A stretch of DNA of 64,000 bases, from assembly GCA_964583525.1 (NCBI GenBank), contig CAZOXD010000001.1, positions 47,572 through 111,571 of the forward strand, in the 5' to 3' direction. The position numbers were made by a program, and so were the translations under genes. The DNA comes from an uncultured Pseudomonadota bacterium. GTDB lineage: Bacteria > SAR324 > JACQKK01. The notes beneath the pieces were generated by a model that was not told the DNA's origin, searched no databases, and saw only the letters and a list, made by a program, of their open reading frames with translations. This document shows, in pieces, positions 1 through 64,000 of this stretch (within the stretch, counting starts at the first letter, position 1; every line of letters begins with the position of its first letter).

Positions 1-2275
1 TAGCGGTGAGGCCCAGCCGCAGGGCGCCCGCATCCACTTCTTCCGCGGGGGGCAGGGGCTCGCCTTCCAACGCCGTGGTGAACCAGCGCTCGGCGAGGGC
101 GATCACGTTATCGATGCCCCCATCCATCTGGACGCTGGCCCAGCCCAGCCGGTCCGTGTCGAGGCCCTCTCCCTCCAGGTAGAGCCGCATGGCGTCGTTG
201 TGGGTTTGCTCGCAGCCATGCTCCAGCAACAGGCCCCGCTTCACCATGGGATGATCCAGATGACCGAGGAGAGTGCGCAGGAACAATTGGGTGGAATATC
301 CCGGAGCGGCCCCGCACCCCTCCGTGTGCACCAGGGCCACGTACCGGGAGACGGAAGCCCGGGCGGTTTTCTCCGCGTTGAGCTTGTCGGCGATCATCCG
401 CGCCACCTGCGCCGAACAGAGGCTGGTGGGAACGATCAACCCCACCTGATCGCTGGCGTGGCCCTTGTCCGTCCGGTAGGCGGACACACGGGCTGCACCG
501 CCATTCCCGTCCGATTGCCCGGAAACGGGATGAACCGGCAAAGGATTTCCTGAAGGCTGGGGGGCGTCCCGGATGGCCCGCAGGTTGCTTTCACTATCGC
601 CTTCGCCCGTCTGGCGCCAATCCCGCCAGATGGATACCTGGGAATGCCCGGCCTGCTCGCCCAGGCTGGCTCTTCCCGAGGCGATTTCCAAGGTGAGTTC
701 AAAGGTTTCCCGGCCCAACTCCTCCATGGGCACGCCGTCCTGAAAACGGCCCGCGTTCACGTCCATTTCGTTGGCCATCATCTCCCAGCGCCCGGTGGTG
801 GTAACGAATTTCAAAGTGGGAACGAAGGGAAAGTTGGTGATGGAACCATTGCCCGTGACGAACAGGATCACGTTGGAACCGCTGGCCACCTGCCCGGCGA
901 TGCTTTCCAGGTCGTTGCCCGGGGAATCCATGAAGTAATACCCCGGCTCCTGCATGGGAGCGGCGTAGTCGATCACGTGGTCCAGGCGCACCTCGGGATC
1001 CTTCTTGCGGGCCGCGCCGATGGATTTCAGGACGATGTTGTAAAGGCCGCGGTACTGGTTGCCGCCGGATGGATTGCCCTCGGCCGAATGGCCATGCCAG
1101 CGCGCCCGCTCCTTGAAGGTCTCGATCTTGGCGAGGAAGGCGCGGGCCGTGTCCAGGTCGCGCACGTTTTCCAGCACGTAGGGTTCCGCCCCGATCAACT
1201 CGTCGGTCTCGGCCAGATTCGCCGCGCCGCCATTGCGAATCACCTCCTTGGCGACCCACCCGGCCAGGGGATTTCCCGAAATGCCGGAGAAGGCGTCCGA
1301 CCCTCCACATTGCAAGGCCAGCTTCAGGTGCGAAACCGGCTCCTCCGTTCGCACGAATTCGTTGACCACGGGCAGCCAGAGGTCGATCGTTTCCTCCGCC
1401 CGGACCAACTCGGACGCGAACTCCCCTTGTATATCGCAGAAGCTGTGGGTCACGTCCTGGAGGGGATACCCGTGTTCCGTCATGAATTGGCGCAACATCC
1501 CGTTCCCCGCCCGCACGGGGCGCCCTGCGCCTTTTTCCGAATCGGCTGGATGTGCATCACCATACTGTGCAGGGTCCACAGCCAGCACGGCCCCGGTATT
1601 GGGATGCACCATGAACCCGGACAGGGTGCGCAGGAGGAAGTCCAGGTTGTTGGGCGGGGCCTCCCCTCCGCCCTCGGTATGGGTTACCGCCACCACGCCA
1701 TCCACGTTGGGATAGGCCCCCAGGCGGCCTTCGAAGCGCGCCGCCAACGCCCGGGCAAACCCGGAACCGAGGGAGGTGGTGCCCAGCACCAGGATGAAGT
1801 TGCGGGTGCCCACCCCCCGTTCGCCACCGCGGCGAAATCCCTGGAAGGTGCGCGGCTGGGCGTGGCGCTCCACCTGGCGTCCGGCACGGAACCCGGCGGC
1901 ATCCAATTCATAGACGCGCAGGTTGTCCCGGAAATTCGGCTCGGCGGGTAGTTCGAAGTCGAGGGTACGATGCTTGAGGGAGGCGAGGATTTTCTCGTTG
2001 CACACGTATTCCCCAGGCTCCAGCGCCCGCAGGGAATACCCGAAGGGGAGCCCCCAGGACAGCAGGGGCGCCTCCGCCGGGATGGGTGCGTGGACGAATC
2101 GATGTCCTTCCATCACGGTATGGGAAAGCGTGATTTCACCCCCCGCGCCCTCCTCACCCATAGTGGGATCGAGGGAGATGCGCGTGCCGGCCTCCAGCCT
2201 GCGGGTGGCGATGGCCACGTTGTCGGCGGGCATGGGAATCCGGCCCGCCTGATCGAATGGAATCGAGTTGGACAT
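1..2275 (-). CDS. Altronate/galactarate dehydratase family protein (UxaA/GarD-like, SAF + GD_AH_C domains), runs off the window edge; unusually long (>750 aa) with a second partial UxaA-like segment at its C-terminal side
   Basis: Manual minus-strand translation from ATG at 2275 gives MSNSIPFDQAGRIPMPADNVAIATRRLEAG... with UxaA-like motifs (LKLALQCGGSDAFSGISGNPLAGWVAKE, HTEGCG). No stop before position 1, which is why it is absent from the ORF track. Confidence 0.65.
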   Translation of the reverse strand, partial: MSNSIPFDQAGRIPMPADNVAIATRRLEAGTRISLDPTMGEEGAGGEITLSHTVMEGHRFVHAPIPAEAPLLSWGLPFGYSLRALEPGEYVCNEKILASLKHRTLDFELPAEPNFRDNLRVYELDAAGFRAGRQVERHAQPRTFQGFRRGGERGVGTRNFILVLGTTSLGSGFARALAARFEGRLGAYPNVDGVVAVTHTEGGGEAPPNNLDFLLRTLSGFMVHPNTGAVLAVDPAQYGDAHPADSEKGAGRPVRAGNGMLRQFMTEHGYPLQDVTHSFCDIQGEFASELVRAEETIDLWLPVVNEFVRTEEPVSHLKLALQCGGSDAFSGISGNPLAGWVAKEVIRNGGAANLAETDELIGAEPYVLENVRDLDTARAFLAKIETFKERARWHGHSAEGNPSGGNQYRGLYNIVLKSIGAARKKDPEVRLDHVIDYAAPMQEPGYYFMDSPGNDLESIAGQVASGSNVILFVTGNGSITNFPFVPTLKFVTTTGRWEMMANEMDVNAGRFQDGVPMEELGRETFELTLEIASGRASLGEQAGHSQVSIWRDWRQTGEGDSESNLRAIRDAPQPSGNPLPVHPVSGQSDGNGGAARVSAYRTDKGHASDQVGLIVPTSLCSAQVARMIADKLNAEKTARASVSRYVALVHTEGCGAAPGYSTQLFLRTLLGHLDHPMVKRGLLLEHGCEQTHNDAMRLYLEGEGLDTDRLGWASVQMDGGIDNVIALAERWFTTALEGEPLPPAEEVDAGALRLGLTA

Positions 2276-2516
2276 GGGTCATGGTACCAGGGATGAACAC
2301 AGCATTGAAAACGAGTCCATTGCGGGGATTGATCCGCCATTGCCGGCCCGCCGTTCCAACCCCCGCAGGTGCGTTCCCGCCTGAAATGATGGACGGGGAA
2401 TGCGGCGCTCCGCAGGTGGAAAGGGATTAATTTACCAGCAAGGAACGGAAAAATCAGCGGAATTTTCTATGGAATTTTCTGTGGAAATGCCCGGGCGTTC
2501 TTTCCGGTTCCGTCCT

Positions 2517-3701
2517 CTATGGATCGGGAGGAAAGCCGGTGATGCTATTCGTGGTGGAAACCGGCACCAGGGTGGATTCAACGGCCATGGTTTCAACGGT
2601 CGTGGACTCAACGGATGCGGATTCCACGGCGGTGGATTCCACAACCATGGCGACGCGGCGTCTTTTCCGCTTGCGGGGAGTGGACAGGCGGAAGGCGATT
2701 TCGAACATGGTGCGGACGTAATTATCCGAGTGGTTGTATTCCCACACGGCGCGCCACTTTTCACGCAAGGAAGCCTCCGGCGTCCAGCCATGGGAGCGCA
2801 GATAATTCCCCACGCTGGCCATGGCATCGGAGAGATTGTCGAGGTCCACCCGTTCATCGCCGTTGCCGTCCACGGCCCAGCTCAAATAGCTGGAGGGTAG
2901 AAATTGTGGAATCCCCATCGCACCGGCGTAGGAACCCCGCAGGTGGTAGAGCCGATCCGGATTCTCCTGGTACATGGAGAGCACCGCCACCAGTTCCGTG
3001 AGGGCGAAGTCGGCTTTTTTCATCAGCCGCCCAGCCAGCCATTCCTTCTCGATTTCCGGGTGCCGCACCTTGAGCAGTTGGTAATGGCGCTCCACGGCCT
3101 CGGGATGAGCCTCCACGGCCAGGGTGGTGAACACTTCCAGCACCCGGTAGGGAAGCTTCACCCCGCCGAAGCGGGTTTCCACCAGCAGGATGGCCGTGAC
3201 GATCTCGTTGGGAACGCCGTAGACCCGCTCAATTTCCTTGAGTTCGGTGAAGTGCCTGCGCCGGAACTTCCGCGCGATGTGGATGGCGTAGGAGGTCGTG
3301 AACTGGGAATAGATGCGTTCGGAATCCGGGTTCATGGCGTTGAAGGCGATTACGCGGTCCATTTTCCGGAGACGCTGGTCGTAAAACACTTTTTCGATCC
3401 GTCCGCGGTCGAATCCGAATTGTTCCAGGTGATCGATGAGGGGTTCCAACTCGGCGCTGGTAAACTCCTGCTGACCGGAATGGGTGCGCGATTTCGCTGT
3501 GTTCTCAGTTGGGAAAACTCCGCCGGGCAGGGCGAAAGCCCATCCAGCCAGCAGGGCTGCAAGCACCAGCGCGGTCCGCAGGGAGCGCGGCTGCGCCTGT
3601 TTGCACCGCAACGCCAAGCGGTAGCGGCTGTCTGCAGCAGGCAGGAATACAGGCAGGCCCCCCGCGATGTTCCATGTTCCTTTTGTTCCGGATAGCGCCA
3701 T
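2517..3701 (-). CDS. Lytic murein transglycosylase B family protein (MltB-like) with a low-complexity VEST-repeat C-terminal tail
   Basis: ORF-track protein contains an MltB-like core (GSYAGAMGIPQFLPSSY, AVDGNGDERVDL) and an N-terminal hydrophobic signal-like segment. Start is uncertain (3701 or 3734). Confidence 0.7.
   Translation of the reverse strand: MALSGTKGTWNIAGGLPVFLPAADSRYRLALRCKQAQPRSLRTALVLAALLAGWAFALPGGVFPTENTAKSRTHSGQQEFTSAELEPLIDHLEQFGFDRGRIEKVFYDQRLRKMDRVIAFNAMNPDSERIYSQFTTSYAIHIARKFRRRHFTELKEIERVYGVPNEIVTAILLVETRFGGVKLPYRVLEVFTTLAVEAHPEAVERHYQLLKVRHPEIEKEWLAGRLMKKADFALTELVAVLSMYQENPDRLYHLRGSYAGAMGIPQFLPSSYLSWAVDGNGDERVDLDNLSDAMASVGNYLRSHGWTPEASLREKWRAVWEYNHSDNYVRTMFEIAFRLSTPRKRKRRRVAMVVESTAVESASVESTTVETMAVESTLVPVSTTNSITGFPPDP
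2559..2648. repeat. ~6 copies of a 15-bp tandem repeat (gtggattcaacggcc-like) encoding VESTA/VESTT pentapeptide repeats at the C-terminus of the MltB-like protein
   Basis: Direct reading of the sequence; coordinates approximate. Confidence 0.5.
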
Positions 3702-3889
3702 GATCCCACCGGATTGTTTCGCTTCCCCTCCCAAACGGCGCCGGGATCGGCCTTCCGATGGGAGAAGCAGCCATGGTAACGGCTATTTGACGTGAATTCA
3801 AAAGCCGCACCAGGAACAGGGGCGAAACATTGTGGGTACAGGGCGGGATCAGAGGGGGAGGGAGGAAAATCCATCCGCCACCTCCTGGC

Positions 3890-4165
3890 TCACCCTCCTT
3901 CCACGGCGGTGATCAGCATCAATTCGTCGGCGGATTTCAGGGGGGTGCGCAATCCTTCCAGGCGGCGCACGTCCTCCCCGTTGCGGAACAGCACCAGTTG
4001 ATCGTTGAAGACCCCCTCGGATTTCCAGACCAGCGCTTCCAGGGGCGGATACCGCCGGGTAAGATCCTGCAAGGCCTCGCCAATGGTGGCGCCCTCCACT
4101 TCCACCTCGGCCGTGCCGCCGATGCGGTCCGCCAGCAGATTGGCCAAGGAAAGGCGGAGGGTCAT
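3890..4165 (-). CDS. MoaD/ThiS-family sulfur-carrier-like small protein (C-terminal GG)
   Basis: 91 aa, ends ...AVEGG; ubiquitin-like carrier pattern; sits beside the AOR gene. Confidence 0.6.
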   Translation of the reverse strand: MTLRLSLANLLADRIGGTAEVEVEGATIGEALQDLTRRYPPLEALVWKSEGVFNDQLVLFRNGEDVRRLEGLRTPLKSADELMLITAVEGG

Positions 4166-4383
4166 GGGGGGGATACTTCCACGAACTCCGTATGCGAAGA
4201 GGGTTCAGGAATGCGAAGCCCATCTTCTTTCATTCCATCCAGGTGGATATCAATTGCTTCCCGAATCAATGATTTCACTTCATCCAGTGATTCGCCGACA
4301 GCGACACATCCCGGCAAATCAGGGACATACGCCCCAAAACTGGTTTCTCCCTTTTCGTATACGACCAAGTATTTCATGATCAA
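4162..4383 (-). CDS. hicB: HicB-family antitoxin (type II toxin-antitoxin)
   Basis: 73 aa: MKYLVVYEKGETSFGAYVPDLPGCVAVGESLDEVKSLIREAIDIHL matches the HicB/UPF0150 fold signature; overlaps the start of the upstream hicA-like gene. Confidence 0.7.
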   Translation of the reverse strand: MIMKYLVVYEKGETSFGAYVPDLPGCVAVGESLDEVKSLIREAIDIHLDGMKEDGLRIPEPSSHTEFVEVSPP

Positions 4384-4571
4384 GGGGCCTCGAGCCGTGC
4401 TTGTTTCATGATTTGATGTAATGTCCCTTTTGGAACATCAATCCCGTTTTTTCCAGCGACCGTAATTTTACCTGATTTTTCAGCATGTTTAAAATGTCTG
4501 TGACTTCCTTTCATGGATACCATGATCCACCCGTCTAGTTCCAATAACCGAACAACCTCACGGACCTTCAT
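4380..4571 (-). CDS. hicA: HicA-family mRNA-interferase toxin
   Basis: Internal start MKVREVVRLLELDGW...KGSHRHFKH...GKITV...PKGTLHQIMKQA. Typical ~60-aa HicA (YcfA-like). Start chosen inside the longer track ORF 4380..4682. Confidence 0.65.
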   Translation of the reverse strand: MKVREVVRLLELDGWIMVSMKGSHRHFKHAEKSGKITVAGKNGIDVPKGTLHQIMKQARLEAP

Positions 4572-4716
4572 TGGTGTTGGCTCCCCAATATTTATGTACA
4601 GCCGTAAAATTAGTTGTGAGAAATGGACGCGGGATACCGCGCCCTTGGGGTTCGGGAGAAGGAAATTGAGGAGATCGGGCACGGCATACCGCGCCCGTAT
4701 GCTCCATTGGGAGGAT

Positions 4717-6543
4717 TCAGGAGGAAAGCGCCTCCATCTCCGGGCGGAAGACGGCCCACACCTTTTCCCTCAATTCCCCAAAAAACTCCGGGGTGAGGAA
4801 GTTGGGGGTGTCCAGGTTGGGATTGGGATCCTCGAACACCTGGGCGGGGAGGGTGTAGTCGGCGTCGCTGTAGCCCTGCTTTTTCTCCAGGGCCAACCCG
4901 CGCAGGAAGGCGCGCCGCACGGCGGCCAGCAGGTCTTCCTGGGAGACCTCCATTCCGGTGGCCCCCTTGAGCGCGGTGAGCGCCATCTGGTGGTTCATTC
5001 CGGCGAACTTGCAGGAGCCCAGCAGATCGTCCCGCACCTGGTAGAGCCCTTTTTGGGTGATGGCGTCCACCCAGTACTCCATGGAGGTGTCTCCCTGGAG
5101 CGCCAGCAGCATGAAGGTGGCCATGGTCATGTGCCCGCCCGCGATGGCCCAGGCATAGCCGGGATTGGTGTCGGGAACGTAGGCCGGCAGTTCCAGCCCC
5201 TTGACCTGCATGGCGTACCCCGGTTCCGAGAGGGAATTGGAGAGCCGCATCACGCCCCGCCCAATCTCTGGCAGTTCGCCCCGCCCGGTACGGTCGATCA
5301 GTTCCCGGATGGCGGCGTGCTGGCCAAAGGTGGCGCCGTTGAACAACGGCTTGTCCGGGTGGCGGGCGTTGTAGTCGCAAACATAGGAAATGGTGGCGCC
5401 CAGGGAGATGGAGTCCATCCCCAGGTTGTCCACCAGCCGGATCAGGTCGGCGGTATTGTCACCGCCCTGGATGCCCAGGTTGGTGGAGAGCAGGTTCACC
5501 GGCTCGTAATCGAACTTGGCCAGGAAGGCCCCGGCCTTGCCGTCCTCCCCCTTCTCGTAGACGTTCTTGTGGCAGTTGATGCCGCAGCGGAAGCAGCTTT
5601 CGGCCTTGATGACGTGGGTTTTTTCGATCTCGGGGCGGAACATCCGGGCGGCGGTTTCATCCCCCTTGGGGCGGAAGTTGTTTTCCGGGATCACGTGCAC
5701 CTTGTGCAGGGGCTCGTAGTTGGACCAGGTGCCGCCGGTGCCGCCCTTGTTCAGTTCGCGGAACTTGGCCGAGCCGGGCCCGGTGGAAATAGTGCGGTTG
5801 AGATCGCGCACCTCCGGCAGCAGCTTGCCGAGCTTGTCGGTGCTCTGGGCGACGATGGCGAAAAGGTTCTTGTATCCCATCATGCTGCCCATGCCGCCCC
5901 GGCCGGCGAAGCGGCATTTGTCATCCCCGGATTTAAGCTGAGTTTCGGTGCTCAGGGCCACCGCGGCATAGTAGACGTTCTCGTAGCGCTCCCCGGCGGT
6001 GCCGATCACGGCGAAGTGGGCGTCGGGGTACAGGTCACGCAGGTGCATGATCTTCTCGTGGGTGTCCAGTCCCGCCAGCGCGTCCGCCGGCTGCAACTCG
6101 GCGCGGGGGCCGTTTTCGCCTTCGGAGAACACCGCGTAAACCGGGGCTTGCGAGCGGCCTTCGAAAATGACCTCATCGATGCCGGTCCACTTCAGTTTGC
6201 TGCCGAACTTTCCGCTCCCAGCGGACCACATGGCCGCCGGCAGGCCCCGGGCAGAGGCCTTGAGGGGGCTATAGGCGGAAAAATAGGCGCGCAAACCCGT
6301 CATCACGTTGCTGCCGGTGAGCAGCCCCGTATTCACGATGAGGGGATTTTCCGGTACGTAGGCCTGGGCGATATCCCGCTGGGCGAGCAGTTGAAAGGAG
6401 CGCCCGAATCCGCCCAGCACGTCCTCCAGATTGGCGCAGGGAACTTCCTCGATCGTGGCGCTTCCCGTGGCCAGATCAACCGTGCAGCGGTTGTACAGGA
6501 CATCGGAGGGAGCGGGCGTGGGGGATTCGTTGGTCATGCGCAT
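4717..6543 (-). CDS. Aldehyde:ferredoxin oxidoreductase (tungsten-containing AOR family)
   Basis: AOR N- and C-domain motifs throughout (SGDDKCRFAGRGGMGSMMGYKNL, CFRCGINCHKNVYEKGEDGK). Start MRMTNESP placed at internal ATG 6543 (the track ORF extends to 6690 via a non-ATG start). Confidence 0.85.
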   Translation of the reverse strand: MRMTNESPTPAPSDVLYNRCTVDLATGSATIEEVPCANLEDVLGGFGRSFQLLAQRDIAQAYVPENPLIVNTGLLTGSNVMTGLRAYFSAYSPLKASARGLPAAMWSAGSGKFGSKLKWTGIDEVIFEGRSQAPVYAVFSEGENGPRAELQPADALAGLDTHEKIMHLRDLYPDAHFAVIGTAGERYENVYYAAVALSTETQLKSGDDKCRFAGRGGMGSMMGYKNLFAIVAQSTDKLGKLLPEVRDLNRTISTGPGSAKFRELNKGGTGGTWSNYEPLHKVHVIPENNFRPKGDETAARMFRPEIEKTHVIKAESCFRCGINCHKNVYEKGEDGKAGAFLAKFDYEPVNLLSTNLGIQGGDNTADLIRLVDNLGMDSISLGATISYVCDYNARHPDKPLFNGATFGQHAAIRELIDRTGRGELPEIGRGVMRLSNSLSEPGYAMQVKGLELPAYVPDTNPGYAWAIAGGHMTMATFMLLALQGDTSMEYWVDAITQKGLYQVRDDLLGSCKFAGMNHQMALTALKGATGMEVSQEDLLAAVRRAFLRGLALEKKQGYSDADYTLPAQVFEDPNPNLDTPNFLTPEFFGELREKVWAVFRPEMEALSS

Positions 6544-6903
6544 GAATACAACTCCAATGAAGAATCGAATGGGAAAGTCCGGCGGCCGGAATATCAAGGA
6601 ATGAACTTCCGGGGCGGCACCGGGAACCATGGAAGACTTTACGATAGGGTCCGTTGCTTTCAGGAAACCCCATCGGCGGGAAAACGGCAAGGGGGAGGGC
6701 CGGGAGGAAACAGCCCCGTTTGATAATCCGGTTACGGCGAAGGAACTTCAGCTCGCATTCATCCGATTCTTCTCTCTCCGCGGCAGGGCAAGCGCCTGCT
6801 GGCCTGGGGAGACCGAAACCAGTCACGCCGCTTTTCTAAGAAGAGCAAACCTGTTAGGAGATCAGAAAGAGCGGGTCCAACCTAAAATCCAGGTGCACCT
6901 TCC

Positions 6904-7317
6904 ATGGCTTCCACGTTTACTAAAATCATCCAGCGGGAAATTCCCGCGGAAATCGTTCATGAGGACGAGCACACCATCGCTTTTCTGGACATCAACCCCA
7001 AGGCGGAAGGACACACCCTGGTGCTGCCCAAGGTGGAGGTGGCGGCCTTCGACGATTTGCCGGCCGAGGCCCTCCATCGTCTGATGAACGCGGTGCAGGT
7101 GGTGGCGCGGGGCATCCAGGCGGCGATGGGGACCCCCCATTACAATCTGGACCTCAACAACGGCGCTCCCGCGGGCCAGGTGATATTCCATGTGCATTTT
7201 CACATCATCCCGCGCCGCCAGGGAGTGCCCATCGCCCGGCCTTCCCTCAATTTATCAGGGGAGCGGATGAAGGAGATCGCGGCGAAAATCCACGCGGCCA
7301 TTCAATCCGGGATGTAA
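6904..7317 (+). CDS. HIT-family (histidine triad) hydrolase
   Basis: 137 aa with FHVHFHIIP histidine-triad motif. Confidence 0.8.
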   Translation: MASTFTKIIQREIPAEIVHEDEHTIAFLDINPKAEGHTLVLPKVEVAAFDDLPAEALHRLMNAVQVVARGIQAAMGTPHYNLDLNNGAPAGQVIFHVHFHIIPRRQGVPIARPSLNLSGERMKEIAAKIHAAIQSGM

Positions 7318-7449
7318 CCCAGTGCTGCAAATTCCCCTCCATATTCGCGCAGGAATCCGCATCCCGCACCGGGATGATATCCCGGTGCGGAAGGGGGGAG
7401 GTTGGGAGGGGAAACGGCCCCCCATGGGAATAGTGCTTAATGGCAGAAC

Positions 7450-7532
7450 TTCGGGTCAGAAGTTATTGAGCTATATTCTTGTTTTGTAACATTAATAATA
7501 TCAGTTCCTATTGGGTGAGCTTCTGACCCGAA
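7450..7532. repeat. 13-bp perfect inverted repeat (ttcgggtcagaag / cttctgacccgaa) flanking a ~57-nt AT-rich spacer in the convergent HIT/GYD intergenic region
   Basis: Seen directly; possible bidirectional terminator or a small MITE-like or structured element; coordinates approximate. Confidence 0.5.
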
Positions 7533-7535
7533 ATA

Positions 7536-7829
7536 CTAGGGCAGCCCGGCAACGATTTCGCGGTACTCGTCTTCCGGGAAGGCGCGCAGGGATTCGGTGC
7601 GGACATTGCCTTGGGCCCCGATGGCCAGGGCCATTCTGGCGCCCGCCTTGTCGTCCGGCACCGTGCCGATGCTGATGGCGTCGAAGCGGCCCATGGTGAG
7701 ATAGAACGCCTGCAATTCCCCACCGATGGCCTTGTAGGCTTCCCTGGCGGCATCCAGCCGGGCGGGGCCTTCCTTGATGTTGGCGACTCCCTGTTGCGTG
7801 AAATTGATTAAAACGACGTAGGTTTGCAT
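7536..7829 (-). CDS. GYD-domain protein
   Basis: Internal start MQTYVVLINFTQQGVANIKEG...LTMGRFDAISIG; ~97 aa GYD-like. Confidence 0.55.
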   Translation of the reverse strand: MQTYVVLINFTQQGVANIKEGPARLDAAREAYKAIGGELQAFYLTMGRFDAISIGTVPDDKAGARMALAIGAQGNVRTESLRAFPEDEYREIVAGLP

Positions 7830-8178
7830 GAGAAATCTCCTTTCTGAACGGTGAAATCCCGGGAGTCCCAGAATCCCCAACCGGCGAGGCTATCAACTCC
7901 GGGATCGGCAGCCCCTTTGAGAAATTCAAGGGGTGAATGCAGGAAGACCTCTGCCTGATATGGAGGCAGACTGGCCCGATATTGGATTGGGATGAAGCCC
8001 AGGGGGATGAATTCCATGGCGAGCCTCCCGCGTGATTCCTCGTGCGCATGGATGCGCGGAATCGAAGGATGGCCTGCCTCCCTGCAGGGCCGGAGGGAGG
8101 ATCACGCTAACACAAATTATTGTTGGTGTGGAAGGGAATTCCCTTCCTTGATTTACAGCGGATTCGCCCTGAATTCGG

Positions 8179-9870
8179 TTACTCCAGCCCCGCCATTTCC
8201 CGCAGCAGGTTCCAGTTGGCCAAGCGGTCGGCCTGCGCCGCCAGCAGGGCTTCGGAGGGCTCCCCGTCCCGGGAGAACTGCTTGGCGAAGCGTCCCTCGC
8301 TGCGGGCGAATTCCACGAAGGTATAGGGCTCTTTGGTGGCCGGGTCGGGCGCCCAATCCTCGCTGAGGCCCGGGTTGCCCCGCAGGCTGAGGCGGTCGCG
8401 CAAGCGGGGCCCCTTGCGGGGGTCGTGAATCAGCATCGGAAATGCGCGGGACATCACCGCCCGGCGAGCCTGCGCCTGAGCCAGGTCGTCCGCCACGCCG
8501 TGTTCCGGCTGGCAGGTGGCGAACACGTTGACCACCGCCGGGCCGGGGTAGGAATTGGCCTCCCGGATGGCCTGGTAAAAGTGGTTGATATGCACCGTCG
8601 CCGTCTGGGCTACGTAGACGTCCGGGTGCATCATGGCGATGTTGGCCAACTCCTTGCGCCGCTCAACCTTGCCGGGAATCAGGCTCCCGTGGGGCGACAT
8701 TTTAGCGGCCTGGGAAGGCATGGATGCCGTGGACGCCTGCCCGCCGGTATTGGAATAGACCTGGGTATCGAGCACCAGCACCTTGATGTCCATTCCCGAA
8801 GCCAGCATCCGGCTCAGGGCCTGGAATCCGATATCGTACATGGCGCCATCCCCCCCCAGCACCCACAGCCGCTTGCGCTCCCACCCCTGTTGATCCCAGC
8901 GAGTGCGCACACCCATGGCCACCGTGGGGGCGTTTTCGAAGAGGGAATTGCTCCAGGTGACCCGGTAGGGATTGTAAGGGTAGGTGGAGCCGTAGACGGT
9001 GTTGCACCCCGTGGCGGCGATGATGCCGATCTCGTCCCGGGAATAGGCCTCCCCGGTGGCGGCCAGCATCATGCGGATGGCGGTAGTCTCCCCGCATCCC
9101 GCGCAGGATCCGGCCCCACCCACGTAAAGCAGGCAGGCATCCTCCTTGAGCATGGCATCCACGGGAAGCTTCTTTTCCAGGAATCGGGCGGGGGTTTCCG
9201 GTAGGGCCCGCATGTGTTCCGCCAGCGCGCGGTAACGGCCCAGCAGTTCCTCCTCCTTGGGTTCCATTGTCAGGGCGCCGTGACTCCCGCAGACTTCCAC
9301 GCATTCCCCGCACCCCTTGCATTTGGCGGGGTCCACGAAGATGGCGAACAATCCGCCGGCCGCCCCCTTTTTCTCCAGCAGGCCGTGGAATTTCTTGGTC
9401 TCGCACCAATGGGCGCGGAAAACGGCGCGTTCCACCTCGTCTCGGATGGCCTTTTCCTGTTCGGCCACGGCCTCCACTTCGGCCACTTTTCCCAGAATGG
9501 CCGTATCGGGGCAAGTGGTCACACATTCCATGCAGGCCACGCAATTTTCCGCAATGAGGCGGGGCAATTCCGGGGAAACATGGGAAAAATCCCGGAACAC
9601 TCCCGTACCCGGCGGAATGAGGGAGCGGGCGATTCCGGAATCAGCGGGGAGAGCCTCCGCCTTGCCCGAGGAATAGGCGCCGATCACCTGCTCGTTGAAC
9701 TGGCCCACGTACTCGTCCAGGTCCAACTCAAAGGAGGTGAACGCCCAGTGGGGACCGTGGGATTCCAGGGGCTGGTGGGCCTCCTTCATCAACGGCCCCT
9801 CCCCCTGCCCCGACGGGCGGCGGGAAGTAACGTGGGAAATGGTGGTTCGATCCTCTTCTGCGCGGGACAT
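8179..9870 (-). CDS. Pyruvate:ferredoxin (flavodoxin) oxidoreductase, C-terminal subunit (2x[4Fe-4S] ferredoxin domain + TPP-binding domain)
   Basis: CVACMECVTTCP and CKGCGECVEVCG ferredoxin motifs; GCAGCGET and GGDGAMYDIGFQ TPP motifs. Start MSRAEE at ATG ~9870, with GGAGGAG 6 nt upstream. Confidence 0.85.
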   Translation of the reverse strand: MSRAEEDRTTISHVTSRRPSGQGEGPLMKEAHQPLESHGPHWAFTSFELDLDEYVGQFNEQVIGAYSSGKAEALPADSGIARSLIPPGTGVFRDFSHVSPELPRLIAENCVACMECVTTCPDTAILGKVAEVEAVAEQEKAIRDEVERAVFRAHWCETKKFHGLLEKKGAAGGLFAIFVDPAKCKGCGECVEVCGSHGALTMEPKEEELLGRYRALAEHMRALPETPARFLEKKLPVDAMLKEDACLLYVGGAGSCAGCGETTAIRMMLAATGEAYSRDEIGIIAATGCNTVYGSTYPYNPYRVTWSNSLFENAPTVAMGVRTRWDQQGWERKRLWVLGGDGAMYDIGFQALSRMLASGMDIKVLVLDTQVYSNTGGQASTASMPSQAAKMSPHGSLIPGKVERRKELANIAMMHPDVYVAQTATVHINHFYQAIREANSYPGPAVVNVFATCQPEHGVADDLAQAQARRAVMSRAFPMLIHDPRKGPRLRDRLSLRGNPGLSEDWAPDPATKEPYTFVEFARSEGRFAKQFSRDGEPSEALLAAQADRLANWNLLREMAGLE

Positions 9871-9912
9871 GGACACTCCTCCCTGCTGTCGGTTTCAGCC
9901 TGCCGGGGCCTT

Positions 9913-12294
9913 TCAGGTCAGGCGCCCCGCGATCCTGGACAGATCCCCCATGGAGAGGATGCCGACGGGATGGCGGCGGTCCTCCGGCGATTCGGTCACC
10001 ACAAGCCGGTGCACCTGATGGGAGAGCATCTTGTTGACGGCCTCCTTGAGGGACTCCCCCGGCCAGGTGACGATCACGTCGCGTGTCATCAGGTGCCGGG
10101 GCAACAGGGCGGGCAACTCCATCCGCTCCACGGGGCTGAGCCGGGCGCGGGTCAAATCCGTGGTGGAAATGATGCCCTCCATTTCCTTGTTCTCGTTGGT
10201 GACCACCAGGGCGGAGACCTTCTGCTCGCTCATTTTCACCATCACTTCGGGGAGTGGTTGGTCCGCGCGGCATGTGATCACCCCCAGGTGCATGAACTCG
10301 CCCACGGTGTGGCCTGTAAAACGCTGCTGCTCCTCGTCCTCTGCCGCGGCCATCACGGATTGCGGAAGCTCCTTCACCTCGTGGAAGCCCCGTTGGACGC
10401 AACGCAGGTTGGCCATCACCACTTCCTCGGAGAGGCGGCCGAAGTATTTCCGCAGGGCCACTTCCGCCTGTTTCATCAACTCCTCGTCCTGCAGGTCTTG
10501 TTGTTCCCGGAAGGGCGCGCAGCGCAGGAAAACTCCCAGCAGGACGATTCCCTGCATGCGGATTTCCAGTTCCGGGAGGGGAGATTCCTGGCGTGCGATA
10601 CCGGCGGCATCCAGGTAGAACACCCGGGCCCCGGCCTGGCGCAGGCTTCTGCGGGAGGGCATGGGAAACTGCTTCCACAGCGCCGCCTCGCTTTCCGCCC
10701 CCTCCCCCGGCCACTGCACGAAGGCGATGCCCCGGTCACTCATTCCCTGGAACGGGTTGCCCATCTCCAGGGCGTTGATGGTGTTGATGGGCACGAATTC
10801 GGCGTGGTCCATCTCGCAGTGAGTGCGGATCGGGCTGTGGGCCAGGGTCAGGTAGTAATTGGTGGGCAGGCCCTTCTTCTCCGATCCGTAGCGGGGGTAG
10901 GCCTGCACGTGCAACCCGAACAATTCGGCGGATACGGTGGCGATCACCTTGTTGGTGGTCACCGATCCGAACCCCCCGATGGAATACCCACGCATGGAAA
11001 ACGCGCCCTCAGGGCGGAGATCGGGCGCTTCCGTGGCCTCCAGACTGGAGGGATGGGCGATGTTGAGGGTGAAAAAATCCTTCCGTCCTCCCTCCAGGGC
11101 CTCCACCAGCGCAATCAGGTCGGTGGTGCGCACGTCCCGGCTGCCCAGCCCGGCCGATCCGGAGAGAATTTCGGGAATCCGGTGGATCTGGGGATAGCCC
11201 GGGTGCCCGGTAAGCGCATCGAAAAACGAGGCCTTGAGTTCCGTGGTGAGCGGGTTGCTTTGGGCAATGGGATCGTCCATGCGCTCGATGACCGCCAAAG
11301 CCTTCACGTCCTTGAGCATTTCCACCAACTGGGGCCCGGGAAAAGGCCGAAAGGCCGTGGGGTGGACCACTCCGACCTTGATGCCCCGCTGCTCCCGCAG
11401 ATAATCGGCCACCACTTCCGCCGTTTCCGCGGTGCTGCCCAGCGCCACCAGGGCGTATTCCGCGCCGGCCATGCGATAGCCGTTGACCAGGCCATAGTGA
11501 CGCCCGGTGAGCCCGTGAAATTCTTCCATGGCCACTTCCAGCGCCATGGGCACTTGGCTGGTGTAGAAGCGCTGCGCGATCTTGCCCCGCATGTAGGCTT
11601 CCTGATTCTGCACCACGCCGGACATGATGCCATGCTCGGTATCGAATACGGGCCGCAGCCGCTCCCCGGGCGGTCCGATGTAACTGGCCATCAATTCCGG
11701 CTCGGGCAAGCGGATCGTCTCCAGGGTATGGGTGGTGAGGAACCCGTCCTGCACGTTCATGAAGGGGGTTTCCGTGGCCTCGGCGCAGCGCCGGGAAATC
11801 AGGCACAAGTCGGCGGCCTCCTGGGCGTTGCGGGCGAAGAGCATGCCCCACCCCACATCGGACACTCCCATCACGTCGTCATGGCCCGCATGGACGTTGA
11901 GCGCCTGGCTGGTCAAGGCCCGCGCGCCGATATTGAACACCACCGGAAGCCGCTTGCCGCTGATCACATAGAGTACTTCCTTCATCAGGATCAGGCCTTG
12001 GCCGGAGGTGAAGTTGGTCACACGGCCCCCGGCCAGGGCAAACCCCTCCGCGGCAGATGCTGAGGAATGTTCCGATTCGGCTTCCAGAAAGTGCAGGGTG
12101 TCTCCCCACAGGTTTTTCGCCCCGTTGGCGGCGGATTGGGCATATTGAACGCCCATGTTGGTGGAGGGTGTGATCGGAAAAGCGCAGGCGGCTTGGCTGA
12201 CGTGGGTTTCCACCCATACCACACCCCCAGTGCCATCGTCGGCCACCGGAATTCCGGGGAAGGGAGGCGGGGGCAGGTTGCGCTCTTCTTTCAT
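9913..12294 (-). CDS. Pyruvate:ferredoxin oxidoreductase, N-terminal subunit (domains I-IV) fused to a C-terminal CBS-domain pair
   Basis: PFOR domain I (AACAFPITPST...), transketolase-C-like domain II, domain III, then two CBS motifs (HTVGEFMHLGVITCRAD..., HLMTRDVIVTWPGESLKEAVNKMLSHQVHRLVVTE). Start MKEERNLPPPP chosen inside track ORF 9913..12345. Confidence 0.85.
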   Translation of the reverse strand: MKEERNLPPPPFPGIPVADDGTGGVVWVETHVSQAACAFPITPSTNMGVQYAQSAANGAKNLWGDTLHFLEAESEHSSASAAEGFALAGGRVTNFTSGQGLILMKEVLYVISGKRLPVVFNIGARALTSQALNVHAGHDDVMGVSDVGWGMLFARNAQEAADLCLISRRCAEATETPFMNVQDGFLTTHTLETIRLPEPELMASYIGPPGERLRPVFDTEHGIMSGVVQNQEAYMRGKIAQRFYTSQVPMALEVAMEEFHGLTGRHYGLVNGYRMAGAEYALVALGSTAETAEVVADYLREQRGIKVGVVHPTAFRPFPGPQLVEMLKDVKALAVIERMDDPIAQSNPLTTELKASFFDALTGHPGYPQIHRIPEILSGSAGLGSRDVRTTDLIALVEALEGGRKDFFTLNIAHPSSLEATEAPDLRPEGAFSMRGYSIGGFGSVTTNKVIATVSAELFGLHVQAYPRYGSEKKGLPTNYYLTLAHSPIRTHCEMDHAEFVPINTINALEMGNPFQGMSDRGIAFVQWPGEGAESEAALWKQFPMPSRRSLRQAGARVFYLDAAGIARQESPLPELEIRMQGIVLLGVFLRCAPFREQQDLQDEELMKQAEVALRKYFGRLSEEVVMANLRCVQRGFHEVKELPQSVMAAAEDEEQQRFTGHTVGEFMHLGVITCRADQPLPEVMVKMSEQKVSALVVTNENKEMEGIISTTDLTRARLSPVERMELPALLPRHLMTRDVIVTWPGESLKEAVNKMLSHQVHRLVVTESPEDRRHPVGILSMGDLSRIAGRLT

Positions 12295-12548
12295 GGACGA
12301 ATCCGCTGCGGAGAGTGATCCCGGGAGTCCAGGATTTCGCCCCATGCTAACCGGGGAAAACCGGTTCTGCCTTGATATACATCAAGTTGGACAGAGGCGC
12401 CGTCCACCCCCCGTGAATCCCGGATCGGCTCCCTGGGACGGAGCGAATGAACCGGGATATACCAAATTTCCGAAATCCTCCCTCAAGCATGCCAAAGATT
12501 TAAGCCTATTTGTCAGAAAAGGTCTTTCTCAAATCCCCTCGGATGTGA

Positions 12549-12704
12549 TCAGCAACTCGGTGACTTTCCCCCGTTTTTTCGGCTTCTTGGCGGCCGTGTA
12601 GGTGGTTTGCACCTCCTCGATCCGGAATCCGGAGAAGATCTCCCGCACTTCCGGGAGGATTCCGCGCAGATCCCTGAACTCCTCCCTTGCGCCCCCTCCC
12701 CTTC
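12549..12704 (-). pseudogene. Start-less C-terminal gene fragment (…EEFRDLRGILPEVREIFSGFRIEEVQTTYTAAKKPKKRGKVTELLITSEGI*) in the long non-coding stretch upstream of PFOR
   Basis: Manual translation gives a protein-like 50-aa reading frame bounded upstream by TAG with no plausible start. Could be a gene remnant at the prophage left junction. Not in the ORF track. Confidence 0.2.
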
Positions 12705-12932
12705 GAGCGTACTATCGAAATACCGCACACAACGCGGTGAAAGGAGGTGCGGCTTGACCAAGCTATTGATGCACCTCCCGTGAGTTGGAAGCCGTGAAAG
12801 TCGGCAATGACACCCGTAGCCTGAAAGCGTCAGCACCTCGTGCATTTTTGGTGGAGGGAGCCAAGCGTTTCCAGCCGCGCCCGGGAATTTGAAATAGGCG
12901 CCATCGCTGTACCACAACAGCGGTGAGAGGCT

Positions 12933-12966
12933 AAAAAAGCCCCGGTGAATAGCCGGGGCTTTTTCT
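12933..12966. terminator. Bidirectional rho-independent terminator (aaaaaa-gccccgg-tgaata-ccggggc-ttttt) downstream of the lipoprotein gene that closes the late arm
   Basis: Perfect 7-bp GC stem with an A-run upstream and a T-run downstream; read directly. Coordinates +/-2. Confidence 0.7.
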
Positions 12967-12985
12967 TGCGCTCCTCCCCTCCCTC

Positions 12986-13471
12986 CTATTCCACCAGCGT
13001 AAAGTAGACCACCGCGTCGCCGATCAGGGTCGCTCCATCGGCCTCGTAGAGCGATGCGGTCAGGGTGCGCGGGCCCAGGGGCATGTCACTGCATTGGCCT
13101 CCCACGGTGATCTCGAAGGCGTCCCCCGCCGCCACTGTGTAGGGCTGCACGGGCATGATCTCCCAGGTGTCCGCGCCGGCGCAGCCCGCATCGAATATCA
13201 TCCCGATCTGCACGTCCACGTCGAAGTCCAGGGGATTGCTGGCCTGGGTGGTGCCGTTGATGAGGATGCCCCGCGAGACATCCCCCAGCACGATCTCGAT
13301 GGTTTGCGTGGACATTCCTGCCAGGGCCGGGCAGTAGCCTCCCGCCCCCTCGTTGGCCACTTCCGCGCAGGTGATCCGCACCTCCCCGCCTCCGCTCCCT
13401 CCATCCCCTCCGCAGGCCGCCAGCAGCAGCGCCAGCAGGCCCGTCAGGGCCAGGATTCCCTGTTTTTTCAT
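12986..13471 (-). CDS. Lipoprotein (signal peptide + lipobox LLAAC), last gene of the prophage late arm
   Basis: MKKQGILALTGLLALLLAACGG...; AAGGAG RBS upstream; followed by a terminator. Confidence 0.7.
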   Translation of the reverse strand: MKKQGILALTGLLALLLAACGGDGGSGGGEVRITCAEVANEGAGGYCPALAGMSTQTIEIVLGDVSRGILINGTTQASNPLDFDVDVQIGMIFDAGCAGADTWEIMPVQPYTVAAGDAFEITVGGQCSDMPLGPRTLTASLYEADGATLIGDAVVYFTLVE

Positions 13472-13560
13472 GGCATCTCCTTGTATTTACGAGTTGGAGT
13501 GAATCTCCTTATTCTGCCATTCGTTGCCGGCTTGCGGATACCCTTCCTTGCGCCGTGTTC

Positions 13561-14448
13561 TCAGGCGCTGTTTTTCCAGCGCCCCTCCACGGTCATCACG
13601 CCGGCAGGCCCGGAGCGCGGCAGGGCCACGTTGTCCAGCCGCAACCAGTCCTCGTGCAGCAGCTCGTTGATGGATTCCCCCGCCTCGTGCAGTTCCAGCA
13701 GCAGCGCGGTCAGCGGCGCGACGGGATCCAGCAGCGCGACGGTCTTGCCGGTCAGGTCGTTTCCGATGAATGGGTGGGGAATCAGCCCCATGTCGGCCTG
13801 CTTGAGGGCTTGGGTGATCTCGATCTCGGCGTATTGCGGTTTCTCCAGCGCCTCCAGGTAAGCCGCGATCTCCCCGGGCGTGGCCGTCTCCGGGTCGGGC
13901 CGCGGAACGGACACAAGTTCAGTGCGGAAGGCCCGTCCCCCTTCACGACGCGTGGGCATTATTCTGGTGGGGCCGTTGAGCGCCCACGGCGGCTCCGGAG
14001 CGCAGTACACCGCCTCGATTTCGCCCAAGGAGTTCACCAGCGCGAAGATGAAAAGCGGAACCTCCCCGTCCCCAATATCGTAGGGCGGCGAGGCCTGGAT
14101 ATAGAGCTGCTGGGCGTAGACGGTGTTGGTAGTGGCATTGTAAAGGCCGATGATGGTGGCGTAGGAGGTCGTCAGGCTTCCAGCGCCCTGTCTTACGATT
14201 TGGGCGTCGGCAGCCCCCGCCACATTTTTTTTGACCTGCGGATAAAACCCGTACTCTCCACCAGGAAGGGTCAGGTTGGCAGAGCTACTTGTCGACACCT
14301 CCCCCGTGGCCGTGCTCAATCCAGCTTGCACCACGTTCGGCGCCCCGGAATCACCGTTGGCCAGGGCTGTCAGGTTATCGAAGAGCTGCGTCATCTTGAG
14401 GGATGTGAGCTTGCTCCCGAAGGCGAAACTGAGCGCTGTCCAGGCCAT
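13561..14448 (-). CDS. Phage distal tail / fibre-like hypothetical protein
   Basis: 295-aa ORF at the distal end of the tail module; identified by position only. Confidence 0.45.
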   Translation of the reverse strand: MAWTALSFAFGSKLTSLKMTQLFDNLTALANGDSGAPNVVQAGLSTATGEVSTSSSANLTLPGGEYGFYPQVKKNVAGAADAQIVRQGAGSLTTSYATIIGLYNATTNTVYAQQLYIQASPPYDIGDGEVPLFIFALVNSLGEIEAVYCAPEPPWALNGPTRIMPTRREGGRAFRTELVSVPRPDPETATPGEIAAYLEALEKPQYAEIEITQALKQADMGLIPHPFIGNDLTGKTVALLDPVAPLTALLLELHEAGESINELLHEDWLRLDNVALPRSGPAGVMTVEGRWKNSA

Positions 14449-14660
14449 TATTCACCTCCCTGGGCGTATTTCCGTTTTCTCCGATCGATAAAAGCCGCTG
14501 CCACCCCCAAATCCTCCGGACACAGGGTGGGGTTTTCCGCGCCATCCAGCGCGATCCCCCGCAGTTCGCCCCAGCCCGGGAATCCCGCGTCCGGCTGCTT
14601 TTCCTTTTCCTCTTCGCCGCAAACGTCGCAGCGGATCGTTCTCAATATCGGCATTCCCAC
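14448..14660 (-). CDS. Small Cys-containing hypothetical phage protein
   Basis: 70 aa with CDVCGEE...C; fills the gap between tail genes. Confidence 0.35.
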   Translation of the reverse strand: MGMPILRTIRCDVCGEEEKEKQPDAGFPGWGELRGIALDGAENPTLCPEDLGVAAAFIDRRKRKYAQGGE

Positions 14661-14745
14661 CTCCTGTTGGTTGTTTTGCAGTTCCTATCCGCGTTTATCG
14701 GCGTTCATCGGCGGTTCTAATGCTGTTGTTTTTCGCAGTTTCAAT

Positions 14746-15939
14746 TCACAGGAGCCGCCCCGGCCCGTCGTCCAGAATCCCGAACAAGTCGTCGTCCAGG
14801 ATGAAGTCCTGATAGATCTGCGAGCCGTCCACCTGGATCGCCGAGCGGCCCCGATCCAGGTCGATCTCGTAGCCCATCACCCGCCAGGTGAAGGATGAGT
14901 TCACCCCGAGGTACCCGTCCACGATGCGCACCGTCTCCCCGATCTGCCGGGCCAGCGGCGTCAGCGCGCCCTCGATGCGGTATTTCTCGTAGGGGCTTGA
15001 AGCGAAGTCCACCAGCCGCTCGGCCAGGTTCTGCGCGGTGGCGCTGCTCACGTACCAGATGCTCTCGTCGCGCTCCACCTCCTCGCGCAGCCCGAAGGAG
15101 TTCACGGATGCGATATTGACGCCGAAGGTGGCGATGGTGTGATAACGCGAATCCACGTCGTAGGCGGCATAGACCCACTGCTTGTTGACTATCGCCTGAT
15201 CGTCGATCTCCAGCGTGATCCCCATGGCTGTGTCGTCGTCGATCAGCGTCTCGTGGGAATCGGCCTCGGCGAAGCGGAAGAACCCCAGCTTGTTGTTCTC
15301 CACAAAGATGGCTGAATTGGTGACCCGCCCCAGCCGCCGCAGGGCGTCGTTGACCTTCACCCCGTCGAAGCGCGCCTTCATGAAGACGTTGTCGCCGCTC
15401 CACACCCCGGCCCATGTCTCGAAGCTGGGGTAATCGATGTCCTCGTTGGCCGCGTCGCGGGAATCCACCAGGCCCCCATAGCAGGTGACCAGCGTCCAGG
15501 CGATCTCGGAGGGCAGGTAATCGGTATCGGTGAAGGTCACCGGCTCGTCCGAGGTGCCCACCACGGCTTCGGCGAAGTCCTTGATCTTGTCCAGCATCTG
15601 CAGGTTGACCAGCCCGCGCGAGTATTTCACCTTGTCCACCCGCCCCGTGAAGACGTCGATCAGCTCGTCCCCGGAATCGGGGTGCGTGAACCCGATGCTT
15701 ACCTTGCACTCGCTGCGCAGGTGGGTCTTGTCGTCCTTGAAAAAATTGATCTCCTGATCCTCGTTGCTCAGGTCGATCGACAACGCCACGGGCCGGATAT
15801 CGTTCCAACTGCGGGCCAGCCGCGGCCAGCGCAGCACCCGGCCGGAATAATCCGAATCCCCGATGGTGAAGACCCGCTTGGGCGCAGAGGTCTTCTCCGC
15901 CGTCTGATCCACAAACCACGATGTCACCTGGTAGGCCAT
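14746..15939 (-). CDS. Phage tail protein (distal tail / tip candidate)
   Basis: 397-aa ORF downstream of tape measure and the 117-aa gene; positional assignment. Confidence 0.5.
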   Translation of the reverse strand: MAYQVTSWFVDQTAEKTSAPKRVFTIGDSDYSGRVLRWPRLARSWNDIRPVALSIDLSNEDQEINFFKDDKTHLRSECKVSIGFTHPDSGDELIDVFTGRVDKVKYSRGLVNLQMLDKIKDFAEAVVGTSDEPVTFTDTDYLPSEIAWTLVTCYGGLVDSRDAANEDIDYPSFETWAGVWSGDNVFMKARFDGVKVNDALRRLGRVTNSAIFVENNKLGFFRFAEADSHETLIDDDTAMGITLEIDDQAIVNKQWVYAAYDVDSRYHTIATFGVNIASVNSFGLREEVERDESIWYVSSATAQNLAERLVDFASSPYEKYRIEGALTPLARQIGETVRIVDGYLGVNSSFTWRVMGYEIDLDRGRSAIQVDGSQIYQDFILDDDLFGILDDGPGRLL

Positions 15940-15950
15940 ATTTTAATATC

Positions 15951-16016
15951 CGGGCGGGCTTGCCCGCCTCCTGCCCTCCCCTCTCCGTTTGCGGAGAGGG
16001 GCAGGGGGGTGAGGTT
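15951..16016. repeat. Conserved structured intergenic element, copy A (gggcttgccc hairpin + cccctctcc-gtttgc-ggagagggg hairpin + ggggggtgaggtt)
   Basis: Near-identical to a second copy at 21620-21683; both sit in ~75-nt intercistronic gaps of the late operon. Read directly. Confidence 0.6.
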
Positions 16017-16368
16017 AGTACGTCTCCAGCTCGATCACGCCCTCGTAGAGATCGTCATGGGGCTTGATGAAGCGCCCGAAAGGCAGCCGCGAATTGACGA
16101 TCTGCACCGAGTTCACCGTGGCGTCGGAGGTGTTCATGAAGAGCAGCTTGGTGTTGGAGTCCCACCAGGAATTGACCGCCCAGGCGTCCGCCGAATCGAT
16201 GAAGCGCGCCGTGAACTTCCAGCGCTCGTAGCCGCCCCAGCGGTAGCGGAACATCGCTCCGGAGCGCACCCGGTGGGCGTCCTCCACCTTCACGTTCTCC
16301 TGCAAGAAATCCCATTCGGGCTCGAAGCTCACCGAATTGGCGCTGTCCACAAAGAGATCCCAGGGCAT
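16015..16368 (-). CDS. Hypothetical phage tail-associated protein
   Basis: 117-aa ORF immediately downstream of tape measure. Confidence 0.45.
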   Translation of the reverse strand: MPWDLFVDSANSVSFEPEWDFLQENVKVEDAHRVRSGAMFRYRWGGYERWKFTARFIDSADAWAVNSWWDSNTKLLFMNTSDATVNSVQIVNSRLPFGRFIKPHDDLYEGVIELETY

Positions 16369-16369
16369 C

Positions 16370-18352
16370 TCAGACCCCTCCCCGGCCGCGCTGGGCGAAG
16401 TTGGGCCTCACGCCGCTGCGATCCAGGTTGTCCAGCGCCTTGATGATGGGCCCGGCCACGATCTCGCGCATGTCGCGGTCGTCCATCCGCATCAGGGTGT
16501 CGAAGTTGGTGGCGTTCTCCAGAATGTGGACGTTGAGGTTTTCAACGGTGATGGATGAGCCTCCCCCGCCCCCCTGTCCCCGCAGGAAGGCCGTCAAGTC
16601 CCGGTTTTGCAGGGGGGAGAGCACCCTTTCCCCCTGTTGCAGCAGGAAGGTCTGCTCGGCGGGCACGCTGGTCAATCCTCCATGCGCCGCGGGCGGCTTC
16701 TGCTTGGAGATCATCGCCGCGTTGGCCAGGCCCTGCGCCACGGCCGCGGCCGCCAGCACGTAGCTCAGCGGGGGCGGCGCGCTCGCCAGCGCCTTGGTGG
16801 CCGCCAGATAGGTGGCGATGATGGTCTGCCCGTAGGCCAGCGCCTTGTAGAGCTTGAAGGTCTTGGCCCCGCTCACCCGCGCCAGCGCCGCGAAGCCCCG
16901 CAGCGCCGTCTGGCTCTGCGCCAGCCGCGCATCCAGCGCCGCTTTTTCGATCTCCAGGATGGCCCGGTTGTGATCCTCGATGACGGCCTGTTCCAGGGAG
17001 TGGTTGCCCGCCGCCGTTTCCATGCGGCGCTGGAACTGCTCGTTTTCCAATACGAGCCGCCGATCGAAGTCCGTGACCATGTTCTCGAAGGCGATCTGGC
17101 GCATCAGGTCTTGTTGCTCCAGGTTGCGCTGCGCCGCAGCGGCTTCCATGGCTTCCACGAACCCGGCGAATTCGCCTTGTTTCGCCAGGACTTCATTCTG
17201 GTATTGCTCCAGCCGGGCCAAGCGGGAATCGTTGGCCTGCTGCTCGATGAGGGCGGCTAAGTGCGCGAAACTGGATGCCTCGGCGGCCAGTTCCGCATTG
17301 GTCTGGGCGGTGGCGGCGATCCTGGCGCGCTCGGCATCCACCCAGGACTGCACCCGCTCTTCGGCCACCCGCACCTCATGGGCGAGCAGCCCGTCCGCCA
17401 TTTTCTGTTGCGCCTCCAGCGCCGCCTTGCTGACGAGCGTGACCTGCGCCTGTTTGGCCGCGACCGCCCCCAGCGTTCCCCCAAAGTCGCTGTAGGCCAT
17501 GTCCGCTTCCCGCGTGGCCTGGGCGTTCTCGCGCAGGGTATCAATCCCGGCCCGCATCAGCCGGTAGGCCGCCGCGGTGGGGGGAAACCATTTCAGCCAG
17601 GCGTCCAGCCAGGACAGGATTTCATCCCGGTGCTCGCGGTAGAGGAACACGCCGTCCTCCATCACCTTGAAAAGCTCGGTGAGGGCGGGAATCACCTCGT
17701 CCGCTGTCTCCTTGCTCAACCCCCCCAGGGCGCTGTTGAGGCCCAGCAGGGCGTCGTTGAAGCGCGACGCGGCCTCGGCGTCGTCGGTGCCGATGACGAT
17801 TCCCAGCCGTTCGGCTTCCTCCCCCGCCTTTTTGAAGCCCGCCGCGCCTTGCGTCATGGTCTGCAAGAGCGCCACGCCCTCGGAATCGAACAGCTTGAAG
17901 GCCAGGCGCACCTTGTCGCTGTTGCTTTCCACGCCGTGCAGGGCCTCGGCGAAGGTGCGCAATTGCTCGTCGGGGGTCATCCGGCCCAGCTTCTCCGCGT
18001 CCAGGCCCAGCTCCCGGATGGCGTCCTTGGCCTCGCCGGTGCCCACGGCGGCCTCCCCCACGCGGCGCGTCATGCGCTGCAGGGCCATGTCCAGCGTAGC
18101 CGTGGCCACCCCGGAAAGCCGGGCCTGGAAGTGCAGCTTGCTCAGCTCCTCGGTGGTCAGCCCCAAGCGCTGCGAGGTCTTCAGCGCGGCGTCCTCGGAC
18201 TTGGCGAACCTGTTGGCGAGAGCGAACACAGCCGCACCCGCCGCCGTGGCCGCGGCCGCTACCAGCGTGATCTGCCCGCGCAGGCCCGAGAAGCCTTTGG
18301 AGAACTCGTCGCGCGCCCGCAGCGAGAATTCGATTGTGTTGCCCAGCGCCAT
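16370..18352 (-). CDS. Tail tape measure protein
   Basis: 660 aa, Ala/Gln-rich coiled-coil repeats (LEQQDLMRQIAFENM...) and a hydrophobic C-terminal region; sits after the chaperone and frameshift pair. Confidence 0.8.
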   Translation of the reverse strand: MALGNTIEFSLRARDEFSKGFSGLRGQITLVAAAATAAGAAVFALANRFAKSEDAALKTSQRLGLTTEELSKLHFQARLSGVATATLDMALQRMTRRVGEAAVGTGEAKDAIRELGLDAEKLGRMTPDEQLRTFAEALHGVESNSDKVRLAFKLFDSEGVALLQTMTQGAAGFKKAGEEAERLGIVIGTDDAEAASRFNDALLGLNSALGGLSKETADEVIPALTELFKVMEDGVFLYREHRDEILSWLDAWLKWFPPTAAAYRLMRAGIDTLRENAQATREADMAYSDFGGTLGAVAAKQAQVTLVSKAALEAQQKMADGLLAHEVRVAEERVQSWVDAERARIAATAQTNAELAAEASSFAHLAALIEQQANDSRLARLEQYQNEVLAKQGEFAGFVEAMEAAAAQRNLEQQDLMRQIAFENMVTDFDRRLVLENEQFQRRMETAAGNHSLEQAVIEDHNRAILEIEKAALDARLAQSQTALRGFAALARVSGAKTFKLYKALAYGQTIIATYLAATKALASAPPPLSYVLAAAAVAQGLANAAMISKQKPPAAHGGLTSVPAEQTFLLQQGERVLSPLQNRDLTAFLRGQGGGGGSSITVENLNVHILENATNFDTLMRMDDRDMREIVAGPIIKALDNLDRSGVRPNFAQRGRGGV

Positions 18353-18933
18353 CTACTTCCTCTCCTTGGAGACCTGATCGGAGATCAGACCGAACATTTC
18401 CACCGTGAGATTTTCCTGCGCCGGATACCCGCCCGGCACGGGCCAGTCGTTGCGCGTCATGCTTCCGCCGTCTCCGGGGGAGTGGCAGTGCCGCCAGGCA
18501 TCCCACCAGACTGCGAAGGGGTGTCCTCCAACGACGATTCGCTCCTTTTGCCGGAGTCCGCCGCAGACTCTTGCGACAGCGTTGCGGACTTTTTTGCCGT
18601 TTCATCCCCCAACAACGATTCCTCGATCAGCAGGGCTCCCATTTTGTCGACGAGGTTGTTGAAGTAGGAATGCGTCAGCATCTGATCCAGCGTGGCTTCC
18701 CGGCCGCCGATGGTCAGCCCGTGGAATTCCGTCACATAATCAGGGAGGATCGCCGCGACTCCCTGCACCGAATCCAGGAACACCTGGTACACGCTTTGCC
18801 CCTCCTCCCTCACCAGTCCCATGGATGGGGCCAGCTTGATCTGATCGGCCCGCGTGAGGCGCTTCATGCGCCCGGTGACCACGTCCCCGTCGAACTCGAT
18901 CCGAAACTCGAAGTCCGGTGTGAATGCGCTCAT
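18353..18933 (-). CDS. Predicted -1 frameshift fusion product of the tail chaperone (GT-like), extended ~80 aa and stopping exactly at the tape-measure start
   Basis: -1 frame downstream of A_AAA_AAG reads VRNAVARVCGG...MTRNDWPVPGGYPAQENLTVEMFGLISDQVSKERK* and ends with TAG immediately before the ATG of the tape measure (manual translation). Confidence 0.45.
18457..18933 (-). CDS. Tail assembly chaperone (G-like) ending in a low-complexity tail that contains the slippery site
   Basis: 158 aa between the tail tube and tape measure; contains ...ETAKKSATLSQ... encoded by gca aaa aag. Confidence 0.55.
   Translation of the reverse strand: MSAFTPDFEFRIEFDGDVVTGRMKRLTRADQIKLAPSMGLVREEGQSVYQVFLDSVQGVAAILPDYVTEFHGLTIGGREATLDQMLTHSYFNNLVDKMGALLIEESLLGDETAKKSATLSQESAADSGKRSESSLEDTPSQSGGMPGGTATPPETAEA
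18589..18595 (-). other. Canonical -1 programmed ribosomal frameshift heptamer A_AAA_AAG in the tail chaperone gene
   Basis: Minus-strand gca aaa aag (plus strand ctttttt g) in the zero frame; position fixed from track coordinates (K114-K115 of the 158-aa ORF). Confidence 0.55.
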
Positions 18934-18979
18934 CGTTCCTCACTGTAATTGAGGGTGAAATATTGCACGGTCTGTTGCG

Positions 18980-19945
18980 TCAATACGCGGCCTGTGCGTT
19001 GCCCAGGATCACCTGCAGGCCCGTGGCCGAGTTGACCGAGTAGACCCCGGCCGCCGAGATCGAGACCTCCATTTCGCCCGGCCCGCCCGCCAGCGGCTTG
19101 AACTCTTTGTAGCGCAGCAGCGGCGCCTTGATGGTGCAGATCTCGTTGTAGCCGCTCTGCACCGCGGTGGAGCCCTCGAAGTGGAGGATCAATTCGCGCT
19201 CGGCCTGGGTGAGAAACTGCTGGTACTCGTCCTGATCGTCGAACTTGAGCGTCCCGTCGATGCTGATGGCCCGGGAGCCCGTGCGCTTGACCCGGCTGGG
19301 CACCTTGGAATTATTGAGGGTGTGCATCGCTTCGAGCTGTTCCTCGATCTTCACGGTGAACTGGGTGAACTGATCCACCGCCGCGCCGCCCAGTTGGGAA
19401 GATCCCTGATCCCACGTCCAGAGCTTGTTGGTGGGGTAGCTGGCCGCCGCCGCCACCACCTGGGAGTAGGCCCCGCCCACGATGCCCAGCTTGGCCTTGA
19501 GCAGCTCCCCCGCGCTGATGTTCAGCTCCAGCGAGGCCCCCACCAGATCCTGGTAGAGGAAGGCGCTGCCGGCGTCGTCCATGTATTTTTGCAGCGTGAA
19601 GGGGTTGCCCGCGGACAGCTTGTCGAAGTCGCTCGTCCTCGGCTCGAAGGTGTGGGTGTAGAGCGCGTCGGAGGTGACCGTGGCGGGCGGCCCCAGCACC
19701 GCTTTCAGCAAAACGCCCAGGGAAACCGGGTCGGCTTCCATCTCGATCTCCCCGGGGATGGAGGTGGGCCCCTCGTAATAGTCCCCCTCGTCGAAGATGC
19801 CCCGCATGCCCTGCGCCACCAGGGGCGGCTTCTCAATCCCCACGCCCTCGCTCAGGGCGGGCAGCCAGAAGTAGCTGTCCTGATTGAGCGTCCCGTAGCT
19901 GTTCTGGAAGCTCAGCCCCAGCCTGAAGTTCTGTCCGTAGCTCAT
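18980..19945 (-). CDS. Major tail (tube) protein
   Basis: 321-aa ORF immediately upstream of the chaperone and frameshift pair; no sheath gene present, so a siphovirus-type tail. Confidence 0.6.
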   Translation of the reverse strand: MSYGQNFRLGLSFQNSYGTLNQDSYFWLPALSEGVGIEKPPLVAQGMRGIFDEGDYYEGPTSIPGEIEMEADPVSLGVLLKAVLGPPATVTSDALYTHTFEPRTSDFDKLSAGNPFTLQKYMDDAGSAFLYQDLVGASLELNISAGELLKAKLGIVGGAYSQVVAAAASYPTNKLWTWDQGSSQLGGAAVDQFTQFTVKIEEQLEAMHTLNNSKVPSRVKRTGSRAISIDGTLKFDDQDEYQQFLTQAERELILHFEGSTAVQSGYNEICTIKAPLLRYKEFKPLAGGPGEMEVSISAAGVYSVNSATGLQVILGNAQAAY

Positions 19946-20151
19946 GTTGCCTCCTCGTTATCCGCCTGCGTTTTGGACTGCGCTTTGCCGGGCTTTTGCG
20001 CCAGGCGTTGCTCTATATAATTGTCGGCCAGTTCCACCGGCAGGGTTTTCTTTTCGCCGGGCCGGGCCATGCCATGGCCGGGAATGAACTTCTCCTCGCC
20101 CGTCCAGACGATTTCCCGCGTCATGCGGGGCGCTCCGATCTTTTCGCTCAT
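19942..20151 (-). CDS. Small hypothetical head-tail protein
   Basis: Internal start MSEKIGAPRMTREIVWTGEEKF... inside track ORF 19942..20466; 4-nt overlap with the neighbouring gene. Confidence 0.4.
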   Translation of the reverse strand: MSEKIGAPRMTREIVWTGEEKFIPGHGMARPGEKKTLPVELADNYIEQRLAQKPGKAQSKTQADNEEAT

Positions 20152-20600
20152 GCCGTCCTCTTCTCGCATTGAATGGAAATCATGGAGTACTGCACCCGCA
20201 GCGTCTCCGAATCGAACTCGTTGAAGCCGTCCTCCACGGTCAGCCCGGTCACCTGATCCACCGTGCCGCCCAGGGTGAAGTCGGTTTTGAGGGCGTTCAG
20301 CACGTCGGTCTCGTACTCGCAGAGCAGATCCTCGGCGTCCGCGCCGTCCTTGTAGCTGGCCGCCAGCACGATCACCCGGAAGACCAGCTCGCCCTTCAGG
20401 TTGCGCCCGCCGCTGGCGATGGTGGCCGGATCGTACTCGACGCCATCGCGGTAGACCCCGATCCACGGCGCGGCCTCGGGGTTCATCTCCGCGAAGTTGG
20501 CCCGCTCCACCTGGTAGGGCTTTCCGTCGTCCGTGGCCGGGGGAAGCTGATCCTCCAGCAGGGCCACGATGGCCTTGGTGATATCGGCCCGGTTGATCAT
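20148..20600 (-). CDS. Phage head-tail joining / tail completion hypothetical protein
   Basis: 150-aa ORF in the connector block; translational coupling overlaps on both sides. Confidence 0.45.
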   Translation of the reverse strand: MINRADITKAIVALLEDQLPPATDDGKPYQVERANFAEMNPEAAPWIGVYRDGVEYDPATIASGGRNLKGELVFRVIVLAASYKDGADAEDLLCEYETDVLNALKTDFTLGGTVDQVTGLTVEDGFNEFDSETLRVQYSMISIQCEKRTA

Positions 20601-21139
20601 ATGCGCTTCCCGATCGGTTTCATGGCGTGCAGCCCCTTGCGCAGGTTGCGCTCGAAAATTTTCCGGATATCGTTGCGCACCTCGCTGTGTTTGGGCAGCA
20701 GCCGCCGTTCGGGCAGATCGCCCAGCCCCTCATGGTGGGCCTCGGCGTAATCCAGGTCGGAGCCGATGCCCGCGTTATTGGCCGTGGCGAAGGGGACAAA
20801 GCTGAGGCGCAGCCGCCCGGTGTCCTGCAAAATCTTGAAGCGCGCGGCAGCCAGCGGCACGGCGCCGCCGAAGCCCCGCACGTTGCGGACGCCCCGGAAG
20901 TTCCCGCCGCGCAGGTTCTTGCGAATGCGCCCCAGCACCGTCGCCGGCGCCAGCGGCTCCCAGCCGCCCACGTTCCCGCCCTCGGAGCGGAAGTTCTTCT
21001 GCACCCACCTGTCCAGGAACACCGCCGCCTGCTTGTAGCTGGTGTTTACCCAACTGCGCTTGAGCCCCTTGAGCGCCTTGTCCGTGCGCGCTTTGAGCAC
21101 GGCGGCGGGGGGATCCATCTTCATTTCAATGCGGGGCAT
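20597..21139 (-). CDS. Phage virion morphogenesis (head-tail) family protein
   Basis: 180 aa, ...WEPLAPATVLGRIRKNLRGGNF...AARFKILQDTGRLRLSFVP..., resembles the virion morphogenesis/gpS-like family. Confidence 0.45.
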   Translation of the reverse strand: MPRIEMKMDPPAAVLKARTDKALKGLKRSWVNTSYKQAAVFLDRWVQKNFRSEGGNVGGWEPLAPATVLGRIRKNLRGGNFRGVRNVRGFGGAVPLAAARFKILQDTGRLRLSFVPFATANNAGIGSDLDYAEAHHEGLGDLPERRLLPKHSEVRNDIRKIFERNLRKGLHAMKPIGKRI

Positions 21140-21147
21140 GGCTGCTC

Positions 21148-21606
21148 CTAATCACGCGCGTTCTCCTCGTCGTTGACCATGTCCGAGTCCACCCGGAAGG
21201 CCAGGGTGTCGCCGTGGCCGAAGATGGGGTGGTAGTTCGCCGTGTTGGAGAAGGCCGCCCCGCCGCCTCCGGAGGCCGCCAGTTGGGTGCCGTCGTCGAG
21301 CACCATCACTTCGCGCCCGGCGATCAGGGCCTCGATGCGGGCCTCGATGGCGTCCTGTATCGCCTTGGCCTTTTTGCCGTCGTGGGGTCTCTGCCAGCGG
21401 GCGTAGACCAGATCGACGGTCAGATCCTTGGCGGTGAGGTTGGTGGGCGTAAAGGGCGCGGTGAAGTACGCGCCCAGCTTGGCGTCCAGCTCCAGCTCGG
21501 CCGGGGCGATCCAGGCGGAGTCCACCCGCGCCGCGTCGGAATCCACCCGGCTCAGGGACGGATAACGCGCCAGCACGTCCGCGCTCCAGCTTGCGTAGGT
21601 TCCCAT
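21148..21606 (-). CDS. Head-tail connector protein (Mu gp36/DUF1320-like candidate)
   Basis: 152-aa ORF first after the GT gene in the connector block. Confidence 0.4.
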   Translation of the reverse strand: MGTYASWSADVLARYPSLSRVDSDAARVDSAWIAPAELELDAKLGAYFTAPFTPTNLTAKDLTVDLVYARWQRPHDGKKAKAIQDAIEARIEALIAGREVMVLDDGTQLAASGGGGAAFSNTANYHPIFGHGDTLAFRVDSDMVNDEENARD

Positions 21607-21619
21607 GGCTCAATTTCCG

Positions 21620-21683
21620 CGCGGGCAAGCCCGCGTCCAGCCCTCCCCTCTCCCGTTTGCGGAGAGGGGTTGGGGGTGAGGTT
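21620..21683. repeat. Conserved structured intergenic element, copy B (gggcaagccc hairpin + cccctctccc-gtttgc-ggagagggg hairpin + gggggtgaggtt)
   Basis: Matches copy A at ~55 of 63 positions; sits between the GT gene stop and the connector gene start. Confidence 0.6.
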
Positions 21684-24600
21684 TCACCAATACTTTCCGC
21701 CCAGATCGGCGGTCTTGTTTTCAATGGCCTTGCGCGCCAGCAGTTGCAGGTCTTCCACGCTGGCGAAGTACCCCTCCACCGCCGAGACGTCCGCGGGCTT
21801 GCCGTTGAACTGCATGGCCGCGTCCACCCCGAAGGCCGCCTCGAAGCCCTCCCCCAGCACCCGCGCGTGGTTGGAGTAGAACTCCACGGCGTCCTTGGCC
21901 CAGCGCACAAAGCCGCCCTCGGCCAGTTCGCGCCACAGGGCGATGCCCTCCCGGGCCCGCTCCATGACGGCCTCGGTGATCACCATCCCGTTGCGCTGCA
22001 GCTCGTAGCGGTTCACGTGCTCCAACTCGCGGATCCACAGAAACTTGGCCAGGTTGCGCTCGGGATACTTCTCGCGGTCGCGGATGAAGAGCGGGTGATT
22101 GCGCTGAAAGCGCTTGAGGCGGGTGGACTCGTCGTCGTAGCCGTCGTGGGCCACGGTGATCTCCGGAGGCAGCGCCATCGCCCAGCCCTGGCCCTCGTTC
22201 AAGCCCGTCTCCGGGTGCTCGTGCACCATCCCGATGAAGCGCATGCCGATGTGGTTGCGGAATATCTTGGCCGGCAGGTCGATCTTGTCGATGCCCAGCG
22301 GCTCGAAGCCATAGTGCACCTGGCGCATGGCGTAGGCGTTGAATTGGTTGGGGCGCAGGTAGAGCGCCAGGGTTTCCGCCCCGTGCAGCACCTCGTCGTG
22401 ATCGAGCCAGAGAATCCACTGGCAGGACGCCCGCTCCACCGTGGCGTTGCGGGCCTCGTCGAAGCCCACCTCCAGCGGAGACTTGCCGGGGAAGATCCGC
22501 ACGGCGATATCCGGGTAGTCCTCCACAAAGGCGTGGATCACATCCTCCGTGCGATCGCTCGTCGTCTCGTCCAGGGCGATCACCAGCTCGTCGATGATGG
22601 GCGCCGCGCTATCCAGGCAGCGCCGCAGCCGCGCCTCGCCGTCTTTCACGATCATGGCCAGGGTCACGGTCTCGCGCGGGGCCTGCACGGAGAACTTGCG
22701 GGCCATGTCGATGGCGCGGCTGCCTTCCGTGGGCTTGGCGTAGTGGGTGACAAAGCTCCCCAGCGCCTCCCCCCGCGCGGTCTGGCCCGCCGAGGTCATC
22801 ACGATCCCGAAATCCGGGTGATGGCCGAACATCTCGAACAGGTCGGCGCGCTCCAGGTGGTGCAGGTGCGCCCGCCAGGGATGGTGCTGGCGGTACTTCT
22901 GCCCTTCCCAGGGCCCGAAGGGCGTGGTGATCACCATCCGCCCGCCTTCCTTCAGGGACTCGGCCAGCCTGTCGGCCAGGGCGCCCGGATCGTTGACGTG
23001 CTCCAGCACCTCGGCGGCGATGATCAGGTCGAAGGGATCGGCTAAATACCGCATGGGTACTTCATCGCCGAACAGGAACGCCACATTCTTCACATCGTCT
23101 TTTTCCCTCCAGGCCTTGGCCTTCTCGATGTTGGAGGCCACCAGGTCGATCCCGATGAACTCCAGCTTGGGGAAGCGCTTGGCCAGGTTGATGGTGTAAT
23201 GGCCGTGGGCGCAGCCGTAGTCCAGCACCCGCGCTCCCTCGGGCAACTGCCCCACGTGGCGGGCCACCGTCTCGTAGCGGGCGTTGCCGTCCAGTTCCTC
23301 CGGCCCGTACTCCATCCCGCGCTCCGCCTCGTAGCGGTAATAAGCCGCGTAGTGCCCGGCGAAGGTCTCCTCCCGCGCGAAGGCGTAGCACTCGTCCAGG
23401 TCGGCCTCGATCCTGGCGGCCACGGGATGTCCGCCCCAGTGCGGGCTATCCTTCAGGTCATTCGGCGTGGCTTTGATGGCGCGTTCCAACACCTTGATGT
23501 CTGAGAGCCGGTGCAGGTGCTTGCCCACGGCCACGGAGTTGGAGGTCTTAGCGGCGAGGATCTCCGCCACCGTTTCCTCGAAGACGTCCGCCGAGGTTTC
23601 CCAGGTGTGGGGGAAATGCCGGGGGACGCTCATCCCGGGCGAGGTCAGGGCAATCTGTTCCATGAACGCGTCGATGTCCGGCCCGCCGTTCTTCAAGGGA
23701 ATCAGCCCCGCGCCGTCGTACTCGTCCACCGTATCGGGCAGCGCCCCCACGTCCGAGGCGATGATAGGCAGCCCGGCCGCCATCGCTTCCATGGCGGAGA
23801 TGCAACTGGTTTCCTCGAAGTCCGATGGGTAGACCCAGGCGTCGGCGCAGCGCTGCACGCCGGCCAGTTCGGCCTTGGTGAGATAGCCCAGGGCGGTGCA
23901 GTTGGGCAGCGCCTCGATACGGCCCCACAACTCGCGGTAGAGAGGCGCCATCTCGGGCGTGGTGTTGTCGTAGCCGCAGACAAACAGGTGGTAGCGCGGG
24001 GCATCCGGACTCATGGACTCGCTGCACGCCAGGCGCTCCATGATGCCGTCCGGGGCCACCAGGTGTTCCAGGCCGCGCTCCGGACGCGAGACGTAGATCA
24101 GCTTGACCACGTCCCCGCCGCCGCCATGGTGCAGCTTGACCAGATCGCGCATCCGCTCGGCGATGTTATTGGTGCCGGACTCGATCTTGCCCTCGTAGAG
24201 CGCCGGGTCGATCCCGTTGGGGAGCGGCTTGACGATTTCCGGGCGCACGCCCCAGGCCTCGGCCACCTGCAGGCCGTGCCAGGCCGACACCGGGAGCAGC
24301 GCGTCCACGTTCCAGAGCGATTGCGCGGCCAGGGAGCGCAGGCGTTTCCGCGCCAGGTCGTGCAGCCAGAGCAGGTTGCACTTGGAATTCCAGGCGAAGG
24401 CGAACCCCAGCGGGTTGCGCTGGATGACGATCGCGTCGTTTTGCAGGTAGCGGGCCCGGTAGTGAAAGGCCTCGCCCAGCGGCTTCTCGGGGCTGACCGC
24501 GCCGTGATACACGTAGGTCACGCCATCCCAGCGGCCTTGATCGCGGCTGCTGGTGAACACGGTCACGTTGTGATCCCGCGCCACCAGTTCCCGCGCCAGG

Positions 24601-24692
24601 TAGTAGGCCGCCGACTCCGATCCGCCCAGCGACTGCTGGGCAATCGTCTCTCCGTTGAAGGGCATCCCGCCCGCATGAATCGTGATGAACAT
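21684..24692 (-). CDS. Three-domain glycosyltransferase-methyltransferase: GT4 (group 1) glycosyltransferase + class I SAM-dependent methyltransferase + GT2 glycosyltransferase, ~1003 aa, embedded in the phage structural module
   Basis: GT4 N-terminus (MFITIHAGG...GGSESAAYYLARELVARDHNVTVF); MT motif (VLDYGCAHGHYTINLA...FDLIIAAEVLEHV); GT2 (LAMIVKDGEARLRRCLDSAAPIIDELVIALDETTSD...WILWLDHDE). Start chosen at the internal Met of track ORF 21684..24767. Confidence 0.75.
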   Translation of the reverse strand: MFITIHAGGMPFNGETIAQQSLGGSESAAYYLARELVARDHNVTVFTSSRDQGRWDGVTYVYHGAVSPEKPLGEAFHYRARYLQNDAIVIQRNPLGFAFAWNSKCNLLWLHDLARKRLRSLAAQSLWNVDALLPVSAWHGLQVAEAWGVRPEIVKPLPNGIDPALYEGKIESGTNNIAERMRDLVKLHHGGGGDVVKLIYVSRPERGLEHLVAPDGIMERLACSESMSPDAPRYHLFVCGYDNTTPEMAPLYRELWGRIEALPNCTALGYLTKAELAGVQRCADAWVYPSDFEETSCISAMEAMAAGLPIIASDVGALPDTVDEYDGAGLIPLKNGGPDIDAFMEQIALTSPGMSVPRHFPHTWETSADVFEETVAEILAAKTSNSVAVGKHLHRLSDIKVLERAIKATPNDLKDSPHWGGHPVAARIEADLDECYAFAREETFAGHYAAYYRYEAERGMEYGPEELDGNARYETVARHVGQLPEGARVLDYGCAHGHYTINLAKRFPKLEFIGIDLVASNIEKAKAWREKDDVKNVAFLFGDEVPMRYLADPFDLIIAAEVLEHVNDPGALADRLAESLKEGGRMVITTPFGPWEGQKYRQHHPWRAHLHHLERADLFEMFGHHPDFGIVMTSAGQTARGEALGSFVTHYAKPTEGSRAIDMARKFSVQAPRETVTLAMIVKDGEARLRRCLDSAAPIIDELVIALDETTSDRTEDVIHAFVEDYPDIAVRIFPGKSPLEVGFDEARNATVERASCQWILWLDHDEVLHGAETLALYLRPNQFNAYAMRQVHYGFEPLGIDKIDLPAKIFRNHIGMRFIGMVHEHPETGLNEGQGWAMALPPEITVAHDGYDDESTRLKRFQRNHPLFIRDREKYPERNLAKFLWIRELEHVNRYELQRNGMVITEAVMERAREGIALWRELAEGGFVRWAKDAVEFYSNHARVLGEGFEAAFGVDAAMQFNGKPADVSAVEGYFASVEDLQLLARKAIENKTADLGGKYW

Positions 24693-24806
24693 CTTCCCTG
24701 ATGCTCCCGGTTTGGGCCGCCTCCCCATTGACAGGATAGGCGACGAATTAGATAATTTTCTTAGCATTCAAGCCAAGGATGGCTCCCTCATTGGAAAGGA
24801 TTCCTC

Positions 24807-25025
24807 ATGCTGAAAATGCCCTCGAAATCCATTGCTGTTGGTGTCACGTTTACGGTTGCCGGCTTCTCGCTCGGCACCCTCGCCTCCTTGAACGGCCGTG
24901 AAGATTGCGATCCCATCCACAACCTCTGCGATGCTAAATCCCGTATGGATTATTCGATCCATAGGGATCGGGCCGCGGAGTTTTGGGATACTTCGGCGTT
25001 CGCAGTTTTCACCCCCTTTAAATAG
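24807..25025 (+). CDS. Putative moron: small membrane protein on the opposite strand in a lower-GC islet
   Basis: 72 aa with a hydrophobic segment IAVGVTFTVAGFSLGTLASL; opposite orientation to the late operon. Confidence 0.3.
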   Translation: MLKMPSKSIAVGVTFTVAGFSLGTLASLNGREDCDPIHNLCDAKSRMDYSIHRDRAAEFWDTSAFAVFTPFK

Positions 25026-25034
25026 CCTCGGCTC

Positions 25035-25511
25035 TCAAGCCTGCGCCTTGGGGGAGATTTCCTCCCAGACGGCGTCGCGTTCCTCCGCCGTCACGGGCGG
25101 CGAGAGCGAGGTGAGCGCGTTGATGCGGGCCACGTCGGGCTTGCCGTCCTTGCCGAAGCCCTCCCCGCCCGCCAGCATCTGCGCGATGGAGATGGCGATG
25201 GAGCCGAGGCGCTGGGCGGCGTCGCGATCGGTGACAGCATCGTCTCGAACCAATGAGATTTTCTCCAAACGCTTATTCAAGCCGTCCATTCCTTTCACGG
25301 CCTCCTTGCGTTCGGCGCGCAACCTGGTCAGCTCGTACTTCTCCTTCCCGGAAAGGGGCGCGCCTTTCGCCGCGTTGAGGTTACGCGCCTGCTCGGCGGT
25401 AAGTTTGGCGGGCAGCAGCCGCTCGCCGGTGAAGCCGAAATCGGCCGGGTTTTCCTTCAGCGCCCTCAAGGCCGCTTTCCGGTTCGGATCCTTCCAGTGC
25501 GGTGTCAACAT
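25035..25511 (-). CDS. Hypothetical phage head protein
   Basis: 158-aa ORF between the major capsid and GT genes. Confidence 0.45.
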   Translation of the reverse strand: MLTPHWKDPNRKAALRALKENPADFGFTGERLLPAKLTAEQARNLNAAKGAPLSGKEKYELTRLRAERKEAVKGMDGLNKRLEKISLVRDDAVTDRDAAQRLGSIAISIAQMLAGGEGFGKDGKPDVARINALTSLSPPVTAEERDAVWEEISPKAQA

Positions 25512-25575
25512 TTCACTTGCTCCGGTGATGGAAGCGGGCTCCGGTAATATGAGCGGGCCCGCTCCCGGGTTAGGG

Positions 25576-26538
25576 TCAAGAGCTCGACGTGGTGTTGGTG
25601 ACCAGGGCGATCAGAGGCTGGGAGACGATCTTCTCGTCCTGGTAATAGCCCACCTCCACCTCGTCGCAGTGGCGGCGAGTATCGTAGGGGTGGCGCTCCA
25701 CCTGCCGGTTGGGAAGCCCGGGGGCGGCCCAGCGGAAGCGGTAGCCCGCGCTCGGGGTCTGCGTGGAAGGCGCGTCCGGCGCGTAATACAACGCCACGTG
25801 ATCGGCCCAGATGCGATCCAGGCTCATGGCGATCGCTTCTTCGGCCGTGTTCTTGTAGGCCCCGCCCACGATGATCTCCATTTCCAGCACCGCCTCGGCC
25901 TGCTGCACACTGGGGTAGATTCCACCCCCCGTCACGTTGGGGTTGGTGGACTTGTCGATCACGGATGCGTTGCGGCGGAAGTTCCGCCAGGCTAGGCCGG
26001 AGAAGACCGCCTTGTTGGGGCGGTAGCCCGTGGCGTCCTCCACCTGATCGATCTTGGTGAGCAGGTCGTTGATGGGATCGGAGTTGCTGAAGTCCGACCA
26101 GGCCGACCCCACCGCCGCATAGGTGCCCACATTGGCGAGGGTCAACATCAGGGCGGCCACGCGGATTTCCTCGTCCAGCGCCAGACCGTCCATCACCCGG
26201 TTGACCCGCCCTTCCTCGAACTGCTGGATGAAGATGGGATCCATGTTGGCCCGGTCTTCGATGGTCACATCGGCCTTCAGCGCGTAGTTATCGCAGTGGA
26301 AGCCGTCCGAGGAGACGCGCGAATGGATCTTGTTGGCCTCGCCGCCACGGGAGCGGCGGGTGTTTTCCTGGCGGAACAAGTCCGCCTGCTCGAAGATCAC
26401 GTACTTGTCGGTCTGCTTGGGCACCGTCACCAGCGGGAAAACCCGGTCGGCGATAAAGCCCATGGGCCGATAGTTGATCGCGATTTGCGAGAGGTGCTGG
26501 TCGATGTGCAGCTCCCGTCCAGTTCCGTATGCTGACAT
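25576..26538 (-). CDS. Major capsid protein (DUF2184/E-like family candidate)
   Basis: 320 aa following protease/scaffold and DUF2190 genes; paralogous to 51653..52660 (shared motifs NYRP.GFIADR.FP, FIQQFEEGR, W.RNFRRN..VIDK.TNP.V.GGG.YPS, PYDTRRH). Confidence 0.65.
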   Translation of the reverse strand: MSAYGTGRELHIDQHLSQIAINYRPMGFIADRVFPLVTVPKQTDKYVIFEQADLFRQENTRRSRGGEANKIHSRVSSDGFHCDNYALKADVTIEDRANMDPIFIQQFEEGRVNRVMDGLALDEEIRVAALMLTLANVGTYAAVGSAWSDFSNSDPINDLLTKIDQVEDATGYRPNKAVFSGLAWRNFRRNASVIDKSTNPNVTGGGIYPSVQQAEAVLEMEIIVGGAYKNTAEEAIAMSLDRIWADHVALYYAPDAPSTQTPSAGYRFRWAAPGLPNRQVERHPYDTRRHCDEVEVGYYQDEKIVSQPLIALVTNTTSSS

Positions 26539-26939
26539 TATGCCACCTCCCCTGAGTCGCCCATATAGGCTACGGTTGCGAAATTGAAGGCCCCGGTGCC
26601 CACGGCGCCGGAACCCACGGCGGTATCCAGGCAGCGTCCCACCACGTAGGAGCCGCTGTTGGCCTCGATCATGTAGCCCGAGGTGGTCACCGTGAGGCGC
26701 TTGCCCTTGGCGACGGCCGCGCCGGCCGTGAACTTCATGATACCGGCGTAGCCGAGGGTGATGTGCTCGCCGTTCTTGCCGCCGTAGAGCAGCAGGCCTC
26801 CGGCCTCGCGGCCGTTGGCGGCGGGCTTCCCGTCATCCAGGGCGATGGCCTTGAAGATGTCGCCGCTGCCCGGGGTCAGGTCGTTCACGTCCTCCCCGGC
26901 CGCCATCGTGTGGGTGAAAAATCTTCCTTCGACGCTCAT
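26538..26939 (-). CDS. DUF2190-like phage head protein (decoration/accessory)
   Basis: 133 aa, Gly/Ala-rich, located between protease/scaffold and capsid, as is typical for DUF2190. Confidence 0.45.
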   Translation of the reverse strand: MSVEGRFFTHTMAAGEDVNDLTPGSGDIFKAIALDDGKPAANGREAGGLLLYGGKNGEHITLGYAGIMKFTAGAAVAKGKRLTVTTSGYMIEANSGSYVVGRCLDTAVGSGAVGTGAFNFATVAYMGDSGEVA

Positions 26940-26941
26940 GA

Positions 26942-28270
26942 TCAGGCCCTCCCGTCAGAGATGTTGGCGGTGTAGCCCCGGTATTCCCGGGCCAGTTGCG
27001 GGTTGGCCCGCATCACCAGTTGCGATGCCTTGGAGTAGGAAATGTCCTTCTCCGCCATCAGGGCGTTGGCCTTCTCGGCCAGCTCGTCCGAGGCGTCGCG
27101 GGTGGCGTCGTAATCCTGGCCTCCCCGATCCTCGCTGAGACCCTGCTCGCCTCCGGGCTTGCGCTTGCCCCCGGCGTTGGCGAAGGTCTTCACCTCCTCA
27201 ACGTCGATGGTCTCCACCCGGGCGTCGTCGGCCAGGCCGATCGCCTTGGAGAACGCCTCGCGCTGCGCAGGGATAATGCTCCCGGCCTTGACGCCTTCCT
27301 CCAGGGCGGCCTCGACCTCGGCCCGTTTGGCCACGATGGCCTGTTTCTTTTCGGCTTCCACGCGCTCGCTTTCCTTGCGCGCGAACTCCGTGGTTTTGGC
27401 CTGTTCCTCCTCCAGCTTGCGCTGGGATTCGGCCAGTTGCGCCTTCAGAGCTTCTTCGCTCATCTCGATATCTCCTTCGTTGTTGTTGGTTTTCGCGGAA
27501 AATTCCTCGTTGTAATCGAGGGCCTCGATCTCCCAATTGGGCAAGACCTCGTCGGCCTTTTCCATGCCCTGCTCCGCGATGATCCATTCCCGGATCCCGC
27601 GCAGCACGCGCATCAGCGCATCGGTCTGCCCGTTGGAGAGCGCGAGGCGGATCTGCTCGGCTGGCTTCTTCCCGGTGATGCCCGCCGCGTGGGCGAGTTT
27701 CCCGAGAGGAAGCTCTTTTATCGCAAACAGCCGATCGAGCAGTTTTCCCGCGTCTGCTTCCGGTTTGTTGGTTTTCACATCGCCCTCCAGGGGCTTGTGG
27801 TTGATCGCGGTGAAGACCATCCTCCGACCCCCGGCAGGCCCGGTTTGCGAAAGATATTCGGTCAGATCCGCGAGGTTGTTGACCGCGGGCAATGTGGCCC
27901 CCAATAGGGCCACGCCCGACAGCACGTACTTGTAATCCTGTCCCTTATGCCGCGCGTCCATATCCAACTCCACTGACACGGTGCGGTAGGCGCGGCTGGC
28001 GATGGCGTCCCCCACCACGTCGGGGAGATCGATAAAGTGGGCCAGCAGCTTCTCGCCTTCCACCCACACCTTGTCGACCCACCCCAGGGCCGGCATGCCG
28101 TCCGTGAGCGGTTGATCCTCATCGTGGCCCAGCTTCAAGGGCACCTTTCGGACTTCCTTCAGCGCCTCGAAGTTGGCCGCGATGGCCTCCAGGTCTTCCA
28201 CGGTGAACGGGTAGCCGTTCCAGGTGCCCACCGCGAAGATCTCCGCGTCCTGCTCATGCGTGAATTTCAT
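26942..28270 (-). CDS. Mu I-like prohead protease fused to scaffold (coiled-coil C-terminal half)
   Basis: N-terminal MKFTHEQDAEIFAVGTWNGYPFTVEDLEAIAANFEALK resembles Mu-like prophage I protein; C-terminal EEALKAQLAESQRKLEEEQAK coiled coil. Confidence 0.65.
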   Translation of the reverse strand: MKFTHEQDAEIFAVGTWNGYPFTVEDLEAIAANFEALKEVRKVPLKLGHDEDQPLTDGMPALGWVDKVWVEGEKLLAHFIDLPDVVGDAIASRAYRTVSVELDMDARHKGQDYKYVLSGVALLGATLPAVNNLADLTEYLSQTGPAGGRRMVFTAINHKPLEGDVKTNKPEADAGKLLDRLFAIKELPLGKLAHAAGITGKKPAEQIRLALSNGQTDALMRVLRGIREWIIAEQGMEKADEVLPNWEIEALDYNEEFSAKTNNNEGDIEMSEEALKAQLAESQRKLEEEQAKTTEFARKESERVEAEKKQAIVAKRAEVEAALEEGVKAGSIIPAQREAFSKAIGLADDARVETIDVEEVKTFANAGGKRKPGGEQGLSEDRGGQDYDATRDASDELAEKANALMAEKDISYSKASQLVMRANPQLAREYRGYTANISDGRA

Positions 28271-28382
28271 TTTCCGTTCTCCGTTCTCTCCAGTTTGCTT
28301 CCACCCGGTGCAGCCATAGCGCCGCGATGCCCAGCGCCACCAGGGCCGCTCCCGTCATCGCGATGCGCAGGGCCAGATACAT
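28254..28382 (-). CDS. Possible small membrane protein in the portal/scaffold gap
   Basis: MYLALRIAMTGAALVALGIAALWLHRV...; fills the 119-nt gap; low confidence. Confidence 0.25.
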   Translation of the reverse strand: MYLALRIAMTGAALVALGIAALWLHRVEANWRERRTENEIHA

Positions 28383-28389
28383 ATCGGGC

Positions 28390-30741
28390 TCATCCAAATC
28401 CGTCCTGGGGTTCGACCGCGGGGCCGTCGCTGGCTTCCCAGGCATCGTCCCGGGTCACCGCGATCAGCACCGAGCGGCATTGAAAGTGATTGGGCGGGCG
28501 GTAGTTGGGGCGGCCCGTCCAATATTCCGAGTCCATCTCGTAAACCTTGCCGTCCAGCTCGCGGCAGATGGCCGTGGTGCGGCCGTCGAGGATGGCCGAG
28601 TATTCCTGGGCTTCCACGTACCCCTCCAGTTCCGGATCGGCGAAGAAGGAGTAACGCGCCTCGTTGACGGCCTCGAAGAGATTGGTGCGCACCACGTTCA
28701 CCAGCCGGGCGTCGGGGTTGACGGTCTCCAGCACGCGGCGCAGGCGTTCGCGGGCGGGCTCGTCCAGGTCGTCGGCGATCGCCTCCTGCGCTTCCGCGCC
28801 CAGCATCCCTTTCCGGGAAAGCTCGGTGTAGATCTCCTCCACCATTTCCTCGGTGGTAGCCGTGGTCTTGATGCCCTTGGAGAGGATGTTCCTGATGGTG
28901 GCCAGGGCGTCCTCGCTCAGCTTGCCGGCCATGGCGAAGCTCTTGGAATCGAAGAACGCCGCCGCCGCATCCTCGATGCCGGCCATATCGATGCGCTGGG
29001 CGAACTCCGCTCCGCGCCGGGCCTTGGCGATCTCGTCCCGGGCGTGGCGCCGGCCCAGCCCCCAGCCCTCTTCCAGCATCTGGCGCAGTCCCTTGCGGAG
29101 CCGGGTCACGTCCTTGGCGGCGAAGCTCAACGCGCCTATGGCTTCCACGTCTCCATCGATCTGTCCCAGCTGCTTCCCGCGCACGATGGCCGCCAGGGCG
29201 ATCACGGCCCGGCCCATGGCGGCGCTGGCGGCATCGACGCCCGTTGCCTCCAGATCCCCCGCTCGCTTATCGATCACGGCGAAGTCCACCCGCCGCGCCG
29301 CCCGCGTGAACGCCCGCGCGTTGATGTTGGAAAGCGCGGCCCGGGAAAGCCCGCTGATGGTGATGTTGGCCTGGGCGCTGACGGACTCCTCGCCGGGGGC
29401 GTCCGCGGGCGGCTCCACCTCCGGCCCTTCGGAGCCCGGCGCTTCCGGAGCCGCGCCGCCCGGCTGCTGGCCGGGCCCTTGGGGGCTCACCTTGAGGGGC
29501 TCGCCGCGGGGCGGGAAACCCATCATATCGCGCAGGTGCTCCTCGTCGGTGTCGGACGGAACCACCGATCCGGCGGCGACAGCGTCCTTCCAGGATTTGA
29601 TGAGGCGCTCCAGCAGTTCCACCGAGGCAGGCTTGAACTTGAACTTGGGATAGATCCCGTCTCCCCAGTTGAGATCCCCCAGATCGCGCCAAAGCTGCTC
29701 GTCCAGGGTTTCCTCCAGCCGCCCGGCGTCGGCTTCCAGGCTCATCAGGAAGGCTTCCAGTTGGGTCTGGCTCTGGGAATAGCTGCCCGTCTGCCCCTGC
29801 TCGCTCAGGCCCAGCAGGTTGGGCACCAGCAGCGCCTTGCCGATGCCCTTGTCGCAGCGGGCGATGCGCTCGTCGTAGGCCACCTTGGTCTGGGGGTGTT
29901 TGGTTTCCAGGTCGATCCCGTTGGGGAGCAGCAGCCAGGTCTTGCTGTTGATGTTGGCCATCATCTCCTTCAACGTAGCCAACTCCGCGCTGCCTTCGGT
30001 GATGTTGCGGCTGCCATCGGGCTTGAGGATGATAAACCCGGCCGCGTGACGCTCCATCCAGATATTCCAGAACTTGATCACCATGTCCTTGGAGAACCAG
30101 TCCCGGTAGGCCTCGCGCAGTTCGCTCTGGCCGTAGTGCTCGTCGATGTCCGGATTCTGCACGTAATGGATGAAGCGGGCCGCATCGATCTCGATCTCCT
30201 GGCCGCCCACCCGCTGCACGATCTTCTCGATGTTGCCGTGCTTGTCGGTGTGGAACTGGAAGGTGTGCGCCGGCCGGGCCTTGAGCCGTTCCAGGCCCCA
30301 CCAGGTCTTGCCCTCGTGCTCGATTTGTCCGTAGACCTTCTCTGTCAGCGAGAAACCGTTGATCATCCCGGCCATCACGCCGTTGAGGGCGTCGCGGAAG
30401 CTGCCCTTCATCTCCGACACGATGCGCTCGCAGATCGCGATGCGGCGCTCGCTCTCCTCCTCGCCCAGGGCCTCGTCGTCCAGTTGGAAAAACCAGCTCC
30501 GCGCCGTGATGGCGTCGCGCCGGAACTTGACCACCGCCTTCACCTGCTCGTCCAGCATCATTTTGCGGTAGATGGCTGCGCCCTTGCGCCCGATCAGGTC
30601 GTCCGGGTTGTACTTGGGGAAGTCCCGTGCGGAGTAGATGCGGCTGTCCGCCCAGGCCACCTCGCCCATGGGCGGCGCTTCGGGCTTTTCCGTTGCGAAG
30701 AAACCCCGCACTCCGCTGGCGATGCTCCGCAGGGCGCTCAT
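28390..30741 (-). CDS. Portal protein (DUF935, Mu gp29-like) fused to Mu F-like head morphogenesis domain
   Basis: N-terminal DUF935-like region; C-terminal SAILDGRTTAICRELDGKVYEMDSEYWTGRPNYRPPNHFQCRS matches the Mu F / SPP1 gp7 family. Confidence 0.75.
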   Translation of the reverse strand: MSALRSIASGVRGFFATEKPEAPPMGEVAWADSRIYSARDFPKYNPDDLIGRKGAAIYRKMMLDEQVKAVVKFRRDAITARSWFFQLDDEALGEEESERRIAICERIVSEMKGSFRDALNGVMAGMINGFSLTEKVYGQIEHEGKTWWGLERLKARPAHTFQFHTDKHGNIEKIVQRVGGQEIEIDAARFIHYVQNPDIDEHYGQSELREAYRDWFSKDMVIKFWNIWMERHAAGFIILKPDGSRNITEGSAELATLKEMMANINSKTWLLLPNGIDLETKHPQTKVAYDERIARCDKGIGKALLVPNLLGLSEQGQTGSYSQSQTQLEAFLMSLEADAGRLEETLDEQLWRDLGDLNWGDGIYPKFKFKPASVELLERLIKSWKDAVAAGSVVPSDTDEEHLRDMMGFPPRGEPLKVSPQGPGQQPGGAAPEAPGSEGPEVEPPADAPGEESVSAQANITISGLSRAALSNINARAFTRAARRVDFAVIDKRAGDLEATGVDAASAAMGRAVIALAAIVRGKQLGQIDGDVEAIGALSFAAKDVTRLRKGLRQMLEEGWGLGRRHARDEIAKARRGAEFAQRIDMAGIEDAAAAFFDSKSFAMAGKLSEDALATIRNILSKGIKTTATTEEMVEEIYTELSRKGMLGAEAQEAIADDLDEPARERLRRVLETVNPDARLVNVVRTNLFEAVNEARYSFFADPELEGYVEAQEYSAILDGRTTAICRELDGKVYEMDSEYWTGRPNYRPPNHFQCRSVLIAVTRDDAWEASDGPAVEPQDGFG

Positions 30742-31043
30742 GATTCCCTCCGCTTGGCGGTGAAGGGAACCTTCCAAAAGCCGTCCCGCCCGCTGCTGGC
30801 CACGACTGTGATCTCGGCGGTGTACTCGGCGTCCTCCGTGGTGGACAAGGCCTTGTCCACGGTGGCGCGGTAGACCCCGTCCGACCCGGCGACGTAATCC
30901 ATGGCGAGAGGGAAGGTGACTCCGCTCACTTCATTCTCATTGGCGTCCTTGATAGTCACCGTGACCGTGGCGTTGTTGATGGGCCCGTCCCTGTCCCAGA
31001 TGGCCAGCTCGGCCTCGTTGTCGTTGAGATGAAACCAGGCCAT
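30738..31043 (-). CDS. Small hypothetical head protein (Ig-like beta-rich)
   Basis: Internal start MAWFHLNDNEAELAIWDRD...; ATGA overlap with the portal start. Confidence 0.4.
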   Translation of the reverse strand: MAWFHLNDNEAELAIWDRDGPINNATVTVTIKDANENEVSGVTFPLAMDYVAGSDGVYRATVDKALSTTEDAEYTAEITVVASSGRDGFWKVPFTAKRRES

Positions 31044-31044
31044 G

Positions 31045-32433
31045 TCAGCCCCCCACCCTGGCGCGGCCGCCAAGCACCGGGTGCAGATCGGGGCGCCCCT
31101 CCACGGCCGGCCGGAAGACCGCCCGGCCATCGATCACGGGATGTAGGGAGATGTCCGCGTAGATGGGGAGGCCCGCCGCCGCGCCACTCTCAGCTTCCAC
31201 CGTGGGCGCCAGTCCGGTCAGCGTGAACGTGCCCAGAGGCGGGGCCACCGATGCCCCGGCCGCCACGGCAGGAGTCTGTCCGGACAGCGCGAACGTCCCC
31301 AGGGGCGGAGCCACCGACGCGCCGGCCGCCACGACCGGAGCTTGCCCGGACAGCGTGAACGTGCCCAGGGGCGGGGCGACGGAAGCGCCACCGGCCACGG
31401 CCGGAACCTGGCCCGCCAGCGCGAAAGTCCCCAAAGGCGGCGCGACGCTGGCGCCGCTGGCGACGGCTGGAACCTGGCCGGCCAGGGTGAACGTGCCCAG
31501 TGGCACGGCGATGTCCACGCCCGCCGCTGTGTCGATGGTTGGAGCGAATCCTGTCAGGGAGAATGTGCCCAGGGGGGCATCGACCTTGGCGCCGGTTCCC
31601 ACTGCCGGAACCTGCCCGGTCAACGCGAATGTTCCCAACGGCGGGGCGACGCTTGCGCCGGCCGCCACGGCTGGAACCTGCCCGGTCAATGCGAAGGAAC
31701 CGGCCGGCACTGTCACGCCGGCACCGGAGGCCACGGCCGGAACCTGTCCGGCCAGGGTGAACGTGCCCAAGGGAACCGCCACCTCCGCGCCCGAGGCGGT
31801 TTCGATGGTGGGAGCGAAACCCGTCAGGGAAAACGTGCCCAGCGGCGGGGCGACGCTCGCGCCCCCGGCCACGGCGGGAACCTGCCCGGCCAGCGCGAAG
31901 CTGCCCGCGGGTGCATCCACCTTGGCGCCGGTGCCCACTGCGGGAGTCTGCCCGGCCAGCGTGAAGGTGCCCAGGGGAGGGGCCACCGATGCGCCACTGG
32001 CGACGTCCGGCACTTGGCCGGCCAGCGTGAACGTGCCCAGGGGGACGGCGATGTCCACGCCACCGCCGCTGACTGTCACGACCTGTGTACCGGTCAAATC
32101 CTCCGCACCGCCATCGTTGTTATCGATGGTTTTGATTCGGATGTAATAGGTGCCGGCCGTGTTTGCTGTGACCGTTTTTGTCTTGGCGGTAGAATCGCCA
32201 ATCCCCAGTACGGGATTCGGGGTGGGCGTCGTCAGCGCTGCCCCGGTAGAGGGGATGTCAACATAGTTCGCGGGCGAGTCTCCATTTCCTTCATCCCACT
32301 GCCAATGCATGTCGTAATCAAGCCCGCCATGCAAACCTTCGGTGATTTGGGCGCCGAACAAAAAAGTATCTGACTCGGCGGGTGCGGGATCGCTGAGCGG
32401 TTGAGTAATCGCAACTGATGAAACGATGGCCAT
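31045..32433 (-). CDS. Repeat-containing virion protein: N-terminal Ig-like region plus ~13 tandem 22-aa repeats (consensus GASVAPPLGTFTLAGQVPAVA)
   Basis: Protein from the ORF track shows near-perfect 22-aa periodicity; located between the terminase block and portal. Confidence 0.6.
   Translation of the reverse strand: MAIVSSVAITQPLSDPAPAESDTFLFGAQITEGLHGGLDYDMHWQWDEGNGDSPANYVDIPSTGAALTTPTPNPVLGIGDSTAKTKTVTANTAGTYYIRIKTIDNNDGGAEDLTGTQVVTVSGGGVDIAVPLGTFTLAGQVPDVASGASVAPPLGTFTLAGQTPAVGTGAKVDAPAGSFALAGQVPAVAGGASVAPPLGTFSLTGFAPTIETASGAEVAVPLGTFTLAGQVPAVASGAGVTVPAGSFALTGQVPAVAAGASVAPPLGTFALTGQVPAVGTGAKVDAPLGTFSLTGFAPTIDTAAGVDIAVPLGTFTLAGQVPAVASGASVAPPLGTFALAGQVPAVAGGASVAPPLGTFTLSGQAPVVAAGASVAPPLGTFALSGQTPAVAAGASVAPPLGTFTLTGLAPTVEAESGAAAGLPIYADISLHPVIDGRAVFRPAVEGRPDLHPVLGGRARVGG
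31176..32061. repeat. ~13 x 66-bp tandem repeat array (coding, inside 31045..32433)
   Basis: Derived from protein periodicity; long antisense ORFs in this region (31163..32146, 31342..32373) are artefacts of the repeat. Confidence 0.6.
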
Positions 32434-32799
32434 CTAGACCTCCTCAACTTTCAAGCAGCACCTTTTCGCACCCTGCGCCCAGCGCTCGTTGACAAAGTCC
32501 ACGTCCAATTGCTGTTTAGGCCACGCCGCGCAGGACATGGGCTTGCAGGCCATCCCCCGTTCCGCTTGAAACATGCAGCGCAGATCATCTGTTAAAAACT
32601 CGCACCGCTGGCCGTTCACCCCCTTCCAGTTGATCTTGACGCAGCACAAGGCCCCGCAGATTTCGGTGGGGCAGCGCAGACCGCCGTTTCCATCGTCCAC
32701 GTATCCAGTCACCTGGTAGGATTTCCCATCGCGTCCGATAAACTTCTCGATGCGCCAGTCCTCGGTGCGGAAGGTGATAAATGAATATTGGCCGGGCAT
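32434..32799 (-). CDS. Cysteine-rich small protein (C-x3-C-x3-CC ... C ... C ... C), putative metal-binding
   Basis: Internal start MPGQYSFITFRTEDW...; CPTEICGALCCVKINWKGVNGQRCEF... Confidence 0.4.
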   Translation of the reverse strand: MPGQYSFITFRTEDWRIEKFIGRDGKSYQVTGYVDDGNGGLRCPTEICGALCCVKINWKGVNGQRCEFLTDDLRCMFQAERGMACKPMSCAAWPKQQLDVDFVNERWAQGAKRCCLKVEEV

Positions 32800-33248
32800 C
32801 AGGTCACCGTGAAAATTCCCGAGCCGTTGTAGGTGATCTGGAAGTTGGTGCCGTCGCCCGCGCTTTCCGCCGCGCCGAAGTCGATGGAACACATCAGCAG
32901 ATCGGCGGAGGGCACGGTGGAGTCCTCGTCGTAGATCACCGCGTCGGTACAGTCGCCGGAGGTGGAAATCGGCCCGCCCGAGGCCGTCCAGACGCTGTCG
33001 GCCGCGTCGAAGGTGACCACTCCGCCCGATTCCACCCAGGTCACCGAGGCCAGGGTCTCCAAGCCCTGGGTGTAGCCGTTGCCCGTGGGAATCTCGTTGG
33101 CGGCGATCTGCGACTTGTTTGTGTTGCCGGGGGTGAAGGCGTGGGTGGAGTTCATCAGGATGACGTCCCAGACATCGGTGTCAAAATCCATCCCGCCGTC
33201 GCACGCGAATTCCATGAACTGGTTGTAGAAATTGATCGTGACCGCCAT
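32799..33248 (-). CDS. Acidic hypothetical phage protein
   Basis: Internal start MAVTINFYNQFMEF... Confidence 0.4.
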   Translation of the reverse strand: MAVTINFYNQFMEFACDGGMDFDTDVWDVILMNSTHAFTPGNTNKSQIAANEIPTGNGYTQGLETLASVTWVESGGVVTFDAADSVWTASGGPISTSGDCTDAVIYDEDSTVPSADLLMCSIDFGAAESAGDGTNFQITYNGSGIFTVT

Positions 33249-33249
33249 T

Positions 33250-33549
33250 TCAGGCCTCCTTCCGTTGCCTGGGTTTACCAACCGGCACGGCGATGCCGGC
33301 GCCCAGCGGCAACCCGTTGGGCGGCTTTTCCATCCCGTAGGTTTTCAGGTTGGCCAGGCTGGTCTGGAACTCCGCCAGCTTCTCCTTCCAGCGCGGGGCC
33401 TTGGGATGGCCCGGATGCGCCTTGAGGTTGGCCTTGAGCTTTTTCACGTTGGGCAGGATGCGATCCACCCGTCCCACGATGCGCGCGGCTTTGAGATCGG
33501 TGGGGTCGGCCTCGTGCATCTTGCGGGCCGCCGCGATGATGTCGGTCAT
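33250..33549 (-). CDS. Small basic hypothetical protein
   Basis: 99-aa ORF in the translationally coupled series. Confidence 0.35.
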   Translation of the reverse strand: MTDIIAAARKMHEADPTDLKAARIVGRVDRILPNVKKLKANLKAHPGHPKAPRWKEKLAEFQTSLANLKTYGMEKPPNGLPLGAGIAVPVGKPRQRKEA

Positions 33550-33866
33550 GTCAGTCTCCGGTGGTTCGGTTGGGCGCTTCCATTGGCGCCGTTGCCTTTC
33601 GGCAGCGGATCACTCCTGCCCGCCATCAGCGCCCGGTCGTCGACCTGGAAGAGCTTTTTGCAGGTAAGGCATTCCAGATTGGTGAGCTTGGCCGCGCCGT
33701 GGCTGACCAGCCGGACATGGGCGCGGAAGGCCATCATCCCGCACCGGTCGCAGCGGATGAGCTTCTCCCCCGCGCTGGGCACGATGATCTGCGGCGTCAT
33801 CCGCAGCGGCGTCTTCTTCGACGGAATGATGAGCGGGCTCTTCCTGAGCCTGTTGCGTTTCGGCAT
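33546..33866 (-). CDS. Small zinc-finger-like protein (CxxC...CxxC)
   Basis: ...IRCDRCGMMAF...LECLTCKKLF... Confidence 0.4.
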   Translation of the reverse strand: MPKRNRLRKSPLIIPSKKTPLRMTPQIIVPSAGEKLIRCDRCGMMAFRAHVRLVSHGAAKLTNLECLTCKKLFQVDDRALMAGRSDPLPKGNGANGSAQPNHRRLT

Positions 33867-33879
33867 CCCTGCCTCCTCC

Positions 33880-35427
33880 TCAAGTCAACCCGGCATCGTA
33901 GCCGGCGTTCTCGGATTCGCCCCCGGCCACGGGGACGGCGATGCCCAGCAGCGAGTCGATCAGCCGCCAGGCGTTTTCGGCGGCGTCCGGGCCGTCCAGG
34001 TTGCCACGCTGGGGGAAGAACACGTGCTGATCCACAAGCCTGTCCTGGTCTGAATCGCCTTGGATGAAATGGACGGCGCCGCGCTCCCAGGCGGCGGTCA
34101 TGCGCATGATGCGCACGTCCTTGGGGATCAGGTTCACCACCTGTTGACCCAGGGCTTCCACGGGCAGCCCCCGCGCGGCGCGGGCCTGCTCCAACGGGAA
34201 CTCGAACAACTCCTGGAACCCGTTGGCCTCGTAACCGGAAACCCAGATCCAATGACCGCGCCCCATCACCGCCTCGACCTGGTTGAAGTACTCCGCCACC
34301 TGCTCGGTGGGGGAAGCCGTGCGCGAGAGGAACGCCTTCAGGCAGAAACGGTGTCCCAGTTCGGGATCGAGGGCCCAGGTTTCGATGGCCTTCCAGTCGC
34401 CGCCGCCCTGCTTGCGGGAGATGGCCGGATCCCAATAGACGGCGATCAGCAACGGGCGGTGCTCAAGCTGCTCGCGGCGGTAGTGGCGCACCCACTCGCG
34501 GCGGAAGGCGCTGTCCTTGTTGACCGCGATGAGGAGATATTCCAGGTTGAAGTCGTCCGGCTCGTCAGCCAGTTCCTCGCGCTTGGCGGCGATGAAGGCC
34601 GCGTCGAAGCGCACGGGATCGGTGGGGTTGCCGTCGCTGTCCGCGATGGGATGGATGAACTTGGCCCAGGCCTTGCTCTGGCTGCGTTCCAGGCGCGAGA
34701 TGGCGCAGTCCTCGGTCAGGCGGGTGCCGATGGCGATCAGCTTGTAGCCGGTCTTGCGCATGGCGGGGATGATCTTGCGGCGGATGTCGGTCAGGAGTTT
34801 GGTGATCGTGTCGGGATTGCGGGCGTCCTGGTCGTCCTGGAAGTCGTCCAGCTTCCACCTGTCCGGACGCCGGTTGTGAACAACGGAGCGCAGACCGCGC
34901 AGGCCGGAGGCCACCGAGTGACCCATCACCTCCGCGCCGTTGCGCAAGACAAAGTGGGAGCGCCCCCACACCGGGCCGAAGGCCAGATCGCCGTAGTCCT
35001 GGCGCAGGCGGGCGTTGGCCTCGAACTCAAGGCGCACCTGCAGCGTGGTGGGGTAGGTCTGGGGATCGGTCTTGGAGGTGAGCACGGTGAAGTCCGAATC
35101 GCCGGTGCACAGCTCGCGCACGGTCTCGGCGTAGGTTTCCCGGGTGGACTTGCCCCGGCCGCGGTGCTCCACGTCCAGCACCAGGCGCTTGGAATCGCGC
35201 ACCTCCGCCCAGCGGTCGTCGATTTCCGTGAACGGCTCGTCGAAGAGGTGCGGGAAGTAGTGCTTGAAGAACCAGAAGCGGTCGGCCTTGCCGCGCCGCT
35301 TGCGCTCCGCGATGGCCGCGTCCGAGCCGTCCGGCAGTTCGCTGGTGGCTTCGGCGATCAGGCGCCGGTGCTCGGCCTCCAGCTTGTCCAGCTCGCGGTT
35401 GAGCTGCCGGTCGGTGAGGTCAGGCAA
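33880..35427 (-). CDS. Terminase large subunit
   Basis: 515 aa; N-terminal ATPase-like region (LVLDVEHRGRGKSTRETYAETV) and C-terminal nuclease-like region; sits after TerS. Confidence 0.75.
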   Translation of the reverse strand: MPDLTDRQLNRELDKLEAEHRRLIAEATSELPDGSDAAIAERKRRGKADRFWFFKHYFPHLFDEPFTEIDDRWAEVRDSKRLVLDVEHRGRGKSTRETYAETVRELCTGDSDFTVLTSKTDPQTYPTTLQVRLEFEANARLRQDYGDLAFGPVWGRSHFVLRNGAEVMGHSVASGLRGLRSVVHNRRPDRWKLDDFQDDQDARNPDTITKLLTDIRRKIIPAMRKTGYKLIAIGTRLTEDCAISRLERSQSKAWAKFIHPIADSDGNPTDPVRFDAAFIAAKREELADEPDDFNLEYLLIAVNKDSAFRREWVRHYRREQLEHRPLLIAVYWDPAISRKQGGGDWKAIETWALDPELGHRFCLKAFLSRTASPTEQVAEYFNQVEAVMGRGHWIWVSGYEANGFQELFEFPLEQARAARGLPVEALGQQVVNLIPKDVRIMRMTAAWERGAVHFIQGDSDQDRLVDQHVFFPQRGNLDGPDAAENAWRLIDSLLGIAVPVAGGESENAGYDAGLT

Positions 35428-35647
35428 GAGGAATCTCCGTTACGCTGGTCTTGAGGTGAGCCTCCAAATACTCATGGAATTCCTTTGATCCGAGAAGATT
35501 GAAGACCGCCTCACGCACCGCGTGTGAAAACCCGGCAACGCCCTCCTGAAGGTTCGGCCCTATCAGGGCGCACCATTGATCCCCTTCTATAGAAACCTTG
35601 ATGTTGAATCCCAGTTTTTCCACCTGCTGTTCGCTGAGGTCAGCCAC
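35420..35647 (-). CDS. Small hypothetical protein
   Basis: 75 aa between TerS and TerL. Confidence 0.35.
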   Translation of the reverse strand: MADLSEQQVEKLGFNIKVSIEGDQWCALIGPNLQEGVAGFSHAVREAVFNLLGSKEFHEYLEAHLKTSVTEIPLA

Positions 35648-36110
35648 GCGAGATCTCCATGGTGAAAGCCTTGAGGTGCTCGGTCATCAGGGCGTGGGCC
35701 TCCGGGTTGACGCGCTTGAGGAAATCCATCAGCTCGCGGGTGTAGCGCAGGGCCAGGCGCTTGTAGTCGATGTCCTTTTGCAGCTTGCGCACGCGCTCGG
35801 CGGTTTCCAGCAATTGATTCAACTCCTTGCGGCGGTCGGTGATCCCCTCCAGGTTTTCCGGCTCCACCTTGTTCAGCGATTTCGCCAGGTTGTTGATCTG
35901 GCTCTGCACGGCGGCATAGATGCCGTGGTAGCCCCGGGCGGACTGCTTGCGCGCCTCGTCCCAGTCGAACCAGTCCCGCCAGCGGCGCAGGGTCGTCGGC
36001 GAGATTCCGCAGGCCGCGCAGATCTCCTTTTCGGAAGCCTGGGCCTGCACCCACATTTCCCCGGCGACCTGCCCCTGCCAGCTGTCACGCTTGATGGCCC
36101 GCTTGCTCAC
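35640..36110 (-). CDS. Terminase small subunit / HTH DNA-binding protein
   Basis: 156 aa with HTH (CAACGISPTTLRRWRDWF) directly upstream of TerL. Confidence 0.5.
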   Translation of the reverse strand: MSKRAIKRDSWQGQVAGEMWVQAQASEKEICAACGISPTTLRRWRDWFDWDEARKQSARGYHGIYAAVQSQINNLAKSLNKVEPENLEGITDRRKELNQLLETAERVRKLQKDIDYKRLALRYTRELMDFLKRVNPEAHALMTEHLKAFTMEISRG

Positions 36111-36221
36111 GCTAAAACCCCGTCCGAATGCCGTCCGAATGGCCCGTCAATCGCTTGGCCGGGCTCATGGCGGGCCACCCCGCGCATCCGGGCCGGATCG
36201 CCGCGCAGGGACGCGCTGCGC

Positions 36222-36686
36222 TCAATCCGCCGTCCCCGCTTTCAGGGAGACGCTGGGCGCGCTGTCCTTCATGTCGCCCAGACGGCGCAGGGTGGCGTCG
36301 TCCATATGGTTCTTGACTTCTTTCTGGATCGGCGACGCGCTGAACTTGAAGAAGTCCGCCAGATCCAGCCGCTCGTTTTCCTCCAGGAACTTGTGCAGCG
36401 CGGCCGAGTCGGTGAACTTGTCTTTTAGCGCGAAGGAGCGCCCGCCCAGGGTGACCGCGATCGCGCCGGCCGCGTTGAGCACGCTGTAGGTTTCATGGAG
36501 TCCGTGCTTCGCTTCCAGCGCCGGGCGCAGCCTCTCGAATCTTTCGATGACTTGCGCGCGCATCTCCCCCAGATTCTGCTGCGCTTTCACGTACTCCCCG
36601 GCGCACTGGAGCAGGCCCTCCAGTTCCTGGGTCTTCTTTTCGCCCATCTTGAGCGGCGTCTCCACGCTTCCCTGCTTGATTTTCAT
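36222..36686 (-). CDS. Hypothetical phage protein
   Basis: Internal start MKIKQGSVETPLKMGEKKTQ... Confidence 0.4.
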   Translation of the reverse strand: MKIKQGSVETPLKMGEKKTQELEGLLQCAGEYVKAQQNLGEMRAQVIERFERLRPALEAKHGLHETYSVLNAAGAIAVTLGGRSFALKDKFTDSAALHKFLEENERLDLADFFKFSASPIQKEVKNHMDDATLRRLGDMKDSAPSVSLKAGTAD

Positions 36687-36693
36687 CGGTTCC

Positions 36694-36936
36694 TCACGTT
36701 GTGATTTTCGAGGGTTCGGGTTGGGGCGGGGCTTGTTCGGGCCCACCCGGCTCTATTGGTCGGGCGCAGGTCACCATGGCGGCCGGGTAGATTCTCTCGC
36801 TCCAGGAAATCACCTCCATGGAATGAGAGAGGGTGGCCTGGGGATGAGAACGCTTGCACATTTTCTCCAGCGCCTCCGGCTCCGGCGCTCCCGTGAAGGC
36901 CGTCAACCAAATCGTCCAGATCAGGATCACGTCCAT
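36694..36936 (-). CDS. Small membrane protein with N-terminal TM segment (lysis-associated candidate)
   Basis: MDVILIWTIWLTAFTG...; fits exactly in the gap between neighbouring genes. Confidence 0.3.
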   Translation of the reverse strand: MDVILIWTIWLTAFTGAPEPEALEKMCKRSHPQATLSHSMEVISWSERIYPAAMVTCARPIEPGGPEQAPPQPEPSKITT

Positions 36937-36938
36937 TT

Positions 36939-37193
36939 CTACCCTCCCGTTCCCAGTAGTGATTTCAGCCAGCCCAGCGCCAGGGCCAGCGCCGCCCAGA
37001 ACATCGCGCCGATTGTCCAGATGATGATGGTCTTCTTCTCCAGCGAGCGCAGGCGCTGCTCGTGATCGGTGTCGATGCGGTCGGTGGATTCCTTGGCGGC
37101 CTTGGCGTAGGCCTTGGTTTCGGCCATGTCGGCAACCAACTGGCTCCAATCGCGCTGCGATACGTAAACCTGCTGGCCCTTGCTTACGCCCAT
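36939..37193 (-). CDS. Small protein with C-terminal TM segment (spanin-like/lysis accessory candidate)
   Basis: 84 aa, ...TIIIWTIGAMFWAALALALGWL..., immediately downstream of the endolysin. Confidence 0.4.
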   Translation of the reverse strand: MGVSKGQQVYVSQRDWSQLVADMAETKAYAKAAKESTDRIDTDHEQRLRSLEKKTIIIWTIGAMFWAALALALGWLKSLLGTGG

Positions 37194-37209
37194 CGCGGAA
37201 CCCTTCCGT

Positions 37210-37785
37210 TCAAAACCACGGCTTGAGGAAGCCCTTGATTTTCATCGAGGCCCAGGCCGGCGATTTGACGTAGCGGATCTTCTCGTAGACGCCGTCGCCC
37301 TCGCGCACCACGTGCTTGCCGGGGCCGGTGTTGCCCTCGACGGTGCCCATCTTCACGCCGCCCTCCAGGATTTCCGTGACGATGCCGACGTGCCCGCGCG
37401 AGGTGGCCCGGCCGTCCTTGTGGTATTGCCACAAGACCAGGCAGCCCGGCTCCGGCGCGGCGATGCGCGCCTTTTTGGGGGACTTGTTCCAGACGGTCAG
37501 CACGTGTTCGCTGGCATAAAGCCGCGCTTCGGGCGAGCCGCCGATGGCCAGGCCCAGCCTGTCCACCTGCTCGATGCAGAACCAGGCGAAGGACGCGCAC
37601 CACGGCTCGCCTTGGGCGCGGCCGTCCACGGCCTTTTGGAAACGCTCCACCGCCTGGCCGCGGTTGTCGCCGCCGCGCTCGGAGAAGCCGATCCATTCCC
37701 TGGCGAAGAAGATCAGCGCGTCGGGCTTGCGGTGATCGGGCAGCGCCACATCGAAGATGCCCGGATCCGGGATCGTCGGGGCCAA
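37210..37785 (-). CDS. CHAP-domain peptidoglycan hydrolase (endolysin)
   Basis: Catalytic Cys (EPWCASFAWFC) and His (GHVGIVTEI) motifs; downstream of the holin. Confidence 0.7.
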   Translation of the reverse strand: MAPTIPDPGIFDVALPDHRKPDALIFFAREWIGFSERGGDNRGQAVERFQKAVDGRAQGEPWCASFAWFCIEQVDRLGLAIGGSPEARLYASEHVLTVWNKSPKKARIAAPEPGCLVLWQYHKDGRATSRGHVGIVTEILEGGVKMGTVEGNTGPGKHVVREGDGVYEKIRYVKSPAWASMKIKGFLKPWF

Positions 37786-37788
37786 CGT

Positions 37789-37974
37789 TCAGCCCCGGTT
37801 CTTGCCTAAGTCCGCCAGGCCCTGGCCCAGCACGTAGGTTCCCAGCGGGCCGATGATCATCAGCACGGTTTCCAACGGGATCCCCCAGCCGAAGACGGCG
37901 TTGAGGGCGGGGACGGCCGCCGAGACAAAGGCGACGATCCACTTCTTGGATTTCCAGAAAGGTTTCTCGCTCAC
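37789..37974 (-). CDS. Holin-like small membrane protein
   Basis: 61 aa with two hydrophobic segments; first gene of the lysis cassette. Confidence 0.5.
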   Translation of the reverse strand: MSEKPFWKSKKWIVAFVSAAVPALNAVFGWGIPLETVLMIIGPLGTYVLGQGLADLGKNRG

Positions 37975-38009
37975 GTTTCCGCTCCTGGCGTTGGTTCGCT
38001 AGACGAACG

Positions 38010-38060
38010 GGGGCCATTATATATCCCCGCCCGGGAGGGATAAGCGTGAACGGCCAGCGT
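38010..38060 (-). promoter_or_regulatory. Candidate late promoter (TATAAT -10 box, weak -35) upstream of the holin gene, preceded by a near-palindrome tccccgcccgggaggga
   Basis: Read directly from the 220-nt intergenic region; activator-dependent late promoters typically lack a good -35. Confidence 0.3.
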
Positions 38061-38196
38061 GCGGAATTGAAGGGGGGTTGCGGGCTGCCGCGTCAAACGT
38101 GCGCGGGCGGTCTGTGCGGGAAGTGCGGGGCGCGGGACGCGCCGGAGAGAATTACACCCTAGCGGGGAGGGGGAGGGGTGTCAATGGGATGGGATT

Positions 38197-38643
38197 TCAA
38201 CCATAAGGTGTAAGGCCGCTCGCTGTTCTTGAAGACTGATTTTTACAGTGAGGGCAGGCCCAAATTAGATGCCCAAATGCTTGCAATTCAGAACTGTCTT
38301 TGTTCCGGGTTGGAGTCAATCTTATTGCCAGGTTGTGGGCATTCCAGCATGCGGAACAGTAGCGCCCTTCACTGGGATCCTCCTTGCCCTTGAGAAAATA
38401 GGAATGCTCCACGGGATCGAACTCCAGTTCCTCCTTGAGTTCCAGGGCACTTTCCAGGTCGCGGATTTTCTCCTCGGCTTCCACCAGTTGCACACGGATC
38501 TCAGCATAGTTAGAGATCACCTCGGCTAGGTGCGCCTGGAGTTCGGCGTTTTCGAGGGTCTTGGCAATATCCCTTGCGGCCTTGATCAACTCGTAGCTGG
38601 ATTTCACGGCCGCCAGGGCGCCGGTTATTTCCGCTATGGCCAT
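38197..38643 (-). CDS. Coiled-coil protein with C-terminal zinc ribbon (CxxC...CxxC)
   Basis: 148 aa; sits directly after the immunity gene. Confidence 0.45.
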   Translation of the reverse strand: MAIAEITGALAAVKSSYELIKAARDIAKTLENAELQAHLAEVISNYAEIRVQLVEAEEKIRDLESALELKEELEFDPVEHSYFLKGKEDPSEGRYCSACWNAHNLAIRLTPTRNKDSSELQAFGHLIWACPHCKNQSSRTASGLTPYG

Positions 38644-38659
38644 GGGTGTGCTCGCTTTT

Positions 38660-38986
38660 TCAGGTCAGAATTCCCAGGTAGAAAAGCAACGCGTAGATCG
38701 CCGCCAACAATCCCAGCGCCCCGGCCGTGATGAGGAGACGGCCCCCCGCCGTGAGGCCCTTGATCTGAAAAGGGGAGGGCTTGCCGGGGACGTGCTCGGG
38801 CCGGCCGGAAGTGTCCACCTTGGTTAGCGCCCAGATCAGCGCCACGGCCCAGCCGAGGAACGTCCAGCCCAGCAGCACATTCACCGCCACGATGGCCAGG
38901 GTTTGGTGATGGCGGCGGGAACCGGCGACGACCGAGGGCACGATGTAGAGCGCCAGGCCAAGGCCCGATAGTATGATCAGTTCCAT
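38660..38986 (-). CDS. Superinfection immunity protein (Sim/Imm family, PF14373-like)
   Basis: Motif LLGWTFLGWAVALIWAL typical of this family; adjacent to the repressor. Confidence 0.6.
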   Translation of the reverse strand: MELIILSGLGLALYIVPSVVAGSRRHHQTLAIVAVNVLLGWTFLGWAVALIWALTKVDTSGRPEHVPGKPSPFQIKGLTAGGRLLITAGALGLLAAIYALLFYLGILT

Positions 38987-38995
38987 GCTCCGCCC

Positions 38996-39439
38996 CTACT
39001 CTCCCGGCTCCTTGCCCCCGTTGGCCACCCCGTCATAGCCGAACGGCTCCGGCTTGGGTTCCTTCACTTTGGCCTCCGCCTCGGCCAGCTTGTATTTTCC
39101 CACCTGGTTCCGAAGTTTGATGTTTTCCTGCGTTAGCTTATCCAGGTGATCGTTGAGGCGGGAAATGTCGGCCTTGTATTCCTTGACGATCCCCAGCACC
39201 GCGCTTTCCTCCAGCATCGCACCCGGCCCGCTGAAGATATTCCCTTCCCCCGTCTCAAGCCAATGCCGCTCGATCTTGAACACGCAGCTGATGGCCGTGA
39301 GCAGGAGGGGTGAAGTGTTGCCGCCTTTGAGCAACCGGCTCACATGAGTCGGCGTGACCCCCAGCCTTTCAGCAAAAACATTCTGCCTTAATCCGAGTAC
39401 GGACAAAAGAATTTCCAGGCGTTTCGGGAAGTTTTTCAT
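38996..39439 (-). CDS. XRE-family HTH repressor (prophage c/CI-like)
   Basis: HTH LGLRQNVFAERLGVTPTHVSRLLKGG; divergent from the ner/cro-like gene. Confidence 0.7.
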   Translation of the reverse strand: MKNFPKRLEILLSVLGLRQNVFAERLGVTPTHVSRLLKGGNTSPLLLTAISCVFKIERHWLETGEGNIFSGPGAMLEESAVLGIVKEYKADISRLNDHLDKLTQENIKLRNQVGKYKLAEAEAKVKEPKPEPFGYDGVANGGKEPGE

Positions 39440-39566
39440 GATAAATTCGCTTCAGGTGATTTTACGCTTGACATAAATAACCTGAAGTCATTATTCTGTT
39501 CTTCCGTGACGGATCGGGAGTCGTTTTCATTCCCGGTTAATCTTCATACCTACCATTCGTAGAGCC
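39440..39566. promoter_or_regulatory. Divergent switch region with 8-bp inverted repeat cttcaggt...acctgaag (~22 bp apart) overlapping a TTGACA -35 element
   Basis: Read directly; candidate operator for the repressor/Ner. Confidence 0.4.
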
Positions 39567-39809
39567 ATGACCGAAAACAAAATCAGCCACATGGAACGCT
39601 CCCGGCGCATCCGCAAGCACAAGCTGCAGGCGCTGCTGGTGGAAAATGACATCGGCCTCTCCGAGATCGCCGCCGCCACCGGCCTGGAACGCGAAACGGT
39701 GCTCAAGGTGGTGGCCGGCCATCGCAACTCTCCCCTGGTCGCCGATTTCCTTTCCGGCCGCCTCGGGCCTCCTTTCGAGCGGATCTGGTATGAGGCCCCC
39801 GCAGCGTAG
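39567..39809 (+). CDS. Ner-like (Mu Ner/Nlp family) DNA-binding protein, cro analogue
   Basis: 80 aa; ...ERETVLKVVAGHRNSPLVADFLSGRLGPPFERIWYEAPA resembles the Ner C-terminal consensus (PWVIWPSRY). Confidence 0.65.
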   Translation: MTENKISHMERSRRIRKHKLQALLVENDIGLSEIAAATGLERETVLKVVAGHRNSPLVADFLSGRLGPPFERIWYEAPAA

Positions 39810-39891
39810 ATCGCAGCGCGGGACACAGGGGCGCGTCTACCCTTCCTGACGCGTCTCACTCGGGAAGCATCACCGATCGCAGGGGGCCGGC

Positions 39892-40923
39892 ATGAACGGG
39901 AAATTCGGAAGAACCATCACCATCGCCGTACCGCTCATCATCCTCAGCCTGGGGATGTACATTCTCCAGTTCCACGCCATCGCATTCTGGACGGGGCGCT
40001 TCGGCGTCCTCACCGGCTGGGCCGTCTCCCTCACCCTGGAGGGCGGCGCGCTCTGGCTGTGGTGGAAGCCCCGGGCGGGGTGGCGCTTCCTGGGCGGAAT
40101 CGCCACCCTCGTCCTGCTGGCCGGGCCGCTCTACGTGACCGGCCAGCCGTTGCTGGAGGAAATGGCGGAAGGGGATTCCCGGGGAAAACGGCTTTTGGCG
40201 TTGGAGGCGCGGATCGCCACCCTGGGCGCGGAGAAGACCGGGCTGCTGGAGGTGATCGTCGGGCAGCAGCGGCGGGGCTGGCAGGGTCTGCTGGAGGATG
40301 TGAACGGGAAGCTGGACTCCGCCGCGGATGAACGCTCCCGGCTGCTGCTGCCCGCGGCCCGGATGGACTGGGAGGCGCGGGGTCTGATCGCCATGAACCT
40401 GGCCGCGCTGGCGCTGGCCCAGGCCTTCAACGTGCTGGCGATCCTCTTCCTCTCCACGGCTTTCCGTACCGGTACAGTACCGGTTCGGAATACCGGTACA
40501 GCCGATTCCGAACCAGCGGTACAACCCAGGTACTCCGCGGCTTCGCCACCTGTACCACCTGTACCGGTACAACCCGCGGTTTCATTACCGCACCCCGCCC
40601 CCGAACCTGCGCGAGCGCCCCCTGCCGCGCCGGTTCACCCCGGAGCGCCCGGCCTTGGCGATAGGCCGGGCCGCTCCCTTTCCGCCGATTTCTGCAAGCC
40701 CGACTTGTTCACCCTGCGCCGCCTCCAGGATGCGGTTTCCAAACAGGTGGAAAGCCTGGGCGGGGTCAATAAATTCTGCGCCCGGCACCAGGTCAACAAG
40801 CCGGATTATTCCAAGCTGATGCAACACGAGGAGCGCGTGAAAAACGGGGGCGATCTGATCAGCCTGCGCAAGTTCAACGAGTGGCGGGAGAAGTTCCTGC
40901 CCGAAAACGTCAAGGAGGCGTAA
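39892..40923 (+). CDS. Membrane protein (3-4 TM) with Pro-rich linker and C-terminal soluble domain; hypothetical
   Basis: 343-aa ORF from the track. Confidence 0.5.
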   Translation: MNGKFGRTITIAVPLIILSLGMYILQFHAIAFWTGRFGVLTGWAVSLTLEGGALWLWWKPRAGWRFLGGIATLVLLAGPLYVTGQPLLEEMAEGDSRGKRLLALEARIATLGAEKTGLLEVIVGQQRRGWQGLLEDVNGKLDSAADERSRLLLPAARMDWEARGLIAMNLAALALAQAFNVLAILFLSTAFRTGTVPVRNTGTADSEPAVQPRYSAASPPVPPVPVQPAVSLPHPAPEPARAPPAAPVHPGAPGLGDRPGRSLSADFCKPDLFTLRRLQDAVSKQVESLGGVNKFCARHQVNKPDYSKLMQHEERVKNGGDLISLRKFNEWREKFLPENVKEA

Positions 40924-40926
40924 ACC

Positions 40927-41457
40927 ATGAGCGAGAATCCCATGCAATTGAATACAACCCGCTTCGGAACTATCGGGATCAATGACGGCCAGATGCTGAC
41001 TTTCGGAGACGGATTGCTAGGTTTCCCCGAACACACCCGTTACGCATTGATTGAGGCCGAGATCGGCGATCCCTTCCTGTTGTTGAGATCGTTGGTCGAT
41101 AAGTCCGTCAGATTCCTGGTGATCGAACCATCGCATTTCTTCCCCTCCTACTATTTCACGGTAAAGAAGGCGCAGATCAAGGCATTGGATACCGACGATG
41201 TCGATGATCTCCAGGTGCTCGTCCTAGTGACCATAGCCCCCAACATCCTGGACGTTACCGCCAATCTGCTGGGGCCGATCGTCTTCAACAAGAAAAACCG
41301 CATCGGCATGCAGATATTGCTCGACGATTTCAATTTAAGCACTCGGGAGCCTCTCTTCAATGACCGGCCGGATAACGAGGCCGAAGCAGTCGGCATGGTG
41401 ACTCGGGAAAACCGCACAGCCTCCGCGCGCGCAGCCATCCACGGTCTGGAGGCCTAG
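40927..41457 (+). CDS. fliW: FliW-like protein (flagellar assembly factor / CsrA antagonist family) with a ~30-aa C-terminal extension
   Basis: TRFGTIGINDGQMLTFGDGLLGFPEH..LIE......FLLLRSLVDKSVRFLVIEPSHFFPSYYF...LVLVTIAPNI..VTANLLGPIVFN follows the FliW consensus along the whole core. Confidence 0.7.
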   Translation: MSENPMQLNTTRFGTIGINDGQMLTFGDGLLGFPEHTRYALIEAEIGDPFLLLRSLVDKSVRFLVIEPSHFFPSYYFTVKKAQIKALDTDDVDDLQVLVLVTIAPNILDVTANLLGPIVFNKKNRIGMQILLDDFNLSTREPLFNDRPDNEAEAVGMVTRENRTASARAAIHGLEA

Positions 41458-41460
41458 CCG

Positions 41461-41742
41461 ATGAGCGCCAGGCAAAAGTGCTGCCACGTCTGCGCGAGCC
41501 ATTGCTTCATGATTTACGAGAGCGGCGGGGATCTCTTTCTGCGCTGCGCCAATTGCCACGTGGTGCAGGAGAGGCAGCCCAGGCAGGCCCCGGCCGGAAC
41601 GCTCGTGCCCATCGAGGACGCCGCCAACCTGAACTGGCTGCCCATGCCCGCGCGCACCGAACGTCTGCTGACGGCCGCGTTCGAGACGGCCAGCGAGCAG
41701 TTGGACGATTACTTCCAATCCCATCCGGAGAAGCTGACGTGA
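41461..41742 (+). CDS. Small zinc-finger protein (CCHVC...CANCH)
   Basis: 93 aa. Confidence 0.45.
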   Translation: MSARQKCCHVCASHCFMIYESGGDLFLRCANCHVVQERQPRQAPAGTLVPIEDAANLNWLPMPARTERLLTAAFETASEQLDDYFQSHPEKLT

Positions 41743-42335
41743 GCATCGGCGACGGACGCCACAAGCTGGCCACGCGGGAGGAACGCGAGATTCACGGCGC
41801 GATCCTGCGGGAAACCCGCGCCCTGTGCGAGCGCTGGGCCGCGCGGCGGCTGGCGGATATCGAGGAGGCCGAGGGGATCGCGGTCAACAAGACCGTGGCC
41901 CTGGACGAGCTGGCCGAAGCCCTGGGCATGAGCCGCCGCCAGCTCTCCGCTTACGGTTCTGACGTGCCCATCACCCTCGCCAAGGCCGTGCGGCTCTCCC
42001 AGGTCTCCGGCGATCCGGCCCTGCTGCACCTGTTCGCCCGCTACCTGGGGGCGCTGGCCGTGCGCATTCCCCGCCCGGAAGAGATCGCAGGCCTGGCCGA
42101 AGTCAACGCCGAACTGTTCGCCAACTCGAAGGAGGCCGTCGAGTTCCAGGGCGCGGCCCTGGCCATGGGCGGGGAGGAATACGGCCCGGACGATCACGCC
42201 ATCACCAGCAAGGAGGGCCTGGAGGACATGGAGCAGTCCGTGCGCCTGATCCTGGCGTCTTCCCTGAAAGCCACCGGCAAGGCCGAACTCCCCGCCGCGC
42301 TGCACCTGACCCGATCCAATGGAGGAAACCAATGA
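41739..42335 (+). CDS. HTH-containing phage regulatory protein (hypothetical)
   Basis: GTG start overlapping the previous stop (GTGA); ...KTVALDELAEALGMSRRQLSAYG... HTH. Confidence 0.45.
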   Translation: MSIGDGRHKLATREEREIHGAILRETRALCERWAARRLADIEEAEGIAVNKTVALDELAEALGMSRRQLSAYGSDVPITLAKAVRLSQVSGDPALLHLFARYLGALAVRIPRPEEIAGLAEVNAELFANSKEAVEFQGAALAMGGEEYGPDDHAITSKEGLEDMEQSVRLILASSLKATGKAELPAALHLTRSNGGNQ

Positions 42336-43555
42336 ACAACCCTGAATCCCTCGTCCCCGCGCTGTACAAAGCGCCGGACGCAGATCACGCCGCCAAGCTG
42401 CTGGAAAGCCTGGAACTGGAGGAACTCAAACCCATCGCCCGCGAGGTGTGCGGGATGCGCCGTTTTAACGGCAAGGCCACCGCCGAGGGACTGCGCTTCA
42501 ACATCCTCCGCCAACTGGAAGCCCGCGCCGCCAGCGTGGTCACGCCGGTGACCATCGGGGACACCATCACCGACGCCGACTCGGGCGAGGAAGTGATCAT
42601 CTCCGAGGACTTCCAGGCCCAGGTGATGGAGATCAACCACCGCCTGATGCAGGCCCAGTTCTCGATCCAGAAAGGGATGGTGGATGTCTGCCGGGCCGTC
42701 AAGGATTTCCGGGACGCCAAGGGCTACCTGCTCTCCGGCTATCACTCCTTCAAGGCCTATTGCGACGCGGGCGAACTGCGGGTGATGGGGGAAACCAAGT
42801 CCCGCGCCTGGGCCTACAACATGATCGCCTTCATCGAAAAGCTGGGGGGGAAGGTTGTCCAACGCGCTGGACAACTTCCGCAACGCGACCTTCTCCGTTT
42901 GACCATGATCCTGGGAGAGCCGGGGATGGAGGACACCCTGGAAGAACTGCAATCCAAGGGGCGGCTCCGCTACATCGGGGACGATGGCCAGGAGGTGGTG
43001 CTGCAGCTCCCCAAGAGCGCCGAGGACACCGAGGGTTGGAAGACCTACCTGGAATTCGCCGAGCGGGAACGCCGCCGCAACCGGCGCCAGGTCAACGAGC
43101 TGTCCGACGAGATGCTGCTGGCCCGCGAAGAGCACGAGAAGGAAATCCAGGCTCTGCGGGATCGCATCGCGGAACTGGAAGGGCGCACGGACGAGGAGAT
43201 CGCCGCGCTGCTGGAAAAAGAGGAACTCACCCCGCAAGAGGCGGCCACGCTCAAGAACGATCTGCGCAACATCCGGGCGGATCGCGCCTCCCTGGAATCC
43301 CGCAACGGCGATCTCAGCGAACGGCTGGAACGCTACCACCGCGAGGGCGTGGACATGGGCGGCCTGGAGAAGGTGCGCAAGACCTGCGCCGAGTTCCGCG
43401 GCAAGGTTTCCGATGCCATCGAACTGATCTCCCCGCTGCTGCCCCATGCCGGCGACCTGAGCGATCTGGCCGTGCAGGAAATCCTGGAGGCCATCTACGG
43501 CGAAAACAACAAGCTGGGCGTTCTCTCCAGCCGCTTCGACGAGGCCGGAGAATGA
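42332..43555 (+). CDS. Hypothetical early protein with C-terminal coiled coil
   Basis: 407-aa ORF; ATGA-type overlaps on both sides. Confidence 0.55.
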   Translation: MNNPESLVPALYKAPDADHAAKLLESLELEELKPIAREVCGMRRFNGKATAEGLRFNILRQLEARAASVVTPVTIGDTITDADSGEEVIISEDFQAQVMEINHRLMQAQFSIQKGMVDVCRAVKDFRDAKGYLLSGYHSFKAYCDAGELRVMGETKSRAWAYNMIAFIEKLGGKVVQRAGQLPQRDLLRLTMILGEPGMEDTLEELQSKGRLRYIGDDGQEVVLQLPKSAEDTEGWKTYLEFAERERRRNRRQVNELSDEMLLAREEHEKEIQALRDRIAELEGRTDEEIAALLEKEELTPQEAATLKNDLRNIRADRASLESRNGDLSERLERYHREGVDMGGLEKVRKTCAEFRGKVSDAIELISPLLPHAGDLSDLAVQEILEAIYGENNKLGVLSSRFDEAGE

Positions 43556-43818
43556 GTCCAGAGCGCACATTCGATGAATTGAAGGAATTGAAACACCGCA
43601 ACATGGTGTGGGGATACCTTATTTTGGATGGGAAGCAGCATGCCAGCGTCTGGTGTCATTCCGGGCAGAGGCAGGTGATTGACGATTCGGATATCGGAGC
43701 AGACGGCGCCGCTCATTTTAAATGCAAATGCACATACGACATTGAATGCGGCCTCGAGGGAACGATCCTGCTCCATGGCTGGGATCCCGGGCACATCAAC
43801 GGGGGACGGGCCGCATGA
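43552..43818 (+). CDS. Small hypothetical protein (lower GC)
   Basis: 88 aa by manual translation, MSPERTFDELKELKHRNMVWGYLILDGKQHASVW... Confidence 0.4.
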   Translation: MSPERTFDELKELKHRNMVWGYLILDGKQHASVWCHSGQRQVIDDSDIGADGAAHFKCKCTYDIECGLEGTILLHGWDPGHINGGRAA

Positions 43819-44186
43819 CCGATCAAAAATACATCGGATTTCTCGAATCCAGGAACGCCTGTTTGCACACGACCGTTGTGCGCCTACTGGCTGTCATGGA
43901 GAAAAGCGGAGCTGGCGATATCCATTGGATAAAAACCGGAGAAAGAATTCAGGAAACCGCCGCACAAGGAACCTCTGAAGCCACAGCCGAACGATTTATC
44001 AAGTGTTTTGGTGAGATGTCGGAAGTGACAGATGCCGCAAAGGCGTTTCTAACAACCGGAACGCCGGAGACAAAGAGCGCATTGCAAAAAAAACTGGCGA
44101 TATATGAACGGGGAGAAAACCGCCGCACCCGCAATATTCAGGCCTTGGCTAAGAAAGGCGAACCCTGGTGGGACGCGAAGCCATGA
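43815..44186 (+). CDS. Small hypothetical protein
   Basis: Internal start MTDQKYIGFLESRNA... Confidence 0.4.
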   Translation: MTDQKYIGFLESRNACLHTTVVRLLAVMEKSGAGDIHWIKTGERIQETAAQGTSEATAERFIKCFGEMSEVTDAAKAFLTTGTPETKSALQKKLAIYERGENRRTRNIQALAKKGEPWWDAKP

Positions 44187-45838
44187 CCGACCCTATCCAC
44201 ACCCTCTATCTGGACACCCTGGGCGCGGACAAGGCCGCCCGCAAGGCCGCCGTCGCGGAGACCGCCGCGCGGCTGGGCCTCCAGTCCGACACTGTGCGCA
44301 AGAAGCTGGACAAACTGGGCCGCGCCCGCTCAGAGCCCCGCGCGCGCGCAACCGATCCCGAGTTGGAAGCAGCCGTAAATATCGTGTGGGAATTCAAGCT
44401 GACCCCGGACGGGCCCATCGCCACCGAAGCCGCGCTGCAACTGGCGATCAGCGAGGGCAGGCTGTTCAAGGCCTGGCCGGTGGGTTCCCTCAACGCCGCC
44501 GCCAAGCGGCTCGGCCTGAGCGAACAGGCCGCCTACTGCCGGCGCATGGAAGCTCCCCACGCCAACCGCACCCACCGCGTGGACGCTTCCGGTTCGCGTC
44601 ACTTCCAGGTAGTGGAGGATGCCGGGGACGGGGACTGGCTGCTCCGGGTCTGCCGGGCCGAGCAGCGCAACAAGCGCTGGCGCGGGGAGGATGCCAGCAA
44701 CCTGCTCTGGATCGTGACGGTCATCGACGACTATTCGCGCGTTTTCAACGTGGGCTACCAGGTGGCTCCGGGGGAAAGCGCGGCCATGATCCAACGCTTC
44801 CTGGTGGAAACCTGGCGCGACGCCCAGCCGCGCGGCCTGCCCGAGGTGCTGATCGCGGACAACGGATCGTTCGCCAAGGAGACCTCCTCCAAGGCGCTGC
44901 TGGCCTTCTTCGACATCCAACTGATCACCGGCCAGCCCTACAATTCCCAGCGCAACGGGCGGGTGGAGCGGCCCATCCGCACCATCAAGGAGGGCTTCGA
45001 GCGCCCCATGCTGGCCACCCATGACCTGGGATCGATCGTGCGGCTCTCGCAACTCAAGGAAGAGTTGAAGGTTTTCATCGCAGGAGTGAACGGGAGCCGC
45101 CATCCCATCAGGCGCGACCGCACAAAGCGCGAGGACTGGGAGCGCGGGATGGCCTTCCGAGAGTTGCGCGAGTGCCCCCAGGACGCGCTCCACTACGCCA
45201 CCTGGCGCGAGCAGCGCACCGTCACGGCCGAGGGCGCCGTCCAGCACAAGAACAAGCTGCTGGAAATCGTGGATCTCCCCTACGGTCTGCGCGGCCGCAA
45301 GATTACGCTCTGTTACAACGCCTCCGGAGAAATCATCGCCGAGCACGAGGGCGCGCGCTACGCCGTGCGCGGCTTTGTCCCGGTGACCCTGGGCGGCTAC
45401 GAGAGCCAAGCCCATACCGGGCGCGGCGATCCGCCCTCCAAAGCCGCCGCCGCCAAGGCCGAGGCCCGCCAGAAGACGGGCGTGGGCTTCCATGCGCCGG
45501 AGCGCCAAGCCGCCATCAAAGCGGCCGGCGAGCAGCCCCATGCCCCGGGCGAGCAGGCGCTCCCCGGCGCGGGCGCGCGGGTGATTACACCGCCGCCGCG
45601 CATCCGGGACGCGGTGCAGGTAATATCCGGCAAAACCGATCCCTTCCAGATCGCGTCCGACCGCTACAAAACCGTGGACGAGGCCGTCGCGGCGGTGCAG
45701 GAAATCGTCGGCAAGCCCAGCCACGTCTGGCTCAACAAGGAGCAGCGCCAAACGCTGGAGAAGATTCTGCGCGGCTTCGATCTGGATCGCCGCAAAACCG
45801 CCGCGCTGGCCGATCGACTGCGCCAGCAAAGCGCGTGA
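44183..45838 (+). CDS. Mu-like DDE transposase (MuA/rve-family integrase core)
   Basis: ...WIVTVIDDYSRVFNVGYQVAPGES...VLIADNGSFAKE...GQPYNSQRNGRVERPIRTIK... DDE triad with N-terminal DNA-binding region. Confidence 0.8.
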   Translation: MTDPIHTLYLDTLGADKAARKAAVAETAARLGLQSDTVRKKLDKLGRARSEPRARATDPELEAAVNIVWEFKLTPDGPIATEAALQLAISEGRLFKAWPVGSLNAAAKRLGLSEQAAYCRRMEAPHANRTHRVDASGSRHFQVVEDAGDGDWLLRVCRAEQRNKRWRGEDASNLLWIVTVIDDYSRVFNVGYQVAPGESAAMIQRFLVETWRDAQPRGLPEVLIADNGSFAKETSSKALLAFFDIQLITGQPYNSQRNGRVERPIRTIKEGFERPMLATHDLGSIVRLSQLKEELKVFIAGVNGSRHPIRRDRTKREDWERGMAFRELRECPQDALHYATWREQRTVTAEGAVQHKNKLLEIVDLPYGLRGRKITLCYNASGEIIAEHEGARYAVRGFVPVTLGGYESQAHTGRGDPPSKAAAAKAEARQKTGVGFHAPERQAAIKAAGEQPHAPGEQALPGAGARVITPPPRIRDAVQVISGKTDPFQIASDRYKTVDEAVAAVQEIVGKPSHVWLNKEQRQTLEKILRGFDLDRRKTAALADRLRQQSA

Positions 45839-45850
45839 GAGGGCAGAGAA

Positions 45851-46030
45851 ATGAAACACCTGTTGAAAAAACGGACACCGATTCACATAAAGCATCTCCG
45901 AGCTGCCGCCAAAGCGTTCGAGGAAATGATCGATCTTGGGGAGGAATTCCGGGGATCGGGGACAGACAGTGATCAGCGGTACCGCCTGATGAAAGAGCTC
46001 AGGGAATTCGCGGCTTGGCTTGAGGGATGA
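45851..46030 (+). CDS. Small hypothetical protein (59 aa)
   Basis: Manual ORF MKHLLKKRTPIHIKHLRAAAKAFEEMIDLGEEF...; below the track size cutoff. Confidence 0.35.
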   Translation: MKHLLKKRTPIHIKHLRAAAKAFEEMIDLGEEFRGSGTDSDQRYRLMKELREFAAWLEG

Positions 46031-46050
46031 TTGAACGGAGAGAGCAACCC

Positions 46051-46167
46051 ATGATCTTCACTATCATCGTGCTGGCCGGGTTTCTCGCGGCCGGAATCGT
46101 CCTGGGCTGGCTGGTGAAACACGCCGTCAAAGCCACGGTGGAAATCTTCTCGCAGTTCAACCGCTGA
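46051..46167 (+). CDS. Small membrane peptide (38 aa)
   Basis: MIFTIIVLAGFLAAGIVLGWLVKH...; GGAGAGAG RBS. Confidence 0.35.
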   Translation: MIFTIIVLAGFLAAGIVLGWLVKHAVKATVEIFSQFNR

Positions 46168-46188
46168 AACCAGGGAAAGGAGAAAGCG

Positions 46189-46362
46189 ATGCGCGCATTG
46201 ATCTTGATCGAGGACGACGGCAAGGGCGGGGTCAACCTGGAAATAGGGGTCACCACTATCGACTATGACCCCGAAAGCCCCGCGCTGCTGGTGCACCGCG
46301 AACTGGTGGATCGGGCCTTGGAACTGACATCCAAACCCAAACCGGGAAAGGAGCAGGGATGA
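46189..46362 (+). CDS. Small hypothetical protein (57 aa)
   Basis: MRALILIEDDGKGGVNLEIGVTT...; strong RBS GGAAAGGAGAAAG; ATGA overlap with the next gene. Confidence 0.4.
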   Translation: MRALILIEDDGKGGVNLEIGVTTIDYDPESPALLVHRELVDRALELTSKPKPGKEQG

Positions 46363-46811
46363 GTATTCCAAGCGAACATTTTGAAAATGCTTTTCGCGGC
46401 GGCGGCGGGATCAGGGCCGAATGTGATTTTTGTGGGCGAGTCCATTTTACAACGCTTCCATTCGCAGGGGATTGGGAGGAAGGAGAATTTGAAAGCCTCA
46501 TTGAAAGAGCAGAAAACAACCCCGATCAATACATCGCAGAAGGCCGATACGATTCAATAACATATGGAACCCTGGCGGGGCGCACCTATGTTCTTGATTG
46601 CCCATGCGTCGAGGAAAAGGTGCTCCCTTATGAGAACTTCATTTGGAACTACAGGCACCAGATTCTTTCCTACCACCAAATGAGAACGAAGTCGGAGCGA
46701 GATGAAGCCGAGCGTAACCATGAAGAGGTGAGCGACCAATACAAACCTTGGTGTGCCCCAACAACCCGCCAACAGGAAATAAACAGAGCCAGATCAAGGA
46801 TGCTCTCATGA
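46359..46811 (+). CDS. Cys-containing hypothetical protein (lower GC)
   Basis: 150-aa ORF; CDFCGRVHF...LDCPC. Confidence 0.45.
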   Translation: MSIPSEHFENAFRGGGGIRAECDFCGRVHFTTLPFAGDWEEGEFESLIERAENNPDQYIAEGRYDSITYGTLAGRTYVLDCPCVEEKVLPYENFIWNYRHQILSYHQMRTKSERDEAERNHEEVSDQYKPWCAPTTRQQEINRARSRMLS

Positions 46812-47746
46812 CCCCCACCAAGCCCGAAATGCTGGAGTTCCTGGGGCTGGCCCGGGATCCCTTCGCCAAGCTGCGCGAGGCGGGGGACGTCTGGCCAAGC
46901 GTGACGTTGCGCTCGGCGCGGCACCTGGTGGACTACGCGCTCTCGCATTCCGAAATGGTGGCCATGCTGGGGGGCTTCGGGGTGGGCAAGACCACCCTCC
47001 TCCACGCCGCCCTGGAGTCGGTCGAGCAAGGGCCCGGAGAAACCATCGCCATTCACGTGGCTGGCTCCAAGGACACCCTGCGCATCTCGGCCGTGGTGGA
47101 GGAGATGCTGCGCGGGCTGGGCAACGACCGCCTCCCGCAGAGCGAGACCGCCCGCCGCCGGATGCTGAAAGCGGCGCTGGTGGGCGCCTTCGGCCAAGAC
47201 AAGCGGATCGTGCTGGTGATCGACGAGGCCCACCGCATGAAGGGCATCACGCTGAAAGCGCTCAAGGAACTCCACGAGCAGAGCCGCCACGCCTGGCGCG
47301 AGGCGACCTTCGCCATTCTGCTGGCCGGGCACCGGCAACTGACCGCCCTGGCCCATTTCGAGGCGCGGGACTTCCTGGCGCGGCTGGAGTCCCACAACAT
47401 TCTGCACCTGAGCGCCCTCAGCGCCGGGGAAGCCGCCATGTACATCTGCCACCGGCTGGACGCCGCGGGCGCTCCGCAACTGCTGGAGATGGACACGCTG
47501 GAACTCCTGGCGCGGCGCGGGACGCCGCTGGAGATCAACCGCACCATGTGGCGGATCTTCGAGGCGGCGTACCTGAAGAACGTGAAACCGATCACGCCGG
47601 AGCTGGTGCGGGCCGTGCTGCCCACGCCCCCGGCCCCGCCGGACGCAAGCGCCGGAAACATCGACGACCTATTGAAGGGTCTGAGCGAACCGAACGGAGG
47701 CAGGGATGCCGCAAGCAGCAACATCAGAACCGCCCATGGTGAGTGA
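46808..47746 (+). CDS. MuB-like AAA+ ATPase (transposition target DNA activator), paralog 1
   Basis: Walker A GGFGVGKTT, Walker B VLVIDEAH; conserved N-terminus (MLEFLGL..DPF..L, DYALSHSEMVA). Confidence 0.7.
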   Translation: MTPTKPEMLEFLGLARDPFAKLREAGDVWPSVTLRSARHLVDYALSHSEMVAMLGGFGVGKTTLLHAALESVEQGPGETIAIHVAGSKDTLRISAVVEEMLRGLGNDRLPQSETARRRMLKAALVGAFGQDKRIVLVIDEAHRMKGITLKALKELHEQSRHAWREATFAILLAGHRQLTALAHFEARDFLARLESHNILHLSALSAGEAAMYICHRLDAAGAPQLLEMDTLELLARRGTPLEINRTMWRIFEAAYLKNVKPITPELVRAVLPTPPAPPDASAGNIDDLLKGLSEPNGGRDAASSNIRTAHGE

Positions 47747-47975
47747 GGCGGAATCGATTTTGGACGACGTGCGGGAGCTTCTGGCGATGATCCCGGAGAT
47801 GGAAGCCACGCGGAAGGTATTCGGCAAAAGGCTGGCGGACACCCTGGAGAAGATGCGCGTCTTCAACCACCAACACGCGGCGCACCTCCCGCCCGGCACG
47901 GTGCGGCTGCTGGAAGACATCTACGGCCAGGTGGAATCCTACGCCGGGGTGATCAAGCGCGAGTTGCGCCAATGA
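47706..47975 (+). CDS. Small hypothetical protein
   Basis: 89 aa; GGAGG RBS; overlaps the end of MuB paralog 1. Confidence 0.35.
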   Translation: MPQAATSEPPMVSEAESILDDVRELLAMIPEMEATRKVFGKRLADTLEKMRVFNHQHAAHLPPGTVRLLEDIYGQVESYAGVIKRELRQ

Positions 47976-48219
47976 TTGCCGGAGCGCTCCCGGCCGGGCT
48001 GATTAAACCCCGGCGCCCGCGGGAGGAGCGGCGCGTGTTTGCCAACGGCACGTCATATCCAGCCGCTCCTGGGCGCCGGAATAGGAATCGCCCGCGGGAC
48101 TCATAACCCCGCAAAGGGCCTGCGGTTTCTGTTGATTGCCGGAGGCCTCCGGTTCGACTCCGGGGCCCGGGCGGGAGCGCACTTTTTCCAACGCTGGATG
48201 AGCAACGAGGAGACACCTC

Positions 48220-49245
48220 ATGAACCCACTAATGCCGGAAATCCTGGAGCACTTCGGACTGGAGCGCAACCCGTTCGGGAAGCTGGCCGGTGATGGGGAA
48301 TTCTACGCCTCGCCGGAATTCCGCAGAGCCTACGCCACGGTGGACTACGCGCTCTCGCATTCCGAAATGGTGGCCATCGTGGGGGACGTGGGCTCGGGCA
48401 AGTCCGAGGCCATGGTGGCCGTGAAGGAGCATCTCAAGGCGCGGCCCGAAGCCCCGGTGAACTTCATCGAGGTGCTGCACCCGGACAAGGGGACGATGAA
48501 GATCGGCTCGGTGCTCGAAGCCTTCATCCAGATGCTGGAGATCGCGCGGCCCGGGCAATCCCAGCAGCGGCGGGCCTGGCACGTCAAGTTCGCAATCCAG
48601 GAGCGCTGGCGCCAGGGCGAGCGCTTCATTCTGATCATCGACGAGGCGCACCGGCTCAGCGGGCCGTTCCTGAAATCGCTCAAGGAGTTGCACGAGCAGA
48701 CCCGCTTCGGCCACATGGCAGCCCTGATCGGGATCGTGCTGCTGGGGCACGAGAGCCTGCTGAGCAATTACCAAAAGGTGGCGTCGGACGTGTACCAGCG
48801 CCTGGACGCCGGGCACGTCTGCACGATGGGGAGCATGACCCCGCTGGAAATCGATGAATACATCGCGCATCGGGTTGCGGCGGTCAACGGGAACGGCCTG
48901 TTCGACGGCGAGGCCCGCCGCGCGGTGGGGCGGCTGGCGTCATCGCCGTTGGGCGCGAACCGCATCTGCGCCAAGCTGCTGGCCACGGCCTACACGCGCG
49001 GCCAGGACGCCGTGACCCTGGAGGAAGTCTACGCCGCCTACGACCGCCGCGCTTTGGCCGACCTGCTGGGGCTGAGCGCTCCGGCCATCGCCGGGCGGGC
49101 CGGGATCGGCCGCAGCACGGTGCACGACGTGTTCGATGGGCGCGGCAAGGGGAGCGCCGCCAAGGTGGATGCCGTGTTGCGTGAGGCCATGAGCGCGGCC
49201 GGGCAGCAGGAAGCGGATCGGCAATCAGAAGCGAAGGAGGCGTGA
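48220..49245 (+). CDS. MuB-like AAA+ ATPase, paralog 2
   Basis: Walker A GDVGSGKSE, Walker B ILIIDEAH; same conserved N-terminal motifs as paralog 1 (ILEHFGLERNPF, DYALSHSEMVA). Confidence 0.7.
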   Translation: MNPLMPEILEHFGLERNPFGKLAGDGEFYASPEFRRAYATVDYALSHSEMVAIVGDVGSGKSEAMVAVKEHLKARPEAPVNFIEVLHPDKGTMKIGSVLEAFIQMLEIARPGQSQQRRAWHVKFAIQERWRQGERFILIIDEAHRLSGPFLKSLKELHEQTRFGHMAALIGIVLLGHESLLSNYQKVASDVYQRLDAGHVCTMGSMTPLEIDEYIAHRVAAVNGNGLFDGEARRAVGRLASSPLGANRICAKLLATAYTRGQDAVTLEEVYAAYDRRALADLLGLSAPAIAGRAGIGRSTVHDVFDGRGKGSAAKVDAVLREAMSAAGQQEADRQSEAKEA

Positions 49246-49246
49246 G

Positions 49247-49654
49247 ATGGATGCCGGCGAAATTTTGTTGCTGCTGCGGCATTGCAAATTGGCGTTCGAC
49301 CGAGGCTGGGAGGATCTCTGCGCCAACGGGCTGTCGATCCGTGAATCGCACACGCTCCTGCTCGTTGAGAAGGATCCCGGAATGCGGGTGGGACAAATCC
49401 GGGATGCGATCGACGTCCACAAGAACCACGCAACGCGTATCGTCAACACCCTGGAGGCGTCGGGGCTGGTGCGGAGGGAAAGAGAAAACTCGCGACATTG
49501 CCGGGTTCTTATCACTCCTGCCGGGCGGAGCAAGGTCAAGACGATCCGGGAAAACCTGAACCGTTTGGCCTCGTATTACTGGGGCGATCTGCCGGCCGCG
49601 GATCTGGAAGCGATGGAGCGGGTCGTCAACCATCTGCTGGAGCGCAGCCGATGA
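49247..49654 (+). CDS. MarR-family transcriptional regulator
   Basis: 135 aa with winged-helix region (ESHTLLLVEKDPGMRVGQIRDAIDVHKNHATRIVNTLEASGLV). Confidence 0.6.
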   Translation: MDAGEILLLLRHCKLAFDRGWEDLCANGLSIRESHTLLLVEKDPGMRVGQIRDAIDVHKNHATRIVNTLEASGLVRRERENSRHCRVLITPAGRSKVKTIRENLNRLASYYWGDLPAADLEAMERVVNHLLERSR

Positions 49655-50148
49655 AGCCCGGAGATCCCATCGGAAAGCAGAAGATCAAGCTGCTGCACGT
49701 GCTGTTCGCCAAGTTCGACCCGGACGCCGTGGAGGCCATCCGGGACGGCATCGCCGAGGTTACCGGGGACACCTCCACCCTTTCCCTCAACGAGGCGCAG
49801 GCCTGGGAAGTCATCAACGGACTTTGCCGCGAGTTGCGCCAGAACAATCCCGCGCCGATCTGCGTGGTCTGGTGCGAGGGCTACACCATGGGGCGGCTGC
49901 CCAGGGGCGGCATCGATTGGGAGACGCGGATTCCCAGCCAGGCGCAGATCTGGGGGATTCACAAGCTGATGCGCGGCGCCGGAGTGCTGGACGGCCAGGC
50001 CTTCCTGGCGGCGCGGTTCCCGAAGATCGTCCCGGACGGAGTGATCCGCACCGCGCGGGAGGCGTGGCAGGTCTCCAAAAGCCTGCGGGCGATGGGAGCC
50101 AACCGAACTGAACCGCGCCAGGGAGGCGCGGCCGCAATGGGAGCCTGA
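49651..50148 (+). CDS. GemA-like (Mu gp16/DUF1018) regulatory protein
   Basis: Internal start MKPGDPIGKQKIKLLHVLFAKF...; family placement approximate. Confidence 0.45.
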   Translation: MKPGDPIGKQKIKLLHVLFAKFDPDAVEAIRDGIAEVTGDTSTLSLNEAQAWEVINGLCRELRQNNPAPICVVWCEGYTMGRLPRGGIDWETRIPSQAQIWGIHKLMRGAGVLDGQAFLAARFPKIVPDGVIRTAREAWQVSKSLRAMGANRTEPRQGGAAAMGA

Positions 50149-50456
50149 TGGAAAATAAGCGCAAGGAAGCGCGGCGAACCGTGACCGTGCAGGTGGCCGC
50201 GGACATGCTTCACGCATCGGAGGATACCGTGCGGCGGCTGGTCAAGGCCGATCAGATCGAGGCCTACCGGCGCGGCAAGCGGATCATCCTGCTGTATTGG
50301 GATTCGGTGGAAGCGTTCATCGAATCCGAGAAGTCCATCGGCCCTTACGATCACGAGCTGCGCGGCGACAAGGCCGAGGCCCGGCGCCGCGAAATCCGCA
50401 CCCGGCGCGCCGAGCTGGAAGCGCGGCAACTGGGACTTTTGGGGGACGAGGCATGA
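50148..50456 (+). CDS. Excisionase-type HTH DNA-binding protein (at the position of Mu Mor)
   Basis: HTH TVQVAADMLHASEDTVRRLVKADQIEAYRRGKRI. Confidence 0.45.
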   Translation: MENKRKEARRTVTVQVAADMLHASEDTVRRLVKADQIEAYRRGKRIILLYWDSVEAFIESEKSIGPYDHELRGDKAEARRREIRTRRAELEARQLGLLGDEA

Positions 50457-50833
50457 CGGAAGCTGCGTCCATCGAGATTTGCACGAGATGCCCGCTGCCA
50501 GAATGCGACGAGGAAAGCGCGGTATGCCCCTTCTACGGCAACGACGGGGTTGCACAACATCCTAATGAACGGAAGCGGAAGCAAAACAGCGAGTACTTGC
50601 GCAGGCGTCGGGCCAATGACCCGGCCTTCCGGGAACGGAGGCGGAAGCAAAACAGCGAGTACGTGCGCAGGCGCTACGCTGAAGACCTGGCCTTCCGGGA
50701 ACGGAGGCGGAAGCAAAACAGCGAGTACATGCGCAGGCGCTACGCTGAAGACATGGCTTTCCGGGAACGTCATCGAGAGTACTGCCGGGATTACCGGCGC
50801 AGGCGCCGGGCCGCCGCGAAGGAGAAGGCATGA
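50453..50833 (+). CDS. Small protein with N-terminal Cys4 zinc finger and three 22-aa basic tandem repeats (RRRKQNSEYxRRRYAEDxAFRE)
   Basis: Manual start at ATG 50453; the repeats are exact at the DNA level with 66-bp period. Confidence 0.5.
   Translation: MTEAASIEICTRCPLPECDEESAVCPFYGNDGVAQHPNERKRKQNSEYLRRRRANDPAFRERRRKQNSEYVRRRYAEDLAFRERRRKQNSEYMRRRYAEDMAFRERHREYCRDYRRRRRAAAKEKA
50571..50768. repeat. 3 x 66-bp tandem repeat (coding)
   Basis: ggaRgcggaagcaaaacagcgagtac... repeated at 50571, 50637, 50703; coordinates +/-2. Confidence 0.6.
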
Positions 50834-51150
50834 ACGGCTTCTGCCACACCTGCGGCTACACGCTGCGCAAGGTGGCCAACGGCTCGCTGGAGTGGTGCAC
50901 GTTTTGCGGAAAGGTCGCCCCGGCGTTCCCCTTCGACCCCGACGAGGAAGAGGTGAAGGAAGTGCGCAGGGAATGGGAAAAACAGGGCGGAAAGATCGTC
51001 CGCCTCCCCTACGACGGGGACTGGATTCCGGATGTGGCGGTGGAAGCCACCGCCGATACGATCTTCGCCACCCTGCTGGAAGCGAGGCAGGTGGTTTATC
51101 TGTATCAGGGCCGGAAGAAGCTGAACCTGAAAACCAGGAGGAAGCCATGA
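50830..51150 (+). CDS. Zinc-ribbon small protein
   Basis: MNGFCHTCGY...WCTFCGK; 106 aa. Confidence 0.5.
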   Translation: MNGFCHTCGYTLRKVANGSLEWCTFCGKVAPAFPFDPDEEEVKEVRREWEKQGGKIVRLPYDGDWIPDVAVEATADTIFATLLEARQVVYLYQGRKKLNLKTRRKP

Positions 51151-51323
51151 ACTGGGAAGGAATCGCGCTGGTGATGGGCTGCCTGGCCGCACTGGCGGCA
51201 TGGAAAGCCTGGAAGGCCGGCAAGGAACTGCGGGCCGAGCGGGAGCGGATGGCCCGCAACCTTCAACCAACAATCGACCGCCAGGGCACCGTGCCCTGGG
51301 GCAACGACGAGGTGGCGAACTAA
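51147..51323 (+). CDS. Small membrane protein (58 aa)
   Basis: MNWEGIALVMGCLAALAAWKAWKAG...; AGGAGG RBS. Confidence 0.4.
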   Translation: MNWEGIALVMGCLAALAAWKAWKAGKELRAERERMARNLQPTIDRQGTVPWGNDEVAN

Positions 51324-51532
51324 TTGGTGAGCCAGTCCCCGAAAATCGGGCTTATTGCTGCAAAAGCCGAAACCTCCTGCTCCGCGTTTGGAACATGGAG
51401 CGGGGTGTAGGTCTCGTGGCGCGTGTGCGGCTGCTCCGCAATCACCTCATGCCTCTGGTGTTCGCCCGAAGAAGCGGCAGCCAATAGCGCGAGAACTACT
51501 ATTGTAGTGATGGTTTTTTTGTCGAGAAACAT
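51320..51532 (-). CDS. Putative moron: small secreted/membrane protein in an AT-rich islet, opposite strand
   Basis: 70 aa with N-terminal hydrophobic segment TITTIVVLALLAAASSG; the islet 51330-51650 is markedly AT-rich relative to its surroundings. Confidence 0.35.
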   Translation of the reverse strand: MFLDKKTITTIVVLALLAAASSGEHQRHEVIAEQPHTRHETYTPLHVPNAEQEVSAFAAISPIFGDWLTN

Positions 51533-51652
51533 AAGCCTTCCGTGGCTAGAGGTGAATTCATTTTCACTGCAATAAGGGTCTCAAACAACTATTTTTTTGT
51601 CAACGCCGGAGTGCCGGTGATGGAGCAGTAAACCCCAACCAAGGATGATGCG

Positions 51653-52660
51653 ATGAACGCCATGGAAGGCTTGAAGCAAAATCCATCGCGGCTGCTGGCC
51701 GAGCGGGCAGCGGAGAAAATGCAGGAGCTGGGTCTCTCCTACAACGAGGCCGCTGAATATGTGCTGATGACCAACCCGGGGCTAGCGAAGCGCTACCAAG
51801 AGTTCACGCTTGAAGGGCCACCGCCACCGCCTGATTGTCCCATCGATCACCATCTTTCCCGGGCGGCCAACAACTACCGGCCGGCCGGATTCATCGCGGA
51901 CAGGATTTTCCCCACGGCCCCTTGCAGGGAAGAAGACGGGGAGATGTACCACGCCATGGCTGACGTGACGCTGGAAGGAAGGGGCAGCGCCAATCCGTGT
52001 TTCATTCAGCAATTCGAGGAAGGGCGGACACACAGGACGCTGGACTCGCTCTACCTGGATTGGGAACAGCGGATGGGGAGGATGTTGCTCGCTCCCGAGA
52101 GCAGGATTCCCGTGCGGACGCCGTTCTATCCCTGGAGCATTTATGCCGAGGATACGCCCCTCGATGATATTTACGAGGCGATGGCCGAAGTGGAAAACGC
52201 CACCGGAAAGGAAGCCAACCGGATCCTGTTTTCCGGCACGGCCTGGCGGCACTTCCGGCGCAATCAGAAGGTGATCGACAAAGCCACCAATCCTCACGTG
52301 AGCGGGGGCGGTTTGTATCCATCGACCCACCAGATAGAAGCCCTGCTGGGGCTGCAGGTGCTGGTGGGGAACGCTTGGTACAACGCCGCCGAGGAAGCCA
52401 TGCCTTTGAACCTGACTCAAGTCTGGGGCGCGGGAGTGCTGGTGTACCGGGCCGCGGAACGGAGCAACATTCAGGAACCGTCCTTGGGCTGGAATCTGCG
52501 CTGGACGCCGCCCGGAATGAGCGGGCCGTGGGTGGTGAAGCGTATGCCTTACGACACGCGGCGGCATCTTTCGGAGATCCTTGTAGCCTGCCGGGGCGGG
52601 GAGATGCTGAGCAAGCCGGCGCTGGGCTGCCTGATTCCCAACGTAGTGGAGGCGCCATGA
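51653..52660 (+). CDS. Second major-capsid-like paralog (same family as 25576..26538) with a ~50-aa N-terminal extension, located in the early arm
   Basis: Shares motifs with the late-arm capsid gene (ANNYRPAGFIADRIFP, CFIQQFEEGR, WRHFRRNQKVIDKATNPHVSGGGLYPS, MPYDTRRH). Confidence 0.6.
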   Translation: MNAMEGLKQNPSRLLAERAAEKMQELGLSYNEAAEYVLMTNPGLAKRYQEFTLEGPPPPPDCPIDHHLSRAANNYRPAGFIADRIFPTAPCREEDGEMYHAMADVTLEGRGSANPCFIQQFEEGRTHRTLDSLYLDWEQRMGRMLLAPESRIPVRTPFYPWSIYAEDTPLDDIYEAMAEVENATGKEANRILFSGTAWRHFRRNQKVIDKATNPHVSGGGLYPSTHQIEALLGLQVLVGNAWYNAAEEAMPLNLTQVWGAGVLVYRAAERSNIQEPSLGWNLRWTPPGMSGPWVVKRMPYDTRRHLSEILVACRGGEMLSKPALGCLIPNVVEAP

Positions 52661-53034
52661 AAACCCTATCGATTCAACAGCCGTGGGCGTGGGCGATCCT
52701 CCATGCGGGCAAGGACGTGGAAAACCGCAGATGGAGAACCACCTACCGCGGGCCGCTGCTGATTCACGCGGGGAAGTCGTTTGACCTGGACGGATTTGGT
52801 GAATTGGTGCATTTGCGCCCCGATTCACACATCCCTCCCTCCAGCCACTTCCCCCGGAGCGGCATCGTGGGGCGGGTAGAGTTGGTGGACATCGTTCACG
52901 TGGACACACTGCCCAGCAACCCCTGGGCGTTCGGGCCGTGGTGCTGGCTGTTGAAGCATCCCCAGCCACTGCCCCTCAAGCTCTGCAAGGGGCAGTTGGT
53001 GTTGTTCGAGATCGACTACGAGGCCCTGCCATGA
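52657..53034 (+). CDS. ASCH-domain protein
   Basis: MKTLSIQQPWAWAILHAGKDVENRRW... typical ASCH N-terminus; ATGA overlap with the previous gene. Confidence 0.6.
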   Translation: MKTLSIQQPWAWAILHAGKDVENRRWRTTYRGPLLIHAGKSFDLDGFGELVHLRPDSHIPPSSHFPRSGIVGRVELVDIVHVDTLPSNPWAFGPWCWLLKHPQPLPLKLCKGQLVLFEIDYEALP

Positions 53035-53882
53035 ACCCCATCCCCGACAACGTGTATTTCCACTGCGTGGCGCTGAGCACGCCGAAGATGGCGGTGTCCC
53101 TCTGCCGCGCCAACCGGGCCAAGCCGGAGGGGTTGAAGGTGAAGGGAGCCTACATCGAAGGCGGGGTTCCAAAGCCCATGGCCTGCCGGATTTGCACCCT
53201 CTTCGGCGACCTGGAAGCGGGGCATATCCCCACCATGACTCTGGATGAAGCGAAGCGGGACGTGAAGGCGCAGCCTCCGGAGCCGGTGCAGGCAGCGCCC
53301 CCGGTGGAGCGCCCGCTGGTCAAATCACCGGAAGGCCGGGTGCATGAAGCCGATCTTGAACCCAAACAACCACCCAAGGAGCAGCCCATGGAAGGCGAAA
53401 AGAAGATCAGCAAGGCCCAGCAGATCCGGGACTGGTTGGGCGAACACGGCCCGGCGGCCTGCGCCGAGGTAGCCGACGCGCTGGGAATGGAGAAGAAAAA
53501 CACGGCGGCCCAACTATCGGGGATGATTGCCCATGGATTGGTGGAGAAATCCATCGGAGAGGACAACATCAATCTCTACTCCCTGGCAGACGGAAACCAG
53601 GCTCCACCGGCGCCGGAGAAGGAGGAACCCGAACAGAGCAACGTCCTGCCGCTGCGGCCTCTGGACGCGCCGGCGCCGGAAAAGCCGGGGCAACCGGTGA
53701 AGCAGATCCACCGCTCCCTGCCGGAAGAGTTGGGGCTGAGCCTGGAATGCGGGCTGCGTGATTCCCTGGACGACCTGCGCAGACATCTGGCCTGGGAGAA
53801 CGACGGGTTGGGACTGGCGTTGCTGAAAAAACACGAGATCAGCGGCGAAGTCCTGAAACTATTCCTGGAGAGGCGGCGATGA
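53031..53882 (+). CDS. Hypothetical protein with central winged-helix-like region (position of Mu late activator C)
   Basis: 283 aa; ...ISKAQQIRDWLGEHGPAACAEVADALGMEKKNTAAQLSGMIAHGLVEK... Confidence 0.4.
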   Translation: MNPIPDNVYFHCVALSTPKMAVSLCRANRAKPEGLKVKGAYIEGGVPKPMACRICTLFGDLEAGHIPTMTLDEAKRDVKAQPPEPVQAAPPVERPLVKSPEGRVHEADLEPKQPPKEQPMEGEKKISKAQQIRDWLGEHGPAACAEVADALGMEKKNTAAQLSGMIAHGLVEKSIGEDNINLYSLADGNQAPPAPEKEEPEQSNVLPLRPLDAPAPEKPGQPVKQIHRSLPEELGLSLECGLRDSLDDLRRHLAWENDGLGLALLKKHEISGEVLKLFLERRR

Positions 53883-54394
53883 AGATGCCCGAATTTCCCC
53901 CCTGGCAATGGCTGGCCTGGTTTCTCGCGGGGCTGGGCATTGCGCTGGCGGGAGCGGCGTTTCAAGCCCGGGCGCACACCCCGCAGCCGGTGAAACCGGC
54001 GCAGGTACGCGAGGCGGCGTGGGAGTTCGAGGTGCCGCTGGAGATGCTGCTGGCCGTGTGGGAGGAGGAATGCCAGTACCGCCCCACCTGCCCGCGCGGC
54101 CCGGCCGGAGAGTGGGGGCCGTTCCAGATCATGCGCATCGCCGCGGTAGATGCGGGCTGCGCCTGGGAATGGCGCGGCGGGCCGGGCAACGCCCGCTGCG
54201 CCGCCAAAATCCTGGCCCGGGCCTGGCAGCGCTGCGCCTGGCGGCGGCGGGGGGCATTCTCTCGCTACAATCTGCCCGCGGCCCGCTGCCGCGCCACGGC
54301 CTACGCCTGGCGCGTCGAGCAGCGCATGATAGCCCTGCAACGCCAGGCCGCGCACAACCGGGAAATCGAACTGCTGGAAGGGAGGGGAGGGTGA
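53879..54394 (+). CDS. SLT-domain lytic transglycosylase (Mu-lys-like lysozyme) with N-terminal membrane anchor
   Basis: ...EFEVPLEMLLAVWEEECQYRP...GEWGPFQIMRIA... SLT-like catalytic region. Confidence 0.5.
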   Translation: MKMPEFPPWQWLAWFLAGLGIALAGAAFQARAHTPQPVKPAQVREAAWEFEVPLEMLLAVWEEECQYRPTCPRGPAGEWGPFQIMRIAAVDAGCAWEWRGGPGNARCAAKILARAWQRCAWRRRGAFSRYNLPAARCRATAYAWRVEQRMIALQRQAAHNREIELLEGRGG

Positions 54395-54702
54395 TGGGCG
54401 AATTTAACGATGTCGTGAAGGCGGTCACGGACTGGGGAGCAAAGACCTTCGGGGATCACCGGAGGTCAAAGGTTCCTGGCATTCTGAAGCACCTGGAGGA
54501 GGAAATTGAGGAACTGCTCGAGGATCCTGACAGCGCTGAAGAGCAGGCGGACTGCTTGATGCTGATATTCCAGTTGTCCCGCGCCACAGGAGTTGATCTG
54601 GAGAAGGCGGTGCTCGATAAACTGGAAATCAACAAACGCCGGAAATGGGCGCGTATTCCGGGCGTCGGATACAGTAAGCACGTTGAGGAAGGGAGGGGAT
54701 GA
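54394..54702 (+). CDS. MazG-like nucleoside triphosphate pyrophosphohydrolase
   Basis: ~102 aa; ...FGDHRRSKVPGILKHLEEEIEELLEDPDSAEEQADCLMLIFQL... MazG EExxE-type helix pair. Confidence 0.5.
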   Translation: MGEFNDVVKAVTDWGAKTFGDHRRSKVPGILKHLEEEIEELLEDPDSAEEQADCLMLIFQLSRATGVDLEKAVLDKLEINKRRKWARIPGVGYSKHVEEGRG

Positions 54703-55232
54703 TGGAACAACAATCTTTATTGCCGGATGATCCCCCAGAAATAACGGGCCGAGCTTATTTCAGCGATTGCGGCCAATACCGCTATATGCTGACTCGGGAT
54801 TGGGCTCATGAAAAAGGAACAGCGGTTTTTATCATGCTGAATCCGAGCACCGCCGATGAAAAAGAGGACGATCCCACCATTCGGCGGTGCATTGGATTCG
54901 CAAAGCGGTGGGGGTACGGGCGGATCGAAGTTGTAAATCTATTCGCCTGGAGGGCCACAAATCCCGCTGATTTAAAGAAAGCACTCGACCCGATTGGAGT
55001 GAAAAACGATGCTCATATATTCGATGCCTGCGACTTTACCGGGCCTGTGATTGGCGGAATCGTGATAGCGGCTTGGGGGGCGCATGGCGGCTGGAATAAT
55101 CGGGATAACCAGGTTTTGGGAATGCTGGCGCAGCATGACTTCCCTGTTCATTATTTAACCCTAACCAAAGACGGGAAGCCGCGGCACCCGCTCTATCTCA
55201 AAAACGATCTCACCCCAATCCCATGGATCTGA
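54699..55232 (+). CDS. DUF1643-family protein
   Basis: ...YRYMLTRDW......VFIMLNPSTADEKEDDPTIRRCIGFAKRWGYGRIEVVNLFAWRATNP... family-typical motifs; lower GC. Confidence 0.55.
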   Translation: MMEQQSLLPDDPPEITGRAYFSDCGQYRYMLTRDWAHEKGTAVFIMLNPSTADEKEDDPTIRRCIGFAKRWGYGRIEVVNLFAWRATNPADLKKALDPIGVKNDAHIFDACDFTGPVIGGIVIAAWGAHGGWNNRDNQVLGMLAQHDFPVHYLTLTKDGKPRHPLYLKNDLTPIPWI

Positions 55233-55233
55233 C

Positions 55234-56127
55234 GTGACCGAGAACACCTCCATCGGTTGGACGGATCACACCTTCAACGCTTGGTTGGGCTGCACCCGCT
55301 TTGGCCCCGGCTGCCATAATTGCTACGCGGAGAAATGGGCCAAGCGCTCGGGCTTGGTCACCTGGGGTAAAGGCCAGCCGCGCCGCCTGACCACGGATGC
55401 CAACTGGGCCATGCCGCACCGGTGGAATGCGCGGGCGCAGGACAACGGCCGGCCGGAGTGGGTCTTCTGCGGGAGCCTGATGGATTGGGCGGATCGGGAA
55501 GTCCCGGACGCCTGGCGCACACGCCTCTTCGCGCTGATCCGGGGGACGCCCTGGCTGCGCTGGCAACTGCTCAGCAAGCGCGTGGAGGAGATCGCGCGTT
55601 GCCTGCCGGAGGACTGGGGACGCGGCTACCCGAACGTGGCCCTGGGCATGACGGCTGTCAATAACGACGAGTTGGATAGGGATGCCTGGCGGTTCCTGAA
55701 GATACCGGTGCTCTGGCACTTCCTCTCCTACGAGCCGGGCTTGGAGGGGGTGGATCTGCGGCGCTGGCTGCTTTGTTTTTGCTGCCTGGACAGGTTGAAA
55801 TATCGAGGGCCTGATTGGGTCTGCACCAAGTGCGGGCACACCGATCAGAACGTGGGCTGCGGTATATTCGACCAAGTTATCATCGGCGGGGAGAGCGGAG
55901 GCGGGCGTAAGGCGCGGGCCTTCGATCCGGACTGGGCGCGGCGGGCAGTGGCCGATTGCCGGGATGCGGGCGTGAAGGTGTACGTCAAGCAGATGGGCTC
56001 GGTGTGGGCGCGGGAAAACAAGGCGGAGAACCGCAAGGGCGAAGACCCCGCCGAATGGCCGGATGACCTTCGCGTTCAGGAAAGACTGGAGGACGCGAGC
56101 CGAACTGCCTTAACAGCGGGCTCGTAG
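55234..56127 (+). CDS. Phage Gp37/Gp68-family protein (DUF5131)
   Basis: N-terminal IGWTDHTFNAWLGCTRFGPGCHNCYAEKWAKR matches the family signature; GTG start. Confidence 0.65.
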   Translation: MTENTSIGWTDHTFNAWLGCTRFGPGCHNCYAEKWAKRSGLVTWGKGQPRRLTTDANWAMPHRWNARAQDNGRPEWVFCGSLMDWADREVPDAWRTRLFALIRGTPWLRWQLLSKRVEEIARCLPEDWGRGYPNVALGMTAVNNDELDRDAWRFLKIPVLWHFLSYEPGLEGVDLRRWLLCFCCLDRLKYRGPDWVCTKCGHTDQNVGCGIFDQVIIGGESGGGRKARAFDPDWARRAVADCRDAGVKVYVKQMGSVWARENKAENRKGEDPAEWPDDLRVQERLEDASRTALTAGS

Positions 56128-56542
56128 TACTCATTCCCCCACTCATCCACCTACCACCATCTTTTTCTGATAGGCCATAAGCCAGTCACAGGAATAGCAG
56201 TTTGGCATGTTTGAAGGGTTTCCCCGGAAATTCCTGACAGGGAGCACAGGGGGGGGATCGAACAGAAACCCATAGAAAATCGACCCCATGATGCCGGCCC
56301 AATCCAGCCGGGATTGTGGCGTGATTGACACGCCCCGGCCGGGAACTGACCTGAGAAAACCAGCCCGGAGACCCTCCCAGGGAACCCAATTGCAAATCTA
56401 AATCTTTGGAATCAATGATGATTATGATCGGAATCACATTGGGGTCAACCTTTTGCATTCAGGGAGGAAGTATCGTGCTTTTGCAGCGATGGAAGGTTAT
56501 TTCGAATTGGAAATTCGTGAATTTGTCAACATTGAGGTGACC

Positions 56543-57250
56543 ATGAAATATCTCGTCCTTTTTCTTTCCGCCACATTGCTGTTGGTTGCAGGGTGCGCCA
56601 AGGATCGCGCGCCGAAAACCGGCGAGGCGCCCAGCAAACTGGCCGGCGTGAACGATCCCAACGGAGGCTGGTCCGTTCCTCCCGGACAATCCGAGGTAAC
56701 GGATCCCGGGTACAAGCCGGCTGAAGAGGGGGAGTTGAATCCTTATGAGCGGCCACAGAACCGCACAACCCCGGGGGCCAGCCGTGAAAACGGTGATGCC
56801 GTCAGCCGGATCAAGGAAGCGCAGGTAAAACCCCTGGTGCCGGCCTTTCCCGCACGGATGCGCCAGGAGCGGGTCAACGCCCTGCGCAGGATTCACTTCG
56901 GATTCGATAGATGGGATCTCAGCGATGCGGCCAAGGCCATCCTGAATGAAAACGCCCGCTGGCTCAAGGCCAATCCGGATGTGCGGGTACGCATCGAAGG
57001 GCATACCGACGAACGCGGTACCGGAGAATACAATCTGGCCCTGGGAGAACGGCGTGCCTTGAAGGTACGCGGGTATCTCATTTTCAAGGGGATCCCAGCC
57101 GAAAATCTGAAAACGGCCAGTTTTGGCGAGGAAATGCCCCTGGCCCCCGCCGCCGGCGAGGGCGCCTGGTCCATCAACCGGCGGGCCGAATTTAGCCGCG
57201 TGAAAAAGCCGAAGGTCTCCCGGATCGGCACCGGGCACTCTTCAGGCTGA
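56543..57250 (+). CDS. pal: Peptidoglycan-associated lipoprotein / OmpA-family lipoprotein
   Basis: Lipobox LVAGC; OmpA-like C-terminal domain (RIEGHTDERGTGEYNLALGERRA...NRRAEF). Confidence 0.7.
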   Translation: MKYLVLFLSATLLLVAGCAKDRAPKTGEAPSKLAGVNDPNGGWSVPPGQSEVTDPGYKPAEEGELNPYERPQNRTTPGASRENGDAVSRIKEAQVKPLVPAFPARMRQERVNALRRIHFGFDRWDLSDAAKAILNENARWLKANPDVRVRIEGHTDERGTGEYNLALGERRALKVRGYLIFKGIPAENLKTASFGEEMPLAPAAGEGAWSINRRAEFSRVKKPKVSRIGTGHSSG

Positions 57251-57556
57251 TCCCCGCTGCCCCGGCCTCCCTGCCGGCGCCTGCAATCGGATCCCATGGG
57301 AATGGGGCATCCGGGAAGGATGCCCCGCCCCCGGCTTGACTCTCCCCCGGTACTCGCTCGTTCCTTCCTTTCCCGCCTTCACGGACGGGGAAATCTACAG
57401 CCCGTCCACCAGTCCGGCCTTGGGTTCCCTCCCTGGAATTTCCGTCCGAATTCAGCGGTTCCAGCAGAATACAATAATATTGTAATTATCTGTTATAACT
57501 AATATAAAATATTTTAAAGAATTTATTAACGCAGAAGATGGTACTCGAAGCCGTTT

Positions 57557-59020
57557 TTACTGGAGCCGGGCCAGTTTCGCCTGAAGGGAACGGGCATTAG
57601 CCAGGTCTTTCCGGGCCTGAGGATGTTTGGGGTCCAGACGCAGTACCCGATCCCATTCCCGGATCGCGCCTTCCAGGTCTTCCTCCAGGAAGAGGGTCAC
57701 ACCCGTGATGTAGTGGACCTCGGCCTGTTGGTCCTTCAGTTTGCTCCGCACCCGCGCGAGGATCTTTTTGGTATCCTTGTATCCCGGCTCCACCCGGGAG
57801 AGGTATTTCATGGAGGCGATGTAATCCTTTTTCCGGTTTTGTAGTTTTCCTTCGGCATAATGGGATTTGTTGAACATCTCCCGCACCCTGGGATTGGCTG
57901 GGTCTTCCTCCAACGCCGATTCGGCGGCAATGGCGGCCTTGGCGAAATTCTTCTTTTTGTAGAGACCCTCGGCCTTCTTGATACTCCGGGCCGATTCCTG
58001 CTGGTCGTATTCCTTTTCCTGGGCTTGCGGCCCCGCGGACTCCTGCAACACGGCATCCGCACCGGTGCTTGTCCGAACCGCAGCAGCCCCTTGCGCCTTC
58101 GCAATCAGGGAGGATTTCGGTTGCGATTTGCTGGCGGGTTTCTTTTTCCGGGGCGTGGATTTTTTAACGGATGTTCGCTTTTTGGTTTTTGATTTGTCGG
58201 ATTCACCGGCTTTGCCGGGTTTGCCGGTTTTAATGGTAGCCGCCTTGGGTTCGGAGGCGCCCGGCTCTTCTTCGGGGATCACACCCACCATGATCGGCAA
58301 TCGAATGACCTCCCCCGGTTGCAGGGATCGCCGGCCCTTGGATTTGCCGAAGTAATCCACCAGGAAGGCCAGATCGGGGTCACCGTAGGTTTTCCGGGCG
58401 ATTTTACGGGCGGTGTCTCCCTTGCGCACCTTGTAATTCCGCAGGCTGCGGGAATTGAGGGTCTCCTTGACCATGACCAGGGATGCCTTGTGCTCCGGGT
58501 CGTAACTGAGGGTGCGCAGATATTCCTTGAAGGCCAGGCTGTAGGCCTTTTTTTTCAGGTATTTCCGGGCCTGCTGGAAATGACGGGTGGATCTTTTCCG
58601 GTTGTCGGAGCGTATGGCCTGGATCCGCATGCGGGCCTCGGCATCCCCTGATTTGAGGCTGGCCACTGCTTCCCACCGCACCAGGGCTCTCCCCCAGTTC
58701 TTGGCCTTGTCGTCGGCCTTGGCCAGGCGGCGGAAGCGCTCGCTGAGTCCGGAAAAGGGATCGCGGGGAATCTTCACCCGCAGGCGGGGAGGGGGTGGGG
58801 GCGAAGAGTGGCGCGATGCCAGCAAAATCCCCCCTCCCCGCAAATACCCCGGGGGGCTCGATTGGGATGATTCTCCCCGTTCCCCCGCCAGCGCGCCGTT
58901 CCAGGAAAGGCCGGTCAGGGGCAGGACGGCGAGCACAGAGAAAATGAGCAGCGAAAGAAGGCCCGCACCCCGAATTCCGGGATGGACGATTTCCGAATAT
59001 TTCCAGGGACGGCGGGTCAT
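57557..59020 (-). CDS. LysM-domain and TPR-like repeat protein with Lys-rich linker
   Basis: LysM (YKVRKGDTARKIARKTYGDPDLAFLVDYF) and C-terminal TPR-like helices. Confidence 0.55.
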   Translation of the reverse strand: MTRRPWKYSEIVHPGIRGAGLLSLLIFSVLAVLPLTGLSWNGALAGERGESSQSSPPGYLRGGGILLASRHSSPPPPPRLRVKIPRDPFSGLSERFRRLAKADDKAKNWGRALVRWEAVASLKSGDAEARMRIQAIRSDNRKRSTRHFQQARKYLKKKAYSLAFKEYLRTLSYDPEHKASLVMVKETLNSRSLRNYKVRKGDTARKIARKTYGDPDLAFLVDYFGKSKGRRSLQPGEVIRLPIMVGVIPEEEPGASEPKAATIKTGKPGKAGESDKSKTKKRTSVKKSTPRKKKPASKSQPKSSLIAKAQGAAAVRTSTGADAVLQESAGPQAQEKEYDQQESARSIKKAEGLYKKKNFAKAAIAAESALEEDPANPRVREMFNKSHYAEGKLQNRKKDYIASMKYLSRVEPGYKDTKKILARVRSKLKDQQAEVHYITGVTLFLEEDLEGAIREWDRVLRLDPKHPQARKDLANARSLQAKLARLQ

Positions 59021-60339
59021 CTCATAGTCCTGGAATTGTAGGTGGAAAGATTTTTGGCGAACTCCTTGAGAGAATATTCACCGTACACCATGGAGCGGAG
59101 CACCCTGTAATTGGAGATGAAGAAGGGGTTGGAGCCTCTCCGCACCGTAAAAGCAGCCCTGTACCCGAGTTTTTCGGCCAGGGCGGTGACCAGATGATTG
59201 GTCTCCCCGTAGGGGTAGGCCAGGAACTGGCATTTCTTGCCGATCTTTTTCTGGATCAAGACGCGGGAATCCTGCAATTCCTTCTCCACGATCTTGAAGT
59301 ATGCCTGGATGGTTTCGCCGGGTTGCATTTTCAGGCTGCGATGGGACCGCGAGTGGCACTGCACGTCGATCACCCCGCTCTTCTCGATTTTCCGCACCTG
59401 TTTCCAGGAGAGGGAGCGCTTCGCCGTTTCCACCAGGTCGGTATAGAGAAACAAGGTGGCCTTGAAACCGAACCGCTTCAGGATGGGCAGGGCGATATCG
59501 TAAGTGGAACGCCAGCCATCGTCGAAGGTGAGGACGACGGATTTTTCCGGTACCTGCCCCTCGAATTCCATGAATCGGACAAACTCTTCCAGGGAAATCA
59601 CCTGATAGCGATTGCGCTTCAGGTAGGCCATTTGCAGTTCGAAATCGGTCGCCATCACCGCCATCCGGGAGGCTTTGATCCGCGACAGGCGGTGGTAGGT
59701 GAGGATGGGGACAGTGCGGAAGCCGCGGTAGGTGAGGCTGCCCGGCTCGAAGACCTTGCGTGGAATCAATACGGCCCTGAAGGGCACGAGCGTAGGCAGA
59801 TCGTTGAACTCCTTGATGATCCACCCTTTCCCGGGGTCCTTCAGGTGCTGCTTGGCCAGGGATTCGAAGGTGTCGTGAATTCTGGGTACCACCCCCAGAA
59901 AGTTGCGGTAGCGCCGCACCTTGTAATCATAGGGGACATCGGCAACGACGGGGTAGATGTTGCGTTCGTTGCCCCGTCCGTCCAGGGCGATCAGATAGTA
60001 ATAATAGGTTTTACCGTTCCGCAAACCCTTGTGTATATAGGATGTCCCCCGGATTCCCTTGATCGGGTTCTTCCGGGCCGTGGCGATATCCGGGGACTGG
60101 GACCAGAAAAGCGTGTAGGATTTGGCGATGGAAAGGGACTGCCATTTGAGGTGAATTTTTCCCTTCACAGCCCAGGTACTAAATTCCGCCTGGGGTTTGG
60201 CGCTCCTTTTGGGGGTCCAGGGTTGCCCCTCCTTGGTGGGGCCGTCGGCGGAGGCGCATCCTTCCAGGATGAATAACAGCGCCACCGCAAGAGAGAACCA
60301 TGATAATTTGGACGGCATGGGACGGTTTCGTGGGATCAT
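59017..60339 (-). CDS. Polysaccharide deacetylase (NodB homology domain) with N-terminal FN3-like region
   Basis: VVLTFDDGWRSTYDIALPILKRFGFKATLFLY NodB motif; signal peptide. Confidence 0.7.
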   Translation of the reverse strand: MIPRNRPMPSKLSWFSLAVALLFILEGCASADGPTKEGQPWTPKRSAKPQAEFSTWAVKGKIHLKWQSLSIAKSYTLFWSQSPDIATARKNPIKGIRGTSYIHKGLRNGKTYYYYLIALDGRGNERNIYPVVADVPYDYKVRRYRNFLGVVPRIHDTFESLAKQHLKDPGKGWIIKEFNDLPTLVPFRAVLIPRKVFEPGSLTYRGFRTVPILTYHRLSRIKASRMAVMATDFELQMAYLKRNRYQVISLEEFVRFMEFEGQVPEKSVVLTFDDGWRSTYDIALPILKRFGFKATLFLYTDLVETAKRSLSWKQVRKIEKSGVIDVQCHSRSHRSLKMQPGETIQAYFKIVEKELQDSRVLIQKKIGKKCQFLAYPYGETNHLVTALAEKLGYRAAFTVRRGSNPFFISNYRVLRSMVYGEYSLKEFAKNLSTYNSRTMR

Positions 60340-62042
60340 GACTTGGACTTTCCTTTCCCGGATTTTTTCTCGCCGATATTGAATCCCATCACCTTGTACA
60401 CCTTGAGCGCCTCGCTTTTTCCCTTCACCTTTTGGGGGGGAAGGGCATGCACCTTCAGGCCGTTGCCCATGGCATCGAGCACCGACTGACTGATTACCGT
60501 TTCGCCGGAGCCCGCCAGACCGTTGATGCGGGAAGCCACGTTCACGCTGTCGCCAATGACGGTATATTCGATTTTGTCCTGGGAACCGATGTTCCCCGAG
60601 ACGACGGGCCCGGCGTTGATCCCGATGCCGACCTGGTTCAACACACCCTTCTTGTTCTTCCTCCCCGCTTCCGCAAATTCCACCTGCATTGCCATCGCGG
60701 CGCGCACCGCCTTTTCCGCATGGTCCTTGCTGTGGATGGGGACGCCGAAAACTCCCATTACCGCATCCCCGATAAACTTGTCCACATAACCGCCTTCCTC
60801 TTGAATATGGCGGGTGGCGATGTCGAAGTATTCATTGAGCGCCTCCACGACGGCTTCAGGCTTACGGCCTTCGGAATAGGAGGTAAACCCGCGGATGTCG
60901 GTGAAGAGCACCGAGGCGTTGCTGAGGCGTCCCTTCAGCCATGCGTTTTCCGGATCGGCCATGATCATGTCCAGCACTTCCGACCCCACGTACTTGCCGA
61001 AGGATTCCTGCATGAGTGCTTTTTTCAGCAATTCCCCGGACATGAAATTGAACGCGCTGGCCAGATCCCCCAACTCGTCGTTGCGGATTTTTTTGATCTT
61101 GAAGCGCAGATTGCCCAGGCCGATTTCCTGCGTGGCCATCACAAGATCGTAGATGGGCCTGGAAAAATTGGCGCCCATGAAAAGCGATACCATCACCCCA
61201 AGGATGATTACCAGCAGGCTCAACAGGATGATGTATATGGTTTCCCGAAGGATCTGTTCGTTAATGAAGTCCAGCGAAACGCCCACGCTGACGCTCCCCA
61301 GGTTCTTCTTCCGGAAGGTAATTTTGGTTGCGAGTTCCAGAATCTCCTTTTCCTCCGGATCGAAATAGCTGAAGTGAGAGATTTTCCCTTCCTTCACCAC
61401 CGGCGTTTTTCGTGTGAATTTCTCCCGTTTGCGCCGGATTTTGGATGGATCGGTATGGGCCTGCACCCTCCCTTTGCGATCAATGATGAGGGCGTACTCG
61501 ACCCCCTCGATACGGGAGGTCTCCTTGACCAGGGTGTTGAGTTGGAGAACGCTTTCGTTGAGCAGCGGAATGCGCGCGTTGTTGGCAATGTAGTTGAGGC
61601 TCACCTTTCCCATCTTCACGGTCTGGTCGTACAATTGCTCCCGCTGGCGGCCGAGAATCACAAAACTTAGCGTGAGAATGGTGAACCAAATGATGAAGAT
61701 CACCCCGATGGATAGCTTGGTTTTGATGGACAGGCGGAATCCAAAGCGCTTTTCGTCCGATTTTAATCCCCGGGTGCGAAGGTAGTTGTCCAAATCGTCG
61801 TCCAGGGAGGTCAGGCTCGATCCGTAGCGATGGTTGAACGCCGCCACGATATCCGCTTCGGTGGTGATTCCCATTTCCACCAGGGTGTGGCCAAGGCTGA
61901 GTTTGTTTTTGCGTTGCTGGCCGAGCGCCTTCCGGAGTTCTTTTTTGCTGAGAACCTTTTCTTCGAGCAGCACTTGCCCCAACTTCATGTGCTGGCGGGG
62001 CCGCGTTCCCGTGGATGGTTTTGATTTTTTGGATTTGGCCAT
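60336..62042 (-). CDS. Membrane-anchored class III adenylate/guanylate cyclase with N-terminal MshEN-like (T2SSE_N) domain and HAMP domain
   Basis: N-terminal KLGQVLLEEKVLSKKELRKALGQQ fits the 24-residue MshEN c-di-GMP-binding motif; TM segment; HAMP; cyclase core (FTDIRGFTSYSE...GDAVMGVFG). Confidence 0.7.
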   Translation of the reverse strand: MAKSKKSKPSTGTRPRQHMKLGQVLLEEKVLSKKELRKALGQQRKNKLSLGHTLVEMGITTEADIVAAFNHRYGSSLTSLDDDLDNYLRTRGLKSDEKRFGFRLSIKTKLSIGVIFIIWFTILTLSFVILGRQREQLYDQTVKMGKVSLNYIANNARIPLLNESVLQLNTLVKETSRIEGVEYALIIDRKGRVQAHTDPSKIRRKREKFTRKTPVVKEGKISHFSYFDPEEKEILELATKITFRKKNLGSVSVGVSLDFINEQILRETIYIILLSLLVIILGVMVSLFMGANFSRPIYDLVMATQEIGLGNLRFKIKKIRNDELGDLASAFNFMSGELLKKALMQESFGKYVGSEVLDMIMADPENAWLKGRLSNASVLFTDIRGFTSYSEGRKPEAVVEALNEYFDIATRHIQEEGGYVDKFIGDAVMGVFGVPIHSKDHAEKAVRAAMAMQVEFAEAGRKNKKGVLNQVGIGINAGPVVSGNIGSQDKIEYTVIGDSVNVASRINGLAGSGETVISQSVLDAMGNGLKVHALPPQKVKGKSEALKVYKVMGFNIGEKKSGKGKSKS

Positions 62043-62477
62043 GATTTTTCCTTGCCGGCCTCGCCTGAAATGCTACTCCGTTGCGGTGGATTTCCGAAGC
62101 GAGAGGAGGGGGGACCTTATCGCTGGAAACTCGCTAATGGACAACGAATTGACAATAGTCTCCCCGGCAGATTTGCCTGATTCGCCGGGAGCCGGATTTG
62201 AGGATGTCTGGGAATGGGTCGATTTGAATCGAATCTGTCATTCCAAGCGACAAAACGAACCTGGATTCCCTCCTCCTATCCCGTATTCGGATACAATACT
62301 GGTTTGAGAAGCATACCCAAACTTCTTGTGGGAGTCACCTCCCCCATAGAACTTGGCGTCGGAATTTCGTATCTTAAGAGCTGATAATATTTATGTTAAA
62401 TAACAATAAGATAGCATGACAACTCCTGACGCGAGGTTCTGCCATTTAGCACTTGGGCGGGACACCACCGGCCGCAG

Positions 62478-62520
62478 GTTGACAGGTCAATGATATTGAC
62501 AGGCCGGTGATATTGACATG
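62478..62520. promoter_or_regulatory. Palindrome TTGAC-AG-GTCAA followed by two direct repeats TGATATTGACA upstream of the thiolase-like gene
   Basis: Read directly in the AT-richer upstream region; candidate operator/promoter elements. Confidence 0.3.
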
Positions 62521-62650
62521 GGAAGGGCGGCTTCGTTATGGTTGCACAGTCGGCGATGATTATATCCTGCAATATCAGTTGTTTATCCAGAATGCCCGGC
62601 CCGGATTCCTTCCGGGCGGTTCCCGTTCAACCTCCGTTCAAGGCGCAACC

Positions 62651-63817
62651 ATGAGCTCCCGGCAGCCGGTCATCGTCAGCGTGGCCGATATCCCTCTGGA
62701 AAACGGGATGGTGACCCGGGGGGAAAACGTGCTGGAACTCCAAGCCCGCGCCGCCAAGGCCGCCCTGGAGGAAGCCGGCCTGACCCTCAAGAACGTGGAC
62801 GGGCTGCTGACGGCGGGCAGTTGGGGCATCCCCGGTCCCGGCAACATGATGACCCTTACCGTGAGCGAATACCTGGGCATCCAGCCCACGTTCATGGATG
62901 GCACCCAAATCGGGGGTTCCTCCTTCGAGGCCCATGCGGCTCATGCGGCCCTGGCCCTCCAGGCCGGATTTTGCACCGTGGCCCTGATCACGTACGGCAG
63001 CACCCAACGCTCCCTGCGCGAGCGTTCCATGGGTGCCCGGGGGCCGGGCCTGACGCTCCAGTTCGAGTCGCCCTACGGCCTGCCGAATCCGGTGGGGGCC
63101 TACGCCATGGCGGCCATGCGGCATATGCACCAGTACGGCACCAGCTCGGAGCAGTTGGCCGAAATCGCCGTGGCCACCCGCAAATGGGCCGCGCTCAACC
63201 CGGCGGCCACCATGCGCGATCCGATCACGGTGGAGGACGTGCTGGAAAGCCCAATGATCGCCGAGCCGCTGCACCTGCTGGACTGTTGCCTGATCACCGA
63301 TGGCGGCGGAGCGATGGTGATGACCACGGTCGAGCGTGCGAGGGACCTGAAGAAGCCGCCGCTGCATGTGCGCGGATACGGGGAGACCCTCACCCATGCC
63401 ACCATCTCCTCCATGCCGGACCTCACCCTCACCGGGGCGGCCACCAGCGGCCGGCGCGCCATGGAAATGGCCGGGGTCACCCATGGAGAGATCGACGTGG
63501 TGGAAATCTACGATTCGTTCACCATTACCGTGCTGCTGACCCTGGAGGCCCTGGGATTCTGCGGGAGGGGGGAAGGCGGCGCCTTCGTCTCCGGGCAACG
63601 CACGGTCCCCGGCGGGGACTTCCCCTTGAACACCAACGGCGGCGGGCTCTCCTGCTACCATCCGGGAATGTATGGGCTGTTCCTGCTGATCGAGGCGGCC
63701 CGCCAACTGTGGGGGGAATGCGGGGACCGTCAGGTGCCCGATGCCCGCATCGCCCTGGCCCACGGGACGGGCGGGGTGCTTTCCAGCTCCGTCACCTGCA
63801 TCCTCTCCCGGGAGTAA
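62651..63817 (+). CDS. Thiolase-like protein (SCP-x / nonspecific lipid-transfer-type thiolase family)
   Basis: Internal start MSSRQPVIVSVADIPL...; thiolase-fold motifs; followed by a DUF35-type partner. Confidence 0.65.
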   Translation: MSSRQPVIVSVADIPLENGMVTRGENVLELQARAAKAALEEAGLTLKNVDGLLTAGSWGIPGPGNMMTLTVSEYLGIQPTFMDGTQIGGSSFEAHAAHAALALQAGFCTVALITYGSTQRSLRERSMGARGPGLTLQFESPYGLPNPVGAYAMAAMRHMHQYGTSSEQLAEIAVATRKWAALNPAATMRDPITVEDVLESPMIAEPLHLLDCCLITDGGGAMVMTTVERARDLKKPPLHVRGYGETLTHATISSMPDLTLTGAATSGRRAMEMAGVTHGEIDVVEIYDSFTITVLLTLEALGFCGRGEGGAFVSGQRTVPGGDFPLNTNGGGLSCYHPGMYGLFLLIEAARQLWGECGDRQVPDARIALAHGTGGVLSSSVTCILSRE

Positions 63818-63876
63818 GGCGGGAAACAGGTGGGGGCGCATTCATACATCAACCATCATCCGGAATCGATCGCGCC

Positions 63877-64000
63877 ATGAGTTACGAAAAACCATTGCCC
63901 GTGATGAACGAAGAGTCGCGCCCCTTCTGGGAGGCCTGCCGGGAGGGCCGGCTGATGTTGCAGCGCTGCGGCGATTGCGGCGGGTACGTGTACTATCCCC
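63877..64000 (+). CDS. DUF35 / OB-fold zinc-ribbon protein (thiolase partner), partial at window end
   Basis: MSYEKPLPVMNEESRPFWEACREGRLMLQRCGDCGGYVYYP. Confidence 0.55.
   Translation, partial: MSYEKPLPVMNEESRPFWEACREGRLMLQRCGDCGGYVYYP

What the first reader, a model, noticed from the sequence alone, without database searches (positions are those of the whole stretch)
51653..52660. Second major-capsid-like gene, placed in the early arm
The prophage carries two ~45%-identical members of the same capsid-like family. One (25576..26538) sits in the canonical position after protease/scaffold and DUF2190. The other (51653..52660) sits alone in the early arm between the regulatory genes and the lysozyme. 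It has an extra ~50-aa N-terminal segment and is preceded by an AT-rich islet. It could be a captured capsid gene from another phage, a decoy or scaffold, or an encapsulin-like HK97-fold shell protein.
Basis: seen in the sequence. Interest (0 to 1): 0.6.

Follow-up and report, generated by a model that had tools for sequence, protein, structure and literature searches.

The report
Loop-less capsid paralog fused to scaffold tail
The second "capsid" gene is an intact, probably functional offshoot of the major capsid protein that has lost the loop needed to build a shell and gained the capsid-binding tail of the head protease/scaffold; relatives sit among the early genes of several unrelated phages, so it most likely tampers with capsid assembly instead of building a capsid.

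Summary
ORF 51653..52660 (+, 335 aa) is a full-length HK97-fold homolog of the resident major capsid protein (MCP, 25576..26538): 40% identity, E 2e-75, AF2 pLDDT 92.

- It lacks about 40-48 residues that form the E-loop.
- Residues 9-54 of its N-terminal extension are homologous to the extreme C-terminal module ("tail") of the prohead protease/scaffold (26942..28270).

Sixteen 50%-identity clusters share the E-loop deletion. In an NJ tree they form one fast-evolving clade nested in canonical MCPs (bootstrap 93/100). The tail sits at the N-terminus, in place of the E-loop, or at the C-terminus, or is absent. In one case it lies on a MazG-like protein translationally coupled upstream.

Wherever context is informative, the gene lies in early or accessory arms. 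One carrier phage has an unrelated HK97/S78 head. One pair gives dN/dS of 0.21.

Best reading (about 0.4): a non-lattice-forming mimic of both partners of the MCP-scaffold interaction, used to interfere with capsid assembly, probably of competing phages. The function is inferred, not shown. I found no description of such a family.

The parts
51653..52660 (+). Copy 2: 335-aa E-loop-truncated MCP paralog with a fused scaffold tail. An AAGGA Shine-Dalgarno sequence lies 8-9 nt upstream. Its stop codon overlaps the start of the next gene (ATGA).
   Evidence: AF2 pLDDT 91.8, pTM 0.88; HK97-fold MCPs are the top fold matches
51677..51814 (+). Tail module (residues 9-54; predicted helices 11-26, 30-40, 42-54). 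Homolog of the C-terminal module of the protease/scaffold.
   Evidence: 39% identity, E 8e-8 to residues 391-434 of the 442-aa protease/scaffold; tail HMM E 5e-24
51815..51841 (+). Pro-rich linker (EGPPPPPDC) between tail and body.
   Evidence: pLDDT dips to about 75
51908..51970 (+). Stub hairpin (residues about 86-106) that replaces the roughly 58-residue E-loop region of canonical MCPs.
   Evidence: alignment gap; secondary-structure order: N-arm, hairpin, spine helix
51480..51652 (.). AT-rich islet upstream of copy 2 (45% GC). No convincing sigma-70 promoter on the plus strand and no Rfam match.
52657..56127 (+). Tightly overlapping genes downstream of copy 2: ASCH (52657..53034), wHTH protein (53028..53882), a 171-aa ORF (53879..54394), MazG-like dATP/dGTP pyrophosphohydrolase (54394..54702), DUF1643 (54702..55232) and DUF5131 (55234..56127).
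   Evidence: Homologous or similar wHTH genes and DUF5131 recur next to relatives of copy 2.
26942..28270 (-). Resident prohead protease/scaffold (442 aa). Its C-terminal tail module is encoded at 26963..27100.
   Evidence: phrog_976, 1.3e-43
26538..26939 (-). 133-aa DUF2190-like head protein between the protease/scaffold and the MCP.
   Evidence: phrog_673; 52-78% identical in 12 canonical loci held at that call; 37% in L008
25576..26538 (-). Copy 1: canonical 320-aa MCP. Its E-loop region (residues about 36-92) is encoded at 26263..26433.
   Evidence: homolog of PDB 3bjq

Best explanation
Copy 2 is a functional, exapted derivative of a major capsid protein. It has lost the elements that knit subunits into a lattice: the E-loop is deleted, and the N-arm tip, the loop after the spine helix and the C-terminus are no longer conserved. 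It keeps the HK97 core and the conserved N-arm motif. It also carries the C-terminal module that, in every canonical head module of this family, ends the protease/scaffold protein.

Inferred mechanism: copy 2 presents both halves of the MCP-scaffold interaction but cannot propagate a shell. It therefore engages MCP and scaffold/protease molecules of capsids of this family in dead-end complexes and acts as a dominant-negative 'poison subunit'. Because it is encoded among early or accessory genes, including in a phage whose own head is of an unrelated type, the most likely targets are competing phages or prophages with this capsid type. The resident MCP and resident tail are among the most diverged from it, which may limit self-poisoning.

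Shown: the anatomy, the homology, the clade, the genomic position and purifying selection. Inferred: tail-MCP binding, inability to assemble, interference, and the target.
For: 1. Full-fold homology with an E-loop deletion.
2. The N-extension matches the protease/scaffold C-tail. In all 14 canonical loci with the protease gene in view, that module is the last 2-6 residues short of the C-terminus of the gene upstream of the DUF2190-like gene and the MCP.
3. Sixteen E-loop-less clusters form one long-branched clade, bootstrap 93/100. Mean identity is 47% within the clade against 76% among canonical MCPs.
4. The tail occurs at three different positions (N-terminal, replacing the E-loop, C-terminal) or on the translationally coupled upstream MazG-like gene. 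It also occurs on other small early proteins, including a coiled-coil, scaffold-like 362-aa protein and a protein with two tandem tails.
5. Retained canonical positions cluster in the N-arm motif, the spine helix and the A-domain. Lost positions cluster in elements that make inter-capsomer contacts in HK97-fold capsids. The mapping to contacts rests on general knowledge of the fold.
6. The gene sits in early or accessory arms wherever the contig shows enough context (window and six relatives); the two shortest contigs are uninformative.
7. One carrier phage has a Terminase_3 / PF04860 portal / S78 protease / PF05065 MCP head and no tail module.
8. dN/dS is 0.21 between P0050 and P0053.
9. Variant tails stay within canonical tail sequence space while the bodies diverge faster.
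10. Precedents exist: the MCP homolog Ccm redirects helper capsids (PMC8569155), CpmB shares the helper scaffold's C-terminus (PMC5644958), and prophage defences block virion assembly (PMC10884400, PMC11364771).
Against: - There are no experimental data.
- Binding of the tail to MCP is assumed by analogy with other scaffolds and was not tested.
- I could not inspect AF2 coordinates or PAE, so cis docking of the tail is unverified.
- The window's own phage has a capsid of the targeted family, which raises a self-poisoning problem.
- No promoter was found that would give expression in the lysogen.
- A MazG-like enzyme carrying the tail next to a tail-less variant fits a recruitment-platform model at least as well.
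- The sample is small and metagenomic.
- Clade monophyly in the NJ tree could be inflated by long-branch attraction.
- PADLOC has no match.
Confidence: 0.4

Rival explanations
1. Tail-receptor platform, or proto-encapsulin. The E-loop-less body is kept because it binds the tail module. It forms capsomer-like oligomers or a small compartment that recruits tail-tagged early proteins (a MazG-like enzyme, Zn-ribbon/coiled-coil proteins). In fused forms the tail acts as a built-in scaffold.
For: - In L023 the MazG-like protein carrying the tail is directly upstream of a tail-less variant, with a GGAGG Shine-Dalgarno sequence and an ATGA overlap. This is the cargo-then-shell order seen in encapsulin operons.
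- L001 carries a second tail-bearing protein and a DUF2190-like homolog in the same arm.
- The system exists in a phage with an unrelated capsid, so it may be self-contained.
- Encapsulins appear among the fold matches.
Against: - The E-loop is truncated and conservation is lost at other lattice elements.
- The tail is inserted at the E-loop position in P0016, which is hard to reconcile with an interior cargo site in a closed shell.
- There is no encapsulin Pfam hit.
- In the window no separate tail-tagged cargo exists; the window holds only two tail hits.
- The fast evolution is typical of conflict genes.
Confidence: 0.15
2. Cis-locked soluble MCP mimic used as a decoy or sponge. The tail occupies the body's scaffold site in cis and the E-loop deletion prevents assembly. 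The result is a monomer that titrates a host immune sensor or another factor that recognises capsid protein.
For: - The AF2 model is confident over the tail as well as the body (pLDDT 96-97 for residues 11-50, pTM 0.88).
- The variable tail position with long linkers is compatible with intramolecular binding.
- The gene is expressed in an early context.
- MCPs are known immune triggers, for example for CapRel (PMC9712102).
Against: - At least one carrier phage has an unrelated capsid, so it would not need a decoy of this MCP type.
- A mimic that binds a sensor would be expected to trigger it.
- Tail-less members exist.
Confidence: 0.13
3. Component or regulator of the phage's own capsid, such as a specialised vertex or portal-proximal subunit, or a timer of assembly, in the manner of T4 gp24.
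For: - The window's phage has a matching head type.
- The core motifs shared with the MCP are conserved.
- Fold matches include T4-type vertex proteins at low rank.
Against: - The gene is always outside head modules.
- It is present in a phage with an unrelated HK97/S78 head.
- It is absent from the ±10-kb flanks of 11 canonical loci.
- The lattice-forming elements are lost.
Confidence: 0.1
4. Decaying remnant of a second head module: the protease 3' end fused to an MCP by deletions, with no function.
For: - The N-tail arrangement could arise from a single deletion that removes the DUF2190-like gene and most of the protease gene.
- GC3 is lower than in copy 1 (0.76 against 0.87).
- An AT-rich islet and a reverse-strand ORF lie upstream.
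Against: - The 335-codon ORF is intact, has a Shine-Dalgarno sequence and is translationally coupled to the next gene.
- The AF2 model is high-confidence.
- Sixteen clusters share the deletion, in several phage backbones.
- dN/dS is 0.21.
- The same two features recur with three different tail positions.
Confidence: 0.05

Closest known systems
Ccm of SaPIbov5 (a satellite-encoded homolog of the helper phage capsid protein)
   Same: Both are HK97-fold homologs of an MCP that are encoded outside a normal head module and act on another element's capsid assembly (PMC8569155).
   Different: Ccm keeps its N-arm and E-loop, forms the pentons of small capsids and belongs to a satellite without its own capsid genes. 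Copy 2 lacks the E-loop, carries a scaffold tail and sits in complete (pro)phages.
CpmB of SaPI1 (an alternative scaffold that shares the helper scaffold's C-terminal capsid-binding segment)
   Same: Both reuse the C-terminal MCP-binding segment of a scaffold on a different protein (PMC5644958). The 362-aa coiled-coil protein in L001 and the double-tail protein P0173 look like this too.
   Different: CpmB is a small helical dimer. Here the tail is fused to an MCP-derived body.
HK97 gp5 delta domain and other MCPs with a fused scaffold
   Same: A scaffold element and an MCP are joined in one polypeptide.
   Different: Delta domains are full scaffolds on assembly-competent MCPs in head modules, and they are removed by the protease. 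Here only the 46-aa terminal module is present, at variable positions, on a body lacking the E-loop, in early arms.
Encapsulin shell proteins with C-terminal cargo-targeting peptides
   Same: Both have an HK97 fold outside a virion context. A portable peptide module is found on neighbouring enzymes, and in L023 the gene order is cargo then shell.
   Different: Encapsulins keep an E-loop and form closed shells in cellular genomes. There is no sequence membership, the tail is a 46-aa three-helix module, and the context is phage early genes.
Prophage-encoded assembly-blocking defences (Tab, Tai)
   Same: The proposed role is the same: blocking virion assembly of a competing phage (PMC10884400, PMC11364771).
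   Different: Those systems act on tails and are not structural-protein homologs. There is no sequence relation.

Membership tests
Functional major capsid protein of the PHROG 1005 / lambda gpE-like HK97-fold family | HK97 fold (N-arm, spine helix/P-domain, A-domain) and sequence membership | tested here: met
   PHROG 1005 E 1.3e-21. AF2 pLDDT 91.8. Top Foldseek hits are 3bjq, lambda gpE and other MCPs. There is no Pfam PF03864 hit.
Functional major capsid protein of the PHROG 1005 / lambda gpE-like HK97-fold family | Extended E-loop hairpin between the N-arm and the spine helix | tested here: not met
   Copy 1 residues about 36-83 have no counterpart in copy 2, where a roughly 18-residue stub remains. 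The E-loop assignment rests on topological position.
Functional major capsid protein of the PHROG 1005 / lambda gpE-like HK97-fold family | Encoded in the head module after the portal, protease/scaffold and DUF2190-like genes | tested here: not met
   Copy 2 is in the early arm, 25 kb from the head module. Relatives with informative context are likewise in early or accessory arms. The canonical order is seen in L008-L019 and L030-L032.
Functional major capsid protein of the PHROG 1005 / lambda gpE-like HK97-fold family | Retention of residues that are near-invariant in canonical members | tested here: inconclusive
   Of 188 such positions, 70 are kept in at least 80% of variants and 49 are lost. 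The losses cluster in the E-loop, the N-tip, loop 137-146 and the C-terminus.
Encapsulin shell protein | Sequence membership (encapsulin Pfam families) and a cellular, non-viral context | tested here: not met
   No Pfam or NCBIfam hit. The gene lies inside a prophage.
Encapsulin shell protein | Self-assembly into a closed shell | not testable with these tools
   No multimer prediction or experiment was available. E-loop truncation argues against it.
Encapsulin shell protein | Adjacent cargo gene bearing a targeting peptide | tested here: inconclusive
   No such gene exists in the window. In L023 a MazG-like protein with the tail is translationally coupled to a tail-less variant.
Satellite capsid-redirecting MCP homolog (Ccm-like) | Encoded by a satellite that lacks its own capsid genes and depends on a helper | tested here: not met
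   The window's element has a complete head module. L033 has terminase, portal, protease and MCP genes.
Scaffold C-terminal tail module of this head type | 46-aa module matching the consensus NPSxxLAxLAxxKMxELNLSYxEAAEYVLRTxPxLARAYRxFTL | tested here: met
   Tail HMM E 5e-24 for copy 2 residues 9-54. BLASTP to the resident protease tail gives E 8e-8.
Scaffold C-terminal tail module of this head type | Binds the major capsid protein | not testable with these tools
   This is inferred from the invariant C-terminal position on the protease/scaffold, and from P22, 80-alpha and other scaffolds (general knowledge; PMC5644958).
Pseudogene / prophage remnant | Disrupted frame or neutral evolution | tested here: not met
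   The ORF is intact with a Shine-Dalgarno sequence. dN/dS is 0.21 in the P0050/P0053 pair. That pair is not the window gene itself.

The most novel reading that the evidence does not exclude
Phages carry a self-contained, capsid-derived 'receptor plus address-tag' system. An E-loop-less MCP body binds a portable 46-aa scaffold-tail module that can be moved onto enzymes (a MazG-like protein) and other early proteins. This would be a phage-borne intermediate between viral capsids and encapsulin-type cargo loading, or a modular toolkit for delivering proteins into, or sabotaging, other phages' procapsids.
Probability: 0.15. Interest if true: 0.85.

Novelty: new variant of a known kind. Interest (0 to 1): 0.66.

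Why it matters
If the inferred role is right, this would be a case of a complete temperate phage, not a satellite, redeploying a disabled copy of a capsid protein welded to a scaffold tail as an early-expressed agent against capsid assembly. It would add capsid mimicry to phage-phage competition.

It would also give a natural, compact probe of the MCP-scaffold interface: a 46-aa module plus its presumed receptor. The permuted tail positions and the tail-tagged neighbouring enzymes make the binding hypothesis directly testable. They also bear on how encapsulin-style cargo targeting could evolve from scaffold-capsid contacts.

For annotation, such genes should not be called 'major capsid protein', and they should not be used to infer a second head module.

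Tried and rejected
- IMG/VR scan with copy 2 alone found nothing. With alignment A1 it found one distant canonical module.
- The GTDB genome scan found 11 loci, all canonical MCPs with an E-loop.
- The JGI metagenome scan with the full tail alignment failed because no stretch was conserved enough. With a narrower alignment it gave three loci, all canonical.
- The homolog search with the 49-aa tail profile returned only two tiny fragments. The tool appears not to return long proteins for short queries, so it could not survey what else the tail is fused to.
- The sigma-70 promoter/terminator scan and Rfam found nothing convincing upstream of copy 2.
- Pfam, NCBIfam and PADLOC gave no family for copy 2.
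- A PDB sequence search with the tail profile gave only a chance TetR match.
- The listing of cluster members gave no names or organism.
- Recent duplication of copy 1 was considered and rejected. Copy 2 is 40-42% identical to copy 1 but about 50% identical to other canonical MCPs, and it groups with the E-loop-less clade.
- Pseudogene status was rejected (see the rival explanations).
- The literature searches found no description of E-loop-less MCP paralogs in early regions. The library is incomplete, so absence is not proof.
Full report
**1. Observation**

The window holds a prophage of about 41 kb.

- Its structural arm is on the minus strand. It carries an endolysin (37210..37785), small terminase (35640..36110), large terminase (33880..35427), a portal/MuF fusion (28390..30777) and a protease/scaffold (26942..28270). 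A 133-aa DUF2190-like protein (26538..26939) and the MCP 'copy 1' (25576..26538) follow.
- Its early arm is on the plus strand. It carries an rve transposase (44168..45838), two MuB-like AAA ATPases, and MarR and HTH_17 genes.
- Host genes (OmpA and others) begin near 56.4 kb.

ORF 51653..52660 ('copy 2', 335 aa) lies in the early arm.

- An AT-rich stretch precedes it: 51480..51652 is 45% GC against 61-64% in the flanks. A 70-codon ORF on the reverse strand also lies upstream.
- It has an AAGGA Shine-Dalgarno sequence, and its stop overlaps the start of an ASCH gene.
- BLASTP against copy 1 gives 40% identity, E 2e-75, over essentially the whole MCP.
- Both proteins hit PHROG 1005 'major head protein'.
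- An AF2 model built with 62 sequences is confident (pLDDT 91.8, pTM 0.88). Its best fold matches are HK97-fold capsid proteins: PDB 3bjq (E 4e-15), lambda gpE and many phage MCPs.

**2.

(a) Copy 2 has no counterpart of copy 1 residues about 36-83. In copy 1 this segment lies between the N-arm strand and the spine helix, and it is the low-confidence region of its model. That is the position of the E-loop in the HK97 fold; the assignment rests on topology. Copy 2 keeps only a short hairpin there (residues 88-104) before its spine helix (residues 115-146).

(b) Copy 2 residues 9-54 are homologous to residues 391-434 of the 442-aa resident protease/scaffold, which is that protein's extreme C-terminus (39% identity, E 8e-8).

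- I built an HMM of this 46-aa 'tail' and searched all held loci in six frames.
- In every canonical locus where the protease gene is in view, the module ends the ORF upstream of the DUF2190-like gene and the MCP. Only 2-6 residues follow it.
- The window has exactly two hits: the protease and copy 2.
- The consensus is NPSxxLAxLAxxKMxELNLSYxEAAEYVLRTxPxLARAYRxFTL. AF2 predicts three helices for it.
- By analogy with other scaffolds and protease/scaffold fusions (general knowledge; PMC5644958 for 80-alpha/CpmB), a conserved C-terminal module of this kind is the capsid-protein-binding element. This is inferred, not tested.

**3. Copy 2 belongs to a family**

- Most hits are canonical 320-321-aa MCPs.
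- Sixteen clusters lack the E-loop.
- Their tails fall into four arrangements:
  - N-terminal: copy 2, P0002, P0003, P0063, P0050, P0051, P0053.
  - Inserted exactly where the E-loop was: P0016.
  - C-terminal, after a Ser/Thr/Pro linker: P0004, P0005.
  - Absent: P0057, P0060, P0061, P0064, P0065, P0066.

An NJ tree of 77 bodies was built with the E-loop and tail columns removed.

- All E-loop-less proteins form one clade nested within canonical MCPs (bootstrap 93/100).
- Their branches are long. Mean identity is 47% within the clade, against 76% among canonical MCPs.
- Long-branch attraction could inflate this monophyly. P0004 is still 81% identical in its body and 89% identical in its tail to one canonical module (L009). 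Repeated origin is therefore not excluded.
- Either history implies selection for 'E-loop loss plus tail'.

Other evidence of selection and constraint:

- dN/dS between P0050 and P0053 is 0.21.
- Variant tails are as close to canonical tails (0.42-0.66) as canonical tails are to one another (0.57). Variant bodies have diverged more than expected.
- Of 188 positions that are at least 90% conserved in canonical MCPs, 70 are kept in at least 80% of variants. These lie in the N-arm motif IDxHLSxxAxxYRPxGFIAD, the spine helix and the A-domain.
- Forty-nine positions are lost: the E-loop, the extreme N-terminus, the loop after the spine helix (copy 1 residues 137-146) and the C-terminus.
- In HK97-fold capsids the lost elements are those that make inter-capsomer contacts (general knowledge).

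**4. Genomic context**

Wherever the contig shows enough context, the variant is outside head modules and inside early or accessory operons:

- Window: after the transposition and regulatory genes. It heads an overlapping gene string of copy 2, ASCH, wHTH, a 171-aa ORF, MazG-like, DUF1643 and DUF5131.
- L001/L002 (P0050): replication initiator, IstB, ERF, SSB, variant, wHTH, RusA, methylase, SLT, then DUF5131.
- L021 (P0053): Rad52, SSB, variant, then a wHTH gene. A large terminase and a P22-type portal lie further downstream.
- L003-L005 (P0016): SNF2 helicase, DUF7307, variant, then a primase and methylases.
- L020/L033 (P0061): Rad52, two ORFs, variant, one ORF, DUF5131.
- L023-L026 (P0060): DUF488, MazG-like, variant, one ORF, DUF5131.
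- L029 (P0003): a wHTH homolog of window gene 53028..53882 (E about 1e-32), then the variant.
- L027 (P0004) and L028 (P0002) are short contigs. The neighbours there are small unannotated ORFs with no match to any held locus or window gene, so they say little.

I fetched the rest of the P0061 contig through its terminase. That phage builds its head from Terminase_3, a PF04860 portal, an S78 protease and a 418-aa PF05065 HK97-type MCP. It has no tail module, and its MCP shows no significant similarity to the variant. The family is therefore not tied to the carrier's own capsid type.

None of the 11 canonical loci from genomes has a variant or a second tail within ±10 kb.

**5. The tail is portable**

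- In L023-L026 the 235-aa MazG-like protein immediately upstream of the tail-less variant ends with the tail module (HMM E 3.5e-21). A GGAGG Shine-Dalgarno sequence and an ATGA overlap couple the two genes. This sequence is seen in nine contigs.
- In L001 a 362-aa early protein has Cys-rich repeats, a coiled coil and a C-terminal tail. It has no other similarity to the protease/scaffold.
- L001 also has a 129-aa homolog of the DUF2190-like head protein (60% identity) in the same arm.
- P0173 (151 aa) is a Zn-ribbon protein with two tandem tail-like modules.

**6. Interpretation**

What is shown:

- A conserved, selected, fast-evolving clade of MCP derivatives lacks the E-loop.
- These derivatives are usually joined to, or accompanied by, the protease/scaffold C-terminal module.
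- They are encoded among the early or accessory genes of several phage backbones.

What is inferred:

- The tail binds the conserved N-arm or inner face of MCPs of this family.
- The body cannot extend a lattice.

The reading I favour (about 0.4) is an assembly-interfering mimic. It would present both partners of the MCP-scaffold contact and trap MCP or scaffold of capsids of this type, most plausibly those of competing phages or prophages. This fits five points:

- carriage by a phage with an unrelated head;
- patchy distribution;
- rapid evolution;
- scaffold-like proteins bearing the tail;
- the known precedents (Ccm, CpmB, Tab, Tai).

In the window, the resident tail is the least similar of the 17 other tails aligned to copy 2's tail (35%). 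The resident MCP is the least similar canonical MCP aligned to copy 2 (42%). This could limit self-poisoning, or it could merely reflect phylogeny.

Rivals, in order of weight:

- A tail-receptor platform or proto-encapsulin (0.15). It is supported by the coupled MazG-like gene and variant pair.
- A cis-locked soluble decoy (0.13).
- A role in the phage's own capsid (0.10).
- A dead remnant (0.05).
- About 0.17 is left for something not considered.

**7. Comparison with known systems**

- It is not a functional MCP by the family's own criteria: the E-loop and the head-module position both fail.
- It is not an encapsulin by sequence or context.
- It is not a Ccm-type satellite protein. It is encoded in complete phages, and Ccm keeps its E-loop (PMC8569155).
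- It resembles CpmB only in reusing a scaffold C-terminus.
- I found no description of E-loop-less MCP paralogs with permuted scaffold tails in phage early regions. The library is incomplete.
- I rate it a new variant of a known kind (capsid-protein mimicry for assembly control), with a modest chance of being something more novel.

**8. Caveats**

- All relatives are metagenomic, and many come from short contigs.
- The host of the window's element is unknown.
- AF2 coordinates and PAE could not be inspected.
- dN/dS was measured on relatives, not on the window gene.
- The tree is distance-based.
- No expression data exist.

Noticed in passing
window 21684..24767 (-): A 1027-aa glycosyltransferase/methyltransferase-like giant ORF lies just downstream of the MCP region. 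Homologs (36-41% identity over about 1000 aa) occupy the same position in related head modules (L008, L014, L015, L016, L032; partial in L012). It is therefore a conserved part of this head module and not a one-off insertion.
   Followed up: partly
window 50567..50769: A 66-bp tandem repeat of 3.1 copies (90% matches) lies in a gap between called genes. It is in frame with ORF 50297..50833, where it encodes a repeated basic peptide (RERRRKQNSEY.RRR.A.D.AF). It could be an uncalled gene or a set of DNA repeats for a regulator or the transposase.
   Followed up: no
window 51320..51532 (-): A 70-aa ORF with a hydrophobic, signal-peptide-like N-terminus runs against the early operon, inside or next to the AT-rich islet upstream of copy 2. 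The source annotation calls it as a gene. The only sigma-70-like site in the region faces it (51525..51498, minus strand). It looks like a small moron.
   Followed up: no
window 38660..56127, and locus L020/L033: The prophage combines Mu-like transposition genes (an rve transposase and two MuB-like AAA_22 genes) with divergently oriented late (minus) and early (plus) arms around a repressor/sie-like pair at 38660..39439. This is unlike the collinear layout of Mu. L033 shows the same divergent layout with a different head type.
   Followed up: partly
window 55234..56127 (+); also L001 14541..15512, L020 11638..12675, L023 2453..3457: A DUF5131 (Gp37/Gp68) gene recurs a few genes downstream of the variant in four contexts. 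It matches the PADLOC candidate-defence models PDC-M41B and PDC-M30B (E about 1e-28 to 1e-29).
   Followed up: no
window 53028..53882 (+); L029 23..1030; L001 11011..11565; L021 6930..7736: A Cys-containing protein with a winged-helix domain sits next to or near the variant in the window and L029; these two are clear homologs and share an '(A/G)EHGP' motif (E about 1e-32). L001's neighbour shares the motif but gave no significant match to either, and its similarity to L021's wHTH neighbour is only weak (E 8e-5). It may be a regulator linked to the variant.
   Followed up: partly
locus L030 600..1037: In one short JGI contig the ORF that ends with the tail module and precedes the DUF2190-like gene has an N-terminal part unlike the usual protease/coiled-coil scaffold. 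This is possibly another tail-bearing protein in the canonical position.
   Followed up: no
An SLT-domain gene occupies a comparable position in L001 but shows no BLAST similarity to it.
   Followed up: partly
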